From a virus (Duplodnaviria; Caudoviricetes), in IMG/VR virus record IMGVR_UViG_3300044608_001438, positions 1 through 59,751 of that record: a stretch of 59,751 nucleotides of DNA; one strand, 5' to 3'. The translations under genes and the position numbers were made by a program. The notes beneath the pieces were generated by a model. That model had not been told where the DNA came from. It saw only the letters and a program-made list of their open reading frames with translations, and searched no databases. Below are positions 1 to 59,751 of the stretch, in pieces. The stretch's first letter is position 1, and every line of letters starts with the position of its first letter.

Positions 1-127
1 ACGAACAATCGAATCCACCGAAGTCCTACTTGCGGCTTTTTCTGACATGGATGCTTTTCCTTTACGGACTCGGTGATTCGTAGCGTTAAAAATTACAAAT
101 CACCCAACACGAACTAGCCGCACCTTG
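1..127. repeat. Exact direct repeat of 56439-56565 (left anchor of the two-allele module; likely assembly k-mer overlap)
   Basis: Identical base by base for 127 nt, first mismatch at 128/56566. Confidence 0.95.
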
Positions 128-387
128 CCGCCAGATGTCAAAAGATCGATCGAAAGCAACCCATGAACATCATCAAACGTGGCTGGGATGCATCTCTGCC
201 CCGATTCCGTCGTCAATTCCTTGCATCCTTCAACATGCCCGACCGTGCCATCAAGCCTTTTGTGATGAATCTCTTCGGTTGATTCATGCACCCTAACCCG
301 GATTCCCGTCTCTGCATGTTGAAAAATCATGTCTGCCTCCATCGCCATCAAAACCAAAAACCAAAAGGATCGGGCAGGGTTCGACAC
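100..387 (-). CDS. Hypothetical protein, allele A (homolog of 56538-56816); true start probably at the internal MEADMIFQ
   Basis: Clear similarity to the allele-B ORF (MEADMIFQH.ETG..VRVHE.TEEI...RLDGTVGHVEG.KELTTE.GQRC). Confidence 0.75.
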   Translation of the reverse strand: MSNPARSFWFLVLMAMEADMIFQHAETGIRVRVHESTEEIHHKRLDGTVGHVEGCKELTTESGQRCIPATFDDVHGLLSIDLLTSGGKVRLVRVG

Positions 388-510
388 CTGCTTGCGTTGC
401 CCGCCGGCCTCGCCATCTACTCGCGGGTGCTTGTCTCGTCAGGACAAATATGCGGACTCCCCGAGCGCCACCGCCATCACCCTGCGTGGTTCCCGCCACG
501 CCGCCGATCC
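367..510 (-). ncRNA. Expanded tRNA-like RNA (144 nt)
   Basis: 7-bp GGAUCGG/CCGAUCC acceptor-like stem, GCGUGG/CCACGC D-like arm, GGGUG/CACCC stem, embedded UUGUC-CUGACGA-GACAA hairpin, GCAGG-UGUCGAAC-CCUGC T-like arm. Confidence 0.6.
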
Positions 511-518
511 AGTCTCCG

Positions 519-869
519 TCAAATGTTCTTGCTGTGTTTCTCGTTCTCTCCATGCTTTCCAAAAGCCATCGGGTAGTAATGGAAAGAACCGTTGCCGTCG
601 TCCTCGATTGCTCCCATCACGCAATCGGCCCAGTAAACCTCTAGCTTTCCCTCAAGCCCAATGTCGTGATGGCCTGTGTTTTGAGGCCAACTGTGCAGGA
701 ACTCAAGCAGATCCGCGACGGCTTTGCACTCAACTTCGTTGTGCTGAAAACGAGCGTTAGCACACGCATCGTTGAATCGCTCCTCCCATCCGTCCTGCAA
801 CTTCTTGACGCAATCTAGGCACCACCCGGTATCGCTGTGGTCGCAGTTCTGCAAGTGTGGCATTGTCAT
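519..869 (-). CDS. Hypothetical protein (N-terminal Cys/His cluster)
   Basis: ORF track; internal ATG at 869; fits the minus-strand early operon. Confidence 0.6.
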   Translation of the reverse strand: MTMPHLQNCDHSDTGWCLDCVKKLQDGWEERFNDACANARFQHNEVECKAVADLLEFLHSWPQNTGHHDIGLEGKLEVYWADCVMGAIEDDGNGSFHYYPMAFGKHGENEKHSKNI

Positions 870-929
870 TGTTTGTGGCCCTCGCTCTTTTGATACCAAA
901 AACCGACTCCGAATCCGATCCAGTATCCG

Positions 930-1025
930 TCAATCGCCATACCTCTTTTCAAACAACACACCAAGAAGAAAGCCGACCCAATACGCCGTCACAACCAGTC
1001 CAGCTAAACTTGCGATGTCCAACAT
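930..1025 (-). CDS. Small membrane peptide (31 aa, MLDIASLAGLVVTAYWVGFLLGVLFEKRYGD)
   Basis: Translated by hand; TGATG coupling to the upstream gene; one hydrophobic helix. Confidence 0.55.
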   Translation of the reverse strand: MLDIASLAGLVVTAYWVGFLLGVLFEKRYGD

Positions 1026-1201
1026 CACTCACCCTCCACGGCTGGCGGCTGGGGCAACTTGTTGCAAGCAACAGGCTCTTTTAGTCGCTCTAAAAAATCA
1101 ATCAACGGCTGAAAACTGAGGCCATCCTGCATTTCTGCGATCCATTGATTCCATTCCGATTGGCCATCATCAAGGCCAACTGCTTCCCTCGTCGCGTCCA
1201 T
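1025..1201 (-). CDS. Hypothetical 58-aa protein MDATR...QPPAVEGE, allele A
   Basis: Translated by hand; TGATG overlaps at both ends; same termini as 57628-57888. Confidence 0.7.
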   Translation of the reverse strand: MDATREAVGLDDGQSEWNQWIAEMQDGLSFQPLIDFLERLKEPVACNKLPQPPAVEGE

Positions 1202-1584
1202 CACTCACCCCCTTCTGTTGCTGGCGGCTTGGGGATCGGCTCAACCAATTTGATTTTTGTGTACCCAATCCGATCCGCCCATTTCGTTTGCCCAACCATA
1301 ACGCATGACGAACTACCCCAAATCTCCGTCCCAATTAGCCCCGCCAATACGTTAGGGTCGACCGTTGGCGGATTTAAGATCGTCAGCACTCTTTGACCGG
1401 CAACGCATCCTGGCTCTCTAGGCTCTAGCTTGAGTCGCACCGCTGGATTGTCTTTTGTCGCACCGTGGCACGTAGGGCAGTCGTCCCACGAATTCGCCTG
1501 ATCCTTTCCAGTCATGTTGCACGTTCCGCAATGACTTGGAGCGACCACAGTCACGGCTGCGATTCTTGCGTCAATCGCCATCAC
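1201..1584 (-). CDS. Hypothetical protein with two CxxC motifs, ending PPATEGGE
   Basis: ORF track; coupled junctions at both ends. Confidence 0.7.
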   Translation of the reverse strand: MMAIDARIAAVTVVAPSHCGTCNMTGKDQANSWDDCPTCHGATKDNPAVRLKLEPREPGCVAGQRVLTILNPPTVDPNVLAGLIGTEIWGSSSCVMVGQTKWADRIGYTKIKLVEPIPKPPATEGGE

Positions 1585-1985
1585 TCACCCACCATCGAAA
1601 AGTTCGGTTTACAGTGTTGCCTCAGCCAGATCGCTTGGCGTTCCCTCGCCGCATCCCACGCCGCAGCCCGTGCCGCAGACCACGCAGCCCGCGCCGCATC
1701 CCGCGCCGCTGATCGCGCACAATCCCACGCCTCATCCCGTGCCGCAGACCACGCAGCCCGCGCCGCATCCCGCGCATCCCACGCCGCTGATCGCGCACAA
1801 CCCACGGAAAACAATCGCAGCGTTCGATCGTCCAGCACGCCCGGCCTAGTCGCCACCCAGACCAGCCACTCCGGGCGAGCAGTCGCCCACACGTCCGCCA
1901 TCGTCTTACAGTTCGCAACCGCCCAGTCGCGGTCATCGAGGCAAGCATGGTGCCGCTCGCAAAAGTCCTCAATCGAAATCATCAC
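1581..1985 (-). CDS. Phage protein with AAWDAARAA-type Ala/Arg repeats, allele A
   Basis: ORF track; homologous to split gene 58168-58636. Confidence 0.8.
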   Translation of the reverse strand: MMISIEDFCERHHACLDDRDWAVANCKTMADVWATARPEWLVWVATRPGVLDDRTLRLFSVGCARSAAWDARDAARAAWSAARDEAWDCARSAARDAARAAWSAARAAAWDAARERQAIWLRQHCKPNFSMVGE

Positions 1986-2071
1986 TCACCCCCCATCAAC
2001 TGAACCGCCAGAATCAGCACGAACACCGCAACGATGCCGACTAGATCGGCAAGGGATAGATCACTCGCCAT
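1982..2071 (-). CDS. Small membrane peptide (29 aa, MASDLSLADLVGIVAVFVLILAVQLMGGE)
   Basis: Translated by hand; conserved homolog at 58860-58949. Confidence 0.75.
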   Translation of the reverse strand: MASDLSLADLVGIVAVFVLILAVQLMGGE

Positions 2072-2888
2072 CTAAAATATCTTTCGTCATTCTTGCCACA
2101 ACCTCAGCCACCTGTGGAACGATCGCATTGCCTAAGCATCTAAGTCGGTCCACCCTTCTGGGAATCCCATAAGCCACTCGACCCATTGCGGGTTCAATTG
2201 CCCAATGGACTGCTCCTCTTGTACGACAAACCCTTTCAAGTTGCCTTTTTGGTGATCGTGCATAGCCGACCTGCTCCCCGCTGGCCCGCTCCCCTTGGAG
2301 TCGGATGCCCGCGGTGTCGGCCACATCTTCACCGCACCAGGCAAACCATTTCGCAGGTTCGTCGGGTCTATCTCGCCCCGCTTCTCTGCGTCGTTCGCCC
2401 GAGGAGTGGGCCACGATCCATACCCTGTCCCGCCTGTGAGGGGCACCAACGGAGGAAGCTGGAATACAATGCCATTCCGCATCGTACCCGACCTCGGCCA
2501 GCGTCCCGAGAACTCTATCCAGCCCCCTGTTAAGCAACGCTGCCACGTTCTCCAACACAACCGCTCTGGGTCGCAATTCTCGAACCAAGCGAACGGCCTC
2601 GAAAAACAATCCGCTCCGCTCTCCATCCAATCCTGCCCCTCGTCCGGCGAAGGAAATATCTTGGCACGGAAAGCCTCCGATGATGCAATCGACTCGCTCA
2701 AGGTTGCTTGCATTGCACTCTCGGATGTCTCTTTGACGGTGGACTTTTGGCCAATGCTTTTCGAGGATCTTCGTTGCATAATCATCGATCTCCACTTGCC
2801 AACGGCAAACAAAACCAGCGCGTTCAAAACCGAGATCAAACCCACCGATGCCAGCAAATAGACTGCCAAAGGATAGATCACTCGCCAT
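2061..2888 (-). CDS. DNA (cytosine-5) methyltransferase, alpha-type polypeptide
   Basis: Motif I SLFAGIGG, motif IV GGFPCQD, motif VI ENV, motif VIII HRRDRVW, motif X LGNAIVPQVA. Confidence 0.95.
   Translation of the reverse strand: MASDLSFGSLFAGIGGFDLGFERAGFVCRWQVEIDDYATKILEKHWPKVHRQRDIRECNASNLERVDCIIGGFPCQDISFAGRGAGLDGERSGLFFEAVRLVRELRPRAVVLENVAALLNRGLDRVLGTLAEVGYDAEWHCIPASSVGAPHRRDRVWIVAHSSGERRREAGRDRPDEPAKWFAWCGEDVADTAGIRLQGERASGEQVGYARSPKRQLERVCRTRGAVHWAIEPAMGRVAYGIPRRVDRLRCLGNAIVPQVAEVVARMTKDILDGE
2132..2713 (-). CDS. Overlapping-frame C5-MTase beta-type polypeptide (TRD plus motif IX); start uncertain
   Basis: WPRSGTMRNG, WPTPRA repeats and LNPQWVEWLMGFPEGWT (motif IX-like), all absent from the alpha frame. 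Confidence 0.75.
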   Translation of the reverse strand: MQATLSESIASSEAFRAKIFPSPDEGQDWMESGADCFSRPFAWFENCDPERLCWRTWQRCLTGGWIEFSGRWPRSGTMRNGIVFQLPPLVPLTGGTGYGSWPTPRANDAEKRGEIDPTNLRNGLPGAVKMWPTPRASDSKGSGPAGSRSAMHDHQKGNLKGFVVQEEQSIGQLNPQWVEWLMGFPEGWTDLDA

Positions 2889-2904
2889 CGTCGCGTCTCC
2901 TGTT

Positions 2905-3070
2905 CCTCGTTCGTTCGAGTTCCTTTGTCGCGGTCACCTTGCCGCGTCATGCCCTAATTATATACCCTACATCGGCCAGGACAACCCCAGCCGTTCAGTT
3001 TTTCGGAAAAATTCCGGAAAAATTCCGGCCCAGTTTTCCCTGGGTTTCCAAAGGTCTCACGCGAGACCTT
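2905..3070 (-). promoter_or_regulatory. Early promoter cassette copy 1 (allele A)
   Basis: TTGTCC(2984-2979)-16 nt-TATAAT(2962-2957), upstream TTTTTCCGGAATTTTTCCGAAAAA tract and palindrome, downstream GACGCGGCAA...AACTCGAACGAACGAGG leader. Confidence 0.85.
3051..3070. repeat. 20-bp palindrome site (overlaps terL stop)
   Basis: AAGGTCTCACGCGAGACCTT. Confidence 0.95.
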
Positions 3071-4478
3071 GCCACGGATCGCTCCATTCCGGCCCCTGGT
3101 CGGCCACCGCTCCAGCCGCCTCGGTCAGCACCCGGATCGCCATCTCCAGCGCGTCCGGCCCGTCGTCGTGCTTGCCCCCCGGGAACTCGCGGAGTTGACG
3201 CACCAGCAGCTCGTTCGACGCGGTCCTCCGGAAGACGATCTCCCGTCGCTCCAGCCACGTCCCCAGCCGCTCGATCCGTAGCACCTTGTTCGTGCTGTTC
3301 TGCAGTAGGATCGGATCCGGTGCGATGTACCCGATCGCCTCAGTCGCATCGCACCAGTCACGCGCCAGCAGCTCCTGGAATGCGTTCCCCTCGATCGCCA
3401 CGAGTGCGGGCAGACGGTCCGCGCAGAACCGCGCAACGGTTCGCATCATCGCAGGCACCGGCTCGCGATCGATCTTCGAATCCACCCACAGCTTGCCCCC
3501 GGAGTATCCCACAAAAACACACCCGTAATAGTCGCCCCTCTTGGCGTCGCGTCCCTTTGATGGATCGAGAGCCACGGACGATAGATGGAACCGTTCCGGC
3601 CAATCATCCGTCCAGATGTTCGCGAAGTAGTGCGCCGGAAACTCCGCCGCCTCGCTGTCGCCTGGTCGCCCCTGGTACAGACTATTCCACCATCGCGCCG
3701 GTAGCGTCCGCTTGAGCTTGGCGAGCTTCTCGAACGGCCATCGCTCCGGCCACAATGCCTCCCCGATATCTCGCTGCAGTGGATCGATCTTCTGGTCTTC
3801 GCAGAGACCCTGGAGCGTCACGCATCGGATGGAGAAGCCCAGGTCGGCACGGCGCGCGAGCAGTCGCCCGATCAGGTCGTCCTCGTGCCACTGCGTCGAA
3901 AGAATCACGACCTTGCCAGTCGGACTCAACCGCGTCGATACTGTCGAGGTGAACCAGTTCCAGACGTCGTCCCGGTCCCGTTCGCTCGACGCTTGCTTCG
4001 GTCCTCGAACGTAGTCGTCGATCAAGAACAGGTCGGCACCGTACCCGACGATCGACCCACCAACACCCGCCGCAATCATCCCGCCAGCCTTGCCGTCGAT
4101 GTTCCAGTTGTTCGCTGAGGAGTGCGCCGCGTCGACCCCCTTGAGACCAACGAGGGGCCCGAGCTCGTGGACCTTGTCGCGGACCCATCTGGAATGATCC
4201 CTAGCAAGTCCCGCCGTGTGAGTCGCTCCGATCACTCGCTTGTGCGGGTTCCGCAGCAGGAACCACGCTGGAGCCCACTTGCCAAGGAACTCCGATTTCC
4301 CGTGCCTCGGAGGAGCCTTGACGATCAAAACTTCGCGATCGCTTTTCAGATGCGCTCGGAACTCATGGTCGATCACGTCCAAATGGCGCGCTCGCTGCCA
4401 GTCGCCCATCGAGTAGGTGACCGCAAGGTTCGCCGGACTCAGTAGCGCCAGCGCTCGCTGGTCATTCGGCGTAGTCAT
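3057..4478 (-). CDS. terL: Terminase large subunit
   Basis: Walker A APPRHGKS, Walker B FLIDD, nuclease ALDPS and HDDGPDA. Confidence 0.95.
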   Translation of the reverse strand: MTTPNDQRALALLSPANLAVTYSMGDWQRARHLDVIDHEFRAHLKSDREVLIVKAPPRHGKSEFLGKWAPAWFLLRNPHKRVIGATHTAGLARDHSRWVRDKVHELGPLVGLKGVDAAHSSANNWNIDGKAGGMIAAGVGGSIVGYGADLFLIDDYVRGPKQASSERDRDDVWNWFTSTVSTRLSPTGKVVILSTQWHEDDLIGRLLARRADLGFSIRCVTLQGLCEDQKIDPLQRDIGEALWPERWPFEKLAKLKRTLPARWWNSLYQGRPGDSEAAEFPAHYFANIWTDDWPERFHLSSVALDPSKGRDAKRGDYYGCVFVGYSGGKLWVDSKIDREPVPAMMRTVARFCADRLPALVAIEGNAFQELLARDWCDATEAIGYIAPDPILLQNSTNKVLRIERLGTWLERREIVFRRTASNELLVRQLREFPGGKHDDGPDALEMAIRVLTEAAGAVADQGPEWSDPWQGLA

Positions 4479-4956
4479 CCGGCGCCCCCGGATCAGGCCT
4501 GAACTCTCGCGCGTCGAGCAATCGATCCAATCGCGGATCCGCCTCGACCGTCTTGAGGAAGTCGTTGACATTGACGGCGTAGGTGTTCTGCTGGATGTTC
4601 ACGGTCACTTGGTCCGGCAATTGTGCTACGTTGTTGGCGTGGTCCATCGCTACCAGGATCTTCTGAGCCGCAAGCCGGTACCGGATGTCCTTCGTCGGAT
4701 CCAATGCGATCATCCCTGCATCGTAGACCATCCGCTCACGGAGACCCTTGGGGACCGGCCAGCGCTGATTGACCGCGCGAAGTTCTAGCCGCTGATCCTT
4801 GATCCTTGCGAGCTTCGCCAGCATCGCTGGATTACCTGCATCCGCTGCGGCTTTCGACTTGGCCACCACGTCCGGCGCGAACTCCGGCCACCATGGGGAA
4901 GGCTCCATTCCCTCTTCGATCTTTGGTAGTGGCTGTTTCTTCTTGCGTGGCATCAT
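4462..4956 (-). CDS. terS: Putative terminase small subunit
   Basis: Directly upstream of and overlapping terL; size and helical character fit. Confidence 0.6.
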   Translation of the reverse strand: MMPRKKKQPLPKIEEGMEPSPWWPEFAPDVVAKSKAAADAGNPAMLAKLARIKDQRLELRAVNQRWPVPKGLRERMVYDAGMIALDPTKDIRYRLAAQKILVAMDHANNVAQLPDQVTVNIQQNTYAVNVNDFLKTVEADPRLDRLLDAREFRPDPGAPDDYAE

Positions 4957-5190
4957 TAAAGCGTCCGGGTCGGATTCGCACCGCCTTCTTCCGGCTGGAT
5001 GCCGGACGTGTCACTATCAACACTTCGAACGCGCTTTGGGTATGGCTTGCGTAGTGGCTCGATCTTGCGACGCATTTCATCATCGAGTGGCATGAGGTAT
5101 CGATGCTTGCCGACTACTGACACTTTCTCCGCACCAACTGGTACGGCCTTTCGCGCACCAGTCCATCCTCAGTTTAGGGCGTGAACTCAT
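4957..5190 (-). pseudogene. Internally deleted Mom-like adenine-modification gene
   Basis: N-terminal MSSRPKLRMDWC joined out of frame to ...GKHRYLMPLDDEMRRKIEPLRKPYPKR..., which resembles the C-terminus of Mom-like proteins. Confidence 0.55.
4960..5032 (-). tRNA. Atypical tRNA-Gly(TCC)-like element
   Basis: GCGTTCG/CGGACGC acceptor, GTGT/ACAC D stem, TCCGG-CATCCAG-CCGGA anticodon arm (A33), bulged GGCGG-TGCGAAT-CCGACC T arm. Confidence 0.6.
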
Positions 5191-5698
5191 GGCCACACTC
5201 CGGACAGGAGATTTTCGACTTTTCATCCAGCCGACTTTGATCGTCCTCCGTCGCTGGCTGGAAATCAGGCGACACGATCCCCAAATCCTGAGCCCATTCG
5301 GTCAGCATGTCGGCAATCGCCTGCTCCCCGGTATGGACATCCCGCATCAGCGTTTCGAATGCGTCATCGTCGACGGTCGCCAACTCGCTGGACTTGTCCA
5401 GGATCAGCAAAGCTAGCTTCTCTTGCGCCTCGGATAGTTCGACGTACTCAACGTCGACCAAGGTTTCCTCTCCGTGCTGCAGGGCTTGCATGATCCGTTC
5501 GTGGCCATCTACCACGTAGCCGGTAGTCTTGTTGACTAGCACGGACTTCAAGAACCCCAATTCCCGGATCGAACCTTCCACCACGTCGCGCTGCTGCTGC
5601 GGATGCCTGCGGTGGTTGAACGGATTCGCCAGCAGTTGTCCGGCAGGCACCCGATCATGGCCGACGATCTTCGATTTCCATTCCCACTTTTTCGCCAT
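5174..5698 (-). CDS. ParB/sulfiredoxin-like N-terminal domain protein with C-terminal CPxCG zinc ribbon
   Basis: LLANPFNHRRH, VVDGHERI, SCPECGHEF. Confidence 0.85.
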   Translation of the reverse strand: MAKKWEWKSKIVGHDRVPAGQLLANPFNHRRHPQQQRDVVEGSIRELGFLKSVLVNKTTGYVVDGHERIMQALQHGEETLVDVEYVELSEAQEKLALLILDKSSELATVDDDAFETLMRDVHTGEQAIADMLTEWAQDLGIVSPDFQPATEDDQSRLDEKSKISCPECGHEFTP

Positions 5699-5704
5699 AG
5701 CTCA

Positions 5705-5724
5705 AAGGTCTCTCGCGTGACCTT
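5705..5724. repeat. 20-bp palindrome site (abuts stop of 5724-5921)
   Basis: AAGGTCTCTCGCGTGACCTT. Confidence 0.95.
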
Positions 5725-5921
5725 CACTCCTCATCGTACATCTCATCGGCAACGATTGCCGAAACGATCCACCACAGGACCACCCAGACGGCCGCGAACA
5801 GCGCCGCACCGATCCGGGTTGTCCACGTTCCATCATAGGTCGCCGCGATCGCCAATGGAATCACCGCCAGCAACGCCGTCGAACAAAACGACTTCCACTG
5901 ACACTCAACCCAACGCATCAT
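5724..5921 (-). CDS. Small membrane protein
   Basis: Two hydrophobic segments. Confidence 0.55.
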   Translation of the reverse strand: MMRWVECQWKSFCSTALLAVIPLAIAATYDGTWTTRIGAALFAAVWVVLWWIVSAIVADEMYDEE

Positions 5922-6123
5922 GCCTCCGGCTGTTTCGCTTTGGTCGCTCGGACTTTCGCGACCGGATCCGCTCCCGATCGACCATCTCGGCCATTCGATA
6001 GTCTAGCGCGTCATCCGAATGAAACACGCTGTACCCGCTCCGTGCCCGCTGGCGCATTACCTCGATCTTACCGGCGCTCCCCGGCAAGTGCTCGGTCGCT
6101 GGTAACAAATCGCCGTACCTCAT
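5905..6123 (-). CDS. Hypothetical protein (PGSxxKIxVM family; paralog at 41207-41485)
   Basis: ATEHLPGSAGKIEVMRQRARSGYSVFHSDD matches HPTHARPGSHEKIRVMAWRFENGIQLFHERD. Confidence 0.7.
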   Translation of the reverse strand: MRYGDLLPATEHLPGSAGKIEVMRQRARSGYSVFHSDDALDYRMAEMVDRERIRSRKSERPKRNSRRHDALG

Positions 6124-6587
6124 AGCCACCTCAACCAAAGATCCGCCTGTCGTCCGTCCTGCGAAATCATCGGGTTAGGGCTCCGCTCCATGCCCCAATG
6201 CTCGCAGATTTTAGCCGCATCCGAGTACCTGAAACAAGGGACCGTCACATGAGAAAGCCGATTGAGCTTCCCCAAATGCTCGGCCCAGGCCATTAGCATC
6301 GTCCCGACTCCCAGGCCCCGGAACGCCGGATCTACCACCATCGCCGACACCCAAACCCGCGAGCGGTCATAGACCACGCTGGCGCACCCCAGGATCTCAC
6401 CATCGAGTTCGGCCACCCAGTGCACCCGCTGCGACCCAGGACAGCCCGCGTAACGTCGCGAGTCGTCCTCATGCGGTTGATCCTCCGGGTAGCCTTCGAT
6501 GAGCGCCGTTGCCCGTGCAAAGTCCTCCGGAGTCGACGCCTCCCGGATCACGAGGTCGTCCGCTATCCGATCATCCAGAGTACCCAT
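6120..6587 (-). CDS. GNAT family acetyltransferase
   Basis: WVAELDGEILG and VVDPAFRGLGVGTMLM (motif A). Confidence 0.9.
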   Translation of the reverse strand: MGTLDDRIADDLVIREASTPEDFARATALIEGYPEDQPHEDDSRRYAGCPGSQRVHWVAELDGEILGCASVVYDRSRVWVSAMVVDPAFRGLGVGTMLMAWAEHLGKLNRLSHVTVPCFRYSDAAKICEHWGMERSPNPMISQDGRQADLWLRWL

Positions 6588-6656
6588 CGCGAAATCCCCC
6601 ATGCCACACCGACCAACGTAGCACACGCGAGCAGGCACAACACCCGCCCATCTTCC

Positions 6657-6950
6657 TCAGGCTCTTTGTACTGCTGCATCGAATCGCTCCCAAATGATAG
6701 TAATTGAACCTTCCGGCAAGTCAGCATGAGCCGTGACCATCGCTAGGCAAATCCGCCCAGATTGCGTCAGGGTAAATCCGCCGTACTTCGCCGGACTCAA
6801 AAACACCCGGCGACGATTGAACCGCATCGCCAACTTGACGCCTCGCGCCGCCTGCGGAACCTCATCCGCCGGAATCCTCAGATGCCACACCCGGAACTTC
6901 TTCCCCTGCCGGATCTTTGTCACCATGCTTGCCGTCGCTTCCCGAATCAT
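6657..6950 (-). CDS. Hypothetical protein
   Basis: ORF track; operon context. Confidence 0.5.
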   Translation of the reverse strand: MIREATASMVTKIRQGKKFRVWHLRIPADEVPQAARGVKLAMRFNRRRVFLSPAKYGGFTLTQSGRICLAMVTAHADLPEGSITIIWERFDAAVQRA

Positions 6951-7341
6951 TCGATCTCCTCACTATGACAAAACACTCGACCAGCCCCGGGAGGCTACGC
7001 GCCTGCCGGGTTCCCTGGTCCAAACACTCCTCGCCAGCCTTCGGTCGTCGCCACTCCAACGACTCGCCCGGCTGCAGCAATCCATCCGGCACCACCGCCT
7101 CGACGATGGCATGCTCCACACGTCCGCGCCGATAGATCAACTCATCCCAACCAAGGATTATCACCCCGCCGGAGACCTGGAGCGATATCCGAACGGCAAG
7201 GTTCGCGTGAGCCGGTCGCGGCTTGCCAGTCGGTAGCCGGAGCGTAATCCGGCTCACACGAGTCCAGACCAGCGAGCTAGCGCCGACTGACACCAGATCG
7301 CCAACGCGGATCCGACTGGCTGGCACATGCTCCATGATCAT
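6862..7341 (-). CDS. Hypothetical protein
   Basis: ATGA overlap with the upstream gene at 7338-7341. Confidence 0.5.
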   Translation of the reverse strand: MIMEHVPASRIRVGDLVSVGASSLVWTRVSRITLRLPTGKPRPAHANLAVRISLQVSGGVIILGWDELIYRRGRVEHAIVEAVVPDGLLQPGESLEWRRPKAGEECLDQGTRQARSLPGLVECFVIVRRSNDSGSDGKHGDKDPAGEEVPGVASEDSGG

Positions 7342-7715
7342 GGCTCCACCCCGCACTGCGTCACGATCGCGTACGGGCGATCCTCGCCAATCCTGAATGC
7401 CGCGATGTCGCCACCCTTCGACTTCAGAACGCACGGATCGTCGAACGGAGTCAGCAGGTCGACCACGATCTTCCAATCGCGGATCTTCTCCTTGAGCGGA
7501 AGCGATCCGTGGGTCGGATGATCGATCGTCTTTTCCAACCACGTGACCACGTAAGGCCCGCCCTCACGATCGCGGATCGATGATCCATCGTGGAACACCT
7601 TGACAAACTCTGAGCCTCCGTCCGGATAATTGATGCAGCACCAATGGGTGCCGTAGGTCTGCGCCCGCTCTACCGCGCTCAACAGGCTCGAATACTGCTT
7701 AATCTTTGCCATCAC
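7338..7715 (-). CDS. Hypothetical protein
   Basis: ORF track; coupled junctions. Confidence 0.65.
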   Translation of the reverse strand: MMAKIKQYSSLLSAVERAQTYGTHWCCINYPDGGSEFVKVFHDGSSIRDREGGPYVVTWLEKTIDHPTHGSLPLKEKIRDWKIVVDLLTPFDDPCVLKSKGGDIAAFRIGEDRPYAIVTQCGVEP

Positions 7716-7885
7716 ACCACCCCCTCATAGTTGAATATCAAGACACCCTCAGCAGTCGGCCCGCCGTAGCGGTACCGATGCACCTTGCCGTCGTCGCCCG
7801 TGCGGATCACCGCCGGAGGCCATCGCAATGGCGGATACTCGCGGCGCGTTCCGTCCAGCGGACCGCCGACAAACTCGATCGTCAC
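7712..7885 (-). CDS. Hypothetical protein (FVGGPLDG motif)
   Basis: GTGA overlap; GGPLDG motif common in small phage proteins. Confidence 0.65.
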   Translation of the reverse strand: MTIEFVGGPLDGTRREYPPLRWPPAVIRTGDDGKVHRYRYGGPTAEGVLIFNYEGVV

Positions 7886-8106
7886 TTCCCCACCTCGATT
7901 TCTTTCTTCGCGGCCACGAGCGCCGCCGCGCACTGAGCAATCGACCGAAACTCCACCTTCCGCGTCACGATCCGCCCATGCCGATCAGTATCGACACAGT
8001 AGACGCTGCAATCGATCCCGCGTCGCTTCCAGATGCTCGCGATCTCTGCTGCCGCTCTTGCGCTCTTCGTGTTGTAACCCTTGCCTGCCTGATTGACTGC
8101 GTACAT
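7882..8106 (-). CDS. Hypothetical protein
   Basis: ORF track; second gene of promoter cassette 2. Confidence 0.6.
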   Translation of the reverse strand: MYAVNQAGKGYNTKSARAAAEIASIWKRRGIDCSVYCVDTDRHGRIVTRKVEFRSIAQCAAALVAAKKEIEVGK

Positions 8107-8139
8107 CGCATTGACCCTTTCGATTGATGATTGGAGGAA

Positions 8140-8167
8140 GCCCCCCTGATCACTGCGACCAGGGGGC
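8140..8167. repeat. Conserved cassette hairpin copy
   Basis: GCCCCCCTGATCACTGCGACCAGGGGGC. Confidence 0.85.
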
Positions 8168-8183
8168 GAGTAGTCGTCATCGA

Positions 8184-8399
8184 TCAGAACTTCATCGTGT
8201 CGAACAGAGCGGTGCCGAACTCAGGGAACGCGGTACCCTTGCCATACTTGTTTCTCTTGCGGCTGATCTGGAGGTAGACGTTCTTGCCGGTCTCTTCCAG
8301 GATCTTGTCAGCCAACCACAGAGCAGCGATCGGGCTGAGAGCCAACAGACCGCATCCGAACTCCCGAGCAGCCACTGCGTTGATCTTGTCAATCGTCAT
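8184..8399 (-). CDS. Hypothetical protein, first gene of promoter cassette 2
   Basis: ATG at 8399 follows the conserved leader. Confidence 0.7.
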   Translation of the reverse strand: MTIDKINAVAAREFGCGLLALSPIAALWLADKILEETGKNVYLQISRKRNKYGKGTAFPEFGTALFDTMKF

Positions 8400-8408
8400 C
8401 GTCTTGTC

Positions 8409-8588
8409 CCTCGTATCTTCGAGTTGCTTTTCGTTCGCGGCTCGTTGCCGCGTCTTCAATCATCATGACATATCATCGGCCAGAAGGAAACCCCAGGTCG
8501 AACATTTTTCGGAAAAATTCCGGAAAAACTTCTGCCCCATGGATTCCCTGGAAATACTGCGTTTCCCGAAGGTCTCGCGCGAGACCTT
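8409..8588 (-). promoter_or_regulatory. Early promoter cassette copy 2
   Basis: TTTCCT-17 nt-CATGAT, GGCCGATG in the spacer, A-tract block, leader, palindrome. Confidence 0.8.
8569..8588. repeat. 20-bp palindrome site (perfect; overlaps dnaN stop)
   Basis: AAGGTCTCGCGCGAGACCTT. Confidence 0.95.
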
Positions 8589-9648
8589 AGCCCCGCTCCA
8601 TCGGCATTAGGACGTAGGTGCATGGCCCCGCCTGCAGCATCAGGGCTTCTTTCGCGCTGCGGACGTAGACGCTGACCCGCTCGGCATCGACCCCCGCTAG
8701 CCACTGGATCAGATACCGGGAATCGACGGTCAGCTCCGGTCGGTCTCCTCCCTCGTAGGGCATCGACGCGCGAGCTGATCCGATGTCGGCCGCTCGTGCC
8801 GCTGCCTCGATCGATCCATCGCGAAAGCTCAGGTCGATCCCTCGCGATTCCTGATCGCTACAGATCGCCGCTTGCTTGACCAAATGAAGGAAGGACTCCC
8901 GGCCAACAGTCACCGGATCGCTCGCCTGCGGAACGATCGATTCCCATTTCGGAAACCGCCCTTCGATCACTGAGCACCACACCGCGAATCCATCGGCCTT
9001 CGCCCACCAGCGATTCCCATCGGTCCCCATGTGGACCGTCCCAGTCACCTTCCGCGCGAGGTTCAACGCACGAGCCGGAACCACCACCGAAGTCCATGCC
9101 GCGATCGTTCCTCCGATCGTCGCGAATGACAAGCGGCGCCCGTCCGTTCCGATCATCCGCATCCCGTCGGTAGACTGTTCGAACATCACACCACCAAGAG
9201 CAAATCGTGAATTGTCGGTATCGATCGACCACACCGTCGCACTGATGCCACGGACCAGCGCAGCGGATTCGACTTCGACTTGCGGCTCCATCGCCGACGC
9301 CCACACAGGGAACTCATCCGGGTTGCCGGTAGGCAGTTTGAACACACCAGCCCCTGCCGCGATCTGAACCTGCCGATCGTCCACCTCCAGCGTCACGGTA
9401 TCGCCGGTCGCCTCTGAGATGATCGCGCCGAATCGCGTCGGCAATAGAACCTTGCACGGCCGATCGACTTCCGCTTCGATCTCCGCTATCGCGCCGATCT
9501 CAAGGTCGGTCGCCTGGAGCGTTACCCCGCTTGCGTCTGCCGTCAGCAGGACGTTTCGGAGCACTTCCTTTGGCCCCCTTGATGGCACCACCGCCGCGAC
9601 GCTTGCCCATGCCTTTTGAACTGCCTGCCGATTGAGTCTGATCTTCAT
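8587..9648 (-). CDS. dnaN: DNA polymerase III beta sliding clamp
   Basis: LQATDLEIG, NPDEFP, SRFALGGV, GTDGRRL, IEGRFP, YVLMPM. Confidence 0.95.
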   Translation of the reverse strand: MKIRLNRQAVQKAWASVAAVVPSRGPKEVLRNVLLTADASGVTLQATDLEIGAIAEIEAEVDRPCKVLLPTRFGAIISEATGDTVTLEVDDRQVQIAAGAGVFKLPTGNPDEFPVWASAMEPQVEVESAALVRGISATVWSIDTDNSRFALGGVMFEQSTDGMRMIGTDGRRLSFATIGGTIAAWTSVVVPARALNLARKVTGTVHMGTDGNRWWAKADGFAVWCSVIEGRFPKWESIVPQASDPVTVGRESFLHLVKQAAICSDQESRGIDLSFRDGSIEAAARAADIGSARASMPYEGGDRPELTVDSRYLIQWLAGVDAERVSVYVRSAKEALMLQAGPCTYVLMPMERG

Positions 9649-10045
9649 CACCATCTCCAAAAAAAGTAACCTCAACTCTTGGTCGCTCGCGGTCGATTCC
9701 GATCATCGGAACCTCTGCCATCCGGAGCACCTGCCAACTATCGTCCTTCGCCAGTCCTGCATCGATAGCGCCGTCTATGATCGGCTTGCAGTTCTGGAGC
9801 ATGTTCACCTCGTCGCGCTTGCGATTGTCCGGAACCCAAAACGCATAGGTCACACGTGAGACCTTCTTCGTTCGTCCGGCCAATTCCGCCCGCACTGCCT
9901 TCCATGCGAACGCCCTCAGTCTCTTGATCGCTCCCGCCTTCCAGATCGGACTCCCGGAGTTCTGCGAAAGATCCCGCATTCGCTCCCAGGGTACCACAAT
10001 CGTTAGGCCACTATTTCCTGCCGGAGTCTTTCGACTATCTGGCAC
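9500..10045 (-). CDS. rusA: RusA-like Holliday junction resolvase
   Basis: PDNRKRDEVNM...KPIIDG...GLAKDDS, PRVEVT. Confidence 0.8.
   Translation of the reverse strand: MPDSRKTPAGNSGLTIVVPWERMRDLSQNSGSPIWKAGAIKRLRAFAWKAVRAELAGRTKKVSRVTYAFWVPDNRKRDEVNMLQNCKPIIDGAIDAGLAKDDSWQVLRMAEVPMIGIDRERPRVEVTFFGDGDEDQTQSAGSSKGMGKRRGGGAIKGAKGSAPKRPADGRRKRGNAPGDRP
9846..9865. repeat. 20-bp palindrome site (inside rusA)
   Basis: TAGGTCACACGTGAGACCTT. Confidence 0.9.
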
Positions 10046-10232
10046 TCAGTTTCTCCTTTGCGACCTGATAACTTAATGTACCTGCTGTTCGGAGCGCGAA
10101 CGACTAGCTTAACTCGTCCACTAGTTTCCCGTGTCAACTGCCAAAACGAAAAACGTCGCAGCATCGCTACCATCGCATTTCCGTCAGTGATTGGAAATCG
10201 AAATGCCAAATCTTCTGCGAAATCATTAGAGC

Positions 10233-10721
10233 TCACCACCACGACCTCCATCGACGTATAAATTCTTCGCGATGCTCTATTGGCTCGACTGGATCCGGAA
10301 TGCACCGCACCGAGCACCTACGCAAGTACGCATCATCATACCAGCCCGCGTCCGCCTTGATCTTAAGCCAAACCAAGTTCGCTACCGTCAGCTTCGGCAA
10401 GTGATGTTCCGCGAATCTCTCCCCGTGCTGCTGCTTGTGACAGAGCGAGCACAACTGCACGACCACCCGCCGATCCTCGCGTCGCGGCTTGTTGACTATA
10501 TGGGCCCTCTCAATCATCCACGGACCGAACCAGCCTGCAGGTCGGTCGCACTCGCGCCGGCCACAGGCCCAACAGAAGGGCTCCCCGATGTTCGTGAGTT
10601 CGGCGAAGTCCCGCAAAAAGTCGCGATAAGTTCTTCGCGCGTTGTATCCTGGCTGATCCCACACAGATCCCGAACCAGGAATCCCGCCGGATGACTTATG
10701 ACGTTTTCGACCCGTCGCCAT
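10233..10721 (-). CDS. HNH-like endonuclease / zinc-binding protein
   Basis: CWACG...ERAHIV...LCSLCHKQQH; GGAGGT RBS before ATG 10721. Confidence 0.7.
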   Translation of the reverse strand: MATGRKRHKSSGGIPGSGSVWDQPGYNARRTYRDFLRDFAELTNIGEPFCWACGRRECDRPAGWFGPWMIERAHIVNKPRREDRRVVVQLCSLCHKQQHGERFAEHHLPKLTVANLVWLKIKADAGWYDDAYLRRCSVRCIPDPVEPIEHREEFIRRWRSWW

Positions 10722-11173
10722 GCTACCTCCTGATCGCATAGTTCCCACCGTGCCCGACGTTCGAACGCCTCTTGCAAGGTCTCGCGTGAGACCTTTGCCG
10801 ACGCTCGCAAGTATCGTGCATCGCCGTAGATCGTCTGATGGTCTCCCTTGAGTCGCGATCGATGCAAATCCTCCTCCGCCTGCTTCGTGCCGTCCATGCA
10901 ATCGTACCGCTGGACGATAACAACCGAAACATCCTTGCCCCACACCTGAACGAATCCATCGGGGTGCAACTCGAGGACAACCGCGTGCCGCTTCTTGCCT
11001 TTGAGGATCCATTCCTCGACGTACTCGGTTAGCCGTGCGCCGTACTCCCCGAGGATCGACCGCCAGTTGCGAGCGATAAACCATTGCAGGAACCTTCGCC
11101 CGTCCTTTGAGGTCAGCAACCACTTTTCGGATTGCGTCCATCGATCCGACCATTTCACCTTCTTCTTAGCCAT
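10514..11173 (-). CDS. Hypothetical protein
   Basis: ORF track; overlaps the helicase stop. Confidence 0.6.
   Translation of the reverse strand: MAKKKVKWSDRWTQSEKWLLTSKDGRRFLQWFIARNWRSILGEYGARLTEYVEEWILKGKKRHAVVLELHPDGFVQVWGKDVSVVIVQRYDCMDGTKQAEEDLHRSRLKGDHQTIYGDARYLRASAKVSRETLQEAFERRARWELCDQEVAWRRVENVISHPAGFLVRDLCGISQDTTREELIATFCGTSPNSRTSGSPSVGPVAGASATDLQAGSVRG
10776..10795. repeat. 20-bp palindrome site
   Basis: AAGGTCTCGCGTGAGACCTT. Confidence 0.95.
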
Positions 11174-12747
11174 GCGTAAGTCCTCGATGCTGGGAGATGG
11201 TACTTCGAACTTTCCTTGCCAGGAGGTGGATTCTTGAGCTGATACGGGCTCACCGAAGGAATCCCGGCCTCAGTACACTTGCGATAGAAAATCGGAATCA
11301 GACTTGAGAATGGCAAGCCAGAATAGACCGACGACCATAGGCAAGAATCCCATAGCTTTTGATGCGTCACCGCCTTCGACTTCGGTCCCTTCGTCTTGAA
11401 TACTGGCCCCTCCTGCAACACCAGTTCCCCGGACTCCTGCATGATCCGACGGACGCTCCGCTTGTGCTGATGCTTGCAATGAGGGCAAACGTCGCCCGAC
11501 GTGCGCCATCCGTGACACTTCGGACATTGGATCGGCTCTGGCTCCTCGCCTTTCTTGTACCGCTCCATCCTGTTGTCCGCGATGTCCTTCGACGTCTCGC
11601 CCAAGATCCACTCGCGGTCCTGGTTCGGCGATCCGTGCCGCCAGTATCCTCCACCGTGGTCCTGGAGGATCTTGTCGCTGTAGTCCGGCCAATATCGCTG
11701 AATGCGCCCGACCGACTGCAGATAGCTCGCGATCGATCCGAACACTGTCGCGAAGATCCCATGACGCAACCACGGCATGTCGATCGCCTCGCGAAGGATG
11801 AACCGGTTGCAAAGAACCTTGATCTCGCCGGACCGACTCAGGCGCAAGACTTCCTCTCGCGTCTCCTTGTTCAATGGATGCTGGACCAACTGCCAGTTGC
11901 CGGATGCCTGCAACTCCGGGAGCATCGCGACGCCATCGCCGACTGCCGCAGTCAGCACACCTCGCCGCATGAACTCTTCCGCGAACCAGAACGCACCACC
12001 GACCGAAGGCCCGAACAGGATCGCAGGTTCGGCAAACGGATTCAGCTTCCGCCAGTTCGCGAAACAGTCGCCGATGATCTTCGCCGCTCGTGGCTCCAGC
12101 GCCTTCGTCGAATACTCGAAGTCGGCATTCCGACCCAATCCAGAACAATCGATCTCCGACGGAGAATAGACGCGGACCGGCAGGTGAGCCTTGACCGATC
12201 GCAGTTCTGAGTAAGTGCCGAACTCGATCAGTTCATCGCAAGCATCCTTGAGACCGACCGGGGTGCCGGTGAATCCTACCAGCGTCGCCCCGCGTGCCGT
12301 GTGTCCGGAGAACAGCCCGCCCTCTCCGTGTCCTCCATCGAAGACCGCCCGCGCCTTCGTTCCTCGCTGCTGATGGAACTCATCGACCAGGACCAGCGTC
12401 GCTGCGTGCAGATCCTCCCGGCCCCGTTTGGCGCACCTTGAGAACGCGGTGTCGATCATCGCCATCTCGATCGGATGTTCCCCGGTCCGCTTGTAGCCGC
12501 TGGCGAAGATCCCATGATCGATCCCGCGATCGTTGAATACCGCGCTCATCTGCTCAAGCAACATAGTCCGGTGAAGGTAGATCGCCACCTTGCCCCCATG
12601 CTCGACCTCCTCCACGGCCAGTTGTGCCATGCAAGTAGTCTTCCCGGCACCAGGAGGTGCAACCCCGCACATCCGCCGGACGCCCGCCGCGCGTCGCTCG
12701 TAGACCAGCGATTTGCCCCTGTCCTGATGCGGCCAATTCACCCTCAT
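11155..12747 (-). CDS. SF2 DEAD/DEAH-type helicase with C-terminal zinc finger
   Basis: APPGAGKT, VDEFH, TGTP, QSVGRIQR, CPKC...CPHC. Confidence 0.9.
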   Translation of the reverse strand: MRVNWPHQDRGKSLVYERRAAGVRRMCGVAPPGAGKTTCMAQLAVEEVEHGGKVAIYLHRTMLLEQMSAVFNDRGIDHGIFASGYKRTGEHPIEMAMIDTAFSRCAKRGREDLHAATLVLVDEFHQQRGTKARAVFDGGHGEGGLFSGHTARGATLVGFTGTPVGLKDACDELIEFGTYSELRSVKAHLPVRVYSPSEIDCSGLGRNADFEYSTKALEPRAAKIIGDCFANWRKLNPFAEPAILFGPSVGGAFWFAEEFMRRGVLTAAVGDGVAMLPELQASGNWQLVQHPLNKETREEVLRLSRSGEIKVLCNRFILREAIDMPWLRHGIFATVFGSIASYLQSVGRIQRYWPDYSDKILQDHGGGYWRHGSPNQDREWILGETSKDIADNRMERYKKGEEPEPIQCPKCHGWRTSGDVCPHCKHQHKRSVRRIMQESGELVLQEGPVFKTKGPKSKAVTHQKLWDSCLWSSVYSGLPFSSLIPIFYRKCTEAGIPSVSPYQLKNPPPGKESSKYHLPASRTYAWLRRR

Positions 12748-13082
12748 GGTTCGACCCTCACCTTCCGACCGATCTTCTTTTCGTACCGATGGAGAACCGG
12801 CAGGATCATTTCCAGGTGGTGCCACTTGCGCCACTTCTGGACGATGCGGCCATCGACGCAGAGGCACCATCGATTGTCGCACTCCACGAGGACCGCCCCT
12901 TCGTCCGGCCAGTCGCAGAACTCCGGCAACTTTCGCGCCGTGTCCGATGTCCGCAGCAGCTCAGCGCCGTCCGGCATGATCCGACGCAGTACCCGCTCAA
13001 TCACTCCCCAGCGCCGCGCCGGCCCGAAGCTCGACCAGTATGGCTCCGCGCGGCATAGTCTCAACAGTTCGTCCATTGTCAC
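12744..13082 (-). CDS. Hypothetical protein
   Basis: ORF track; ATGA overlap with the helicase. Confidence 0.6.
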   Translation of the reverse strand: MTMDELLRLCRAEPYWSSFGPARRWGVIERVLRRIMPDGAELLRTSDTARKLPEFCDWPDEGAVLVECDNRWCLCVDGRIVQKWRKWHHLEMILPVLHRYEKKIGRKVRVEP

Positions 13083-13092
13083 CTCACAAAAA

Positions 13093-13119
13093 GCCCCCTG
13101 GTCGCAGTGACCAGGGGGC
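13093..13119 (-). terminator. Conserved cassette hairpin (loop inverted) followed by a U-tract on the minus strand
   Basis: aaaaaGCCCCCTGGTCGCAGTGACCAGGGGGC. Confidence 0.8.
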
Positions 13120-13132
13120 GGGTCACCTTGCG

Positions 13133-13471
13133 TCAGTAGTCTGAAGGATGCATGATCGTCATGCCACCCTTCGCGTTCGGCATAACCCAGATCGTATCCG
13201 CCGCGGTATGCTCAAGGATGATCGGAGGATCCTTTTCCCTCGATGCTCTCACCGCCATAACCGCGTCCATGATGAGGGGCAGGACCACCTTGTCGTACTG
13301 CGACTCGTCGCCGTAGCGTTCTTTCGCGACCCGCTCGCACTGAGCATGAACTGCGATGCTCAGGAGTAGCCAGGGGAACCGCGCTGGGTAGGGATGGACC
13401 AACACGCCATCTTCGATTGCTTGGTCTTCCGTGTACATCGACACAACCGGGAAGTCATCAAACATACTCAT
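13133..13471 (-). CDS. Hypothetical protein (DUF6573-like)
   Basis: YTEDQAIEDGVLV motif; ...TIMHPSDY C-terminus. Confidence 0.7.
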   Translation of the reverse strand: MSMFDDFPVVSMYTEDQAIEDGVLVHPYPARFPWLLLSIAVHAQCERVAKERYGDESQYDKVVLPLIMDAVMAVRASREKDPPIILEHTAADTIWVMPNAKGGMTIMHPSDY

Positions 13472-13508
13472 TTTCGTTTCCTCGCGTCTTCGAGTTGCAA
13501 ACCAAAAA

Positions 13509-13533
13509 CCCCCTGGTCACTGCGACCAGGGGG
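13509..13533 (-). terminator. Conserved cassette hairpin with U-tract
   Basis: aaaaaCCCCCTGGTCACTGCGACCAGGGGG. Confidence 0.8.
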
Positions 13534-13549
13534 CAGATATTCCAGATGA

Positions 13550-13828
13550 CTAATCTTCGCTCTTATTTCGATGAGCAATCTGTCTCGCCATCGTTTTAAG
13601 ATCGCTCTCGGTTGGAAGTCTCCAGCCGATTCCGAGCGTGTTTTGGTCCCAAACGCTCGACACGTACTGGAACTCGCCACATTGATCGACAAGAGAAACA
13701 CAAACCAAGTGGGTACCCCATTGATTGGTCTCGCGGTCAACCACCTGAACGAAACGCGGCCCGAAGTGGCTCTTGCTCACCAGGATCGTTCCGTTCTTGA
13801 TTTCACTCAGGTCGATTGTGTTTCGCAT
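13550..13828 (-). CDS. Hypothetical protein, first gene of promoter cassette 3
   Basis: ATG follows the conserved leader. Confidence 0.75.
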   Translation of the reverse strand: MRNTIDLSEIKNGTILVSKSHFGPRFVQVVDRETNQWGTHLVCVSLVDQCGEFQYVSSVWDQNTLGIGWRLPTESDLKTMARQIAHRNKSED

Positions 13829-13836
13829 CGTCGTGT

Positions 13837-14013
13837 CCTCGTTCGTTCGAGTTCGTTTCGTTCGCGGTCCCTTGCCGCGTCTTCAATCAATATGACCTAT
13901 CATCGGCCAGAACTCAACCCCGCCGGGATCATTTTTCGGAAAAATTCCGGAAAAATTCCAGCCCCGGCGGATCGACAATTTCCAGGGATTTCTCAGGTCT
14001 CGCGCGTGACCTT
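13837..14013 (-). promoter_or_regulatory. Early promoter cassette copy 3
   Basis: TTGAGT-17 nt-CATATT, GGCCGATG, A-tract block, leader, palindrome. Confidence 0.8.
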
Positions 14014-14838
14014 CGCCACTTCTCGGGAAATCGCGTCGGTCCAGGGGAAGAGCCGATCCTCGATCCCTGCGGCGTCGATCGCCCGGAGGAACTGGCCCCA
14101 GGTCTTCGCTACCTTCTTCGCCGCGTCCGGGTCGATCGCGATCACCTCGACCTCTTCCTCCGGCTCATCATCCGCGACGGTCTCGCCGTAAACGTGTCCG
14201 CACTGCCCGCACTTGTCGTGCCCTGCGTCCGTGGTCAGCCACCAGTCAACGTCACACGCCGGACACCGCTCGCCCTTCGTCTGCCCGCGCGGTCCCTCCG
14301 GTTTCTCCTCCTCAGTCGGTGCCGTGTAGGTCGGCTCCTTGATCTTCGCCGGTGCCTCTGCTCCATCGCGCCGCGTGATGGTCGTCTGCTCCGGATGCTC
14401 TTCCTTGCGAATCTTCCCGACCAGGGCTTGCGACACCCGGCAAATCTGCGCGATCTCGACCGCTGGCTTTTTCGGCCACTGAGCCAGCGCCATCCGCACC
14501 GCGTTTCGTTTGTCGTCGTCCGTGCGCCTGACTCCGTGGTCAGCGTTCGCGCCGCACGCACGAGCCATCACCATATCGAGGTCGCCTTCGATCACCTCGG
14601 CCCAAACCTTCGACCGGCCAGCCTTGAGACATGCTCCGCAGCGCTGCCAGCCGTCGGTCAGGTAGAGCACCCCAGCGACCGATACGATCTCGATCGGTGC
14701 TTTGAAAGGCCACCCCGACTCCTTTCCGCTCTCCGCAATCGCCTGGTACTCCGTCTGGACGTCATCCGTCACGGACCGCCGCGCTTGGTACTTGGAGTCG
14801 AAAGTGATCTTTTCAATCGATACCCATTTCTGTGCCAT
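13993..14838 (-). CDS. ParB-like protein (N-terminal ParB domain, HTH, zinc ribbon)
   Basis: YQAR, PIEI...LYLTDGWQR, ANADHGVRRTDDDKR, HTH PAVEIAQICRVSQALVGKIR, CPAC/CGQC. Confidence 0.85.
   Translation of the reverse strand: MAQKWVSIEKITFDSKYQARRSVTDDVQTEYQAIAESGKESGWPFKAPIEIVSVAGVLYLTDGWQRCGACLKAGRSKVWAEVIEGDLDMVMARACGANADHGVRRTDDDKRNAVRMALAQWPKKPAVEIAQICRVSQALVGKIRKEEHPEQTTITRRDGAEAPAKIKEPTYTAPTEEEKPEGPRGQTKGERCPACDVDWWLTTDAGHDKCGQCGHVYGETVADDEPEEEVEVIAIDPDAAKKVAKTWGQFLRAIDAAGIEDRLFPWTDAISREVAKVTRET
13994..14013. repeat. 20-bp palindrome site (encodes the ParB-HTH C-terminus KVTRET*)
   Basis: CAGGTCTCGCGCGTGACCTT. Confidence 0.9.
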
Positions 14839-14851
14839 CTCGCTAACCTCC

Positions 14852-15379
14852 TTAGAGTGCCTTGTTGCCGTGCCTGAAACCACGCTGCCTGTTGACCTCG
14901 TTCTTCGCGACCATCGCGTCGAACAGCAAACGACTCGACGTTGCCATGTCCGCGACGTTGCGGAAGACCACAATGAGCTGACCGGTGAACTGTTCCAGAG
15001 TCCCCTTCCTCAAGTACTCCAGCGCTTCGCTGATCTTGAGGTGGACTGTCGCAATCTGCTCCGATCGATGGACCAAGTTGAATGTCTCCACGTCCGCCTC
15101 GAACCATCGCCGAAGACCTTCAAGCGGATGAAGCCCTTCGAGAAGATCAAGAATCCGGATTGCGACGTCGGCCAACTCCTCTAGGTAGTTCGCCTCGTCT
15201 CCATCGATCGCACCTTGCCACGCCTCCGACAGTTCGGAATGAATCAGCGCGATCTTTTCTGCCAACTTCCGCTTGTTCGTATCCCAGTCCGACGCGATCG
15301 CGACGTCCCATCCATTGGCCTCGTTGGTCGCCCAAATCCGCTCGGCCAACTCCATCCAGTCATCAACCGTTACCCGCAT
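14852..15379 (-). CDS. MazG-like NTP pyrophosphohydrolase
   Basis: KIALIHSELSEA...EELADVAIRILD; RGFRHGNK C-terminus. Confidence 0.85.
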   Translation of the reverse strand: MRVTVDDWMELAERIWATNEANGWDVAIASDWDTNKRKLAEKIALIHSELSEAWQGAIDGDEANYLEELADVAIRILDLLEGLHPLEGLRRWFEADVETFNLVHRSEQIATVHLKISEALEYLRKGTLEQFTGQLIVVFRNVADMATSSRLLFDAMVAKNEVNRQRGFRHGNKAL

Positions 15380-15854
15380 ACTCCACCCCAAACATTGAAT
15401 TGAAAGGATCCGACTTATCCAGGACCACGGAACATCCGCGATCCGTTGCCCAACTCCGCTCCTCAGTAAACGGCCCGCAATGCAAGCACGCCTGAGCATC
15501 CTCCGAAACGTACACCGAACATCGCTCGCACATCGCCGCCCGTGACCCGCCACGCTCGGCTACAAATCCAAGCGACTCCAACCACTCGCGATCCGGACCG
15601 AACCATAGATAGTCATCCCATGCCGACCACGCGAGCCGGCACAGGTCACGCATCGCAGGCCCTCGCTGCATGATGATCCACGCGAACGGCCCGCGATCGT
15701 CACGCAAGAACGCCGCCACCCGCAGGAGCCTTGCCGACAATTCGCGATCGCTGACGATTGCTGTGAAGTGAGTCGGGAAGAACTCCGGATCGATTCGCGG
15801 CGACCTGACGTAGAGCCCGTTATCCGTCCGGTGAAGAATGAACTTACTCAGCAT
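15363..15854 (-). CDS. Hypothetical protein
   Basis: ORF track; overlaps both neighbours. Confidence 0.55.
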   Translation of the reverse strand: MLSKFILHRTDNGLYVRSPRIDPEFFPTHFTAIVSDRELSARLLRVAAFLRDDRGPFAWIIMQRGPAMRDLCRLAWSAWDDYLWFGPDREWLESLGFVAERGGSRAAMCERCSVYVSEDAQACLHCGPFTEERSWATDRGCSVVLDKSDPFNSMFGVEYAGNG

Positions 15855-16701
15855 TCGCAGGCCCCTTGGTCATCTCTGGGATCCGCTTCGCGATGTCCGC
15901 GTTGATATGGTCGACCTCGGACTGATCGAACCACTTGCGCTCCAGGTAACCCTTCGCCCGGGTCTGGTACTGGCTCAGGAGAGCAAGGTCGGTGCAGACT
16001 GGGATCCGCCGGCGAAGCGACTGGAACAAGACCTGGAGGTGTATACCCTGGTCGATCTTGTTCGCGACGCGCATCCGGTTGGAAAGTCGCTCCACGTCTT
16101 CGAGCTGATCGACCGGCCCCTTGTTCGCACGTTCGAGGACTTCCATCTCCGGGGGAAAGACCGCCGGCTGCGGCTTCTCTGCTGGCTTGTCTGCCGACTT
16201 CGGATGAGTCTGCGGGGTTGGCTTGGCCTGCTCCTTCGCGGGCTTCTCCGCTGGCTTGTCGGCCTGCGTTGGTTCTGCGATCGAGGCGTCTGGGTCCATC
16301 GCCTCCGTAGGGATACAGAGCAGTTGAAACAATGCATACTTGTAGGCGATCGACATCGCTTTGTTGTACGCCTTGTCTCCAGTATCCGCCGCCTCTCCGA
16401 TTACCTCCGTCCAAATCGATGAGCCATCGACGCCCGACACCAGATGGTACCGCATCCTCAGCCTGACAAAAAACTGGACGCCTCCATTTCGCGTCGTTCG
16501 TTCCTTGTGGTCCGACTCCATGATCTCAGTACGAGGGTATACCTTGCACTTCGCCAGCACCGGATGAACCGTGTTGTAAACGTCATCGATGCCCCTGAAC
16601 GTGAACCCTTGCTGGATGTTCTTCCGGTCCTTTGCGATCGCGTCGACCTCTGCCAGCATCGCGCAGATCGCGCCGTGGATTGCCTCTACCTTGTCCGTCA
16701 T
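15844..16701 (-). CDS. erf: ERF-family ssDNA annealing protein
   Basis: QGFTFRGIDDVYN, GEAADTGDKAYNKAMSIAYKYAL. Confidence 0.9.
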   Translation of the reverse strand: MTDKVEAIHGAICAMLAEVDAIAKDRKNIQQGFTFRGIDDVYNTVHPVLAKCKVYPRTEIMESDHKERTTRNGGVQFFVRLRMRYHLVSGVDGSSIWTEVIGEAADTGDKAYNKAMSIAYKYALFQLLCIPTEAMDPDASIAEPTQADKPAEKPAKEQAKPTPQTHPKSADKPAEKPQPAVFPPEMEVLERANKGPVDQLEDVERLSNRMRVANKIDQGIHLQVLFQSLRRRIPVCTDLALLSQYQTRAKGYLERKWFDQSEVDHINADIAKRIPEMTKGPANAE

Positions 16702-16794
16702 AATCGATGATCCCCTGTTGTTCTACTGGTAACTACACAGCTTCTAAAATGCATCTCAACCTACCTCGTACCTTCGAGTTCAATCCGGCTAACC

Positions 16795-16902
16795 CTACGA
16801 ATCGCCGAAGTCGTCATCCACCATGAATGCCCAACGGAACGCAAGATAAACCAGCGCCCAAGCTATCAGCGCGGCCGCGACCGCCTCCAGCAGGTCACTC
16901 AT
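16795..16902 (-). CDS. Small membrane peptide
   Basis: MSDLLEAVAAALIAWALVYLAFRWAF. Confidence 0.55.
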   Translation of the reverse strand: MSDLLEAVAAALIAWALVYLAFRWAFMVDDDFGDS

Positions 16903-17143
16903 CGCTGTCCTCGTGCAACGTGTTCGCGTCGTCCCCGTCGCTAATCCGCACCTTGTCGAACTCCAGATCCAGGTCACCCGGGAACTCGATGCGGTACTGA
17001 ATCGATCTCCTGGTGTTCCATCGCGCATTCACGCGGATCTCGATCGGCTCGCCGTCTTCATCCCACGAACGAATCACTAACGCATCATCAACAGACAACC
17101 GACGAATCACGCGCGGCCGGTGCTCAGAATCCGAGCGGGGCAT
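16895..17143 (-). CDS. Hypothetical protein, possibly a distant CsrA-like fold
   Basis: RRLSVDDALVI...IEIRV...IQYRIEFP resembles the CsrA beta-strand pattern; weak. Confidence 0.45.
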   Translation of the reverse strand: MPRSDSEHRPRVIRRLSVDDALVIRSWDEDGEPIEIRVNARWNTRRSIQYRIEFPGDLDLEFDKVRISDGDDANTLHEDSDE

Positions 17144-17417
17144 GGAATCTCCTCTCCAACATCTTGACCTTCTCATCGGGGCAGAGCACAGTCTCCGCCC
17201 TCACCAATTGCACATCCTCAATCGCCGACAGCCGGAACCCTCGCGGCTCCGCAGCGCCCAGACACAACGCCAGTACGCGCGGACCTTCAAACCGAATGGG
17301 ACTAACAACCCGCTCCGTCACGCGGCCCGACCCATCGCGATAAACGATCCGGCACACCCAGTCGTCCGGAGTATTCATCGCCGATCGCAGCCGAAGCGTA
17401 AAGAACGGATTGCCCAT
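17124..17417 (-). CDS. Stand-alone WYL-domain protein
   Basis: IVYRDGSGRVTERVVSPIRF...LALCLG..EPRGFRLSAI. Confidence 0.85.
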   Translation of the reverse strand: MGNPFFTLRLRSAMNTPDDWVCRIVYRDGSGRVTERVVSPIRFEGPRVLALCLGAAEPRGFRLSAIEDVQLVRAETVLCPDEKVKMLERRFHAPLGF

Positions 17418-17421
17418 CGAA

Positions 17422-17871
17422 TCACACTCCTGATGGCGCGTTCTCCGCACCTTCCCAAATCACTGGAGGATCTACCGTGTTCTGCACGTTTCGCGCGAAT
17501 AGCTCCGCGATCCGTTGCTCGTGCTTCGCGACCTCTGCTTCGACGTTCTGGAATCGTTCCGTCGCTGCGATCGCGTTCTCCTTGACCAGCTTGGCCAAGT
17601 CGATCACCTGATTGTATAGCCGCTCCATCTGATCGGCTAGTGCCTCCGGTGTAATTAGCACCGGCTGTTCCTTCGCCCATCCTGGAAAGTCTAACCTCCA
17701 GTAGTCGATCGATGAAGGACTGACCGCAAAACCAAGCGCCTCAGTCGCTGCCTTCGCTCCGGCAGTCGGACCGGAATAGACTCCGACGTTCTCCGCCATC
17801 CAAGTCCGAACCCGCAACGCATCGCGATGCCCCAAGAACCGAGTCTTCTTCTGCCCGTCCATTATCTTCAC
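17422..17871 (-). CDS. Hypothetical protein (possible HTH plus coiled coil)
   Basis: ORF track; AGGAGG RBS. Confidence 0.65.
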   Translation of the reverse strand: MKIMDGQKKTRFLGHRDALRVRTWMAENVGVYSGPTAGAKAATEALGFAVSPSSIDYWRLDFPGWAKEQPVLITPEALADQMERLYNQVIDLAKLVKENAIAATERFQNVEAEVAKHEQRIAELFARNVQNTVDPPVIWEGAENAPSGV

Positions 17872-17896
17872 CTCCTAAGAAATAAACCAACACCCG

Positions 17897-17916
17897 AAGG
17901 TCACGCGCGTGACCTT
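17897..17916. repeat. 20-bp palindrome site (perfect)
   Basis: AAGGTCACGCGCGTGACCTT. Confidence 0.95.
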
Positions 17917-18029
17917 CAATCATCCAGCCGGTCGACCGCGCGGCCGCACTCGGCAATCACCTGACACCACACCGACACACTGACCGCAATAGAAATCACC
18001 GCGAACCCAAAGGCTACGTAGGCCATGAC

Positions 18030-18998
18030 TCACTCCACGAACTGAAAGGTCGATTGCTGATCTTCCTTCGCTGTAACATCCAGCGTCGCAAGATTCTTTA
18101 CCGCCTGCCGGAAGTAGCTCGGCTTGAGCTCAATACCAACGCCGCGACGACCCAGCCGGACAGCCCCGAAGACTTCTGAACCTACGCCCATGAAGGGAGT
18201 CAGCACAACCTCGCCCGGATTGGACCACATCGCAACGGCCCGTTCGATTACATCGAGTTGCAGGGGGTGGACGTGCTTTTCGTCTTCCAATTCGCGGGAC
18301 TCTTCGATGTTCAAGACTCGATCGATCCGAATGTCCATCCACACCGACGACGCGTAATTCCTCCATATCCATTGGCTGAAAGAGTTCTTCTTCTGATCCC
18401 CAACCATCCCGCGAAGATGTAATAGCTCCGCTGGCGGCTGCTGCTCTCCTGCATACTCGAGCATTCCGTTTTCGTGCTCCACCGGAACCGAGTTCTCTCC
18501 CTTGCGACGGAACATCAATAGGTAATCAGCGTTCGCAATGGAACATCGAGTCGAATCTTCGCAGAACGTCTTGTGGTGAAGGCTCTTCATCATGGTCCGA
18601 TTGCGGACCATCAAAGGTTCCTTCCAAATGACTCGACGCCCGCCGTACTCGAATCCCCGCTTGAGATGGTGCCGGATGATCTCGCCGGGAAGATCATACA
18701 TCGCGTCGCATCCCTGGTTACTCAATGGAATGTCCATGCAATGCACCGCGCTAATTCTTCCAGGCTTGGTCAGCCGTGCGATCTCATCGATGCAGAATCC
18801 GTAATGGTCGAAGAACTCATCTTTGTCGATTGCGTTGCTCATGTCGCGTTCGTCGCTGCTGTACGTGTAGAGACCAGCGAACGGAGGAGAGTAAACCGTC
18901 AGGTCGATGCACTCATCGGGCATCGTCCGCATTACCTCTACGCAATCGCCGTTGTACACCGCGAATCGATCGTTAGTTACTTGGTCGCTTGTAGCCAT
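18030..18998 (-). CDS. DNA N4-cytosine/N6-adenine methyltransferase (beta class)
   Basis: YSPPF, KHVHPLQ, VLTPFMGVGS, GIELK. Confidence 0.92.
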   Translation of the reverse strand: MATSDQVTNDRFAVYNGDCVEVMRTMPDECIDLTVYSPPFAGLYTYSSDERDMSNAIDKDEFFDHYGFCIDEIARLTKPGRISAVHCMDIPLSNQGCDAMYDLPGEIIRHHLKRGFEYGGRRVIWKEPLMVRNRTMMKSLHHKTFCEDSTRCSIANADYLLMFRRKGENSVPVEHENGMLEYAGEQQPPAELLHLRGMVGDQKKNSFSQWIWRNYASSVWMDIRIDRVLNIEESRELEDEKHVHPLQLDVIERAVAMWSNPGEVVLTPFMGVGSEVFGAVRLGRRGVGIELKPSYFRQAVKNLATLDVTAKEDQQSTFQFVE

Positions 18999-20422
18999 GC
19001 TGGCACCTCAACTTTCTTGGTGTAGATATTGGAACGTTCAACCCTTTCAGCCCTATTCATTTCGCGGACCAGAACATCGAACATCGTTCGCGCTTGGTCG
19101 GCTTTTCTTCGCATGTTTGCAAGCACTCTTTCCTCGCCCTCGGTCGCGACCACATCAAGCGTCACCGGGCGAGTTTGCCCAAAGCGATAGCATCGCCTTA
19201 CGCTCTGGTAGTACTGCTCGTAGGAGTGGCTTGCGAACGTCACAACGTGGTTGCAGTGCTGCCAGTTCAGGCCCCATGCCCCGATCTTCGGCTTGATAAT
19301 GAGAACCCGCAACTCACCAGACTGGAAAGCTTCATAGATTTCTACCTTCTCATCGTCCGGGGTGCGTCCCGCGACCTGTCGAGCGCCAGGAATCATCTCC
19401 TCCAATCGGTCGGCCTCTTCGTTCATCTGGCACCAGACTACCGCTGGCCTGTCATGCTTCACCAGATCGGCAACGAATCCGCATCGCTGATCCATCGTCC
19501 TTTTCCGCTCTGCTCGCTCCGCACCTAGTCCATGAGCAGGGATATTGAAAAGGAAACCTGGGGGCGGGGCATCTGGCTTGATTACGTGATCCCGTTCGAT
19601 CAGCTCAGGAAGAACAAATCCTCCATCCTCGAAGCCAAGATCCGATGGCATCCGGCATGCCCTTGCCCAGCTTGCAACCCATCGCCAAAAGTGATCTACC
19701 GCATGATGCTTTAACCGCCACTGGCCTATCGTCTGAGCAACCCGAAAAGCCAGCTTCCCGTAATAGTTGGAATCCTGAGCAATCAGCCGTTCGGCTTCCT
19801 CTTGCTGCCTCGTCTCCTTCTTCTGGCCCTTGTCGTCGAGTTGCCGAAAGAATCTCCGCAGCATGTCACTATGCGACAGCTCACCAAGAGCTTCGGAAGA
19901 TGTCCCGAGTTCCACGTAGTCATTGGGCGCCGCCGTCGCAGTGCAAAGCAGGCGGAACGCCAGCTTGTTGGTGAATCGCGTTATCTGCTTGCGAGTCTCT
20001 CCATCGACACTTTTCAGAATCGAAGACTCGTCGCAGACAAACCCGGCGAAGTCGCTTGGATCGAACAGATGAAGCCGATCGTAGTTCGTCACAACAATTT
20101 TCGATTGCAACTCCCCCGCCTTTGACCTGTGCGCCTCGATCCCAAACTTCTCCGCCTCCCTGACCGTTTGATTGGCAACGGCCAAAGGGGTCAAGATCAG
20201 AACGCGGCCGTTCGTCTTCTCCGCCACCTTCTGCGCCCACACCAACTGCATCAGCGTCTTTCCTAGCCCGCAATCCGCAAAGATCGCTGAGCGCCCGCGA
20301 CGCAATGACCACCGCACCAAATGCCGCTGGAAGTCGAACATCTGATCCGGTAGCTCGCCAACCTCGAAGCCGCAATCACTCGTGAATTGCGACTTTCGAT
20401 CCAAGAACGATTCGTAGTCCAT
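18977..20422 (-). CDS. SNF2-like helicase
   Basis: ADCGLGKT, VCDESS, TATAAPN, WGLNWQ, QSVRRCYRFGQ. Confidence 0.92.
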   Translation of the reverse strand: MDYESFLDRKSQFTSDCGFEVGELPDQMFDFQRHLVRWSLRRGRSAIFADCGLGKTLMQLVWAQKVAEKTNGRVLILTPLAVANQTVREAEKFGIEAHRSKAGELQSKIVVTNYDRLHLFDPSDFAGFVCDESSILKSVDGETRKQITRFTNKLAFRLLCTATAAPNDYVELGTSSEALGELSHSDMLRRFFRQLDDKGQKKETRQQEEAERLIAQDSNYYGKLAFRVAQTIGQWRLKHHAVDHFWRWVASWARACRMPSDLGFEDGGFVLPELIERDHVIKPDAPPPGFLFNIPAHGLGAERAERKRTMDQRCGFVADLVKHDRPAVVWCQMNEEADRLEEMIPGARQVAGRTPDDEKVEIYEAFQSGELRVLIIKPKIGAWGLNWQHCNHVVTFASHSYEQYYQSVRRCYRFGQTRPVTLDVVATEGEERVLANMRRKADQARTMFDVLVREMNRAERVERSNIYTKKVEVPAWLQATK

Positions 20423-20464
20423 CGGTCGTCGTCCCTCCGACGTTAGAGAAAAAACCTCACAACC

Positions 20465-20959
20465 TTAAACCAATTCAAGAGCGGACCGGAGCGTGTCCAG
20501 CGTGTCACGGCCTGCCACGATATTCACGTCGCACTCGTCATGAGGCAAGCCGGTCTCGCGGTTGAATCCGGCTCCGTTCTTGGCCACGTGATCGCTGACC
20601 CGCAGATCGAGCGACTGACCGTTTTTGTCGAGCACATAGTACCGGCTCGCGGAGTGTGAGCAACTTCGAATCGTCACTTCCCAGCCCAGCGACTCGGCCA
20701 TCGGAACCACGCCACGAACCAGAGCTTCGAAGGCGTCGCGGATCGCGTCATACTTCGCATCGGCTTCGGCCTGATCTTCGCGCTCCAGCTCTTCTTTGTG
20801 GTCTTCTTCGTCAATCTCCTGTTGGATGCACTCGGCCAGGAACCGAAGCTCGTCGTAGGTCGGCTCGCGGTCGTGCCGTTCGGTGAGGATCTCGCGGGCT
20901 TGGACAATCACTTCGTCCGTCGCGTCGATCGTTTGTGGCTTGTTCTTGTTCTTGCTCAT
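20465..20959 (-). CDS. Hypothetical protein
   Basis: ATG 20959 follows a leader motif; SRYY...LRVSDH. Confidence 0.75.
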   Translation of the reverse strand: MSKNKNKPQTIDATDEVIVQAREILTERHDREPTYDELRFLAECIQQEIDEEDHKEELEREDQAEADAKYDAIRDAFEALVRGVVPMAESLGWEVTIRSCSHSASRYYVLDKNGQSLDLRVSDHVAKNGAGFNRETGLPHDECDVNIVAGRDTLDTLRSALELV

Positions 20960-20995
20960 AATCCTCTCCTCGTGTCTTCGAGTTATCCGCCCAAG

Positions 20996-21019
20996 GCCCC
21001 GGGTCACGCGACCCGGGGC
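20996..21019. repeat. Conserved cassette hairpin copy
   Basis: GCCCCGGGTCACGCGACCCGGGGC. Confidence 0.8.
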
Positions 21020-21033
21020 AAACCAATTTCCGA

Positions 21034-21219
21034 TCAGCCCTTCAAGAACTCAAGAGACTCTCTGGCTGTCTTTCCGAGATAGACACCATCTCGCCACCAA
21101 CCGGCCAGAGTCTCACCTCGCCAATTCTCCGCCTTTTCCTTGACCGCCCCCAGCTCAAGCAGCTCTTGGCGGGCGATGTCTTCCTTGCTGGCGATCTGAT
21201 TCGATACCTTCTTGCTCAT
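21034..21219 (-). CDS. Hypothetical protein, first gene of promoter cassette 4
   Basis: ATG follows the conserved leader. Confidence 0.75.
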   Translation of the reverse strand: MSKKVSNQIASKEDIARQELLELGAVKEKAENWRGETLAGWWRDGVYLGKTARESLEFLKG

Positions 21220-21227
21220 GGTCTTGT

Positions 21228-21465
21228 CCTCGTTTCTTCGAGTTCTGTTCTGCGCGACTGACTGCCGCGTCTTCGATCATTATACACTCTATCGGCCCGA
21301 GGGCAACCCCAAGCAGGCTATTTTTCGGAAAAATTCCGAAAATTCCGGCGACGGGATTCGTCCGGATTCTTGTTTTCCCTTGTTTTTCTTGGGTTTCCGG
21401 CGTCTAGCCCCGGACGGAATCGGCTCGGATTTTCGTCCGGATCCGAAGGTCTTGCGCGAGACCTT
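21228..21465 (-). promoter_or_regulatory. Early promoter cassette copy 4
   Basis: TTGCCC-16 nt-TATAAT, GGCCGAT, A-tract block, leader, palindrome. Confidence 0.85.
21446..21465. repeat. 20-bp palindrome site
   Basis: AAGGTCTTGCGCGAGACCTT. Confidence 0.95.
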
Positions 21466-21852
21466 CGCCCAATTCCAGTCGATTTCCCCGACCTCAAGGC
21501 GCACCGCCATCCCAGGCTGAATATAGACTTTAGGGGCCTAGTATCAACCTTGCGGGGTGGTGCGTGCTGCTCGCTGATTACGCTCGGGAAGTCGCTTATG
21601 CGGGGCTCTTTGCCTCTTGCGAGGTTTCAGCGTATGGACCGGGACGCATGCGTCTTGGACGGATCAACTACCGTCGCGTTGCCCGGATAGACTCCTCGAT
21701 CGAAATCGAGGAGGAGCCCCTTTCGCGACCTCCTTTGCGACCTCTTCGGCATGAGGGGGCGAGCATCCTTTATGCTCTCCGGCCCGGTGTCGGTTGGTAA
21801 ACCGAAGGGGGGCCAGTTGAGATTCCCCGAGCGCACGCGATGGGTGCCAAAT

Positions 21853-21955
21853 AAAAAAGCCACGTGTAGACCGCTTCGACTAGGCACACACCCCCATGCC
21901 CAATCTCAGCCACGTGGCTTCAGATAAGTATAGGGGCGCGGCTATGGGCAATCAA
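21853..21955 (-). ncRNA. Promoter plus candidate ~65-nt small RNA or attenuator
   Basis: TTGATT-17 nt-TATACT, then an AAGCCACGTG...CACGTGGCTT stem ending in a U-tract. Confidence 0.5.
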
Positions 21956-22044
21956 GTCCGGTCTAGGAACCGACTGCCGGTATCTATCATAGGCAAGAGG
22001 CAAGCGCAAGAAAACCGGCAATCGGAAAATTCCCGACGGATCCA

Positions 22045-22064
22045 AAGGTCTCGCGCGTGACCTT
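22045..22064. repeat. 20-bp palindrome site
   Basis: AAGGTCTCGCGCGTGACCTT; 22041-22072 is identical to 34591-34622. Confidence 0.95.
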
Positions 22065-22069
22065 ACGAA

Positions 22070-22140
22070 ATCCGAACGATTCCGAACGGGATCCGAACGA
22101 TTCCGAACCCTCCGTAATTCCCGGATAGTTACCGAACGGG
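22070..22140. repeat. Iteron-like TCCGAAC repeats
   Basis: ATCCGAACGATTCCGAAC twice (22070-22087, 22091-22108) plus CCGAACGGG at 22132. Confidence 0.75.
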
Positions 22141-22144
22141 AACG

Positions 22145-22180
22145 AAAAAAGCCGCCCCAAGGCTTCCCCAGGAACGGCTT
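22145..22180 (-). terminator. Putative terminator ending the late operon
   Basis: AAGCCG...CGGCTT stem followed by a U-tract on the minus strand. Confidence 0.5.
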
Positions 22181-22294
22181 CCCGGCTGATCGCTCCACCG
22201 GCATTTCAGCGCCCAAACGCGCATTGGAGCCGGTGATTCGGTTAGTTCACTGCGACAGCCTCAAAATCGACGCACTTTCCCTACGTCGATTCGC

Positions 22295-22456
22295 TCATGG
22301 TCCAAAGAGCGCCCACAGGATCCCGCAGGTAGCGACAGTGACAAGAGCGAGGAACCACCATCGCGGATAGTTCTCGCGATCATTCCACCAGTAGCTCACC
22401 GCCAAACCTCCAAAATAGCCCCATAGACGAACGCAACACGATAAACGCCCAATCAC
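22295..22456 (-). CDS. Small membrane protein
   Basis: GTGA overlap; hydrophobic segments. Confidence 0.45.
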   Translation of the reverse strand: MIGRLSCCVRLWGYFGGLAVSYWWNDRENYPRWWFLALVTVATCGILWALFGP

Positions 22457-22701
22457 CCGCCACGCGCAAACATCGACGCCACGCCAGCGGCCAGCAGCAT
22501 CCCAACGAGGAATCCGGCCAGGATCCAAACCGGCTGGATCCACGCCTGCCGGCGGACCGCACACCACACAGCCCGCTGACCATCCGCAAATCCGTCGCGG
22601 TACTCTTCCGATCCCCAGCAGACGATCGACAGCCCGTTGATCGTCCAACCGCACTCGACGATCCCTGGATCGTCTTCCGCGTCATCGTCCCATCGGACCA
22701 T
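22453..22701 (-). CDS. Small membrane protein
   Basis: MVRWDDD...; C-terminal transmembrane segment. Confidence 0.55.
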   Translation of the reverse strand: MVRWDDDAEDDPGIVECGWTINGLSIVCWGSEEYRDGFADGQRAVWCAVRRQAWIQPVWILAGFLVGMLLAAGVASMFARGG

Positions 22702-22882
22702 CGATTTTTCCTTCCAACTTCTTCGCGACCTCGGAACGCCGACCGGCCAGCGACTCACGGTATCGAGCGTAGCAGATCGCCGCCTTCTGGTCATCCGGCT
22801 TGTCTTCGCCAGCCATCGCCGCGATGCATCGGGAAACGTACTCACCCTCGTCTTCATTGGGTGTCGGTGTTGGGATCGGCAC
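22682..22882 (-). CDS. Conserved small phage protein
   Basis: MPIPTP..E.E.EYVSRC...Q.AAICY motif. Confidence 0.7.
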   Translation of the reverse strand: MPIPTPTPNEDEGEYVSRCIAAMAGEDKPDDQKAAICYARYRESLAGRRSEVAKKLEGKIDGPMGR

Positions 22883-23372
22883 TGGTGGCTCCTTTGTGTA
22901 GTCCTTCGCGATCGAAACTTGCGACGCCTATCGGGGCGCATTCAATCAAGTCGGAACCAACGTACGGCATCCCGTTTGTATGCGGGGAGTATTCGCCGAA
23001 TCGAAAGTGAGTGACTGCGGTCAAAAACGGGTCAGTGACCAAAGGTGTCATATCCGGATGGACGTAGCGAGCCCCTTGCAATCCATTCTCTACGGCCAAT
23101 TCCAGCGCGAACATCACCCGCACCGCAGCATTGACTAGATGCGGCTCGGATCGATCGCCCAAGCGAAACTCGTTGAGATGGTTCATCGCATGGGCAATCT
23201 GCGATTCGATCGGAATCTTCTTCCAGTTTCCCGGCCCGTACTTGCGGGATCCAAACCCGCAGCACTGAGCGAGGAGTCGCAAGGCAAACGGCGGAACCTG
23301 TGAAAAGTCCGCCTCCGTGAATGACTGCCGCCCGCCCTGCTCGTTCTCTACTGTTTCACCCTCAGGCGCCAC
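22854..23372 (-). CDS. dATP/dGTP diphosphohydrolase-like protein (DUF5664-like)
   Basis: FGSRKYGPGNWKK...HAMNHL...EPHLVNAA. Confidence 0.8.
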   Translation of the reverse strand: MAPEGETVENEQGGRQSFTEADFSQVPPFALRLLAQCCGFGSRKYGPGNWKKIPIESQIAHAMNHLNEFRLGDRSEPHLVNAAVRVMFALELAVENGLQGARYVHPDMTPLVTDPFLTAVTHFRFGEYSPHTNGMPYVGSDLIECAPIGVASFDREGLHKGATSADPNTDTQ

Positions 23373-23742
23373 AGGCCACCTCCGGAAAATCAACCTGAGT
23401 AAACACCCTGAGCCCGAGCCATTCCGCCACGGCCCGTTCAGCTCTTGCCACCTTCGATCGTTCCCATCCAGGTAGCAACAGGATCGCCGTCGCCGATTCG
23501 ACGATCGCTACCAGATCCCGCTTCGCAGCATCGCGCAGACTGAACCCGATCGCATCGAGGTTCTGCCAGTCGTAATCCTCAGGAAGCGTCGAAGGATCGA
23601 AGCCAGCCTGCTGATCCAGTTCGGCAGGATTGATCGGCTTGTGCCCGAGCATCTGCAAGAGCGCCGCCGCACGATAGAACGCCGGGAAGTTAAACTGCGG
23701 GATCCCCCGCATCGGTCCGGCTATGTACACAACTTCCGCCAC
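23362..23742 (-). CDS. DUF4406 / nucleoside deoxyribosyltransferase-like protein
   Basis: VYIAGPMRGIPQFNFPAF...INPAE...LLPGWERSKVARAE. Confidence 0.88.
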   Translation of the reverse strand: MAEVVYIAGPMRGIPQFNFPAFYRAAALLQMLGHKPINPAELDQQAGFDPSTLPEDYDWQNLDAIGFSLRDAAKRDLVAIVESATAILLLPGWERSKVARAERAVAEWLGLRVFTQVDFPEVACGA

Positions 23743-24022
23743 TGGCCCACTCCTCGTAGATTCGATATGTCAGGCGGTACGCCGCCCAGAACGCGTCGCC
23801 GTGATGGTCGCCCTTCTCATGCCACGAAAGACAGTGAGCAACCTCATGGGCAAGCATAAACGCTTGCACGTCGTCAGGGTAGTTCGCCTGCAGATCGATT
23901 CGAAAAGATTCTCCGTCATGCCAAGTCAGCGCGAAGAAACTATCCATCCCGCGCGTACGACGGATCCGCAAGCGAAGCGCTGGGAACTCTTTCCGGTATC
24001 GCGCCGCCAGCGATCGCCACAT
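23690..24022 (-). CDS. HExxH metallopeptidase-like protein
   Basis: LAHEVAH...HGDAFW. Confidence 0.75.
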   Translation of the reverse strand: MWRSLAARYRKEFPALRLRIRRTRGMDSFFALTWHDGESFRIDLQANYPDDVQAFMLAHEVAHCLSWHEKGDHHGDAFWAAYRLTYRIYEEWASGGSCVHSRTDAGDPAV

Positions 24023-24023
24023 C

Positions 24024-25019
24024 TCAGGAGCTCCGCACGCGGTAGTCAGGAGTGATCCTTGGAATCGTTACGTCGTACTGGCCATCCCTTGCCACGTCGA
24101 TCCATGCGAAGGACCAATCCCACTTGTTGATTCTTGCATAGCGCGGATGCATCACGCAGAGACACCCTTGCGACCAAGAGAACGCTTCCTTCTTGTCCCA
24201 GGTCGGATGCGGTTGCATCGATGAGGAGTGCCCGTGAGCCGTTAGCGTCGAGGCATTGGTCCGGAGGAACGCGCCGCGTGCCTGATTGACCGGACTTGTC
24301 AAACCCTTCGGCAGTTCGTGACCGTGAAAGATCGGCAACATCCCCGCCATGATCGGTCGCTGATCCTCGACCTTCTCAATACCGAACCGCTCGAACTCGA
24401 GCAGCGACTCAATGAAGCATTGCGGGACGTCGTAGATTTCCGGCGCCCTTTGCCAGATGAACCGCTCCCATCGCTCCTCATGGTTCCCGAGCTTGTAGAT
24501 GAACCGCGCCTTCGGGAACTTCTTCCGCAACCACGCCAAAGAATCGACAACGATCTTGCGCTCCTCGTTGAGCCTCGGCGCCCGCGGCTCTTGATCCCAT
24601 CGACTAGCGCGATAGAAGTCGGCCCAATCACCATTCAGCAACAGAACATCCGGCTTGCGTTTTCTGCCCCACTCAACAGCCGCTTCGATTACCGCGCCGA
24701 CGTGGAACGGTACGTGAGCGTCAGACAGCGAAAGAACTTTCAGGCCTGCGCCCAAATCGAACGGCAGCCAATCTTCCGCGAGGCTCTTGGGGAACCCTTT
24801 CCCCAGTGTGTCCTTCGCGCGGCCGTCCGGTCGATGCTTCCGTGTTCGGTCGCCGTTGGATCCCGTATGGGTCCGGATCGCACTTCGCGCCTGCTCGATA
24901 CTCGTGAAGTCCGCCGGGTACTTCTTCGCAAGCATTCTTGCCAGAGCGATCTTGTTCATCCCAGGATTGTTTGCGATCGCTTCCAACGCGAGTTGACCAG
25001 AGCGTGTAATTGACTTCAT
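24024..25019 (-). CDS. Calcineurin-like metallophosphoesterase
   Basis: SDAHVP, NGDWAD, GNHE, HGH, HGHS. Confidence 0.9.
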   Translation of the reverse strand: MKSITRSGQLALEAIANNPGMNKIALARMLAKKYPADFTSIEQARSAIRTHTGSNGDRTRKHRPDGRAKDTLGKGFPKSLAEDWLPFDLGAGLKVLSLSDAHVPFHVGAVIEAAVEWGRKRKPDVLLLNGDWADFYRASRWDQEPRAPRLNEERKIVVDSLAWLRKKFPKARFIYKLGNHEERWERFIWQRAPEIYDVPQCFIESLLEFERFGIEKVEDQRPIMAGMLPIFHGHELPKGLTSPVNQARGAFLRTNASTLTAHGHSSSMQPHPTWDKKEAFSWSQGCLCVMHPRYARINKWDWSFAWIDVARDGQYDVTIPRITPDYRVRSS

Positions 25020-25029
25020 GCTACCTCCA

Positions 25030-25049
25030 GAGGTCACGCGCGCGACCTT
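25030..25049. repeat. 20-bp palindrome site (abuts stop at 25050)
   Basis: GAGGTCACGCGCGCGACCTT. Confidence 0.88.
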
Positions 25050-25265
25050 TCAATCGTCGCTGCGAAAAATCAAACCGGCGATGAATAAACACCCGCCGAC
25101 CGCCATCAGAAACCACGCGAGCGGATTCGACAAGAGACCGACTGCCAGAGCGACCACCGGCCCGACAACCGGGAACAGAGCGAACAGAACAGGGAATAAA
25201 AAAAGCCCCGCGCCGCACATCAGCAGCACGAGGCCACACCCACTGAGACAGCCACCGCCGCTCAT
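25050..25265 (-). CDS. Multi-TM small membrane protein (holin candidate)
   Basis: Almost entirely hydrophobic 71 aa; ATGA overlap. Confidence 0.6.
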   Translation of the reverse strand: MSGGGCLSGCGLVLLMCGAGLFLFPVLFALFPVVGPVVALAVGLLSNPLAWFLMAVGGCLFIAGLIFRSDD

Positions 25266-25549
25266 TTCTTCGGCTCGACAATGACGGCCGACAGCTTCTC
25301 TTTCAGCGCGGCTTCCTTCTCGGCTTGGTCCGCCTCCAGGACGATCCGCTTGAGGATCGCTAGTTCTTCGGCGCTGATGCCATCGGTCAGGTCGACGCCC
25401 TTCTTCTTGCTCCAACGGACAGCGACTACAAGAGTCACCACCGCGAGAACAAATAGAAGCCCGAGCACGAACAACAGGCCAACCGCCCAAAAGATCCCCG
25501 ACGCAATACCGCCCAGACTCTCGATCGATTCCACTTTCAAATCCTCCAC
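25262..25549 (-). CDS. Membrane protein
   Basis: Long hydrophobic segment followed by a charged tail. Confidence 0.65.
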   Translation of the reverse strand: MEDLKVESIESLGGIASGIFWAVGLLFVLGLLFVLAVVTLVVAVRWSKKKGVDLTDGISAEELAILKRIVLEADQAEKEAALKEKLSAVIVEPKK

Positions 25550-26175
25550 TTGGTGAGCATATAGACGACGGCCAGCGTCAGCAGGCACAGCATCGAAAAA
25601 ACAAACAGGATGAAGATCCCACCGAGCACCCACGCGACGCCCGCTACCGTGTTCCTCACCGGAGTCCTGGGAACCCCGAACAGGTTCCCATCAGGCACCG
25701 ACGACTCCGGGGACCACGGCATCGCGAACGATGGATCGCATTGACCATCCGGACAATCCGGAGCCTGGATCGCTTCCGCCGGTCCTGGATCGAGGTTGTG
25801 GGCCTGCTTCATCGCCTCATACAGAGCCTCAGCGGTCTTCGGGATGTTCTCCCGCGACGCCTTGTAGACGACGCCACCGTCAGCCCTTTGCAGCGTCACG
25901 CATGGAAGATCCGCCGCGGAGATGAAAGCCGAATAGCGCTGGATCATCAGGGCATCCGCCGGGTAGTGGTGCCAATGAGTCTTCCGCTTGAGGTCACGCA
26001 ATCGCGCGTCCGAATCGAACCACTTCACCAAGATCGCTTCCGATGGACTCTCTTTCCAGTTCGGCGACGTCCAAACAGACAGGAAGTATTTCTCGCCGTC
26101 TGCCGGACGATCCGGGACCGCCTGAGCCATGACTGACGAACATAGAACAAGGAACATCAACAGCCCGCGCATCAT
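25537..26175 (-). CDS. Secreted, C-terminally anchored protein
   Basis: Signal peptide MMRGLLMFLVLCSSVMAQ, CPDGQC motif, C-terminal transmembrane segment. Confidence 0.75.
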   Translation of the reverse strand: MMRGLLMFLVLCSSVMAQAVPDRPADGEKYFLSVWTSPNWKESPSEAILVKWFDSDARLRDLKRKTHWHHYPADALMIQRYSAFISAADLPCVTLQRADGGVVYKASRENIPKTAEALYEAMKQAHNLDPGPAEAIQAPDCPDGQCDPSFAMPWSPESSVPDGNLFGVPRTPVRNTVAGVAWVLGGIFILFVFSMLCLLTLAVVYMLTKWRI

Positions 26176-26176
26176 C

Positions 26177-26821
26177 TCACCTCGATGGATAGTTTCCGAC
26201 CAACAGCTTCGCGCCGCCCTGGTAGCACCTCTCGCAAACGGTAGTCGACGGAACGCCATCGATCCAGTCGGTATGCCACTGTTGGCCGATCGTTTCGCGG
26301 TTGCAGCTCGCGCACTTGAGCCCACCGGTCTTCACTTCGCCCAGCAACTGCACCGGGCGCGGACAGCGACCATCTGGACAACTCGATTCCGGCATAACAG
26401 GGACGGGAACCATCGGGACTTCTTCTTGCGGAAGAATCACCGGCTCTGGGTTCGGATACGGTGTCGGTCCGATCTGCGGGTAGGCTGGTTCTACATAGGG
26501 CGCCGGCTGATAGTTCGGGTAGCTCGGTTGTGGCTGGAATCGAGCACGGCGGGAACGGAATCGATTGAGCACCCAGCAATCTTTGATCTCGTTCAGAGCG
26601 GCCTTGTTGACCAGCCCGAGCTCAGCTTCTGCCGACTTGATCTCACCGCGCGGCCGGCGCAGTTCAACCTGTCGCGGCTTCGCGTCCTCATCGGCGCGAA
26701 AGACGATCGCCGCGCCTACGCCAACGATCGCCGCGGCTAGCAACACGGCACAGAGCCCGAACAGCGCAGCGGTCCCCGCGCTCAAAGCCACCACCAACGG
26801 ACTCGACTTGTCTTCGTTCAC
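26177..26821 (-). CDS. Membrane-anchored Pro-rich protein with Cys motifs
   Basis: N-terminal transmembrane segment, CPDGRC, CASC/CERC. Confidence 0.75.
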   Translation of the reverse strand: MNEDKSSPLVVALSAGTAALFGLCAVLLAAAIVGVGAAIVFRADEDAKPRQVELRRPRGEIKSAEAELGLVNKAALNEIKDCWVLNRFRSRRARFQPQPSYPNYQPAPYVEPAYPQIGPTPYPNPEPVILPQEEVPMVPVPVMPESSCPDGRCPRPVQLLGEVKTGGLKCASCNRETIGQQWHTDWIDGVPSTTVCERCYQGGAKLLVGNYPSR

Positions 26822-27399
26822 TTCCTCACCTCATAACCGGGATAAAGCAATGGACCAACTGGAGAGTACAACGCCGAAGCCGCGAAGCCACCGTAGCCGC
26901 GCCAGTTCTTCAAGAACTCCTGCTTCGGGATCCAAATGTAATTCTGAACCCGGTTGTTGTCATTCAGCAAGGCAAATTCCTGGCCATCTTTGCGAGTAAA
27001 TCCGCAGAAGTGAACGCAATGGCTCGGGAAGTACCAGATGATCGCACCGCGCCGCGTCTCGCTCGCCCAGTCCAGGAACGACGGATCGCCGTCTTCGGTG
27101 TAGACGAACGGGATCCGATTGACTGACCAAATCCGCTTGATCGAGTCCGCCGTCTGACCGCCTGCGTAGCTCTTGCGGAACCCGTCGGCCAGCGCCAGCT
27201 GATGCTGCCAGCGCAGATGATAGACGCTCGACGCAATGACGCACGAGCCGGACCCTTTGGCGTCGGTCCAGTTCCACGGACGCAATCCGACCGGCAGGTT
27301 CGCAGCAGGAACCTCGACCGGAGGCGCAGGGAGCTGAACCACCCGCGACGAACGCCCACATCCGACCAAGAAAAGCAGCAGCAGCAAACAAAATCGCAT
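26818..27399 (-). CDS. Lipoprotein with papain-like (C39-like) peptidase motifs
   Basis: Lipobox LVGC; GSCVIAS (Cys), HCVHFCG (His), LNDNN. Confidence 0.7.
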   Translation of the reverse strand: MRFCLLLLLFLVGCGRSSRVVQLPAPPVEVPAANLPVGLRPWNWTDAKGSGSCVIASSVYHLRWQHQLALADGFRKSYAGGQTADSIKRIWSVNRIPFVYTEDGDPSFLDWASETRRGAIIWYFPSHCVHFCGFTRKDGQEFALLNDNNRVQNYIWIPKQEFLKNWRGYGGFAASALYSPVGPLLYPGYEVRK

Positions 27400-27444
27400 A
27401 GGTCACCCCCGCGAGGGTTGTACCCTTCTGGGTGTCACTTTGGG

Positions 27445-28140
27445 TTAGATAGATGGGTACCAGCGACGACACGCCGGGTCAGCCACCGCTTTCAGCCGGA
27501 ACGATTCTCGATGCTGCGGCTTGGCGTTCGTGTACCAATCATCCGAGCCATAGCCGGACGCATGAGCCGCCGATGTTTCGCCCCAGCGATAGACGTACTG
27601 AGGAGGACCATAAAGGCATGGATCGATCATCCCAAGCCGTTCGAAATTAGCGATCGATTCCTGGTCGTAGGAACATTTAGCAGACTGAGAGAGATTGCCT
27701 TCAAAGACCTCCCGCCACATCGCGCAGGATCCCCAGAATCGACCCGCCCCGGATTCCGGCTGGAGCGTCCCGGTGTAGGTCGAGTAGACCGTAGCAGGCT
27801 TCGAAAATGGTCCGTGTCGGAGCGCCTTCGAGTGATTCAGCAGATGATGAGGGAAGTACAGGTCATCATCATCCCAAATCGCCACCGCCTCGAAATCCAG
27901 ATCGGCACACTCAGAAAACCCCAGCAGATACTTTTGCGGGAGCGTCGGAACCCTCGCCCCAGTTTGGACAACAATCACATCCGAAGGCGCATCCGTTGCA
28001 TCGATCGTCCCAAGATCATCAATCAAGCATAGATAGGCGTCATCGTCTTTCGCCTGCTGCTTGAAGCACCATATCGCATTCCAGACAAGTTCAGGACGTC
28101 GCCCATAGGTCGGACATAAACAGAGAAACCGCATCGCCAC
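27445..28140 (-). CDS. GT-A/GT2-like glycosyltransferase
   Basis: LCPTYGR, IDD, WDDDDLYFPHHL, YVYRW. Confidence 0.85.
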   Translation of the reverse strand: MAMRFLCLCPTYGRRPELVWNAIWCFKQQAKDDDAYLCLIDDLGTIDATDAPSDVIVVQTGARVPTLPQKYLLGFSECADLDFEAVAIWDDDDLYFPHHLLNHSKALRHGPFSKPATVYSTYTGTLQPESGAGRFWGSCAMWREVFEGNLSQSAKCSYDQESIANFERLGMIDPCLYGPPQYVYRWGETSAAHASGYGSDDWYTNAKPQHRESFRLKAVADPACRRWYPSI

Positions 28141-28153
28141 CCCCTAGCGTCCA

Positions 28154-28173
28154 AAGGTCTCACGTGAGACCTT
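28154..28173. repeat. 20-bp palindrome site (perfect; extends to 26 bp, 28151-28176)
   Basis: CCAAAGGTCTCACGTGAGACCTTTGG. Confidence 0.95.
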
Positions 28174-28176
28174 TGG

Positions 28177-30195
28177 TTATGACCGATCGCAAGTTCCCTT
28201 GCAACCATTGCGGCACTCCGTTTCGCAGGCTTTTTCCTCGGCTCTCCTGATCGCTTCATCGATCAGGCTTTCCTCAAGTCTCAACGGATTGAGCCGGAAG
28301 GCCAGCGCCCAGCCTTCGCGCTTGAGTGTAGCCGCCGCGCCGATCCGCAGCTTTTCCGCCCAAGTCCACTTCTCGGAGTTCTCTTTGACGTTCTTGAGAA
28401 TCCAGGCGTATGGCTCTGGTTGTTTGCAGATCGTCGGCCCCCAATAGTCCATCTGCAGCGCGACGGCTTTGCACGAACATCCTGGACGCTCAGTGACTCC
28501 AAGCGACTCGAGCATCCTGAACATTTCAGTACCGGGACCAAATCCAGGCGGCCAAGGAATGATAGTAGACTTTGGCCGGAACTCCTCGACCTTGGAAAGG
28601 ATCGTCAGGCCCCATTGGCTCGGCCCATGATGCGCGACAAACCAATCTGAATTCTCCGACAGGAACGCCTTCATCGCGTCCCACATTCCGTCCTTCCCAT
28701 CGTCGCCGATTTCCCCATTGGCCTGAGTGTCATGGATCGCGATACACCTGGATACCATCGGACCCCATGCCTTCAACTCCTCGCCTAGTCGTTCGCCGTT
28801 GGCGCGCGTGTCGAGGAACAGGAAGTCGCACGCCTCTGGCTGTCGCGGGTGATTGTGGTCCCAAGGAACGATCCTTGCCGCCCCGTACCGCTCAGCGTAG
28901 TCCTGGATGGCGTCCTGCTCTTCGTTGTAGCTCGTTACCTCACACCCAGCCACAACCAGCGGGAAAACGGACTCACGACGCTTGGCTAGTTCCACTGCCT
29001 TTTTGCACCCCTTCGCGTGGTGAATGATCGCGTCGAAATGCTCGTTCAAGTCTCGCGGATTCGCTCGCAGGAAGTCGAGCACTCCCGGAATGTCGAACAC
29101 ATGAGACGGCTGGGGATGATTGATCGGCCTACCGGATGGAGCCGTTGGAGGTCCTGCCGGTGGAACGTAGCCGACCGGGTCAGCGACAATCTGCTGCCAC
29201 TTCTCTTCCGGCAGACCTTCTCCCATAAAGTGCTGTCGGATCGGCTCGATGTCGCGACCGAGTTCCTGGAAGCCGATCACATAGTTCCGAACCTTCCCCT
29301 CCATCGTGTATCGATATCGCGCACCCTCTGGACGCCCGAATCGATGCCACCACCCGAGCCCTGGAACGCAATAGGTCGCACTTCCTCGCGCTAGGTACTT
29401 CGCGTGAATATACCCTTCCTCGCCACCGAACTCCCGGAAGTCACGATTGAATCCAGGCCAAGATTCCCGCCGCGCCAGGAACATCCCGAGGCCCTGAGCA
29501 GGAACCTTAAACGGATCCACGGTGAGTTCGTTCGGCGGTCGATTCCACGATGTCATGAGTGGACGGATCCTTGGGACAAAACGCCTCAAAGCCATCTCAT
29601 GCCCAGCGTATGGGATGCGATCCGGAATATCGAACCCAAGATCGATCCTCTTCATCTCAAGACTAGATCCGACCTCAAAGAACACACAGTTCCCATCCTG
29701 ATCCGGATGAACGGAAAACACCTGCCCGTCAGCCGTCGCCCACGCAGTCGCCCAAATCCCCCACATCTGGCCACGCCAAACCATATCGAAGTGCGTCGAT
29801 CCCCACTTCAATCCATCGTAGTAAATCGGACCGGTAAGCATCGAGTCGCGATATGACGCCTGATGCGTCACCGAATAAGCACGACCCAAGAAATTCGGCT
29901 GAAGCAACACGTGACAATCGAGCACCAAGACCCAATCACCGATCGCATTGTCGAAAATCGCCTGACGCGGTTGAGTCGTTGAGTTTGGCCCGTGGTACTC
30001 AATGAACCGAACCGGAACCAATTGCACCTTGTCGCAAAACGACTTGAGCTCGCGCGAGTGAGCACTTCCAGGAGACGCATCGATTACTAGGATCTCAGCC
30101 ACATCGTAAAGATTCTGGTAGGCGAGAATCGACTGAATGGTAAATACTGCGCCGTGAAAATCTTCGTAGTGAGCCATCCCGATAGAAATCGTCAT
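28177..30195 (-). CDS. GT2 glycosyltransferase fused to a SAM methyltransferase-like domain and a C-terminal Cys domain
   Basis: ILVIDA, VLVLDCHV, GFNRDFREFGGEE; CDFLFLDT...IAIHDT; GPGTE...CSC...MDYWG. Confidence 0.85.
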   Translation of the reverse strand: MTISIGMAHYEDFHGAVFTIQSILAYQNLYDVAEILVIDASPGSAHSRELKSFCDKVQLVPVRFIEYHGPNSTTQPRQAIFDNAIGDWVLVLDCHVLLQPNFLGRAYSVTHQASYRDSMLTGPIYYDGLKWGSTHFDMVWRGQMWGIWATAWATADGQVFSVHPDQDGNCVFFEVGSSLEMKRIDLGFDIPDRIPYAGHEMALRRFVPRIRPLMTSWNRPPNELTVDPFKVPAQGLGMFLARRESWPGFNRDFREFGGEEGYIHAKYLARGSATYCVPGLGWWHRFGRPEGARYRYTMEGKVRNYVIGFQELGRDIEPIRQHFMGEGLPEEKWQQIVADPVGYVPPAGPPTAPSGRPINHPQPSHVFDIPGVLDFLRANPRDLNEHFDAIIHHAKGCKKAVELAKRRESVFPLVVAGCEVTSYNEEQDAIQDYAERYGAARIVPWDHNHPRQPEACDFLFLDTRANGERLGEELKAWGPMVSRCIAIHDTQANGEIGDDGKDGMWDAMKAFLSENSDWFVAHHGPSQWGLTILSKVEEFRPKSTIIPWPPGFGPGTEMFRMLESLGVTERPGCSCKAVALQMDYWGPTICKQPEPYAWILKNVKENSEKWTWAEKLRIGAAATLKREGWALAFRLNPLRLEESLIDEAIRRAEEKACETECRNGCKGTCDRS

Positions 30196-30199
30196 TGCG

Positions 30200-32500
30200 T
30201 TACCCCGGAGGTGCGGTAGAAGGTGCCGTCGTCGTGGTCGTTGTGCTCGTAGTGCAAACCACCCCAGCACAAGGACCGCTCGTAAATGTTCCACCAATCG
30301 AGGAACAGTATGACGACGTTGTGATACTTGTCACCCCATTTTTACAGCAGCAACCATACTGGGGGCAAGGATCCGGAGAGCAAACCGTGCCGGCGCCTTG
30401 CCACGTGTTGCGGACGTTCAGCCGCGCGAGGCAAGCGGCCTGAGTCAATACCTCGCACGGAAGGCTTGACCCCTGATCGCTAATCCCGCAGCAAGCCCCA
30501 GTCGGAGGAGTCGTGCTCGTCGTCGTGCTGGTCGTCGTGCTTGTTGTGCTCGTGGTTGTCGTCGCGCAATCGATCTCGGCGCATGTCTTTCCTGGGTAGA
30601 AATCACCTGAGCACGCTGCCGCATTGGCGACGTTAGCGCACGCCTTAGGACCGCCGCCGACGGCCGCGCAGCAGGCCCCAGGCCCTCCAGTGGTCGTAGT
30701 GGTCGTGCTAGTGCTTGTGCTGGTCGTTGTAGTGTTGGATCCGCAGGGAGTAAATGCAACCTCGCAGTTCCCCGATCCGGTGTGGGTCGGTGCGGCGCAT
30801 GGGCAGTTTCCAGGGCATGGCGATGGAGCCGCAAGGGTCCAAGCCGACGCAGAAGCATTCCATCGCCATCGGCAATTCCCTCCGCAGTTCGGGGTCGTGC
30901 TCGTGCAACTGGCGCAAGCGTTTTGAGCCCCAGGCTTGCAGGCAGTGTATGCCAGCTCTCCGCAAGAGCTTGGAGCGTAGTTCGGGTATGGACAGCGTCC
31001 AGGGCATTGCAATTCAGAATCAGGCTGTCCGCACTGTTTGTTTGATGATCCGCAATAGGTCGGTTCGCATCCATGAACATTTCCGAGCGGGTTCAGTGGA
31101 TTCGGCGAGTATCTTTCCCAAACCAAGCCGCAGCTTCCATATTCCACGGCTCGCCATTGACAGTCTGGAAGTCGCGGGCACGCTGTCGTCGTGGTGCGGA
31201 TGCAAGCGTAGGTCGTTCCCGTGATGCAAGGTCTTTGCCGATTCAGCTCTTCATCGAGATTGAACGAAGGACAAACAGCCCCAGCAGAGCAGCTATTGAA
31301 CAATACTACGCTAAACTCTTCTCCGGTTGATGGATTCTTGACGCATTGGACGGACCAGCCACAGTCCCCAGGGGCGCCGGTCGTGGTCGTCGTATTGCAG
31401 TTGCACGTCGTCGAAGTGCACCCGTCGACGGTGTCATAGATCCGGCGATCGCAATAGGTGTAGGTGCAATCACCAGGAAACGGACAGAACGTAGGACGCG
31501 GGCACTGGCAAGCTACCGTCGTGCTCGTCGTGCTCGATGTCGTCGATGTGCATGGGCAAGCGCTCGTCGTCGTAGTCGTGCTGGTCGTCGTGCTAGTGCC
31601 GGTCGCGCAAGTGTCGGAACTCTTGGTCCATGTTCCACCGGACTCAGTCCAGTAGCACGATCCCTGACAAGGAGAGAGACCTGGAGCCGTTGGGAGTCCG
31701 GTTGTCGTGGTCGTGAGAATCGGAACGCCTGATGCGTTCAGGATCGTCACGCCTGCGACGTGTTGATCGGCGCCGGCAGACTGCCACGCTCCGGAGTCCG
31801 CCTGCACGATTTCCCATGAGCCAGCCACAGGATTCGCCCGCAGTGACACACCGACGGAACCTTTCGCGCGAACCATCGGCAGTCGCTGGATAGCCCCGTA
31901 CCCGCAGGAAGGAACTGCGTAGGGACCATTGAACACAAACGGCCCGGATCCTTCTGGCTTGCGCACCGTCAGATAGGTCTCTGATCCGTACTCCAGGGTT
32001 CCGGTCACCTCTAACACGGCGAATGCTGGGATCTCTTCGCACGCGAAATTCACGAACCCCATCGGCTTGCCGTTGTTCGGACGAATCAGCCAGCTTCGGG
32101 TCGTCGTGTCTTCGTAGTAGCTTTCCGTCGGATCGGCCGTCATTGCGATAAAGGCAGTCCCTGCACCGCTCAAATACCATGACCCCGACACGGGACCGAC
32201 TGAATTGCCAACCTGAGTATCCGCATCATCGACCACCGCAAGGCATGGGAACGACAGCGTACAGCGGCCGTAGGATCCGTTCGGTACAGGTGCCTCTAGG
32301 TTGAAAGCACATCGCGCCGGATCTTGCGCTAGCGCGTCGGTCGCCGTTGCCTTTCGGACCGACAGAACCATGTCCCCATCGCGATCGGTTGCAGCGTGGT
32401 CGCCCTCTCCGTCTGGCTTGAGGATCATGCAAGCGAATGGAGGGATCGTCTCCCCAGTGTCGTTGAGGAATGAGAACGTCCGCAGTTGAGCCTCAAACAT
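30200..32500 (-). CDS. Cys-rich, poly-Thr (mucin-like) putative tail fibre/adhesin
   Basis: Duplicated N-terminal NxxxExIPxFA module; dozens of Cys; GACC repeats; Thr/Ser runs; last gene of the tail cluster. Confidence 0.8.
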   Translation of the reverse strand: MFEAQLRTFSFLNDTGETIPPFACMILKPDGEGDHAATDRDGDMVLSVRKATATDALAQDPARCAFNLEAPVPNGSYGRCTLSFPCLAVVDDADTQVGNSVGPVSGSWYLSGAGTAFIAMTADPTESYYEDTTTRSWLIRPNNGKPMGFVNFACEEIPAFAVLEVTGTLEYGSETYLTVRKPEGSGPFVFNGPYAVPSCGYGAIQRLPMVRAKGSVGVSLRANPVAGSWEIVQADSGAWQSAGADQHVAGVTILNASGVPILTTTTTGLPTAPGLSPCQGSCYWTESGGTWTKSSDTCATGTSTTTSTTTTTSACPCTSTTSSTTSTTVACQCPRPTFCPFPGDCTYTYCDRRIYDTVDGCTSTTCNCNTTTTTGAPGDCGWSVQCVKNPSTGEEFSVVLFNSCSAGAVCPSFNLDEELNRQRPCITGTTYACIRTTTTACPRLPDCQWRAVEYGSCGLVWERYSPNPLNPLGNVHGCEPTYCGSSNKQCGQPDSELQCPGRCPYPNYAPSSCGELAYTACKPGAQNACASCTSTTPNCGGNCRWRWNASASAWTLAAPSPCPGNCPCAAPTHTGSGNCEVAFTPCGSNTTTTSTSTSTTTTTTGGPGACCAAVGGGPKACANVANAAACSGDFYPGKTCAEIDCATTTTSTTSTTTSTTTSTTPPTGACCGISDQGSSLPCEVLTQAACLARLNVRNTWQGAGTVCSPDPCPQYGCCCKNGVTSITTSSYCSSIGGTFTSGPCAGVVCTTSTTTTTTAPSTAPPG

Positions 32501-34283
32501 TCTTGTCCCTCACCTTCCCGAGTTGTGCCGCCTGCAGTTCGCGAGTCAGCTTTGAGACGATCTCTTGATCGACCTGCTTTAGCTTCTCTTCGTAGGTCGT
32601 CCGGTCTTCCGGTCGCTCCGTCTGCCATTCCATAGAGGTCGTGCAAAGTCCGTTCGCCGACTTGTTCAGCGTGAGCGATCGGACCGCCCCGTCAATGTCG
32701 TAATCGAAGACCAGCCCCCGTAACTGCAATGAGCACGCCTGAGGATCGACGTACCGCCGCAGTTCACGCTCACAGTAGTACAGCGCCTCCCGTTCGAACT
32801 CTTGGAAGTCCGTTTTGTCTTCGCCTCCGGAACTCAGCGCGAACTCATATTCCAGCCCCGGCGCGTCGATTGTCTTGACCAACCCGGGAACACCGTTCGC
32901 GATGCGGTACCAATACTGCTGCCGGAGCGGTTGTCGCTTCTGCACGTCGCGAAGAACGAAGGAAGTCCGGAGCCACAGCCAGGGCTCCTCGCGCGAGGCC
33001 ACTCCGTTCGCGTCGCGGTCCATGTAGATAACCGGCTCATCGAACTTGACTATCCCAGTCTGCGCGTCGATTGTGAACCGTCGGCCGTCTTTCGATCCGC
33101 GCGTGTTCGGGTCGTCGTACCCGCCCCCATAGATCAGATATGGGGTCAGGCTTTCGATTGTCGTATTCTGCGGGAATTGCCGGGAGTTTTGCGCGATTGA
33201 TGCGGGCTTGTCGTCGTTGTTGCTTGCGGCCTGCTTTCGATCGTAGAAGTATCCCAGGACGGTCGCGGGCTTGCGGTCCGGTCGCTTCGCATCCGAAAAG
33301 AACGGGAGCGATACTTGGGCACCATCGAGGGGCAGGATCCGCGTTCGATCGTTCAGCGTGAACACTTCGTCGATGTACTTCGAAGGACTGAACCCGGAGC
33401 CCTTCGCCGCGCGTTCGGCTTCCTTGAGGAGCGACGCGAACTGCGATTTCCCGGGGATCTCTTCGTTGTCTTCGACGATGCGGAACGTCCGCCAAATGGT
33501 CTGCCGCGCGAGGTCGCGATACTTCGAATCGACACCCATGAATGAGTCAGGATCTTCGTTGGCCCAGCCTCCAGCGGGCTTGTAGCTCAGCTCGTCGATC
33601 GGTCGAATCCACTCAGTCGCGAATCGCTCATAGCCGACCGCCTCCAACCGTAGATCCCGTTGGAATCGAATCGGGGCACCTTGCACGCAAATCCACTCGG
33701 GAACCACCGGAGGCTCTTCGGTAAATGTCGCTTCCGCAACGCGTCGATCGTTCGTCGGCGCCTGGATCCCCTCGCCGATCCGGACAATCCGCGATCGATC
33801 ATCCCAACCCAGAACGATCTGCAAACCAACCGAATCGAGCAACTGAGTCAGCGCATTCGCAGCGACTTCACCTTCCCATGAGACCGGGGGAGTGATCTCC
33901 GGCACCAGGGCCACATCGACGCCCACTTCGCCCATCGCCTCCAGGCAATCGCCGACCATTTCGCGCATAGTCCTCCGGACGCCGTTCTGCACATTGAACG
34001 CCCCGAATACCGTGCCATAGTGCCACCGCCACCGCCGGTCTTGCAATGACACCTCCCGCATCTTGGCAGGCCCAGGAGGGACCACGGAGCGAATCACGCG
34101 ACAGTCCGACAGCCGGAGGTAGCCTGAGCCGTAGAACACATCAAGGACGCCGAATTGAGCCACTGGCGCCCCAAGGATGAACCGCAGGGTAATCAGCCCC
34201 GGCTGGACGCCTGCGGATCGGCCGATTGAGCATTGCCCGTCCGCCGCGAATCCGTTCCAACGAAAGATCCCCTGCAAGTCCAT
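32493..34283 (-). CDS. Putative tail tip/hub protein
   Basis: Long ORF in the post-TMP cluster. Confidence 0.65.
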   Translation of the reverse strand: MDLQGIFRWNGFAADGQCSIGRSAGVQPGLITLRFILGAPVAQFGVLDVFYGSGYLRLSDCRVIRSVVPPGPAKMREVSLQDRRWRWHYGTVFGAFNVQNGVRRTMREMVGDCLEAMGEVGVDVALVPEITPPVSWEGEVAANALTQLLDSVGLQIVLGWDDRSRIVRIGEGIQAPTNDRRVAEATFTEEPPVVPEWICVQGAPIRFQRDLRLEAVGYERFATEWIRPIDELSYKPAGGWANEDPDSFMGVDSKYRDLARQTIWRTFRIVEDNEEIPGKSQFASLLKEAERAAKGSGFSPSKYIDEVFTLNDRTRILPLDGAQVSLPFFSDAKRPDRKPATVLGYFYDRKQAASNNDDKPASIAQNSRQFPQNTTIESLTPYLIYGGGYDDPNTRGSKDGRRFTIDAQTGIVKFDEPVIYMDRDANGVASREEPWLWLRTSFVLRDVQKRQPLRQQYWYRIANGVPGLVKTIDAPGLEYEFALSSGGEDKTDFQEFEREALYYCERELRRYVDPQACSLQLRGLVFDYDIDGAVRSLTLNKSANGLCTTSMEWQTERPEDRTTYEEKLKQVDQEIVSKLTRELQAAQLGKVRDKNV

Positions 34284-34293
34284 CGGCCAGCCC

Positions 34294-34584
34294 TCAAGAT
34301 AGATCGACCACTTCGCCGATAGACACCTGCACCGACACATCCGGCCAGCGGCGCCGGAACGTCACGATCCGCCCGAGGATCGCGTCCCCCGCCTGCTCGC
34401 CTTCTCCCAGGTCCAAAATGTAACAGATGGAGTCCTGACCGTCTGGGTTGTTACGGTTGCGAAATCGCATCGGAGGGATCGACGCGAGCCAGCTCATCGT
34501 CAGCGCGTGCTCCAGTTCCATCTGCGACTGAACCGCATCGATCGCCGGACCGTTCCACCATGCCAGAACCGTAAGACGTTGCAT
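34294..34584 (-). CDS. Hypothetical protein
   Basis: ORF track; GGAG RBS. Confidence 0.6.
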   Translation of the reverse strand: MQRLTVLAWWNGPAIDAVQSQMELEHALTMSWLASIPPMRFRNRNNPDGQDSICYILDLGEGEQAGDAILGRIVTFRRRWPDVSVQVSIGEVVDLS

Positions 34585-34594
34585 CGCTGCTCCA

Positions 34595-34614
34595 AAGGTC
34601 TCGCGCGTGACCTT
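34595..34614. repeat. 20-bp palindrome site (overlaps stop at 34613)
   Basis: AAGGTCTCGCGCGTGACCTT. Confidence 0.95.
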
Positions 34615-35851
34615 ACGAAATCGTTACACCAAAGCCAAGATCCAGCGTCACATCGGCAAGCCGCGCGCCGACCAGGACCACGCCGGTCGTCCAGGTGATC
34701 TTGTCGAGCGGATCGAGGATCGTTCCGCCAGCGTGAATGTCCGCCGCCGCGATCGTCTTGGTAGACGCGACGCGCCCGAAGTCGCAAGTCCCGCCGGGTT
34801 CCGCGGTCAGCTTGGTCGAAATCCCGCCGGAGGACTCCCAGTTGATCCGCGCCCTCGATCCCACCTTGACCGTCGGAGTCGCACTGGCCAGCCGGGTTGT
34901 GACCGTCGCCCCGTCCCTCGCGGTCAGAGTCGTTGCGTTCGATTCGAGCACCAGTTCCCCGCCCATGCAAGTGATCGTCGTGACCGTCACCCTGGAAGAG
35001 ACCGAAACGGAAGGACGCACCCTGGCCCCAGGTCGCTCGATGATGTTCAGCGCCGATACCGCCGCGCTCGATGGATCATCCAGCAGGATCGATCCGCCGT
35101 AGACGTTGACCACGGAGGAGGAGTCCAACCCAAAGAGTTGAATCGGGAACCCTTCGAGCGTGTTAGCCGGCGATGCAAAGACGGTCACCGTGCCAGTTCC
35201 GTCGTTCAGGTCGATCAGGATCCGGCCAGCCCCAACCCCCGGACCGTCGCCGATGTTCACGACGAGAGTCCCCGAGCCATCGCCCAGCGTCAGGAACCGC
35301 GTCCGATATTCCGGATATCCCGCCGCGTTCGTTGGAGGAAGTCCGATCGCTCCGTTGTAGCTTGCCTTGATGGTCAGGCTGGCGTAGTTCGTCGTGTCCG
35401 TCAAACCATAAAGGACCGGCACCGATGAGTCTTCTAGCACGAGGTCATCGGCCGCGCTCGGTAGCGTACCGCCGGACCAGTTCGCCGCAAGGTTCCAAAA
35501 GTTCGGACCGCTCGCCGCGGTAATCTCGGTCACCGTCGCCGTTCCGCTGGACGCGCTCGCTGTGATCGTGTGAGGCACTCCGCCAGCCCGTGCCGTCAGT
35601 TGCAAGCCCACGAGCACCGTCGACTCGATCCGCTGCGCCGCGATGAGCTCCTGATGTTCCGGCTCGCTGGAAGCGTTCCAAGCCGCAATCAATCCATCGA
35701 TGATCGTCGCAAGGCTGGAGGTGGTTGACACGTAGGAAACCGTCTTGCCGTTGATCGTCACGTTGTAGGTATGGGATCCGGTCGCGCTCCAAGTCACCTT
35801 CGTCACCTGTGCCACGCTTGCGGCCCGTCCGGTCCAGGTCTTCGTCGCCAT
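34613..35851 (-). CDS. Putative minor tail protein (beta-rich, GPNFWNLAANWSGGTLP)
   Basis: TGATG coupling; Thr/Gly/Ala-rich. Confidence 0.7.
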   Translation of the reverse strand: MATKTWTGRAASVAQVTKVTWSATGSHTYNVTINGKTVSYVSTTSSLATIIDGLIAAWNASSEPEHQELIAAQRIESTVLVGLQLTARAGGVPHTITASASSGTATVTEITAASGPNFWNLAANWSGGTLPSAADDLVLEDSSVPVLYGLTDTTNYASLTIKASYNGAIGLPPTNAAGYPEYRTRFLTLGDGSGTLVVNIGDGPGVGAGRILIDLNDGTGTVTVFASPANTLEGFPIQLFGLDSSSVVNVYGGSILLDDPSSAAVSALNIIERPGARVRPSVSVSSRVTVTTITCMGGELVLESNATTLTARDGATVTTRLASATPTVKVGSRARINWESSGGISTKLTAEPGGTCDFGRVASTKTIAAADIHAGGTILDPLDKITWTTGVVLVGARLADVTLDLGFGVTIS

Positions 35852-36570
35852 CAAACCCTCCGATGCGGGACGCCCCGCAACTCTTGGTGCCACTCAAACT
35901 CATAGGTCCAACTGATCTCGTACTCGGTATCGATCCGGCCAAGCACGCGCGGACTCGATCGCTCAATCCGCGGCTTGCGCATCTGAGCAAACGGCCAAAT
36001 CGGTGGCGGTGGCTCTGGGTACCCAAACAGCCCGACGGCCCGCCCGCTCTGAGTGTACTGCCAAGGAGCGTTCTGCGTCCCGATCTGTCGTTCTGGGAAG
36101 TTCACCGACCCGCCAGCGTAGACGTACTCGAGACCCCCTGCGCCTTCCGTTAGCGACTCGGAGAACTCAAGCAAGCCATCCGTAGTTCCCAACTGCTCCG
36201 CCTCGTAAACGACGCGGTATCCCATACCCGTAGCGAAGACATCATTGGCTTGGTTCGGGAGGCTGGAATCGATGATGTACGGACCGAGAAGGCAATTCGA
36301 TCTCAGCAATTGCATCACGGTCGGGGTGTCGGTGTCGTCCTCAAGGAACACCAAATCCAGATTGGGCTGGTAGATCCTCTGCCGGCGCAGAATCTCAGAG
36401 GTCATCTGCGACTGGGTGGCATTGGTCCCCTGGAGGACGATCCGCCCGGAGATGTCCCAACGCTCGCGCAACTTTGCGACACGTTTGGTCACGTCGTAGA
36501 CGGGAGAATAGGTGATCGATGCGACGGCTTCGTTCTGCGGAAGCGTGTTCGGTCCGACTCGTAATCTCAT
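35851..36570 (-). CDS. Putative distal tail protein
   Basis: Immediately downstream of the tape measure gene. Confidence 0.6.
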   Translation of the reverse strand: MRLRVGPNTLPQNEAVASITYSPVYDVTKRVAKLRERWDISGRIVLQGTNATQSQMTSEILRRQRIYQPNLDLVFLEDDTDTPTVMQLLRSNCLLGPYIIDSSLPNQANDVFATGMGYRVVYEAEQLGTTDGLLEFSESLTEGAGGLEYVYAGGSVNFPERQIGTQNAPWQYTQSGRAVGLFGYPEPPPPIWPFAQMRKPRIERSSPRVLGRIDTEYEISWTYEFEWHQELRGVPHRRV

Positions 36571-38753
36571 CCTCCGTTCGCCCTCCGCTGGATCCGCGCG
36601 TCGATGTTCGCCACTTCTTTCGTCAGGTCAGCGACCCGCGTCGCGAGCGATCCGATGTCCCGGTCGTACAGTTGTTTGATCTGCGCCGTCACCGCCTGCG
36701 CCGTCGCTTCTGCGTTACTCTGGATCTGCACGGAGAAATCGATCGACGATTCCAGTTCAACCGAAAGCATCTCGCGCATCGACTCTAGGGCACCTTGCCG
36801 CCGCTCGGATGCCTGAGTAATCCCGAGCCGGTCGAACCCTGCCGCCTGAGCCCGACGCAACGCCTGTAGCTCGATCTCCGAGTCGATCTCCTGCGACAGC
36901 CCCCGCAATCGCCCGAGTTCCTGCGCGCTCAACTGCTGGCCCGCTGCAAGTCGCTCCCGCAGCATCACGATCTCTTGTTGGTTCGCCTCATCCATCAAAC
37001 CAAATCGGACCGCCGCGGACTGTGTCGCTTCTTCCTCGGCCGCGATCCGCTGTTCGACCGTGCTCAGCGCTTCGCGGTTGGCCGCGATCATCTCCTGAGC
37101 CATTGTCCGCTGCTGGTCCGCGATCCGCTGGGAAAGGGTCAATTCCTGCTCACGCAACGACAGGATCCGAGCCGCTGCCGATTCGCTTCCCTTCGCCGCC
37201 GCGTTCTGCAGGGTAGCCGCTTCCAGGACGATCGATTCCAACTGCTCCTGATCGGATAGCCCGCGCCGCGATAGCTCCCACGTCTTCGCCGTGAGGTCGT
37301 ACTGCTCGCGAATCCTCTCGTTAAGGCTCTGCTGTGATTCTTCCTTGCGTGCTTCGTCCTCTTGGTTCAGCGCGGAAATCTGCTGGAACCTTTGGAACTG
37401 CCGATCGATCTCTTTTGATCTCGCACGCTCAGCCGCCAACTGGCCCCCGGAGGCCATCCCGGAAAATGGATTGTAAGCACTCGCGCCGATCGACTCGACG
37501 AACCCGCCCGCCTGAGCACCGCCACCGAATCCGAACTGGCTCGCCTCCTGCAACGTCTTGAACGAAGACACTACCCCGAACGCAGCGCCGGCCAAAGCCG
37601 TGAGACCAGCCGCAGCAGTACCCGCAGCGCCGGCACCGACGCCCGCCATTCCAACCGCACCCATCCGGCCAGCAAGCGCCGCAGCGCCGCCCATCATCGC
37701 CGCACCGCCACGCGCCGCCATCCCACCCAGTCCGGTGAGTTGTGCCGCACCCTCGACAGAGGAAATTGTAGCCCCCTTGAGCCGTGCCGCGTTCAACGCC
37801 TCCTGAGCCGCAGTAGCCGCGATGGTGGCCGTGTTGAAAAGCCGCATCGCCTTTTCCATCCCCAACAGGAGCTTAGTACCGCCGACCGTTAGATCGATGG
37901 TCCCCTGCATGGTGAGGAGCGCGTCTTGCACCTTCTGCAGTTCGGTCTCGCCGGTGAGCCCGAAGAACACCATGCCGCGCGCGAGCTTCATCACCGATTC
38001 CGAAGTCTCAGCAAACGATTGGAGCAATTCCTGACCTGCTCCGTTCGCCCGGTCGATGTTCTTCTGGTACTCGCTGAGGGATCTCGCCTGCTGTTGCTCT
38101 CCCTGCTTTGCGATCCGCTGAGACTCGCGCGCCGCTTCCTGCTCCGAGCGCATTATCGCTCGATTGTTGGCCTCGGCGATACGGCTGTTTTCCTTTGAGA
38201 TAGCCGCCAACTGTCGCTTGCGTTCAGCCTCTTCCCTGGCGAGTCGTTTCTGCTCGTTTGCCTCAGCGACCCTCATCGCCTTCGCTTCCGCCATCGACTG
38301 GCGACGATCTTCCGCCTCCTGGCGCGATAACTGTCGCTTGCCATCGGCGACGCTCTTGTCGGTCTGCCGGATGATGTCGGCCGCACTCTTCTGAGCCGCC
38401 ACTAGCTCGCTGAGGCTCTGCTGGCTTGCTGCTCCGCTCTCGCGCTCCTTTGCAACCTTGCTAAGCGCCTGCTCTAGCTGCTGAACGGATGCGATCCTCT
38501 TCGCGTCCAACTGCTGATCCAAGGAGAACCCAGAGCGCTTGAGGGCCTCAAGGTCGCGAGCGTGCTTGTTCTGGAGATTCCATAGCGTATCCGCACCTTT
38601 GATCTGCTGATCGATGACCTTCTGCGCGAGAGATTGCGAAGGACCATCGCTTACAGATTTCTGAGCGCGTGCGATCGACTGCCCGAAGTCGCGGATCACC
38701 TGCTGCGCCGCAGGGTCCGCTTTGGCCGTCAAGAGAAATTCGACTTCGCGCAT
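36567..38753 (-). CDS. Tape measure protein
   Basis: 728 aa, Ala/Gln-rich helical with a Gly/Ala hydrophobic middle; follows the chaperones. Confidence 0.85.
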   Translation of the reverse strand: MREVEFLLTAKADPAAQQVIRDFGQSIARAQKSVSDGPSQSLAQKVIDQQIKGADTLWNLQNKHARDLEALKRSGFSLDQQLDAKRIASVQQLEQALSKVAKERESGAASQQSLSELVAAQKSAADIIRQTDKSVADGKRQLSRQEAEDRRQSMAEAKAMRVAEANEQKRLAREEAERKRQLAAISKENSRIAEANNRAIMRSEQEAARESQRIAKQGEQQQARSLSEYQKNIDRANGAGQELLQSFAETSESVMKLARGMVFFGLTGETELQKVQDALLTMQGTIDLTVGGTKLLLGMEKAMRLFNTATIAATAAQEALNAARLKGATISSVEGAAQLTGLGGMAARGGAAMMGGAAALAGRMGAVGMAGVGAGAAGTAAAGLTALAGAAFGVVSSFKTLQEASQFGFGGGAQAGGFVESIGASAYNPFSGMASGGQLAAERARSKEIDRQFQRFQQISALNQEDEARKEESQQSLNERIREQYDLTAKTWELSRRGLSDQEQLESIVLEAATLQNAAAKGSESAAARILSLREQELTLSQRIADQQRTMAQEMIAANREALSTVEQRIAAEEEATQSAAVRFGLMDEANQQEIVMLRERLAAGQQLSAQELGRLRGLSQEIDSEIELQALRRAQAAGFDRLGITQASERRQGALESMREMLSVELESSIDFSVQIQSNAEATAQAVTAQIKQLYDRDIGSLATRVADLTKEVANIDARIQRRANGG

Positions 38754-38757
38754 CGCG

Positions 38758-39141
38758 TCACTTCCTCATGGTCACCAGTGCCAAGATCAGTTCGTCCTGC
38801 GATCGCTTGTCGATCCGCGCCTGCTGCTCTGATAGTGCCGCTATCGCCCCGGAGAGGAACGTATCGGCCCGCTCCGCGTCCGTCAGGTGCCCCGACTGCC
38901 AGAGACGCACCACCGCCTCCTCGCCCGCTATCAGATCCGGATTGTCCCGCCAGTGACCCTTCGGACAGCCGACCGAACATTCGCACGGAGTCAGCCCCGG
39001 ACGAACGACCGGCAAGCCTACCCGGTCGACCATCACTTTTCCGGTTTCCTCGTCGAACATCCAGCGCCGGCAGTCGGAACACTTACGGAATGCGACTTTC
39101 GGATGGAGCGCGCGATTCCGGACGGCCGTCAGGATTTTCCC
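38758..39141 (-). CDS. Tail assembly chaperone, -1 frameshift extension (GT-like)
   Basis: G GGA AAA slippery site at 39135-39141; the -1 frame is open (KILTAVRNRALHPKVAFRKCSDCRRWMFDE...). Confidence 0.8.
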   Translation of the reverse strand, partial: GKILTAVRNRALHPKVAFRKCSDCRRWMFDEETGKVMVDRVGLPVVRPGLTPCECSVGCPKGHWRDNPDLIAGEEAVVRLWQSGHLTDAERADTFLSGAIAALSEQQARIDKRSQDELILALVTMRK

Positions 39142-39509
39142 AGGATCTCGTCTCCGGTCTTCGGCTGTTCTAACGTGTCAGACGCCTTCTCGCCACGCAT
39201 GATGTAGTACATGTCATAGAGCAGGGCCTTCTTGAGACAGAGCAGGATTTCCTTTGAGTGTGGAACATCCTCGCTCCAGTTGGTGAGATGCGACGCGACG
39301 ATCTCGACGACCAGCTTGTAGCCGCGTTGTGGGTCCGCGAAGATCGCGTTCTTCACTTGAGCCGCATACCGCTCTGCATCAGCCCCGAGGATCGGACGAA
39401 ACGCGAACCATAGATGACCGTGAATGCCTTCCTTCTCCGCGATGTATGCCGTCTGCTCCACTCCGTCGCGGATGATGTTCTGTCGCCAATCGCTGACCTG
39501 TCGTTCCAT
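39129..39509 (-). CDS. Tail assembly chaperone (G-like)
   Basis: Between tail tube and TMP; ends LGKS at the slippery site. Confidence 0.8.
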   Translation of the reverse strand: MERQVSDWRQNIIRDGVEQTAYIAEKEGIHGHLWFAFRPILGADAERYAAQVKNAIFADPQRGYKLVVEIVASHLTNWSEDVPHSKEILLCLKKALLYDMYYIMRGEKASDTLEQPKTGDEILGKS

Positions 39510-39523
39510 TGCTCACTCCAAAC

Positions 39524-39550
39524 AAAAAAGGGGGAACCGAAGCTCCCCCC
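39524..39550 (-). terminator. Rho-independent terminator after the tail tube gene
   Basis: GC hairpin plus U6. Confidence 0.75.
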
Positions 39551-39583
39551 TATCGTACCCGACTGCCTGCCGTGGGCAACTGA

Positions 39584-40489
39584 TTACGCCTTCCACATTC
39601 TCAGTTGTGCGTCTGATGCCGCAGGGCTGCTCATCGTCGAGGTGCGATACGCCTCGAGTTGCACGGGGAAGGTAATCCGGCCACTCGCGGGAATCGTTGG
39701 CGCCGCGTTCGGGATCTTCGCGTTGCCGAATGCGAAAGTGTACGTTGTGGTCCCATCACTGATCGCAAGCGACGCCGCAGCACCAGCGAGAGCCGCGCGA
39801 TACAGCGCGAGATTGTCCGAGTTGAACACGCACTCCAGATCGAGAGTCACCGCGAGGTCTTGCGCTTCGAAGTCCGCCGGAGTGATGGCGTTCTGGAAGT
39901 TCTGATCGTCGACTACGTTATCGATATTCAGTCGGAATGACTTGATCTTGTAGGCAGTCGAATTGTAGGTGAACGTCGCGTCCGAGAACAGGAAAGCACT
40001 CTCGCAAGTGTAAGCCGTCGTCGGCCACGAGGAGCTATAGACCGTCTCCGCCTTGCCGGTGCAACTGAGATTCCAGTTGACGTACTGCTGTTCCGATCCG
40101 CTGATCTCAAGTGTAGTAGGCCAGACTTCGTAGAGGTACCTAGCGGCCACCTTGTCGACCGCCGCGTAGAACTTGGTCAGGGCTTCTGCCGGTAGCCACG
40201 GATCGCCGGACGTTCCGGTGCCAGCCGACCCACCGACCGACCCAACGACGCGCCCCAAGATCCAGTCAATCTCCGTCGGCCCGAAGTAGCCCGAGATTGA
40301 TCCAGCGGAGGTGTCCGTGGCAATCCTTGCGCGACAGCTTCGACGCTGACGGCTCCCTCGATGGCCGTCTTCGCGAAGGAATGTCCGGGATCCGGCCAGG
40401 GAACATTCCCGGAACGACAGAGCGACTGGATTAGTGGAAAGGGCAGCATTGTCCGCGACGACGACGCGGGAGACGGAACTTTGGCTCAT
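39584..40489 (-). CDS. Major tail tube protein
   Basis: 301 aa beta-rich; position and downstream terminator. Confidence 0.75.
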   Translation of the reverse strand: MSQSSVSRVVVADNAALSTNPVALSFRECSLAGSRTFLREDGHRGSRQRRSCRARIATDTSAGSISGYFGPTEIDWILGRVVGSVGGSAGTGTSGDPWLPAEALTKFYAAVDKVAARYLYEVWPTTLEISGSEQQYVNWNLSCTGKAETVYSSSWPTTAYTCESAFLFSDATFTYNSTAYKIKSFRLNIDNVVDDQNFQNAITPADFEAQDLAVTLDLECVFNSDNLALYRAALAGAAASLAISDGTTTYTFAFGNAKIPNAAPTIPASGRITFPVQLEAYRTSTMSSPAASDAQLRMWKA

Positions 40490-40519
40490 CGGTTGGTCCT
40501 CCGTCCCCCAATCATCCCG

Positions 40520-40801
40520 CTAGGCAATCACTTTACAAGGATCCCAGCCCTGCCGTCCGATTATCCCATCGATCCGCATCAAGTAGTCTTCGCCGGGTGT
40601 CGGGTACCGCGTCGCAGGCTCGACGACACCCCCGCCCAGGATCGACAGCGCTTCCTCTGCTGATCCAGCCGCGATCCAAATCGACAGGCCTCGATTGGTC
40701 CCCCAGTACCATCCGTCGATGACTGCCTTGGTTGCAGATTCTGCGACTCCTTCAAAGGTCTCGCGCGTGACCTTTGGAACCGTCGGGTCTTTCTTGTTCA
40801 T
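40520..40801 (-). CDS. Hypothetical protein
   Basis: ATGA overlap. Confidence 0.6.
   Translation of the reverse strand: MNKKDPTVPKVTRETFEGVAESATKAVIDGWYWGTNRGLSIWIAAGSAEEALSILGGGVVEPATRYPTPGEDYLMRIDGIIGRQGWDPCKVIA
40755..40774. repeat. 20-bp palindrome site (in CDS)
   Basis: AAGGTCTCGCGCGTGACCTT. Confidence 0.95.
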
Positions 40802-41316
40802 GGTGCGGGTACTCCGAGTTGTGAGGAATCACGCGGCAGATAGGTGACGTACACGGTCACAACCACCGCCGAAACATCATATCCAGAATTGAACGGATCG
40901 TCGGGGAACTGCGGCCCCTGCTGAGCATCGACCCGCTGGAAGGTCATCGCGTCATCGCCGGATAGTGCCGTCGTCAGTTGGCGGAGCGGATAGGGAGCGT
41001 ACCCGTGGGCCTTGTTCTTGAAGATCGCCATCACCCGCTCGGATACCGCAAGGTGGTTCTCCAGCCCGTCGGTCAGGTCGCTATCCTTCGGCTCGATGAA
41101 GACGACAACGCACTGCAAGCCCACTTCCTCGCGCCGATTCTCGAAGACAGGATCCGTCCGGGATCCAGGGACCACGAATAGCCCCGGCTCCCACCTAATT
41201 CCGCGGTTATAGGCTTTCTTCTGGATCTTCGGGTTGAACCCATCTAAATCTGCGTCCGCTGCGAGTGTGTCGCGGATCGCGTTCAAGACTTCCCAATGGC
41301 GACTCATCAACGTCAT
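40798..41316 (-). CDS. Putative tail terminator
   Basis: Position; VLNAIRDTLAAD N-terminal helix. Confidence 0.6.
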   Translation of the reverse strand: MTLMSRHWEVLNAIRDTLAADADLDGFNPKIQKKAYNRGIRWEPGLFVVPGSRTDPVFENRREEVGLQCVVVFIEPKDSDLTDGLENHLAVSERVMAIFKNKAHGYAPYPLRQLTTALSGDDAMTFQRVDAQQGPQFPDDPFNSGYDVSAVVVTVYVTYLPRDSSQLGVPAP

Positions 41317-41485
41317 AGTCGTACCCTGCATCCCTCTCGTGAAACAACTGGATCCCGTTTTCGAATCGCCACGCCATCACCCGGATTTTCTCGTGGCTCC
41401 CAGGTCTCGCGTGCGTCGGATGCCCCTTCTTGCGTGGTGTTGGCGGCTCGTCCGGTTCCGGCTGATTGTCGCCAGTGACCGGCAC
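41207..41485 (-). CDS. Hypothetical protein (paralog of 5905-6123)
   Basis: PTHARPGSHEKIRVM motif; GTG start inferred. Confidence 0.55.
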   Translation of the reverse strand: MPVTGDNQPEPDEPPTPRKKGHPTHARPGSHEKIRVMAWRFENGIQLFHERDAGYDYDVDESPLGSLERDPRHTRSGRRFRWVQPEDPEESL

Positions 41486-41516
41486 GCCTTCCGACGGTCC
41501 GAACAGCTCATCGAGA

Positions 41517-41972
41517 TTAACGCCCCACCAGGAACTCAAAACATAGATCCTCAAACGGCTCGCGGATACTCTCCAACTTCTCTTCGTGGACGTAGTAGAA
41601 CTCGCGAGCAGGGATGCGGCTAGTCCCGAACTGCTGGTATTTTGCGTAGGGAACCGTGAGCCCGAGTCGGAGGTCACGCGGCCCGATGTTCTCAGTCTGC
41701 CCATCGGCGCCTCGCGTGGTCGCTGCTCTGAGCATCTTGCCGGAGAGAATCAAGAGCGGATGCGGCCCGTACTTCGCGACCGTGGCCGGCGCGTGAGGTG
41801 GCCAAATCTGGGAAGCGCTGTTGCGCGTCTGGATGAAGTTGTCCGCGATCGCATCATGGATCCTAGGGACGATCTGATTGAAGACGCGATCCAACGGCGC
41901 GGACTCCATCGCGTCGGCAAAGTCGCCGAACACTTTCACCGCGTCCTCTGCCTTGAACCTCTTGGGGATCAT
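41517..41972 (-). CDS. Virion morphogenesis / tail completion protein (Mu gpG-like)
   Basis: WPPHAPAT, LILSGKM, VPYAKYQQFGTSRIPAREF. Confidence 0.85.
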   Translation of the reverse strand: MIPKRFKAEDAVKVFGDFADAMESAPLDRVFNQIVPRIHDAIADNFIQTRNSASQIWPPHAPATVAKYGPHPLLILSGKMLRAATTRGADGQTENIGPRDLRLGLTVPYAKYQQFGTSRIPAREFYYVHEEKLESIREPFEDLCFEFLVGR

Positions 41973-42499
41973 CGGACCGCCTTTGCGGATCGCCTGCACA
42001 GGCATCGCCATTGGGAATAGTCGACCGTACGCTTGACCGACTTGATGATCCAATCGACCTCCAACTTGAGGATGTCGGCTGGCAGTGGCTCGATCGGATC
42101 CGTTCCATCGTTCAGCGTTTCCGCCCAGATGACAAAGACCATATCCGTGACGTCATACCCCACTGAGGTAGCCGCCGCAACGATCTTTTCGTCGTGCGTC
42201 GGATTACAGCGCAGAACCTTTACGCCTCCGCCCGGCGCCGTTGGCGTTGCTCCAGCGAACTCGCGATCAGGCCCAAACTCAAAGCCCGCATTCTCGACGC
42301 CGTCGATCCATTGCCAATCGTCCTCGAAGTCGACCGACAGCTTGTGCTCAAAGTCAACAGGCGATGGGATCGGCGTGATGCTCGCCGTCCCTTCGTAGTC
42401 AAGGAATAGCCCGTACACAACACCATCGGCCACCTCGCCCGGATCCGGGATCCAGGTGACGGGACCAATGAACGAATAGGGAACGATCCGGATCGCCAT
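41969..42499 (-). CDS. Putative head closure protein
   Basis: Position; WIIKSV...QWRCLCRR C-terminus. Confidence 0.55.
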   Translation of the reverse strand: MAIRIVPYSFIGPVTWIPDPGEVADGVVYGLFLDYEGTASITPIPSPVDFEHKLSVDFEDDWQWIDGVENAGFEFGPDREFAGATPTAPGGGVKVLRCNPTHDEKIVAAATSVGYDVTDMVFVIWAETLNDGTDPIEPLPADILKLEVDWIIKSVKRTVDYSQWRCLCRRSAKAVR

Positions 42500-43731
42500 C
42501 AGCTTACCCTCGTTCTCGCGCCACTCGTGTAGTTGTAAGTCACGGTCGCCAGGGTCGTGCTTCCGTTCGTGTCCTTAAAGACCAGCGTTGCGGTCCCGTT
42601 GCCGTTGTCGGTCACCTGCACGGATCCGGTCGCGCCGCTCGCCGCCAGCTTCTGCAGGACCAGCGCAGCGGCTAATTGGGAATCGAGGTTGTTCGTCGCA
42701 AGGCCCAGCGCGGATCGAATCGCATCGTCTGCCGACGCATCAGACCATACCGCCGAAGAAATCGCCGCGATTGCGTGTACGTGGGTAGTCGGAATGATGA
42801 TGAAGTTGTCGCCAACTTGCGGGGCCTGCGTAAACGCCTCCTCTACAGTGATCACCCCGTTGGCGTTCGTGTAGGTCAGGATCGGGCTGTTCTGCTCGGA
42901 TAGGTTGCCATCGAGAAACAGCATCACAGCATGCTTGAACGCACCGGTCGGGTAGTTCACATTACTCGAAAAGCTCGTTGTGGTCGGTGTTGCGGCGGAT
43001 GTCACCGTCCCATCGACAATGGTGTTACCCTTCTTGATGATCGAGATGTACTTGGCAAGACTGTGAGCTACTCCATCATGGTCATCAACGCTTTCTTCTA
43101 GAACAGCGTCGGCAATGGCTCCCGCTGTCGGAATGTCACCAACTGCTGCCGGTTTAGCCGGGAGGTTGTCGGTCTTTGCTTTGATCGCCGCCACTTCTGT
43201 ATCGATGTATCCAGCAATCGAAGACAGGTTGTTATTGACGGTTGCAAAAGATGCTGCGATGTCGCTTGCGTCTGCCGGATCGGATGGCAGATTGTCGGTC
43301 TTGGCTTTGATGGCCGCTATTTCAGTATCGATGTAGTCATCGATTGCATCTATCTTCGTCTCAACGTCCGTTGCCGTTTTGATCGAGGTGCCGGATAGAT
43401 TGACGGTGGAGGAAGCATTGGCGATCTTCGATTGATCGGTGCCAGCGTGCCCGAAGGAAGATGACGAGGTGAACACTACCTCCATGCTATTGGGGTAGCA
43501 CGATGTCTTGTAAACAATGATTTGCAAAGCATCGCAGTCCGTCTCACCCTGCGTCGGTGTGTAACTCCAGACGCCCTCCTCAACGGCAAGCCCACCGGCA
43601 CCAATCGCCCACGATTCAGCATCCTTGCGCACCTTGACCGAGACGCCGGTTGTCTGAACGGCACCATCACTAATCTGGACCACTGCGCCAATCGTGATCG
43701 GTCGCGGGCTGGCGTTGTTGCGTGCGTACAT
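42499..43731 (-). CDS. Virion structural protein with IDTE.AAIKAKTDNLP repeats
   Basis: Two internal repeats; TAATG coupling. Confidence 0.75.
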   Translation of the reverse strand: MYARNNASPRPITIGAVVQISDGAVQTTGVSVKVRKDAESWAIGAGGLAVEEGVWSYTPTQGETDCDALQIIVYKTSCYPNSMEVVFTSSSSFGHAGTDQSKIANASSTVNLSGTSIKTATDVETKIDAIDDYIDTEIAAIKAKTDNLPSDPADASDIAASFATVNNNLSSIAGYIDTEVAAIKAKTDNLPAKPAAVGDIPTAGAIADAVLEESVDDHDGVAHSLAKYISIIKKGNTIVDGTVTSAATPTTTSFSSNVNYPTGAFKHAVMLFLDGNLSEQNSPILTYTNANGVITVEEAFTQAPQVGDNFIIIPTTHVHAIAAISSAVWSDASADDAIRSALGLATNNLDSQLAAALVLQKLAASGATGSVQVTDNGNGTATLVFKDTNGSTTLATVTYNYTSGARTRVS

Positions 43732-44564
43732 TATCGAATCCCCCCGCCAATGATTGAACGTGATCGAGTCGCCCACGGTGCGCGAAATGCGGGAGCCTCT
43801 TCTGCGGCAATGCTGTAGCGTCTTTTCCGTCTTTGATATAAACCGCCTGGACCAAGTTGATAGATTTCGGCGGCTTCGTTTGCGGTTATGATCCCGCGAA
43901 AAACCATCTGCTCGAACCATTGAACCGTACTGCCAGTTCCCGAAACAAAGAATGTTCCGCGCTTGGCCCATGACCAATTTTGGCTGGGCGCTGTGTTTGA
44001 TGTATAGGTTGTGGTCTGAGCGTTCGCACCGTTTACGAAAATCCCATGCGCCTTAGTTGTCTGCGAATCAGAAAACGTCTGAACAAAGCAGATTGCATCC
44101 GCTAGTGCGTTTGCGCTTGATCCGAAATCATGCGCCAACTGAGCAGTAGCAGAGCCCGCAATCCTTGACGCAATCTGACCCAAATTTCCACCGACGCCGT
44201 AAAGCAGCTCAACCCCAGACGCCCCGGTCGCATTGCTCGTGCTGTAGGGAAAATGAATCACTGCCGTCAAAACGCGAAACCACGAGACAATGGAAAAATC
44301 AGTACCACTGAAATCGTTTGATCCAAAATCAACCCAATCATCAACACCGTCATGTGACAAGCCAGTGTTGCCGCGAAAGGTGCCCCACTGAGTCGCTAGG
44401 TCGATGCCAGTTGTCAGGCCCCATCTGCTGTTGCGTGAGAAATCATAAACCCTGCCGCCGGTTTGACCGAGAACGGGAGACCATGCACGAAGCACTCGAT
44501 CCCAGTATCTTGGGAAAGCACTCTCGCCGTGGGTTCCGTAATCAGCTAGGCTGGGTCTAATCAT
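43731..44564 (-). CDS. LamG/concanavalin-like virion protein
   Basis: LSHDGVDDWVDFG, FSIVSWF, IFVNG, ITANEAAEIYQLG. Confidence 0.75.
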   Translation of the reverse strand: MIRPSLADYGTHGESAFPRYWDRVLRAWSPVLGQTGGRVYDFSRNSRWGLTTGIDLATQWGTFRGNTGLSHDGVDDWVDFGSNDFSGTDFSIVSWFRVLTAVIHFPYSTSNATGASGVELLYGVGGNLGQIASRIAGSATAQLAHDFGSSANALADAICFVQTFSDSQTTKAHGIFVNGANAQTTTYTSNTAPSQNWSWAKRGTFFVSGTGSTVQWFEQMVFRGIITANEAAEIYQLGPGGLYQRRKRRYSIAAEEAPAFRAPWATRSRSIIGGGIR

Positions 44565-45087
44565 TCCTGACCAACCTACGCGGAACGATGGTTAGGCGCG
44601 AAAGATTGTCACTATTGGGGGTCCTGGCTCGCAGAGCTTGTCCTAAATTGTTGTCCACGATTGGCACAACGTATCGGCCCCGAGGTCGCCAGATAACGGG
44701 GAACTGCGTGATGACGGTATTGAGGTCAGCCGTCGCAATAAGACTCACAGTCGGAGGACCAGCTTGGCGAAGGTTCACATCATTCGACCCGAGCGTGTAA
44801 CTACCTGCCGATCCAGTAACTTTCGCTGGCCATGTGGTATTGTCCCAACTCGAAAGTAGATATGCCTCAATAGTCGTCTGCGGAGAGGGAGCGGTTCCGG
44901 TCTCGACAGAAAAGTACACCATGTACTCATCTTCCCAGTTCTCCGTCAGGTCGACCGATGCCCCCATGATCGCCGCGCCGTTGGCCAATCCGTTAAAGCT
45001 CAGCGTCGCCGTTACGCCCGGTGCTCCGGCCTCGCCCCAGACGATCGCCGCGCCCTGTGTGATCTGAATGTAATCTAGCAATGCCAT
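44557..45087 (-). CDS. Virion structural protein
   Basis: ORF track; coupled junctions. Confidence 0.65.
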   Translation of the reverse strand: MALLDYIQITQGAAIVWGEAGAPGVTATLSFNGLANGAAIMGASVDLTENWEDEYMVYFSVETGTAPSPQTTIEAYLLSSWDNTTWPAKVTGSAGSYTLGSNDVNLRQAGPPTVSLIATADLNTVITQFPVIWRPRGRYVVPIVDNNLGQALRARTPNSDNLSRLTIVPRRLVRND

Positions 45088-45521
45088 CAGCTATTCCTCC
45101 ACGCTACTGCAACGTCTGCGGCTGTGATGTTTGGCTGTCTCTCTGCTGCTCGCAGCAGTGGCGCAGCTTGCTCGGCACTTAGCCCGACACCACCAGTCGC
45201 AATCGGCAGGGTGAGCAGATGCCGGATCTTCGGATCTCCTAAGTCTAACCCAGGAGATGAAGGGTCTAAAAGCCACTTCAACGCACGTTTCACGATCGGG
45301 TTGGCCTGCGCAACTGCCTCGATCTGCTGGCAGACCACCTCACCATCAACAGGATTGGCGAACATCCCAACGATGTTAATATCTGCAACGCGGTAACTTT
45401 CCAGGACCGGATCGGCAATCACTCGGCACCTAGCGGCGCACGTCTCATCGTCGCCCAGCTCTACTGCAGCTCTGGCAATCGGATCATCCTCGATCAGTGC
45501 CCGCAATTCACTCGGAGTCAT
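45087..45521 (-). CDS. Hypothetical virion-module protein
   Basis: ORF track; coupled junctions. Confidence 0.7.
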   Translation of the reverse strand: MTPSELRALIEDDPIARAAVELGDDETCAARCRVIADPVLESYRVADINIVGMFANPVDGEVVCQQIEAVAQANPIVKRALKWLLDPSSPGLDLGDPKIRHLLTLPIATGGVGLSAEQAAPLLRAAERQPNITAADVAVAWRNS

Positions 45522-45528
45522 CGCACCC

Positions 45529-45798
45529 TCACGGAATCAGGTCGGTCGAAAGTTCAAAGGGCCCACCGTCGCCAGCGTTCATCGCCGCCTCAGTCTCAGC
45601 CGCTGCCCGGATCAATCCGTCGATCTCTCGCAACTCGCGATACAAAGCATCCTTGTAGCCGACGTGATCTACAGTGGTCCCGCCGTCGGTGCTTGCGATG
45701 TTCGGCTTGCCGCCAGCCTTCGTCACGTTGAGCTGAGCCAACTCTGCCGCGATCGCATCGCGACGGGCTTTCAGATTCGCGAGGTAGGCGGATGTCAT
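45529..45798 (-). CDS. Putative head-tail adaptor (gpW-like)
   Basis: Helix-hairpin-helix pattern (KPNIASTDGGTTVDHVGY...LYRELREID). Confidence 0.6.
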   Translation of the reverse strand: MTSAYLANLKARRDAIAAELAQLNVTKAGGKPNIASTDGGTTVDHVGYKDALYRELREIDGLIRAAAETEAAMNAGDGGPFELSTDLIP

Positions 45799-46019
45799 CG
45801 CTTCTTCCGGCGCGGTGGCACGGGCTCCGGTGGTGGTGGTTCAGGTGCGACGATCGGCTCAGGTTCTGCAAAGGTCGCGCGCGTGACCTTCTCGGCGGAA
45901 ACCTCAAGAGCATCGCCGGAGTACTTCAGACGAGCCAATCGAATCGCCTCCGTCGAGTCCGGCGCATCCTCAGGAACATCAATCGTCACGCGGTCGAATC
46001 TTACTTTCCAGGCCATCAC
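45795..46019 (-). CDS. Hypothetical protein
   Basis: ATGA overlap. Confidence 0.6.
   Translation of the reverse strand: MMAWKVRFDRVTIDVPEDAPDSTEAIRLARLKYSGDALEVSAEKVTRATFAEPEPIVAPEPPPPEPVPPRRKKR
45871..45890. repeat. 20-bp palindrome site (in CDS)
   Basis: AAGGTCGCGCGCGTGACCTT. Confidence 0.92.
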
Positions 46020-46037
46020 ATAACCCTTTCATGAGTG

Positions 46038-46081
46038 AAAAAAATGGCGGGTCACCTCTGGAGATGGGTAGAGGCCCCGCC
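46038..46081 (-). terminator. Putative terminator after the head genes
   Basis: GGCGGG...CCCGCC stem plus U7. Confidence 0.6.
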
Positions 46082-46144
46082 TGCGGCTTTTCCACGGTTG
46101 CAGTCCGTCGGCAATACTCCGCCAATCCGAGAGGGATGCGACGC

Positions 46145-46621
46145 TCAGAGAAGCGTCACGCCTCGTTCCTCCATCCATCGTGTTTCTTCGTCAGTCAGTT
46201 GCCCGGTCTTCGCGAACTTGGCCCGCAAGGTCGCTTCCTTGTGAGCCTCACGCAATGCCTCGGCGCGCTTCTCTGCCCCTCCGATAATCTCGACCTGTAG
46301 CGCAACCTTGACCGTATCGAGTGCCCTTCCGGGTCGCTCTGGGTCCTGATGCGTCGCAGCATACCACCGCATCGCTTCCGACTCGTCGCAGGCTTCAATG
46401 TCCTCTGGCCGGAGAGTTGCGGCCCACTTCGGATCACGAGGACCGACGCGGAACTTGTAGCCGTTCCCGCGAAATGGAGCCCCGTCGACCACCACGCCTC
46501 CAGCCGCCCGAGCTTCCTTTTCCTTGATCGCGGCTTCCAGCTTCTCCAACTGCGCCTGCTTCTCAGCGATCAGCCGGTCAGCGTCGCGCAGGTCTTCAAT
46601 CGTGCCCTTCTTCTCAGCCAT
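46145..46621 (-). CDS. Hypothetical protein downstream of MCP
   Basis: ORF track; GAGG RBS. Confidence 0.75.
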   Translation of the reverse strand: MAEKKGTIEDLRDADRLIAEKQAQLEKLEAAIKEKEARAAGGVVVDGAPFRGNGYKFRVGPRDPKWAATLRPEDIEACDESEAMRWYAATHQDPERPGRALDTVKVALQVEIIGGAEKRAEALREAHKEATLRAKFAKTGQLTDEETRWMEERGVTLL

Positions 46622-46703
46622 TCCTCACCCCTCAAACGAAACTAGGATCCACCCCGAAAAATGGATCCTAGTGTATCGCTTTTCAGTTTCCCTACGCAAC
46701 GGA

Positions 46704-47861
46704 TCAGGCGGTACTCTTCGCCATGTAGAGACGATCCATCACAGCCGGAGCCCCACGCTCAGAGACCTTGAACCGTGCAACGATATCGCGCTCGAACGCT
46801 GCGGTGTCGCTCGGTGGCGCCTGCTCAACACGGAGAGGCCAATTCTCCATGTAGGCAAAAGCCCGCTTCGGATCTCCGTAGAACCAGGTCGTGTCCGAAC
46901 TGGTTCGGTTCTTCACGTAGGCGCCGCTGATGACGCTGAAGCGCTGATGCAACTGCGGCCCATTGGTCTCGGTCTCGATCGTGCTTCCGGTCGTCTGACG
47001 GACCAAGGTCGCATTGGCGATTCGCAGGGCGGTCATCTGCAGGGCCTGAGGCACCAGCAACACGTTCGGCATCACCGCGATCGGCTCGCCGGTCGTCGGA
47101 TCGGTCAGCGCGTTGAACTTCTGGTCCACCGCGTCGATGTCCGTGTAATCGGCCAGTGCGTTCGTCGTGGCGGTGTTGTCGCTCTGGTAGGTCGCGACAG
47201 CCGCTCCACCGTTGCGACGGTAGATCGTCGAGATTCCGCACACCGCATCGAGAATCCGTTTCTCACGATTGACGGCCACTTCTTCACCGAGCCGCTGAGC
47301 CCGTTGCAGAACAATGCCAGTCCGATCGAAGAACAGAATCTCCTTCGTGATGTCGAGGATCAAACCGCGCTTGATCGTCGCTGGAGTCTCGACGTACTCT
47401 TCGAGGAAGGTCGCTTGAGGGTATGGGTTGCCGTCGTTGACCACCTCGACAGCATCACCGACGCGGCCGGCGCCAGGGATCTTCTCTCCGCTGAACTGAG
47501 TCGGGATCACCGTGACCAACTGATCGCCGATCAATCCCGGTTGCTCATAGCCGGAAAGAGTCTGAGTAAAGGCCAACTGCTGCATCAGGACGGAGAACGC
47601 CGCAGTATCAACCGCGTTTGCGGCTTCCTGAAAGTTCGACACTTCCGCACCGGGTCGGCAGTAAGTATCGATGTACTCTCGGCCCGACTCGACGAAGTTT
47701 TCGAACAGGTGGCGGATCGACCACCGGTGCCCCAGCTCGCTCCGGTCACGCGCGAAAGTCTGCTTCACGTCCTCAACAAACCGACCAACGCACCCATCCC
47801 GGCGAGCGGCTTCATACAACCGCCGCAGCTCCTGGTGCCGATTTCGAATCGCACTGCTCAT
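46704..47861 (-). CDS. Major capsid protein (HK97 fold, Mu gpT-like)
   Basis: KRGLILDITKEIL, PNVLLVPQAL, TTWFYGD, ARFKVSERG. Confidence 0.88.
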   Translation of the reverse strand: MSSAIRNRHQELRRLYEAARRDGCVGRFVEDVKQTFARDRSELGHRWSIRHLFENFVESGREYIDTYCRPGAEVSNFQEAANAVDTAAFSVLMQQLAFTQTLSGYEQPGLIGDQLVTVIPTQFSGEKIPGAGRVGDAVEVVNDGNPYPQATFLEEYVETPATIKRGLILDITKEILFFDRTGIVLQRAQRLGEEVAVNREKRILDAVCGISTIYRRNGGAAVATYQSDNTATTNALADYTDIDAVDQKFNALTDPTTGEPIAVMPNVLLVPQALQMTALRIANATLVRQTTGSTIETETNGPQLHQRFSVISGAYVKNRTSSDTTWFYGDPKRAFAYMENWPLRVEQAPPSDTAAFERDIVARFKVSERGAPAVMDRLYMAKSTA

Positions 47862-47915
47862 CTGGTATTCCTTTCAAACCACAATCAAAAAACCGACACC
47901 AAGTACGGGGAAGGA

Positions 47916-48635
47916 TCAGCGCTTTTGAGCGCTGACGTGAAGATCGACGTTCAGAGTCTCCTGGTTCGCGCCGCCGTTCTTCAGCGCGTAGACGGCGCTC
48001 ATCTCGGTTGCACTCGTGAAGGTCTTGCCCTTCATCGTGTAGACCGCGACGCCATCGATGTAGAAGAACACATCGCACAGAGCAGAGGTCGTCGGGACCA
48101 CTTCGATCTCGAGCAACTGGTAGGCTGCGCCGCCGGCCGTCTGAGCGCTTTTGGTCAGGCTCGCGGCAGCGTTCAGCTCGACCTTCTCCTGAGTCGACCC
48201 AAGCGAGAAGATCACGTTCCAGTTGGTGCCACCGTCGACCTTGTAGAAGCCAACACCGGAGAACGACGCAGCAGGCCCGCCCCCATTATCCTGGAGGAAG
48301 TTCGCAGCGATGCCCGATCCGAAACCGACGAACACGTTCGCGTCATCGGTGCTGGCTTCGGTGAACTGGACGCGATGCTTGCCGTAGAGCGGCTTGCCGG
48401 CAGCGAACAGGTAGACCTCCTTCGTCAGCAAGTAAATCTCGTCATTGTCCGCAACGGTGCCATCCGATGGCTGGAGAGCCACAACACCGCCGGCCGAATC
48501 GCCGACGGTGGACGTCCCGCTATCGGTCGCGGTCGTGGTCCACACGTTGGTGTCTTCTGCGTAGAAATCGTCGACAATCGAATGAGTGTAGATCACCTGA
48601 TGGATCCGATCGTCCAGGTTCAGTCCCTTCGGCAT
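47916..48635 (-). CDS. Putative capsid decoration protein
   Basis: Between protease and MCP; beta-rich. Confidence 0.6.
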   Translation of the reverse strand: MPKGLNLDDRIHQVIYTHSIVDDFYAEDTNVWTTTATDSGTSTVGDSAGGVVALQPSDGTVADNDEIYLLTKEVYLFAAGKPLYGKHRVQFTEASTDDANVFVGFGSGIAANFLQDNGGGPAASFSGVGFYKVDGGTNWNVIFSLGSTQEKVELNAAASLTKSAQTAGGAAYQLLEIEVVPTTSALCDVFFYIDGVAVYTMKGKTFTSATEMSAVYALKNGGANQETLNVDLHVSAQKR

Positions 48636-48683
48636 GTTCTCTGTTCCTTCTAAAAAACCCTTGAATCACTTGGAAAAACAGGC

Positions 48684-49733
48684 TCAGCCGATCGAACGGA
48701 TGAACTCTTGGAAACTGGATGGATACTTTTCGGCTCCCTCCTGCAACTTGCCAGGACTCGCGGCCGGTCGCTTGGCCGGATTGACCCCGACCTCGGATCG
48801 TGCGGTCCAGCTTTCGACCAGCGACTTCCGGAGCGGCTCACCAACGGCCATCAGCGCGGCCAATCGGGGAGCGGTGCATTCGCGGTCGAGCGATTCGAGC
48901 AACTGGCGACAGGTCGCCTCCGTCTGGATCTTCTCCAGGGATTCCTTCATCGCCTTGTTTTCTTCCTTGAGCTTGTCCATCTCTTCGGCTACCGCCGCGT
49001 CGGGTTCCGCGCTCTGTTGCATCGCGGCTTCCATTGCGAGCACCTTGCGGAACTTCTCCAGCTTCTGCTCCATCGATAGTGACTTGTCGCCGATGATCTT
49101 CTGAACCATCATCGACAGCGCCATGTCGAGATGAGCTTCCGGAGTGTCCTCCATCGGCTCGATCTCCATCGACGCCATATCGTCATAGCCTTCGTTCTCA
49201 AGCAGGCGAGCCAGGACCGGCGCCAACACCGAACCAGCGACAGCCTCCACCAATTTCTTGCTCATTGCGTACCCCTCGAATAGTCCCTTGTTGGTCGCTG
49301 GATCTGACACCAAGTCGACGGAATGAACGGCGACGATCTCAGTCACCACCGACACCCCGTTCTGCATCCTGTCTTCGCCGTCCGCGTTGTGACTCAGCCC
49401 GAAGGAATCCGGGAACCGCTCGATCGATTCCAAGATCATCTCCGTCTGCGGATGGCTCTTGAGGTATTCAAGGTCGCCCCACAGCTCCCCGTTGTCATCC
49501 GCGCGGACGTTCGTGAGCGTTCCCCAGCGATCCTTAAATGATCGCTCGCCATTCTTCCGGTCGTGGTCGATGAAGACCTTCGCCCCTTCGTACAGTGGGA
49601 TCGCCTTCCGGACGGCTTCCTTCAAGTATCGCCGACGGTTCCGCGACTCGAGGCCCAAGACCTTGACCCCGCGAATCACTCCAGCCTCACGGTCGACCTT
49701 GCCACCGCTGTAGGCTTCTTCCCATCGTGCCAT
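48684..49733 (-). CDS. Capsid maturation protease/scaffold
   Basis: FIDH, FGLSH, SVDLVSDPAT; acidic helical C-terminus. Confidence 0.8.
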   Translation of the reverse strand: MARWEEAYSGGKVDREAGVIRGVKVLGLESRNRRRYLKEAVRKAIPLYEGAKVFIDHDRKNGERSFKDRWGTLTNVRADDNGELWGDLEYLKSHPQTEMILESIERFPDSFGLSHNADGEDRMQNGVSVVTEIVAVHSVDLVSDPATNKGLFEGYAMSKKLVEAVAGSVLAPVLARLLENEGYDDMASMEIEPMEDTPEAHLDMALSMMVQKIIGDKSLSMEQKLEKFRKVLAMEAAMQQSAEPDAAVAEEMDKLKEENKAMKESLEKIQTEATCRQLLESLDRECTAPRLAALMAVGEPLRKSLVESWTARSEVGVNPAKRPAASPGKLQEGAEKYPSSFQEFIRSIG

Positions 49734-49795
49734 ATCAAAGACCCTCCGTTCCGCATGAGGTTACGGCGGAGGTAATCACTTTGGCGGAAGGTCGC

Positions 49796-50416
49796 CTATT
49801 GAGTTGCGACGGTCGCGGCATAGACAAGGAAGCATCGGCAGTTCGGATGCGCCGGAGGTGGCCCCATCGACCCCCAGCGAGAGCGCGGCCGATTGTGCAT
49901 CGGACCGCAGACCGGACAGACCCGCTCATCCAACTGAGTGATCCACCGCGGCTCCGTGTCGATCCCGATCCCTTCGAGGATGTCCTGCCCTTCGGCTTCC
50001 GCTTCGCTCACCGCCGTCGTGGTCTCAGTCACTCCCACCGTATCGGCCCGCGATGGCGCCAAGACCCGATCCTCCAGCGTCCGCGCGAAGTCGTCCGAGT
50101 CGGCCAGCCATCCGCGCGAGGTCGCCGCCATGTCGCGCCCGAGTCGTTCGGCTTGAGCCTTCGCCCCTGCGTCGATGGATCGCTGATTGCGCTTGAGCAA
50201 TTCCGCGATCGCCTGATCGTCGGCCGCGATGAGGATCAGCATCGCGATCAGTGCCCGCTGCCGGATCTCCTGGATTGTCTCCAGGGTTGCCGCTGCGATC
50301 TCACGGCCAAACCGGTCCGCATCGAATCGGTTCCGGTCGCGGAACCGTCCGAAGACCTCGCGCACGTCCGACGCAAGGGCCCGCTCATAGGTCGATCGTT
50401 CAGCTAGATCCGGCAT
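49796..50416 (-). CDS. Mu gpF-like minor head protein
   Basis: WITQLDERVCPVCGPMH...PPAHPNCRC. Confidence 0.9.
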   Translation of the reverse strand: MPDLAERSTYERALASDVREVFGRFRDRNRFDADRFGREIAAATLETIQEIRQRALIAMLILIAADDQAIAELLKRNQRSIDAGAKAQAERLGRDMAATSRGWLADSDDFARTLEDRVLAPSRADTVGVTETTTAVSEAEAEGQDILEGIGIDTEPRWITQLDERVCPVCGPMHNRPRSRWGSMGPPPAHPNCRCFLVYAATVATQ

Positions 50417-50426
50417 CGCATCTCCG

Positions 50427-50446
50427 AAGGTCTCGCGCGTGACCTT
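50427..50446. repeat. 20-bp palindrome site (7 nt after the portal stop)
   Basis: AAGGTCTCGCGCGTGACCTT. Confidence 0.95.
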
Positions 50447-50453
50447 TCAAAAC

Positions 50454-52790
50454 TCAAGGATATTTGCCCCATGACTCCAGGATCGCCACTTGCCGCGCGG
50501 TCGATTCTTCCAGGTTCCCGGATGCAGATTCGACCGACTCCCGAGCGACGATCTCGCTCGCCCAGTTCACCCCAGTATCACCGCCCCAGCCCAACCACGC
50601 GACGTACCCAGCATCCCGCCAGGGTTCGTCCTTGTACTGCGGATCAACCTCGGCGTTCTTGCGATGGCGCCCGAATGCGGCCATCCGGCCGACGGTCTCG
50701 CGCGATAGATTCTCGCCGCTCGCCAACTGGTTCGCCCGAGTCCAGCCGACGCGAGTCATCCCCTTCACCGCGTCGCCGTGCTTCTCTCGCCATGCCAGGA
50801 CCTTCTTCGCGTTGCCCTGAGCTCCTTCGGGTGGCTTGTAGGTCTTGGTCGATTCCTCCAACTCGACGGACTCAGAAGGACCCAAGAGCTTGTCGACGTT
50901 TGCCGGCGCGATCCCCAGCAGTCCGAGCATCACACCCGCCGCGGATCGATCGATGTCCCCCTGCTTGAACTCGCTGACGATATCTGCGATCGCCTTCCGG
51001 TTCCGGTTCCACTGCTGGCGCGAGAGTCCGGCATACTCGCCGGATGGCCCCGACTCGTCGACCTCTTCCGTTGTCCCCTGGTCCGCCTGGGGAACTGGTG
51101 CCACGGCAACCGTCGTCCCGGTCGGAACGAAGTCGGCAGTCCCGGCCGTCGCCATCACCGCCTCCGCCTGATCCTGCGTCAACTGGAAAAACATCACCAA
51201 CTGCGCAACGCCCGACGCTCGCGGTAGAACGCCCGCAGCGACCTTCTCCACTATCTGAGACGCGGCTTGCACTTGCGCCCCGTTTAACGCGGTATCTGCC
51301 ACCTTCTCGGTCGGAATTGGCTCAGGGGTTGCGGCTAGTGCGGCCCCGACGTCCACCGGCGCCTGCGGTCCGTCCTGTCTCTGGTTCAGCTCTTGCTCGT
51401 AATCGCGGCCCAATTCCGTGATCGCCGTCTGATCCGTCACCCATCCTTGCGACTTCTCAACCGCGAGCGACTGCGCCAACTGCAACCGGTCGATCGGAAT
51501 GACCTTTGGCTGGACGATGTTCACTTCCAGCCCTGGCTCCAGGTCGCTCATGTAGTTGATCCCGAACCGGCGGAACTTGCCCGCATCGACGGCCAGATGG
51601 AGAACCTTCCGGATCATCTCTCGCATCTCCTGCGCACGGGTCGCCTGTTCTGCCAGCCGCCCTTGAACGAACGGGCTTTGCGCGACGATCGCCGACGCGT
51701 AGTTATTGTTTGCGTAGTCCCCGGTCAGCATCCCCTCCGGAAACGCTTTGATCGATCCGGCCAACCTCAGCGCCGCACTCATGACCGCGACGTAGTTCTG
51801 GCTGTTGTTCGTCCCGGCGAGCGGTCCCGCGTGGTACTTCTGACCGTTTCGAACATCAAGCCGCTGAGCACCTTGCATCGGAAGGATCCGCTGAGAGGCC
51901 CCGGTCACCGGGTTCTGACCGACCACGCGTGCCATCTGCGTAAGCGCCGCCGCCTGCGTCCCGGTCACGTTCGGCGCGTGCTCGACGATGTAGGCAATCG
52001 CGGCTTGCACAGCCGTCCCTTCCGCTGTGTTCGCGAGGATCTTGTCGCCACGGGAAAGGTACTGATGCGGCGTGTAGAAGTCGCTGACGCCCCGCTTTGC
52101 ACCCGATCGGACGTTCCGCTTCCAGTGAAGGACACGCTTCGCCGGCGCAAAGTTCCAATCGGTCCCCGCCTCATCCCGGACGAAGTGATACCCGAGCGGC
52201 ATCGACGGTCGCTCCGGTCGCGTCATCACCCCGAAGGACCACGACGGGTCGAAGTCGGCTAGCACGTACTGATCGAGCCGCCCGAGCGGTTCCGATAGCT
52301 CGTCTGCCTCCCGCACGACCAGACCCGGCGCGCCATCCCACACCAACTCACCGAGGAACTCCCCGTCCTCGATCGATCGCGCGAACGACTCGCGCTCCAG
52401 CCCAGGCGACCAGCCGCAGGAGGTCATGAAGTCATCGATCAGCCGATTAGCGTAGGTCTTGATTTCCGGCGATGGATGCGACACGCTCCAGTCGAATCCG
52501 GCCCCGATCGTGTAATCGGTCAGCCGCTCCACCCAGGCCCGCGCCATCGGCACTCTGGCGACCAACAGCCAGCTCATGGCCCGGATGATCTGCAGGTCGA
52601 TCTCCGTCTCGTAGACCGGACGATAGCGGCCGTCCTGTCGATCCCAAAGGGTCGTCGCGTATAATCCACGGCGGAGACGGTAGCCCCAGCCGGGCTGATC
52701 CCAGAACGAGTCGGCAACGTCCACCACGTCGCCGTAGGCTTCCTGGATCGCCCCGGAACCACCCACTGCCTCAGTCATCGCATTGTCCAT
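50454..52790 (-). CDS. Portal protein with long C-terminal extension
   Basis: IEDGEFL, VLHWKRN..KRGVSD, MLTGDYANNNYASA (lambda-like portal motifs). Confidence 0.85.
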   Translation of the reverse strand: MDNAMTEAVGGSGAIQEAYGDVVDVADSFWDQPGWGYRLRRGLYATTLWDRQDGRYRPVYETEIDLQIIRAMSWLLVARVPMARAWVERLTDYTIGAGFDWSVSHPSPEIKTYANRLIDDFMTSCGWSPGLERESFARSIEDGEFLGELVWDGAPGLVVREADELSEPLGRLDQYVLADFDPSWSFGVMTRPERPSMPLGYHFVRDEAGTDWNFAPAKRVLHWKRNVRSGAKRGVSDFYTPHQYLSRGDKILANTAEGTAVQAAIAYIVEHAPNVTGTQAAALTQMARVVGQNPVTGASQRILPMQGAQRLDVRNGQKYHAGPLAGTNNSQNYVAVMSAALRLAGSIKAFPEGMLTGDYANNNYASAIVAQSPFVQGRLAEQATRAQEMREMIRKVLHLAVDAGKFRRFGINYMSDLEPGLEVNIVQPKVIPIDRLQLAQSLAVEKSQGWVTDQTAITELGRDYEQELNQRQDGPQAPVDVGAALAATPEPIPTEKVADTALNGAQVQAASQIVEKVAAGVLPRASGVAQLVMFFQLTQDQAEAVMATAGTADFVPTGTTVAVAPVPQADQGTTEEVDESGPSGEYAGLSRQQWNRNRKAIADIVSEFKQGDIDRSAAGVMLGLLGIAPANVDKLLGPSESVELEESTKTYKPPEGAQGNAKKVLAWREKHGDAVKGMTRVGWTRANQLASGENLSRETVGRMAAFGRHRKNAEVDPQYKDEPWRDAGYVAWLGWGGDTGVNWASEIVARESVESASGNLEESTARQVAILESWGKYP

Positions 52791-52853
52791 TTCCCGGCCC
52801 CCTTGCCCCGACAGTACCCGACCCAATTCACTTTGGCCACCCAGGAGAACACC

Positions 52854-53510
52854 ATGCCCCGGCAGATGATCGGAACCGAAAAGATCATGCGAATCTATCG
52901 GCTCCGGCAGATGGGACTGAATTTCAGCGACATTTCGAAACGCGTCGGATGCGCCATGAATACCGTCCGCGCTCACCTATCCGGCGAGTATCTCTACCCT
53001 CCAGCCCTTGCGTCGAAGCTCGACCGGCTCGCCCCGGCCCTGCATCTTATCACACCGGACGATCACATATCACTTGCGGAAGCGTCCTTCCTGATCCCCA
53101 CGCGGCCATCATCCAGGACGCTGGCGCGGTTCTGCCTCGACGGTTACTTGCGGTCCGCGATCATCGATAGGCGGTACTGGACCCGCTCGGAGTGGGTCGA
53201 AGAGTTCGTCCGCGCGAGATGGCCCGATGCACCGACCGGGCTTTGGGTGCATGTTTCGGCGGTGCCATACATGCTTTCGAAGAGACCTTGCGACGGATTC
53301 CGCAAGGCCCTTTCGCCGAAGATCATTTGCGGTCAGCGGGTCGTGTTCGTGCCCGATGTTCGGGCTGTTGGTCAGATGCTCGGCAATCCCATCCGGTCCG
53401 ATCGGTCGATCGTTTCTGTTGCGATCGACCTGCTAGAACGTTGTAGAGGCAGAGTCATCCTGCGCCGGACAGACTTCACTCGATGCCGGATACAGTCTGC
53501 TTTTGACTAG
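52854..53510 (+). CDS. Double-HTH DNA-binding protein (the only credible plus-strand gene)
   Basis: AGGAG RBS; GLNFSDISKRVGCAMNTVRAHL HTH and a second winged HTH (ISLAEAS...SRTLARFCLDG..LRS...RYWTRSEWVEEF, DUF1580-like). Confidence 0.8.
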   Translation: MPRQMIGTEKIMRIYRLRQMGLNFSDISKRVGCAMNTVRAHLSGEYLYPPALASKLDRLAPALHLITPDDHISLAEASFLIPTRPSSRTLARFCLDGYLRSAIIDRRYWTRSEWVEEFVRARWPDAPTGLWVHVSAVPYMLSKRPCDGFRKALSPKIICGQRVVFVPDVRAVGQMLGNPIRSDRSIVSVAIDLLERCRGRVILRRTDFTRCRIQSAFD

Positions 53511-54562
53511 GACTCCTTCTTGATGCGGGCGTAGCGATAAGAATCGCGGGCGCTTTCCAAATTGAAGGTGTTGAGATTCGCCCTCCACCCAATCAACTCG
53601 TCTTCCTCCCAAGATATTGAATCGTCGGAAAACTCACACGGTTTCCCGCAATCTCCAGGCAATACCGGCTGCCGGTATTCCGGCTCGGCTGGCTTGGCCG
53701 GCTCTGGCTCCTTCGCTGGTGGTTCGGCAGGAGATAGCCAGTCGCGGTGAAAAACAAATCGCAGTCCATGCCAAGCAAATCCGCAAATGTGGAAGCGGCC
53801 TTCCCGCTCGCTTTCAATCTTGCCGACCTTTCCGTCGAACTGGTGCATCTGCGGCGCCCAGTATGGATGATCCCACTCCTCCCAATCGCTTGGCCTCGTC
53901 ACCCGCACCCAGTCGCCAACCTTCGGCTCCCATGCTGGCTTGGGCGTCTCGATCTTGATTCGGGCAAAACGCCATTGCATGGGACGATAGAATCCGACGT
54001 GCCCGCAAAGGAATCCGTAGGGGCGGTCCCAGTCTATCGCGAGCAAAGTACACTCCCTCCACGGATCTGCTGTAGAGTTTTGGACCTCGACTATCTTTCC
54101 AATGTCGCCGTCATTTACCAGCCTGTAGCCTTCGCCCGGGGCTGGCTTTGGATCTGCCGGATGCTCTGGCTCCTTCGCTGGCTCATCGACAACCGGACGA
54201 GCGAAAACGCAAAAATCATCTTTGCGAACCGTCATCCCAGCAGAGATTTTGACAGGGCGCCATCCTAAGCCGTCTGGCGGATCGCTGGGCGGGCTTGCTT
54301 TCCCTTTCACCCGATCGCTAGAACACACAACCTCTCCCGGCTCAAGGATTCGCCACTTCTTCGGCGGCTCGTCGGCTACCATTTTGTTGTCGCCGGCAAA
54401 ATGGTCTGCCTGATGCTCACCAGAATCCTCCAGCATTTCATGCAACTGGATTTCTCGCGCGGGCCTCTCGCCAATCTCGATCAGCCGATCCATCTTGTCG
54501 CTCATCACATGCAACACCGCACCGATGTGACGCAAGAGCTCATTGGTATCCACTTCCATCAC
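53507..54562 (-). CDS. Modular hypothetical protein with EPAKEP linkers
   Basis: Several ~60-aa modules separated by Pro/Glu/Lys linkers. Confidence 0.8.
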   Translation of the reverse strand: MMEVDTNELLRHIGAVLHVMSDKMDRLIEIGERPAREIQLHEMLEDSGEHQADHFAGDNKMVADEPPKKWRILEPGEVVCSSDRVKGKASPPSDPPDGLGWRPVKISAGMTVRKDDFCVFARPVVDEPAKEPEHPADPKPAPGEGYRLVNDGDIGKIVEVQNSTADPWRECTLLAIDWDRPYGFLCGHVGFYRPMQWRFARIKIETPKPAWEPKVGDWVRVTRPSDWEEWDHPYWAPQMHQFDGKVGKIESEREGRFHICGFAWHGLRFVFHRDWLSPAEPPAKEPEPAKPAEPEYRQPVLPGDCGKPCEFSDDSISWEEDELIGWRANLNTFNLESARDSYRYARIKKES

Positions 54563-54610
54563 TCAACCCTCCAGTTCACCAGTAACAAAGTTCAGTCAAC
54601 GCTCACGCAA

Positions 54611-55045
54611 CTACCGACCCACCTCCCAGATACACTCCCGCTCGTCAAACCCACGGCAATCAGGACACCCAAGAAGCTCGGCCATCACTTCGCGAATCGG
54701 CTTGCCTCCGTCACTGCACCTGGATTCCGAATGCACCCAGCCACCGAAGTTCCCAGTGTGGCAAGGACGACCCGACCACCACCACCAACCTCCCGTAATG
54801 CCCCAAGTCAGCCAGCCCTTCTTCAGCTTCGGAGGCTTCCAGTCGGGCTTAAGCTGCCTGACTGGCTTAGGCGGTTCCGTGGCAATCGGGCGCCAAATCA
54901 ACCGGATATTCTCGCCGTACAATGTTTCGCAAAGATGTTTCACTACGACGTCACCCTCTGCGACTTCCCCAATGACAAGCCGGAATCCGTCCTTGATGAA
55001 TCCCCTCGGCACCTGAACCTGAACCCATTCGCATTCCATCACCAC
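54611..55045 (-). CDS. Hypothetical Trp-rich protein
   Basis: ORF track; GAGGTG RBS. Confidence 0.65.
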   Translation of the reverse strand: MVMECEWVQVQVPRGFIKDGFRLVIGEVAEGDVVVKHLCETLYGENIRLIWRPIATEPPKPVRQLKPDWKPPKLKKGWLTWGITGGWWWWSGRPCHTGNFGGWVHSESRCSDGGKPIREVMAELLGCPDCRGFDERECIWEVGR

Positions 55046-55071
55046 ACCTCACTAGAAAAAAAGTTCGTTAC

Positions 55072-55091
55072 AAGGTCTCGCGCAAGACCTT
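55072..55091. repeat. 20-bp palindrome site
   Basis: AAGGTCTCGCGCAAGACCTT. Confidence 0.92.
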
Positions 55092-55097
55092 CCAAAA

Positions 55098-55325
55098 TCA
55101 ACGACCGTCCCGGTACTCATCGTCGATCGGAGCACGGCAAACCAAGTCCGGCGGACGTCCGATTGGCTCGCACGTCCACTCGCTCATCTGCGTCGCCGAC
55201 ACCCCGGCACACTGAGCAAAGGCCCGCAACGTCATCCCGTGGCTCTGCCGGAGATTCCGCCGCAAGACCTTCATCGCCTCGACCAGCCGGTCACGCTCCA
55301 GCCGGATCGCCATCTCTTGTTCCAT
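55098..55325 (-). CDS. XRE/Cro-like HTH protein
   Basis: LRQSHGMTLRAFAQCAGVSATQMSEW; AAGGAG RBS. Confidence 0.8.
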   Translation of the reverse strand: MEQEMAIRLERDRLVEAMKVLRRNLRQSHGMTLRAFAQCAGVSATQMSEWTCEPIGRPPDLVCRAPIDDEYRDGR

Positions 55326-55346
55326 CGCTGTCTCCTTGTTCAATGC

Positions 55347-55366
55347 AAGGTCTCGCGTGAGACCTT
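55347..55366. repeat. 20-bp palindrome site (overlaps ssb stop)
   Basis: AAGGTCTCGCGTGAGACCTT. Confidence 0.95.
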
Positions 55367-55749
55367 TAGAAAAGGGTGTAGTCATCGAACGGATCGACGG
55401 GCTCGGACTTCGGGGCCGATCGCTCGCCCTTGCCCTTGAGCAACTGGACGGACAGGACCAGGATCTTTGTCTTGGTCCGCTTCTCCCCGTCCTTCTCCCA
55501 TGAGTCCGTCTTGAGCTTCCCGGTCACCATCAACGGGTCGCCCTTTGCGGCGTAGTTGTTGACCACGTCCGCGAGCTTGCCCCATGCGACGCACTCGGCG
55601 AAGAACGGATCGTCAATCCACTCGTCGCCCTTCTTGCGCCTCTCGTTGATCGCTAGGGCGAAGTTGCAGACCTGCGACTCACCGACCGATCGCAGCTCCG
55701 GATCCCGCGTGAGATTCCCGACCAGAATGACTTGATTGAATGCCGCCAC
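55366..55749 (-). CDS. ssb: Single-stranded DNA-binding protein
   Basis: FNQVILVGNLTRDPELR, AWGKLA, KGD...GKLKTDSWEKDG; acidic tail. Confidence 0.95.
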   Translation of the reverse strand: MAAFNQVILVGNLTRDPELRSVGESQVCNFALAINERRKKGDEWIDDPFFAECVAWGKLADVVNNYAAKGDPLMVTGKLKTDSWEKDGEKRTKTKILVLSVQLLKGKGERSAPKSEPVDPFDDYTLF

Positions 55750-55786
55750 AGTTGATCTCCTGAAAAAAACTAGAACACCTAACCCA

Positions 55787-55862
55787 TTCCCGCCTGCCGG
55801 ATTTGAACCGGCAATTCCCAGCGTTGCCGCTGGTCGTGTTTCCTGCATACACCACGGCGGGA
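55787..55862 (-). ncRNA. tRNA-like RNA with a GCAA tetraloop in place of the anticodon loop
   Basis: TCCCGCC/GGCGGGA acceptor, GTGT/ACAC D stem, CCAGCG-GCAA-CGCTGG, GCCGG-TTCAAAT-CCGGC T arm. Confidence 0.7.
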
Positions 55863-55867
55863 GCCGA

Positions 55868-56053
55868 CTACTCAACCTTTGGAGGCGTCACGTCGCCTGT
55901 GACCCACTCGGCGGCTTCCTCAAACGGATTGCCGATGTTCTGATCGACCCAAGTTCCAACGCCACCGCCAAACACAAACGCTCCAAAGATCGCAAAAAAC
56001 AGAACCAAGTCAGCCAAACCGCGTCGATTTCTTTTGTCACGTCGCACAATCAA
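55868..56053 (-). CDS. Small membrane protein
   Basis: AAGGAG RBS; one transmembrane segment. Confidence 0.65.
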   Translation of the reverse strand: MIVRRDKRNRRGLADLVLFFAIFGAFVFGGGVGTWVDQNIGNPFEEAAEWVTGDVTPPKVE

Positions 56054-56071
56054 ACTCCTTGTTCGTCGTAC

Positions 56072-56285
56072 CTAATCCGCGATCACCAACGCAGTGAGGC
56101 GTTCCAACTTTGCAAACAACTTCTCGCTTGGTCGCTTGCCTGTCTTGTAGCACGCAATGTATTCGTCCTTTGCCGCGACAAGATCTCGGAGAAAATCACG
56201 CTCCATCACCAGCATTCGCCCTTGCTCGCTGTCGTTCGCAATCTCCGCTGCTTCTAACTCTGAAATCCGTCTGAACTTGCTCATT
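56072..56285 (-). CDS. Hypothetical protein
   Basis: ORF track (internal ATG, MSKFRR; start approximate). Confidence 0.55.
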
Positions 56286-56486
56286 GCTTTTGTATCCTTT
56301 GAACCAATACCAAACTCGCTCAAACCAAAACGGTCGCCCGCAATCTCGGCAAATCAACCTGTCGTGCGGATTGCCGCGCCAACCAACGATCTCTGACCCC
56401 CAAAAGAATCCGTATCCGTCGCACTTGCAGACAGGACGACGAACAATCGAATCCACCGAAGTCCTACTTGCGGCTTTTTCTGACAT
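56196..56486 (-). CDS. Hypothetical protein with Cys motifs (its 5' end is repeated at 1-48)
   Basis: ORF track. Confidence 0.5.
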   Translation of the reverse strand: MSEKAASRTSVDSIVRRPVCKCDGYGFFWGSEIVGWRGNPHDRLICRDCGRPFWFERVWYWFKGYKSNEQVQTDFRVRSSGDCERQRARANAGDGA

Positions 56487-56565
56487 GGATGCTTTTCCTT
56501 TACGGACTCGGTGATTCGTAGCGTTAAAAATTACAAATCACCCAACACGAACTAGCCGCACCTTG
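56439..56565. repeat. Exact repeat of 1-127
   Basis: Direct comparison. Confidence 0.95.
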
Positions 56566-56816
56566 TCGCCAGAGGCCAAGACGTCGATCGAAATCAAGTC
56601 ATGGACATCATGAATCGTAGCAGGAACGCAGCGTTGCCCCGCCTCCGTCGTCAATTCCTTGCCGCCTTCCACATGCCCAACCGTTCCATCTAGCCTCTGA
56701 TATTCAATCTCTTCGGTTGCTTCATGCACCCTCACTAGAAGCCCAGTCTCTACATGTTGAAAAATCATGTCTGCCTCCATCATCACAAAACCAAAACCAA
56801 TGGATCGAGCAGACAC
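56538..56816 (-). CDS. Hypothetical protein, allele B (homolog of 100-387)
   Basis: See allele A. Confidence 0.75.
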   Translation of the reverse strand: MSARSIGFGFVMMEADMIFQHVETGLLVRVHEATEEIEYQRLDGTVGHVEGGKELTTEAGQRCVPATIHDVHDLISIDVLASGDKVRLVRVG

Positions 56817-56863
56817 ACGCCGCCGATCCAGTCTCCGCTAGGCGGCTGGTCCACCTTGACGGA

Positions 56864-57061
56864 CTATTGACACCAAACGCTGTACCCGTAAAGCGTCGGT
56901 GATTCTATCCAACAGCAGCCTTCTTTACCGAGATTTGCTTTTTGCTTTTCCGTCAGATTGATCTGATCGTAATTGCCTTGCTCTCTCAGTTCTCGTTGCG
57001 AGTCAGAAAGTACGGCAAGCCACTTTTGTTTTTTCGTCAGCACGATCTCGCCTTCATTCAT
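56864..57061 (-). CDS. Hypothetical protein, allele B
   Basis: TGATG coupling. Confidence 0.6.
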   Translation of the reverse strand: MNEGEIVLTKKQKWLAVLSDSQRELREQGNYDQINLTEKQKANLGKEGCCWIESPTLYGYSVWCQ

Positions 57062-57264
57062 CACTTCCCAACCTCCACGCTCGATGGCGGCTCTGGAATT
57101 CTCTTCATAAATCGCCCACACACTTCACATTTGGGGGATCGTTCCCCAGTGCCGTGAACAGGGCAGCTTTCGTCTGGTTCTAATGCTAATTGGTAGCAGC
57201 AGCACTCATTAGATTTGCGGCAAACATGCGTTCGATCAATCTCCTGCATTAAAACGTCACTCAC
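57061..57264 (-). CDS. Small Cys-rich protein, allele B
   Basis: CCC, CPVHG, CEVCG. Confidence 0.7.
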   Translation of the reverse strand: MSDVLMQEIDRTHVCRKSNECCCYQLALEPDESCPVHGTGERSPKCEVCGRFMKRIPEPPSSVEVGK

Positions 57265-57289
57265 TTCCCCACCTCCCTATGCAATGGCG

Positions 57290-57628
57290 TCATGCAGACG
57301 CTGTTCTAAATGTAGTTTGCAATCGCGTCATGTCAGATGCTTTTAACATCGTCTTGTTTTTTGTATCGTAAATATCTCCGCTGCGGAATACAGCGTACCT
57401 CTTGAAAGTGTTTTTTGCTCTGCTCGATAGGTGCTTGTGATACCCAATCTGCCATAACACTCTACAGTTAAAGTGATGGCGAAATATGCAAGCTACGCTA
57501 AAAGGCGACGGATGGGAGTACCCAGTTACCAAAGATAGTTCTTTGTACTGAGGAGACTCGTGCTTCGCATCTAAGCAAGCAGCGTCAAACTCAATCAATT
57601 CTTCAATTAATGACAGGTCGTAATCCAT
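57290..57628 (-). CDS. Hypothetical AT-rich gene, allele B
   Basis: TGATG coupling at the linker. Confidence 0.6.
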   Translation of the reverse strand: MDYDLSLIEELIEFDAACLDAKHESPQYKELSLVTGYSHPSPFSVACIFRHHFNCRVLWQIGYHKHLSSRAKNTFKRYAVFRSGDIYDTKNKTMLKASDMTRLQTTFRTASA

Positions 57629-57888
57629 CACTCCCCCTCCACGGCTGGCGGCTGTGTATTCTTGAGAATGTCTTCCAAGGTTCGCCAAGCGAAAAAATAT
57701 AAACAAGATTGCCACTGACTTTGCCTTAGAAATTCCAAATCACTGATAACACTGATAGCCTCGAAGTCGCCAGTCATCTTCTGACGTATTTCGTCCTTCC
57801 GCTCCTCAACCTCCTTGCGTGTCATGTCAAGCAAATTTCGCACACGCTTCAACTCACGCTCAACTTCTGCCCTCGTTGCGTCCATCAC
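57628..57888 (-). CDS. Hypothetical protein MDATR...QPPAVEGE, allele B
   Basis: Same termini as 1025-1201, unrelated core. Confidence 0.7.
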   Translation of the reverse strand: MMDATRAEVERELKRVRNLLDMTRKEVEERKDEIRQKMTGDFEAISVISDLEFLRQSQWQSCLYFFAWRTLEDILKNTQPPAVEGE

Positions 57889-58175
57889 TCTCTCCCTTCT
57901 GTTGCTGGCGGCCTGGGAAGTGGCATCCAGTGGGTCGGCTTGCGAAAGCGGTCACTCCTGCCAAGGCCAATCGTGATCCATTCGTTCAACGCATTTTTGC
58001 CAAGCTCCGGAGGGTAGTACAAAATCACGTTGCCAGACGGTGCCGTCTCGATCGGTTGCCATCCGGTCGACTCCCGCAGTTTAGCCACCTCCTTCCTCAG
58101 CCGCTCGATTTCCTTCGCCTGCGCCTTGATCGTCGCCGCAGCTACATCGTCAAGCAGATCAGACTTGTCAGCCAT
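57885..58175 (-). CDS. DUF551-like protein ending PPATEGRE
   Basis: WQPIETAP...PTHWMPLP. Confidence 0.8.
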   Translation of the reverse strand: MADKSDLLDDVAAATIKAQAKEIERLRKEVAKLRESTGWQPIETAPSGNVILYYPPELGKNALNEWITIGLGRSDRFRKPTHWMPLPRPPATEGRE

Positions 58176-58636
58176 CGCCCTCGCCCCTTTCAAAGTTTGG
58201 CGCTGCGTTTTTGCGCAGCCAATCCGCTTGCTTAGACAGCGCCGCATCCCGCGCCGCATCCCGCGCCGCCCTCGCCGCATCCCGCGCCGCAGACAGCGCC
58301 GCCCTCGCCGCATCCCGCGCCGCAGACCGCGCCGCATCCCGCGCCGCATCACTCGCCGCAGACAATTCCTCCGCTGTCGCCTCGCCTTTTGCGAATCGCT
58401 CGGCAACGTCGATCGCGTCGCGGCTACAGATGTTCAACCGATCGAGCGCAAAAAACCGCAAACAGCCTCAGCGTGCGATCGTCCAAGACGTCTGGGCGAG
58501 TTGCCACCCACACCAGCCACCCTGGGCAAGCAGTCACCCAAACGTCCGCCATCGCCTTGCAGTTGGCCAAAGCCCATTCGCGACCTTCCTTGCAGGCATA
58601 GTGCAGTTCGCAAAATTCAGCAATCGACATCATCAC
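58168..58636 (-). pseudogene. Frameshifted Ala/Arg-repeat protein gene, allele B
   Basis: The N-half homologous to 1581-1985 stops at TAG 58424; the C-half (SRDAIDVAERFAKGEAT...AARDAA...WLRK) is in another frame. Confidence 0.7.
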
Positions 58637-58863
58637 TCACCCACCTTTCGCACGAATCCCGTCAACGCCCAATCGGCCCAAGGATGGTAAGGCACCGCCT
58701 CCACCCTGTACGCACCACGCACGCCAGTAATCCGCAACGCCGACTTGCCAAGCTCCATCGCTTGCTGCTCGGTGTCCGCCCTGACGAACGAATCGCCGAG
58801 GTGGATGTTTCGGTTCTTGCCGGTATACGCTCGCACCCGCCACATCTGCCAGCCTAACATCAC
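58633..58863 (-). CDS. Hypothetical protein, allele B only
   Basis: GGTGAGTGATG junctions at both ends. Confidence 0.7.
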   Translation of the reverse strand: MMLGWQMWRVRAYTGKNRNIHLGDSFVRADTEQQAMELGKSALRITGVRGAYRVEAVPYHPWADWALTGFVRKVGE

Positions 58864-58949
58864 TCACCTCCCGTCAAGTAAACCGCCAAGATCAGCACGA
58901 ACACCGCCACGATGCCGATGAGATCGGCTAGGTTCAAATCACTCGCCAT
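58860..58949 (-). CDS. Small membrane peptide MASDLNLADLIGIVAVFVLILAVYLTGGE
   Basis: Homolog of 1982-2071. Confidence 0.75.
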   Translation of the reverse strand: MASDLNLADLIGIVAVFVLILAVYLTGGE

Positions 58950-59187
58950 CGCTGACCCGCTCCCAGATGGCCCAGCCTTCACGCTGGCAGACGCCAAAAT
59001 CATCCCGGCACGCTGGCAGATCGTAGCGGTCGATCGCCTCCTGGATGGCGTCGGTAAGCTTGTCTCCCTCGCTCCAGAATAAATCCCGCGTCCCGTCGCT
59101 CTTGACCGCACACACCCGCCAGCCGCTGTCCCAGCTAGCCGCTGCCTCAACATCCACCCGCACGATTTCAACTGTTGTTGTCGCCAT
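58939..59187 (-). CDS. Hypothetical protein, allele B
   Basis: AGGAG RBS; ends at the DGE* junction. Confidence 0.7.
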   Translation of the reverse strand: MATTTVEIVRVDVEAAASWDSGWRVCAVKSDGTRDLFWSEGDKLTDAIQEAIDRYDLPACRDDFGVCQREGWAIWERVSDGE

Positions 59188-59220
59188 GATCCGTTCTCCT
59201 GATGTTCGTCGTTAGAAAAA

Positions 59221-59247
59221 GCCACCCGGCCACTGCGACCGGGCGGC
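59221..59247 (-). terminator. Conserved cassette hairpin with U-tract
   Basis: aaaaaGCCACCCGGCCACTGCGACCGGGCGGC. Confidence 0.7.
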
Positions 59248-59256
59248 GTCGCACAA

Positions 59257-59481
59257 TCAGCCAGCCACAGCCCAAGCTGGCACGGCCACCACTTCGCCGC
59301 ACCCAATCTCTCGCACGATCGATTCAGCCAGCTCGACACTGGCGAACTGCCTGGACTGAACTAGGTCAGACCGCCAAGCAGGACCGACCTGGTTGATACC
59401 GGCGAAGTAAAAAAATTCGCCGCCGTACTGGCCGCAAGTGTTCTTGATCCGAATCGCGTAGACGGTTGCAAAGCTCATCAT
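59257..59481 (-). CDS. Hypothetical protein, first gene of promoter cassette (allele B)
   Basis: ATG follows the conserved leader. Confidence 0.7.
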   Translation of the reverse strand: MMSFATVYAIRIKNTCGQYGGEFFYFAGINQVGPAWRSDLVQSRQFASVELAESIVREIGCGEVVAVPAWAVAG

Positions 59482-59494
59482 CGTGTCTCCTGTT

Positions 59495-59663
59495 CCTCGT
59501 TCGTTCGAGTTGGTTTTCGTTCGCGGCTCGTTGCCGCGTCATGCCCTAATTATACACCCTACATCGGCCAGGACAACCCCAGCCGTTTAGTTTTTCGGAA
59601 AAATTCCGGATTATTTTTCGCCCCGGTTTTCCTTGGATTCTCGAAGGTCTCACGCGAGACCTT
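59495..59663 (-). promoter_or_regulatory. Early promoter cassette (allele B of copy 1)
   Basis: TTGTCC-16 nt-TATAAT, A-tract, leader, palindrome at 59644-59663. Confidence 0.85.
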
Positions 59664-59751
59664 GCCACGGATCGCTCCATTCCGGCCCCTGGTCGGCCAC
59701 CGCTCCAGCCGCCTCGGTCAGCACCCGGATCGCCATCTCCAGCGCGTCCGG
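59644..59751. repeat. Exact repeat of 3051-3158 (palindrome plus terL 3' end)
   Basis: 108 nt identical up to the window end. Confidence 0.95.

Follow-up and report, generated by a model that had tools for sequence, protein, structure and literature searches.

A contig from lake water carries two different sets of small genes at its ends, each set lying between the same pair of short anchors, which raises the question of whether these ends are the repeats of one linear molecule or two alleles of one locus, and of how the genes between the anchors come to be exchanged. The window, which is the whole analysed stretch of 59,751 nt, holds the complete record of an uncultured tailed phage, and its ends represent alleles A (1-3158) and B (56439-59751) of a single minus-strand operon that is located between terL and ssb. 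The frame of the locus is as follows.

1..127, no strand: left anchor, an exact copy of 56439-56565 (127/127), with the first mismatch at 128
3051..3158, no strand: right anchor, an exact copy of 59644-59751 (108/108) up to the contig end
3057..4571, minus strand: terL, large terminase gene (Pfam Terminase_6N, E = 1.4e-7), with its 3' end inside the right anchor
55366..55875, minus strand: ssb (Pfam SSB, E = 4.8e-27), downstream of the module

The first-pass annotation of this DNA had drawn attention to the exact 127-nt match on the left and had read it as the trace of a bubble in a k=127 de Bruijn graph. The match is as described, the first base of the contig is also the first base of the left anchor, and an exact 127-nt overlap from base 1 fits a cycle in a k=127 graph. 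The genome would then be circular or circularly permuted, with a size of approximately 56.4 kb, and the assembler would have walked slightly more than one round of the graph, entering the polymorphic locus via allele A on one side and via allele B on the other, with A and B probably being co-existing strains present on separate molecules. The overlap on the right, which contains the end of terL and a hairpin, is 108 nt and not 127 nt, which counts against the k=127 walk. A variant contig from run X1 differs at 3150, 3159, 3180, and 3195, so the contig stops just before a polymorphic site.

The genes of the two alleles, taken from open reading frames and their translations, are given below; the gene calls were home-made and contain errors, such as the wrong frame chosen for the methyltransferase.

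128..3050, minus strand: allele A, an early cassette operon transcribed from right to left
2061-2888, minus strand: A1, C5-methyltransferase (Pfam DNA_methylase, E = 2.5e-51)
1982..2071, minus strand: A2, also called TM29, gene of a 29-aa membrane protein (copy in B: B3)
1581-1982, minus strand: A3, repeat protein
1201-1581, minus strand: A4, CxxC protein
1025-1201, minus strand: A5, 58 aa
930-1025, minus strand: A6
866-940, minus strand: A7
519-869, minus strand: A8
100-348, minus strand: A10
56566..59643, minus strand: allele B, the same operon
59257-59481, minus strand: B1
58939-59187, minus strand: B2
58860-58949, minus strand: B3, 29-aa membrane protein
58633-58860, minus strand: B4
58424-58633, minus strand: B5, with an out-of-frame remainder at 58168-58461 and a 14-nt deletion
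57885-58175, minus strand: B6, DUF551 (Pfam DUF551, E = 2.1e-7)
57628-57885, minus strand: B7, 85 aa
57290-57628, minus strand: B8
57061-57249, minus strand: B9
56864-57061, minus strand: B10
56538-56783, minus strand: B11

From A1 to A8 the stop codon overlaps the next start at all seven junctions (7/7). The C5 DNA methyltransferase and DUF551 cassettes, together with a Lar-like restriction-alleviation protein found among the cassettes of other alleles, suggest a cargo for host take-over or anti-restriction.

That A and B keep the same skeleton and carry different cargo, as had been proposed, holds; the description nevertheless understated what they have in common, which is more than the linkers. 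Collinear similarity blocks cover 954 of the 2923 bases of A between 128 and 3050, among them the following.

128-377: left gene, 87%
1642-1994: repeat-protein gene, 70%
1980-2072: 29-aa membrane gene, 85%
2886-3050: promoter and 5' leader, 91%

The linkers themselves, and the element that closes the array, are these.

1186..1228, minus strand: linker 1, junction A4/A5, coding for ..KPPATEGGE, with the stop TGA overlapping ATG and then MDAT; copy in B at junction B6/B7, 57870-57912 (40/43 identical)
1023..1051, minus strand: linker 2, junction A5/A6, coding for ..QPPAVEGE, with the stop overlapping ATG; copy in B at junction B7/B8, 57626-57654 (28/29 identical)
57061..57100, minus strand: diverged third copy, junction B9/B10, coding for ..EPPSSVEVGK followed by stop/start, and lying outside the 3-mismatch linker search
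497..518, minus strand: 22-mer closing the array, just after the A8 stop; copy in B at 56816-56837 (22/22)

Our recount of these three identities agrees with the earlier one, and BLASTN of the two ends finds the linkers with E = 3.7e-8 and 7.5e-17. The genes flanking the linkers had been called unrelated, which is borne out by BLASTP, in which A4 and B6 have a 12-aa tail alone in common and A6 gives no match to B8 at E ≤ 10. The gene between the two linkers had been said to combine common termini with a different core, and indeed A5 and B7 (58 versus 85 aa) have only an 11-aa tail in common by BLASTP, along with the MDATR start seen in the translations. The closing 22-mer is also found in the contig L004 (12018-12039, 100%), and in two contigs (L060 and L074) it directly follows a linker.

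Upstream, the operon is led by a promoter cassette, of which there are four copies per genome (alignment of seven copies).

2870..3075, minus strand: promoter cassette of A, with hairpin GGTCTCGCGTGAGACC, T-rich box, TTGTCC-16-TATAAT, leader hairpin, and ribosome site
59460-59668: its copy in B
8380..8593, minus strand: paralogous copy
13800-14024 and 21200-21400: further copies

Promoter-like sites with 10/12 matches lie at 2984..2957 and 59576..59549, and the first gene behind the cassette of the right anchor is a different one in all four alleles A-D.

The depth of the alleles bears on whether A and B could be genuine terminal repeats, diverged from each other, on a single linear molecule. 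Depth was measured for A and the core in Logan contigs rather than raw reads, with one figure per contig. In X1, allele A has a depth of 20.9-24.9, as do the strain-matched core contigs (17.5-25.3), with the strain-shared segments, anchors included, at about twice that value (43-51); this is what terminal repeats would give, and since A equals the strain-matched core, X1 alone cannot separate two strains from one molecule. This run, a possible source of the record, contains 0.97 of the sampled words of the core plus B. The first-pass annotation had named full core depth of both A and B on single molecules as the mark of terminal repeats; in X2, the exact allele-A contigs are 167-181 deep and the exact core contigs 265-279, which places A at approximately 0.65 of the core, so A is not present on every molecule carrying this core. 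The same run holds a diverged terL variant at depth 78 and a skip joint from 384 to 489 at depth 82. Together with the 954 alignable bases, the depth in X2 led us to reject direct terminal repeats of a linear genome. The terminal repeats of known phages are identical and arise at packaging as copies of a single template. Also against two repeats on one molecule, the left contig end lies exactly 127 nt before the first difference between A and B, as a graph vertex would, and each of approximately thirty other alleles shows one module per contig wherever both sides are covered. We consider such repeats highly improbable, and the reading of A and B as alleles of one population that a k=127 assembly walk has brought together is supported. 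It has to be noted, as a practical warning, that metagenome assemblies break or wrap at such loci, which yield contigs with false diverged "terminal repeats".

What the alleles have in common at their joints is a layered signal. The last codons of nearly every gene contain the ribosome-binding site and the start codon of the gene that follows (GGNGAGTGATG), which is why these genes end in ..G-E-stop. The junction core GGTGAGTGATG, allowing at most one mismatch, occurs in nine copies along the contig, all on the minus strand and eight of them in A or B, where 1.3 would be expected by chance and nine were reached in 0/100 shuffles. In addition, a subset of junctions has a longer linker, also coding and 17-45 nt in length, CCGCCAGC(CGTG/AACA)GARGG, whose 17-mer CCGCCAGCCGTGGAGGG encodes PPAVEGE and is followed by the ribosome site and the overlapping stop/start. 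This 17-mer was found in 20 distinct contexts, across which its identity is 0.93 versus 0.30 for the upstream flank, with positions 4-16 invariant in 19-20 of the 20, wobble bases included. In a comparison of four distinct DUF551 tails, identity is 97% in the linker versus 81% in the 45 nt upstream, and the DUF551 profile extends to the Pro-Pro of B6 (residues 76-90 match profile positions 53-67 of 68). The first codons of the linker may therefore be the native Pro-Pro C-terminus of DUF551 genes, which would make this family the origin of the linker.

The population was sampled with 33 module sequences, namely A, B, and those of 31 further contigs that also carry the 29-aa membrane gene: L004 and L005, both located downstream of a 95%-identical terL, and 29 metagenome contigs found by the membrane gene. 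The phage is present in 24 runs. TM29, by which the set was collected, occurs in 33/33 sequences, is the best-conserved anchor inside the array, and has at least eight different families as its downstream neighbour. The linker CCGCCAGCCGTGGAGGG or its sister occurs 33 times in 20 of the 33 sequences, with 17 upstream and 17 downstream clusters forming 25 distinct gene pairs; the DUF551 tail is joined to five different downstream partners, and one small membrane gene to four different upstream partners. In allele C (L004), the B4 homologue ends in ..VRQQPPAVEGES and not in ..VRKVGE, and A-type genes then follow. In L078, only 1.1 kb out of 14 kb is alignable to the contig studied here. What stays constant in this population is confined to the joints, the promoter cassette, and the 90-nt gene of the membrane protein, whereas the genes in between are subject to exchange, gain, and loss. 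Besides the linkers, TM29 and the promoter cassette are conserved anchors as well. That one linker joins 25 gene pairs agrees with the cassette array with exchange at coding linkers that the first-pass annotation had envisaged.

Apparent reassortment of this kind could be produced by chimeric contigs joined at common linkers, as the linkers are repeats and the samples contain many alleles. However, the linkers are shorter than the k-mers of the assembly, so real reads should span each joint; 6 of the 25 gene pairs recur in two independent records; and the Logan contigs, made by another assembler, give 1746-2993 of allele A with 0 differences in both X1 and X2. An assembly artefact is therefore scarcely credible.

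Random placement of the breakpoints in further alleles, which had been raised beforehand as an argument against exchange at linkers, is not what is seen: of 876 unique breakpoints in the 33 module sequences, 51 lie at most 5 nt from a linker interval, where the expected fraction is 0.017 (3.4-fold enrichment, p = 7e-14). Similarity blocks that start at a linker cluster at offset -2 (nine block starts) and those that end there do so at +7 to +39, which means that the linker is contained in blocks of either kind. At the same time, ordinary junctions are almost as rich in breakpoints as linker junctions (138 of 214 versus 26 of 32 with a breakpoint; Fisher p = 0.043), called gene starts in general are enriched 2.6-fold, nearly to the linker level, and the B8 cassette, which L056 lacks, has no more than 5 nt of microhomology (GGGAG) at its borders, from which it follows that short homology is not always needed.

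These latter observations speak for an explanation in which the joints are conserved for function (ribosome site, stop/start coupling, and maybe the C-terminal peptide), with illegitimate or microhomology recombination taking place at any position and selection then retaining the mosaics whose genes are intact; the linkers would then mark viable joints and not preferred crossover sites. Breakpoints at gene ends would also result if selection did no more than preserve intact genes, and PMC3029335 states that most mosaic junctions are without findable boundary sequences and that illegitimate recombination is therefore favoured. Such an explanation nonetheless leaves unaccounted for the same 17-29 nt in unrelated genes, the overlap of the linker by both classes of similarity block, and the wobble bases of CCAGCCGT, a stretch upstream of the ribosome site in which they stay unchanged across 20 unrelated contexts, a constancy that neither protein nor ribosome-site function explains. 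We hold it to be unlikely. A further possibility is that the common tail is a scar, with deletions that join upstream sequence to the 3' end of an adjacent DUF551 gene and leave ..PPAVEGE on unrelated proteins, without any exchange between genomes at the linker. The Pro-Pro start of the linker belongs to the DUF551 domain, and DUF551 genes are its commonest carriers, standing in tandem in L062, L067, and L075. Yet one upstream gene is found with up to five downstream genes and one downstream gene with up to four upstream genes, for which deletions alone are insufficient, and the 5' edge is discrete at offset -2, where random fusions would scatter. A scar is accordingly very improbable.

Exchange at the linkers has a candidate agent in the phage's own genome.

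15844..16701, minus strand: ERF-family single-strand annealing protein, candidate recombinase (Pfam ERF, E = 2e-20)

The locus is a series of small early genes packed tightly behind a promoter. In the model that we favour, co-infecting relatives recombine in it at short identical stretches, probably with help from the phage's own ERF annealing protein. The crossover would fall inside the linker, translational coupling would be kept, and the survivors would be viable because each joint restores stop, ribosome site, and start. To the whole of this account, that is, alleles brought together by an assembly walk and cassette exchange at short gene-end joints, probably aided by ERF, we assign a probability of roughly 0.7. 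A further-reaching version, which we regard as rather doubtful, sees the linker as a selected universal adaptor (DUF551-derived tail, ribosome site, and start), kept letter-perfect, so that the annealing protein could insert any early gene in frame into the operon behind the promoter.

The original lambdoid boundary-sequence papers are reportedly those of Susskind and Botstein (1978) and Clark et al. (2001). The phage operon described here is a well-documented case of this known boundary (linker) sequence model of modular phage evolution, as set out in PMC3029335. In both, short sequences at gene junctions are common to otherwise unrelated modules, the partners of one and the same joint vary from genome to genome, the linker is where similarity between genomes starts and stops (with ordinary gene starts enriched too), and general or phage recombination is the presumed agent. 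The present joint differs in that it is coding, placing a 7-8-residue tail (PPAVEGE) on unrelated proteins and an MDAT start on some downstream ones, is fused to an overlapping stop/start, is seen in 25 contexts in one natural population, and appears to be derived from the 3' end of one family (DUF551).

PeSL (promoter-early stem-loop) cassettes of T4-type phages are said to have been treated by Comeau et al. in 2014. As described by Arbiol et al. 2010 (PMC2839356), these small regulatory cassettes are repeated in a hyperplastic early region, where they border ORFan genes that are not essential and bring about modular shuffling; here, too, a sigma-70-like promoter with a stem-loop repeat lies beside variable ORFs, at the right anchor only. 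The intra-operon linkers, in contrast, are translational joints, with no promoter-like or terminator-like site on the scanned coding strand, and the phage is not T4-like, as its terL is at most 33% identical to that of any cultured phage. An integron-like cassette array with attC sites was likewise considered and rejected: no integrase family was found among the 34 large ORFs scanned, and the joints have no significant hairpin, the linker folding no better than shuffles (z = -1.0 to +1.2 in 8/8 folds).

Rad52-like phage recombinases (Red-beta, RecT, Erf) carry out relaxed homologous recombination (Martinsohn et al. 2008, PMC2327257), and thereby offer this ERF-encoding phage a mechanism for exchange at short, partly diverged homology. 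In De Paepe et al. 2014 (PMC3945230), substrates that were 78% identical were recombined by an Erf/Exo pair with the same efficiency as by lambda Red, and 23-27 bp is quoted as the shortest segment that Red-beta pairs efficiently, a length similar to that of the linkers; those experiments were made in lambda with hundreds of bp, against 17-45 nt for the linkers here.

Two accounts of phage mosaicism, homologous exchange at boundary sequences and illegitimate recombination followed by selection, have been rivals since the 1970s. With the same 17-29-nt joint between 25 gene pairs in one population, alleles that occur together in single water samples, and a genome that also encodes an ERF recombinase, the phage provides a concrete system for testing the linker model. 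Should the adaptor reading be true, it would amount to a recombinase-driven, integron-like cassette exchange without an integrase, within coding sequence and among otherwise unrelated lake phages. The locus clearly illustrates, in a natural setting, an idea on the mosaicism of phage genomes that is old but has rarely been documented.

Nearly all long open reading frames of the sequence, which is a complete IMG/VR virus record of 59,751 bases classed as 'linear' and with no exact end repeat found, lie on the minus strand, and Pfam searches identified the following products:

3057-4571, large terminase (terL)
15844-16701, ERF-family annealing protein (E=2e-20)
55366-55875, SSB
elsewhere in the window, a sliding clamp, two helicases, an N6/N4 methylase, and tail tube, capsid, MuF and portal proteins

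The sequence is present in 24 public sequencing runs, all of them lake-water metagenomes, and its terL finds a best match of ~33% identity among 50,697 GenBank phage records, which makes this an uncultured freshwater tailed phage whose cultured relatives are too distant for a host to be named. A 'tRNA-???' with a two-base anticodon, called by ARAGORN within the ssb gene (55787-55862, minus strand), is probably a false positive.

Allele A (128-3050) and allele B (56566-59643) are each a single minus-strand operon read from the right anchor to the left anchor, and BLASTN aligns the two ends of the window as a collinear series of similarity blocks, which take in no more than 954 bases out of the 2923 in A 128-3050:

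Similarity blocks between the two ends (BLASTN)
A 1-377, B 56439-56812, 86.7%
A 497-518, B 56816-56837, 100%
A 1023-1051, B 57626-57654, 96.6%
A 1177-1233, B 57861-57917, 89.5%
A 1642-1994, B 58259-58645, 70.5%
A 1980-2072, B 58858-58950, 84.9%
A 2886-3158, B 59476-59751, 91.0%

On recount, the identities given in the first-pass annotation proved exact (40/43 for linker 1, 1186-1228 and 57870-57912; 28/29 for linker 2, 1023-1051 and 57626-57654; 22/22 for the 22-mer at 497-518; 127/127 for the left overlap), and the right-hand exact overlap measures 108 nt, reaching the last base of the window. The genes flanking the linkers are indeed unrelated, as had been stated, with BLASTP likeness confined to gene ends: the fourth gene of A and the sixth of B (A4 and B6) have only a 12-aa tail in common, A5 and B7 only an 11-aa tail, and A6 and B8 give no BLASTP match at E<=10. 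The products of allele A are a C5 DNA methyltransferase (Pfam E=2.5e-51), a 29-aa membrane protein, an AARDAA-type repeat protein, a CxxC protein and five small proteins; those of allele B are two small proteins, the same 29-aa membrane protein, a 75-aa protein, a frame-broken repeat protein, a DUF551 protein (E=2.1e-7) and a further five. At 7/7 of the A1-A8 junctions and 7/9 of the B1-B10 junctions the stop codon runs into the next start, with overlaps of 1, 4, 8 or 11 nt.

In allele A, ~119 nt (window 378-496) separate the 22-mer from the left gene, and B lacks them. Contigs of the public runs X2, X8 and X9 skip across them (joins 384->489 or 493), and the viral contig L004 has at this place a different non-coding sequence that includes a GGTTCGATTCC stretch; ARAGORN detected no tRNA in the tRNA-like stretch that follows the 22-mer of L004. 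The repeat-protein gene of allele B (58168-58636, minus strand) is broken in frame by a 14-nt deletion relative to the metagenome contig L053, the flanks being 100% identical, and is a pseudogene or a minority variant. The family carries a GC-rich tandem repeat coding for AARDAA/AAWSAA units (window 1620-1800 and 58220-58360; L053 980-1210), and its protein size varies widely among alleles, from 68 to 191 aa.

A terL search yielded three close loci among viral contigs, two of them extending into the module (L004, allele C; L005, allele D), and alignment of four 29-aa membrane proteins retrieved 29 metagenome contigs, the membrane gene being present in 33/33 module sequences. The ssb gene as a route led only to distant relatives (23-40% identity, 4 loci), and 5 close loci found through the portal gene stop <=1.9 kb upstream of it, short of the module. 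Allele C opens with a new first gene; B2-like, membrane and B4-like genes come next, and then A-type genes (A6/A7-like, A8-like) and the 22-mer. Its B4 homologue ends in ..FVRQQPPAVEGES, vs ..FVRKVGE in B4, and has thus acquired linker 2. Allele D begins with yet another first gene and carries, behind the membrane gene, a protein of 224 aa that matches no Pfam family. The gene downstream of the membrane gene belongs to at least 8 families (11, 8, 3, 3, 2, 1, 1 and 1 members; 3 unassigned) and the one upstream to at least 5 (21, 3, 1, 1 and 1 members; 6 unassigned), counts that are approximate because ORF calling chose wrong frames in places, methyltransferase included. The module has different surroundings in other phages: in L058 (6772 nt) a nuclease-like gene and a sliding-clamp gene come after it, and in L068 (4438 nt) a primase (PriCT_1/DUF3987) precedes it, so that the whole module, or its promoter-led position, appears to move between genome contexts.

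The contig begins exactly 127 nt ahead of the first A/B difference, the spacing produced by a vertex of a k=127 graph whose path closes a cycle, and JGI assemblies use k up to 127. The right end lies 108 nt past the last A/B difference; a contig of X1, a possible source run, which covers 3051-3242, deviates from the window at 3150, 3159, 3180 and 3195, so that the assembly stops just before a polymorphic site, plausibly a branch of the graph. Depths were taken from Logan contigs, allele A being examined in this way:

Depths in two public runs
X1: exact allele-A pieces 20.9 and 24.9; exact core pieces 17.5-25.3; diverged terL variant 18.7; variant-shared bins 43-51
X2: exact allele-A pieces 167-181; exact core pieces 265-279; terL variant 78; joint skipping 385-488, 82

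The first-pass annotation had taken A and B for co-existing strains, and the depth check, covering allele A, bears this out in run X2. In X1, where 0.97 of the sampled words of 49752-59751 (core plus B) are present, A stands at about core depth, which by itself fits both two strains and one molecule accompanied by a second strain, whereas in X2 it falls below the core and is on only about two thirds of the genomes with exactly this core. True terminal repeats are generally identical, and from this, the X2 depths and the many alleles with a single module, A and B are taken to be population alleles of co-existing strains, joined by the assembler. An X9 contig with a joint 521->1030 is weak, its shorter side being 22 nt and its depth 3.8, and the absence of allele A from X9 was not counted as evidence because contigs cannot show absence.

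The core of the joint, GGTGAGTGATG, encodes Gly-Glu and then a TGA stop whose A begins the next ATG, and occurs 9 times in the window vs 1.3 expected, 8/9 inside A or B. Linkers 1 and 2 are longer forms of it and paralogues of one another, linker 2 being CCGCCAGC-CGTG-GAGGG.. (PPAVEGE) and linker 1 CCGCCAGC-AACA-GAAGG.. (PPATEG.E), and a diverged third copy stands at the end of B9 (..EPPSSVEVGK). A search of the 33 module sequences with either 17-mer, allowing up to 3 mismatches, gave 34 occurrences in 20/33, of which 33 were kept, the one left out (L051 position 1268) having 3 mismatches and not being at a Pro-Pro-Ala junction. With the 150 nt upstream and 150 nt downstream clustered, these 33 fall into 17 upstream and 17 downstream clusters forming 25 distinct pairs, 6/25 of them occurring in two separate records; these counts are independent of gene calls. 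Five different genes follow the DUF551 tail and three the B7 family, and one small membrane gene has 4 different genes upstream. Positions 4-16 of linker 2 (CAGCCGTGGAGGG) are invariant in 19-20/20 distinct contexts, wobble bases of CCA, GCC, GTG and GAG included; mean pairwise identity over the 20 contexts is 0.93 in the 17-mer and 0.30 in the 45 nt upstream, and over 4 distinct DUF551 tails 0.97 and 0.81, respectively. The proposal that exchange reaches sub-gene resolution is supported by N-terminal codons that move along with the joint, an MDAT start being common to A5, the B7 family, some DUF551 genes and another gene, and a VSDVLMQEI start to two different proteins.

A strict linker pattern had 0 matches in viral contigs and was too strict, allele C having GAGTCGTG; the 19-mer AGCCGCCAGCCGTGGAGGG gave 6 stretches there, one being the L004 contig, three the ends of DUF551 genes of other phages (IMG/VR), and two that look like unrelated chance matches. 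Only 1.1 kb of 11-14 kb of the DUF551-end contigs L078 and L080, and ~0.3 kb of L079, aligns to the window, and the Pfam DUF551 match in B6 extends to the Pro-Pro opening the linker. It was probably the 3' end of a DUF551 gene that gave rise to the linker, which other genes then came to carry. A non-exhaustive literature search found no account of this particular joint.

Breakpoints were collected from an all-against-all BLASTN of the 33 sequences (>=60 nt, >=75% identity; 2105 blocks), and removal of block ends due to contig ends and merging of ends within 6 nt left 876 unique ends, a count inflated by the many internal blocks of the repeat-protein tandem repeat. The expectation that breakpoints in further alleles gather at linkers holds, with 51/876 lying <=5 nt from a linker interval (expected fraction 0.017; 3.4-fold; p=7e-14), and called gene starts in general are enriched too (190/876; expected fraction 0.083; 2.6-fold). 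A breakpoint lies within <=10 nt of 26/32 linker junctions vs 138/214 other junctions (Fisher p=0.043). Counted from the first base of the linker, blocks with their start at it concentrate at offset -2 and blocks with their end at it at +7 to +39, so the linker is part of both neighbours. Given the enrichment at linkers and gene starts, breakpoints are non-random, and it is the full range of gene joints, beyond the long linkers, that behaves as exchange points. A shorter joint is seen in L056, which is B-like (98.96% over 767 nt) but without B8, the B8-less joint sitting in a common GGGAG between two ribosome sites.

A hairpin hiding the ribosome site (CCGCC pairing with GGAGG) is unsupported by folding as a cause of linker conservation: in what is a weak test, the folds of 8 junction RNAs did not surpass those of shuffled sequences (z = -0.99 to +1.18). 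The octamer GCTGGCGG, complement of the linker core and one base off E. coli Chi, occurs 14 times in the window vs 3.6 expected, a number reached by 0/100 shuffles. Four of the 14 copies are linkers, all on the plus strand, and 9 of the other 10 are on the minus strand; a Chi-like hotspot is a lead, the orientation being inconsistent.

The right anchor is a ~190-nt regulatory cassette with a hairpin at the terL end, a T-rich box, TTGTCC-16-TATAAT (10/12 promoter matches), a leader hairpin and a ribosome site. Its promoter-plus-hairpin copies, four per genome (this one, present at both ends of the window, and three paralogues elsewhere), align with an invariant TTTTTCCGGAATTTTTCCGAAAAA box and leader hairpin GACGCGGCA..GCCGCG:

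2870-3075, promoter cassette copy of allele A
8380-8593, promoter cassette copy
13800-14024, promoter cassette copy
21200-21400, promoter cassette copy
59460-59668, promoter cassette copy of allele B

The cassette probably defines a shared class of early expression and probably breaks short-read assemblies, L003 ending in it. It resembles the promoter-early stem-loop (PeSL) units of T4-type phages (PMC2839356), whereas the intra-operon linkers are translational, coding joints. In a second variable region (L004 1029-1410 vs window 7877-8163), L004 carries inserted segments that the window lacks, and these have copies of the terminator-like hairpin of window 59221-59247 on their flanks, in a PeSL-like arrangement.

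Among 53 representative cassette proteins, 44 have no Pfam family at E<=0.001, and of the 19 products of A and B only the methyltransferase and the DUF551 protein pass the cut-off of Pfam itself. The Pfam assignments include the following:

A1, C5 methyltransferase
L063, Lar-type restriction-alleviation protein (E=1.3e-7)
L049, HNH/NUMOD4 endonuclease
L066, HAD hydrolase
cassettes of the module, DUF551 and DUF7352 proteins

Judged by these families, the module would fit an early accessory region for host take-over or anti-restriction. The allele A methyltransferase gene (2061-2950, minus strand) is dual-frame. Its annotated frame matches Pfam at residues 6-166 only (motifs I-VIII), with LGNAIVPQVA again at the end, and the +1 frame is open for 272 codons with a conserved middle part (xPTPxAxD twice, LNPQWVEWLMGFPEGWT), matching 144 phage records by tblastn. 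In 3/3 GenBank records checked the match is also +1 to an annotated methyltransferase CDS and is itself unannotated, and past motif VIII conservation is stronger for the +1 frame than for frame 0 in 6/6 pairs (z 8.7-28 vs 1.9-12.9). The gene looks like that of a putative enzyme of the M.EcoHK31I type, which is made of two polypeptides, one subunit carrying motifs I-VIII and X and the second motif IX (PMC3404938).

Taken together, the alleles show reassortment around identical short sequences. The data are silent on where strands crossed, and annealing-type exchange at the longer conserved pieces would be favoured by the presence of the ERF gene and by the length of the long joints. According to PMC3945230, Rad52-like recombinases, an Erf/Exo pair included, far outperform RecA on short and diverged homology, and Red-beta is quoted as needing a minimal efficient pairing segment of 23-27 bp, a range that the long joints (26-45 nt of near-identity) reach and the 11-nt core does not. 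Co-infecting relatives would then recombine by annealing at the linkers, the 90-nt membrane gene and the 190-nt promoter cassette, and microhomology events may bring in new cassettes. This agrees with the boundary-sequence, or linker, model of how phages evolve by modules, which PMC3029335 presents as plausible yet rarely visible, and the joint is a well-documented case of this known type.
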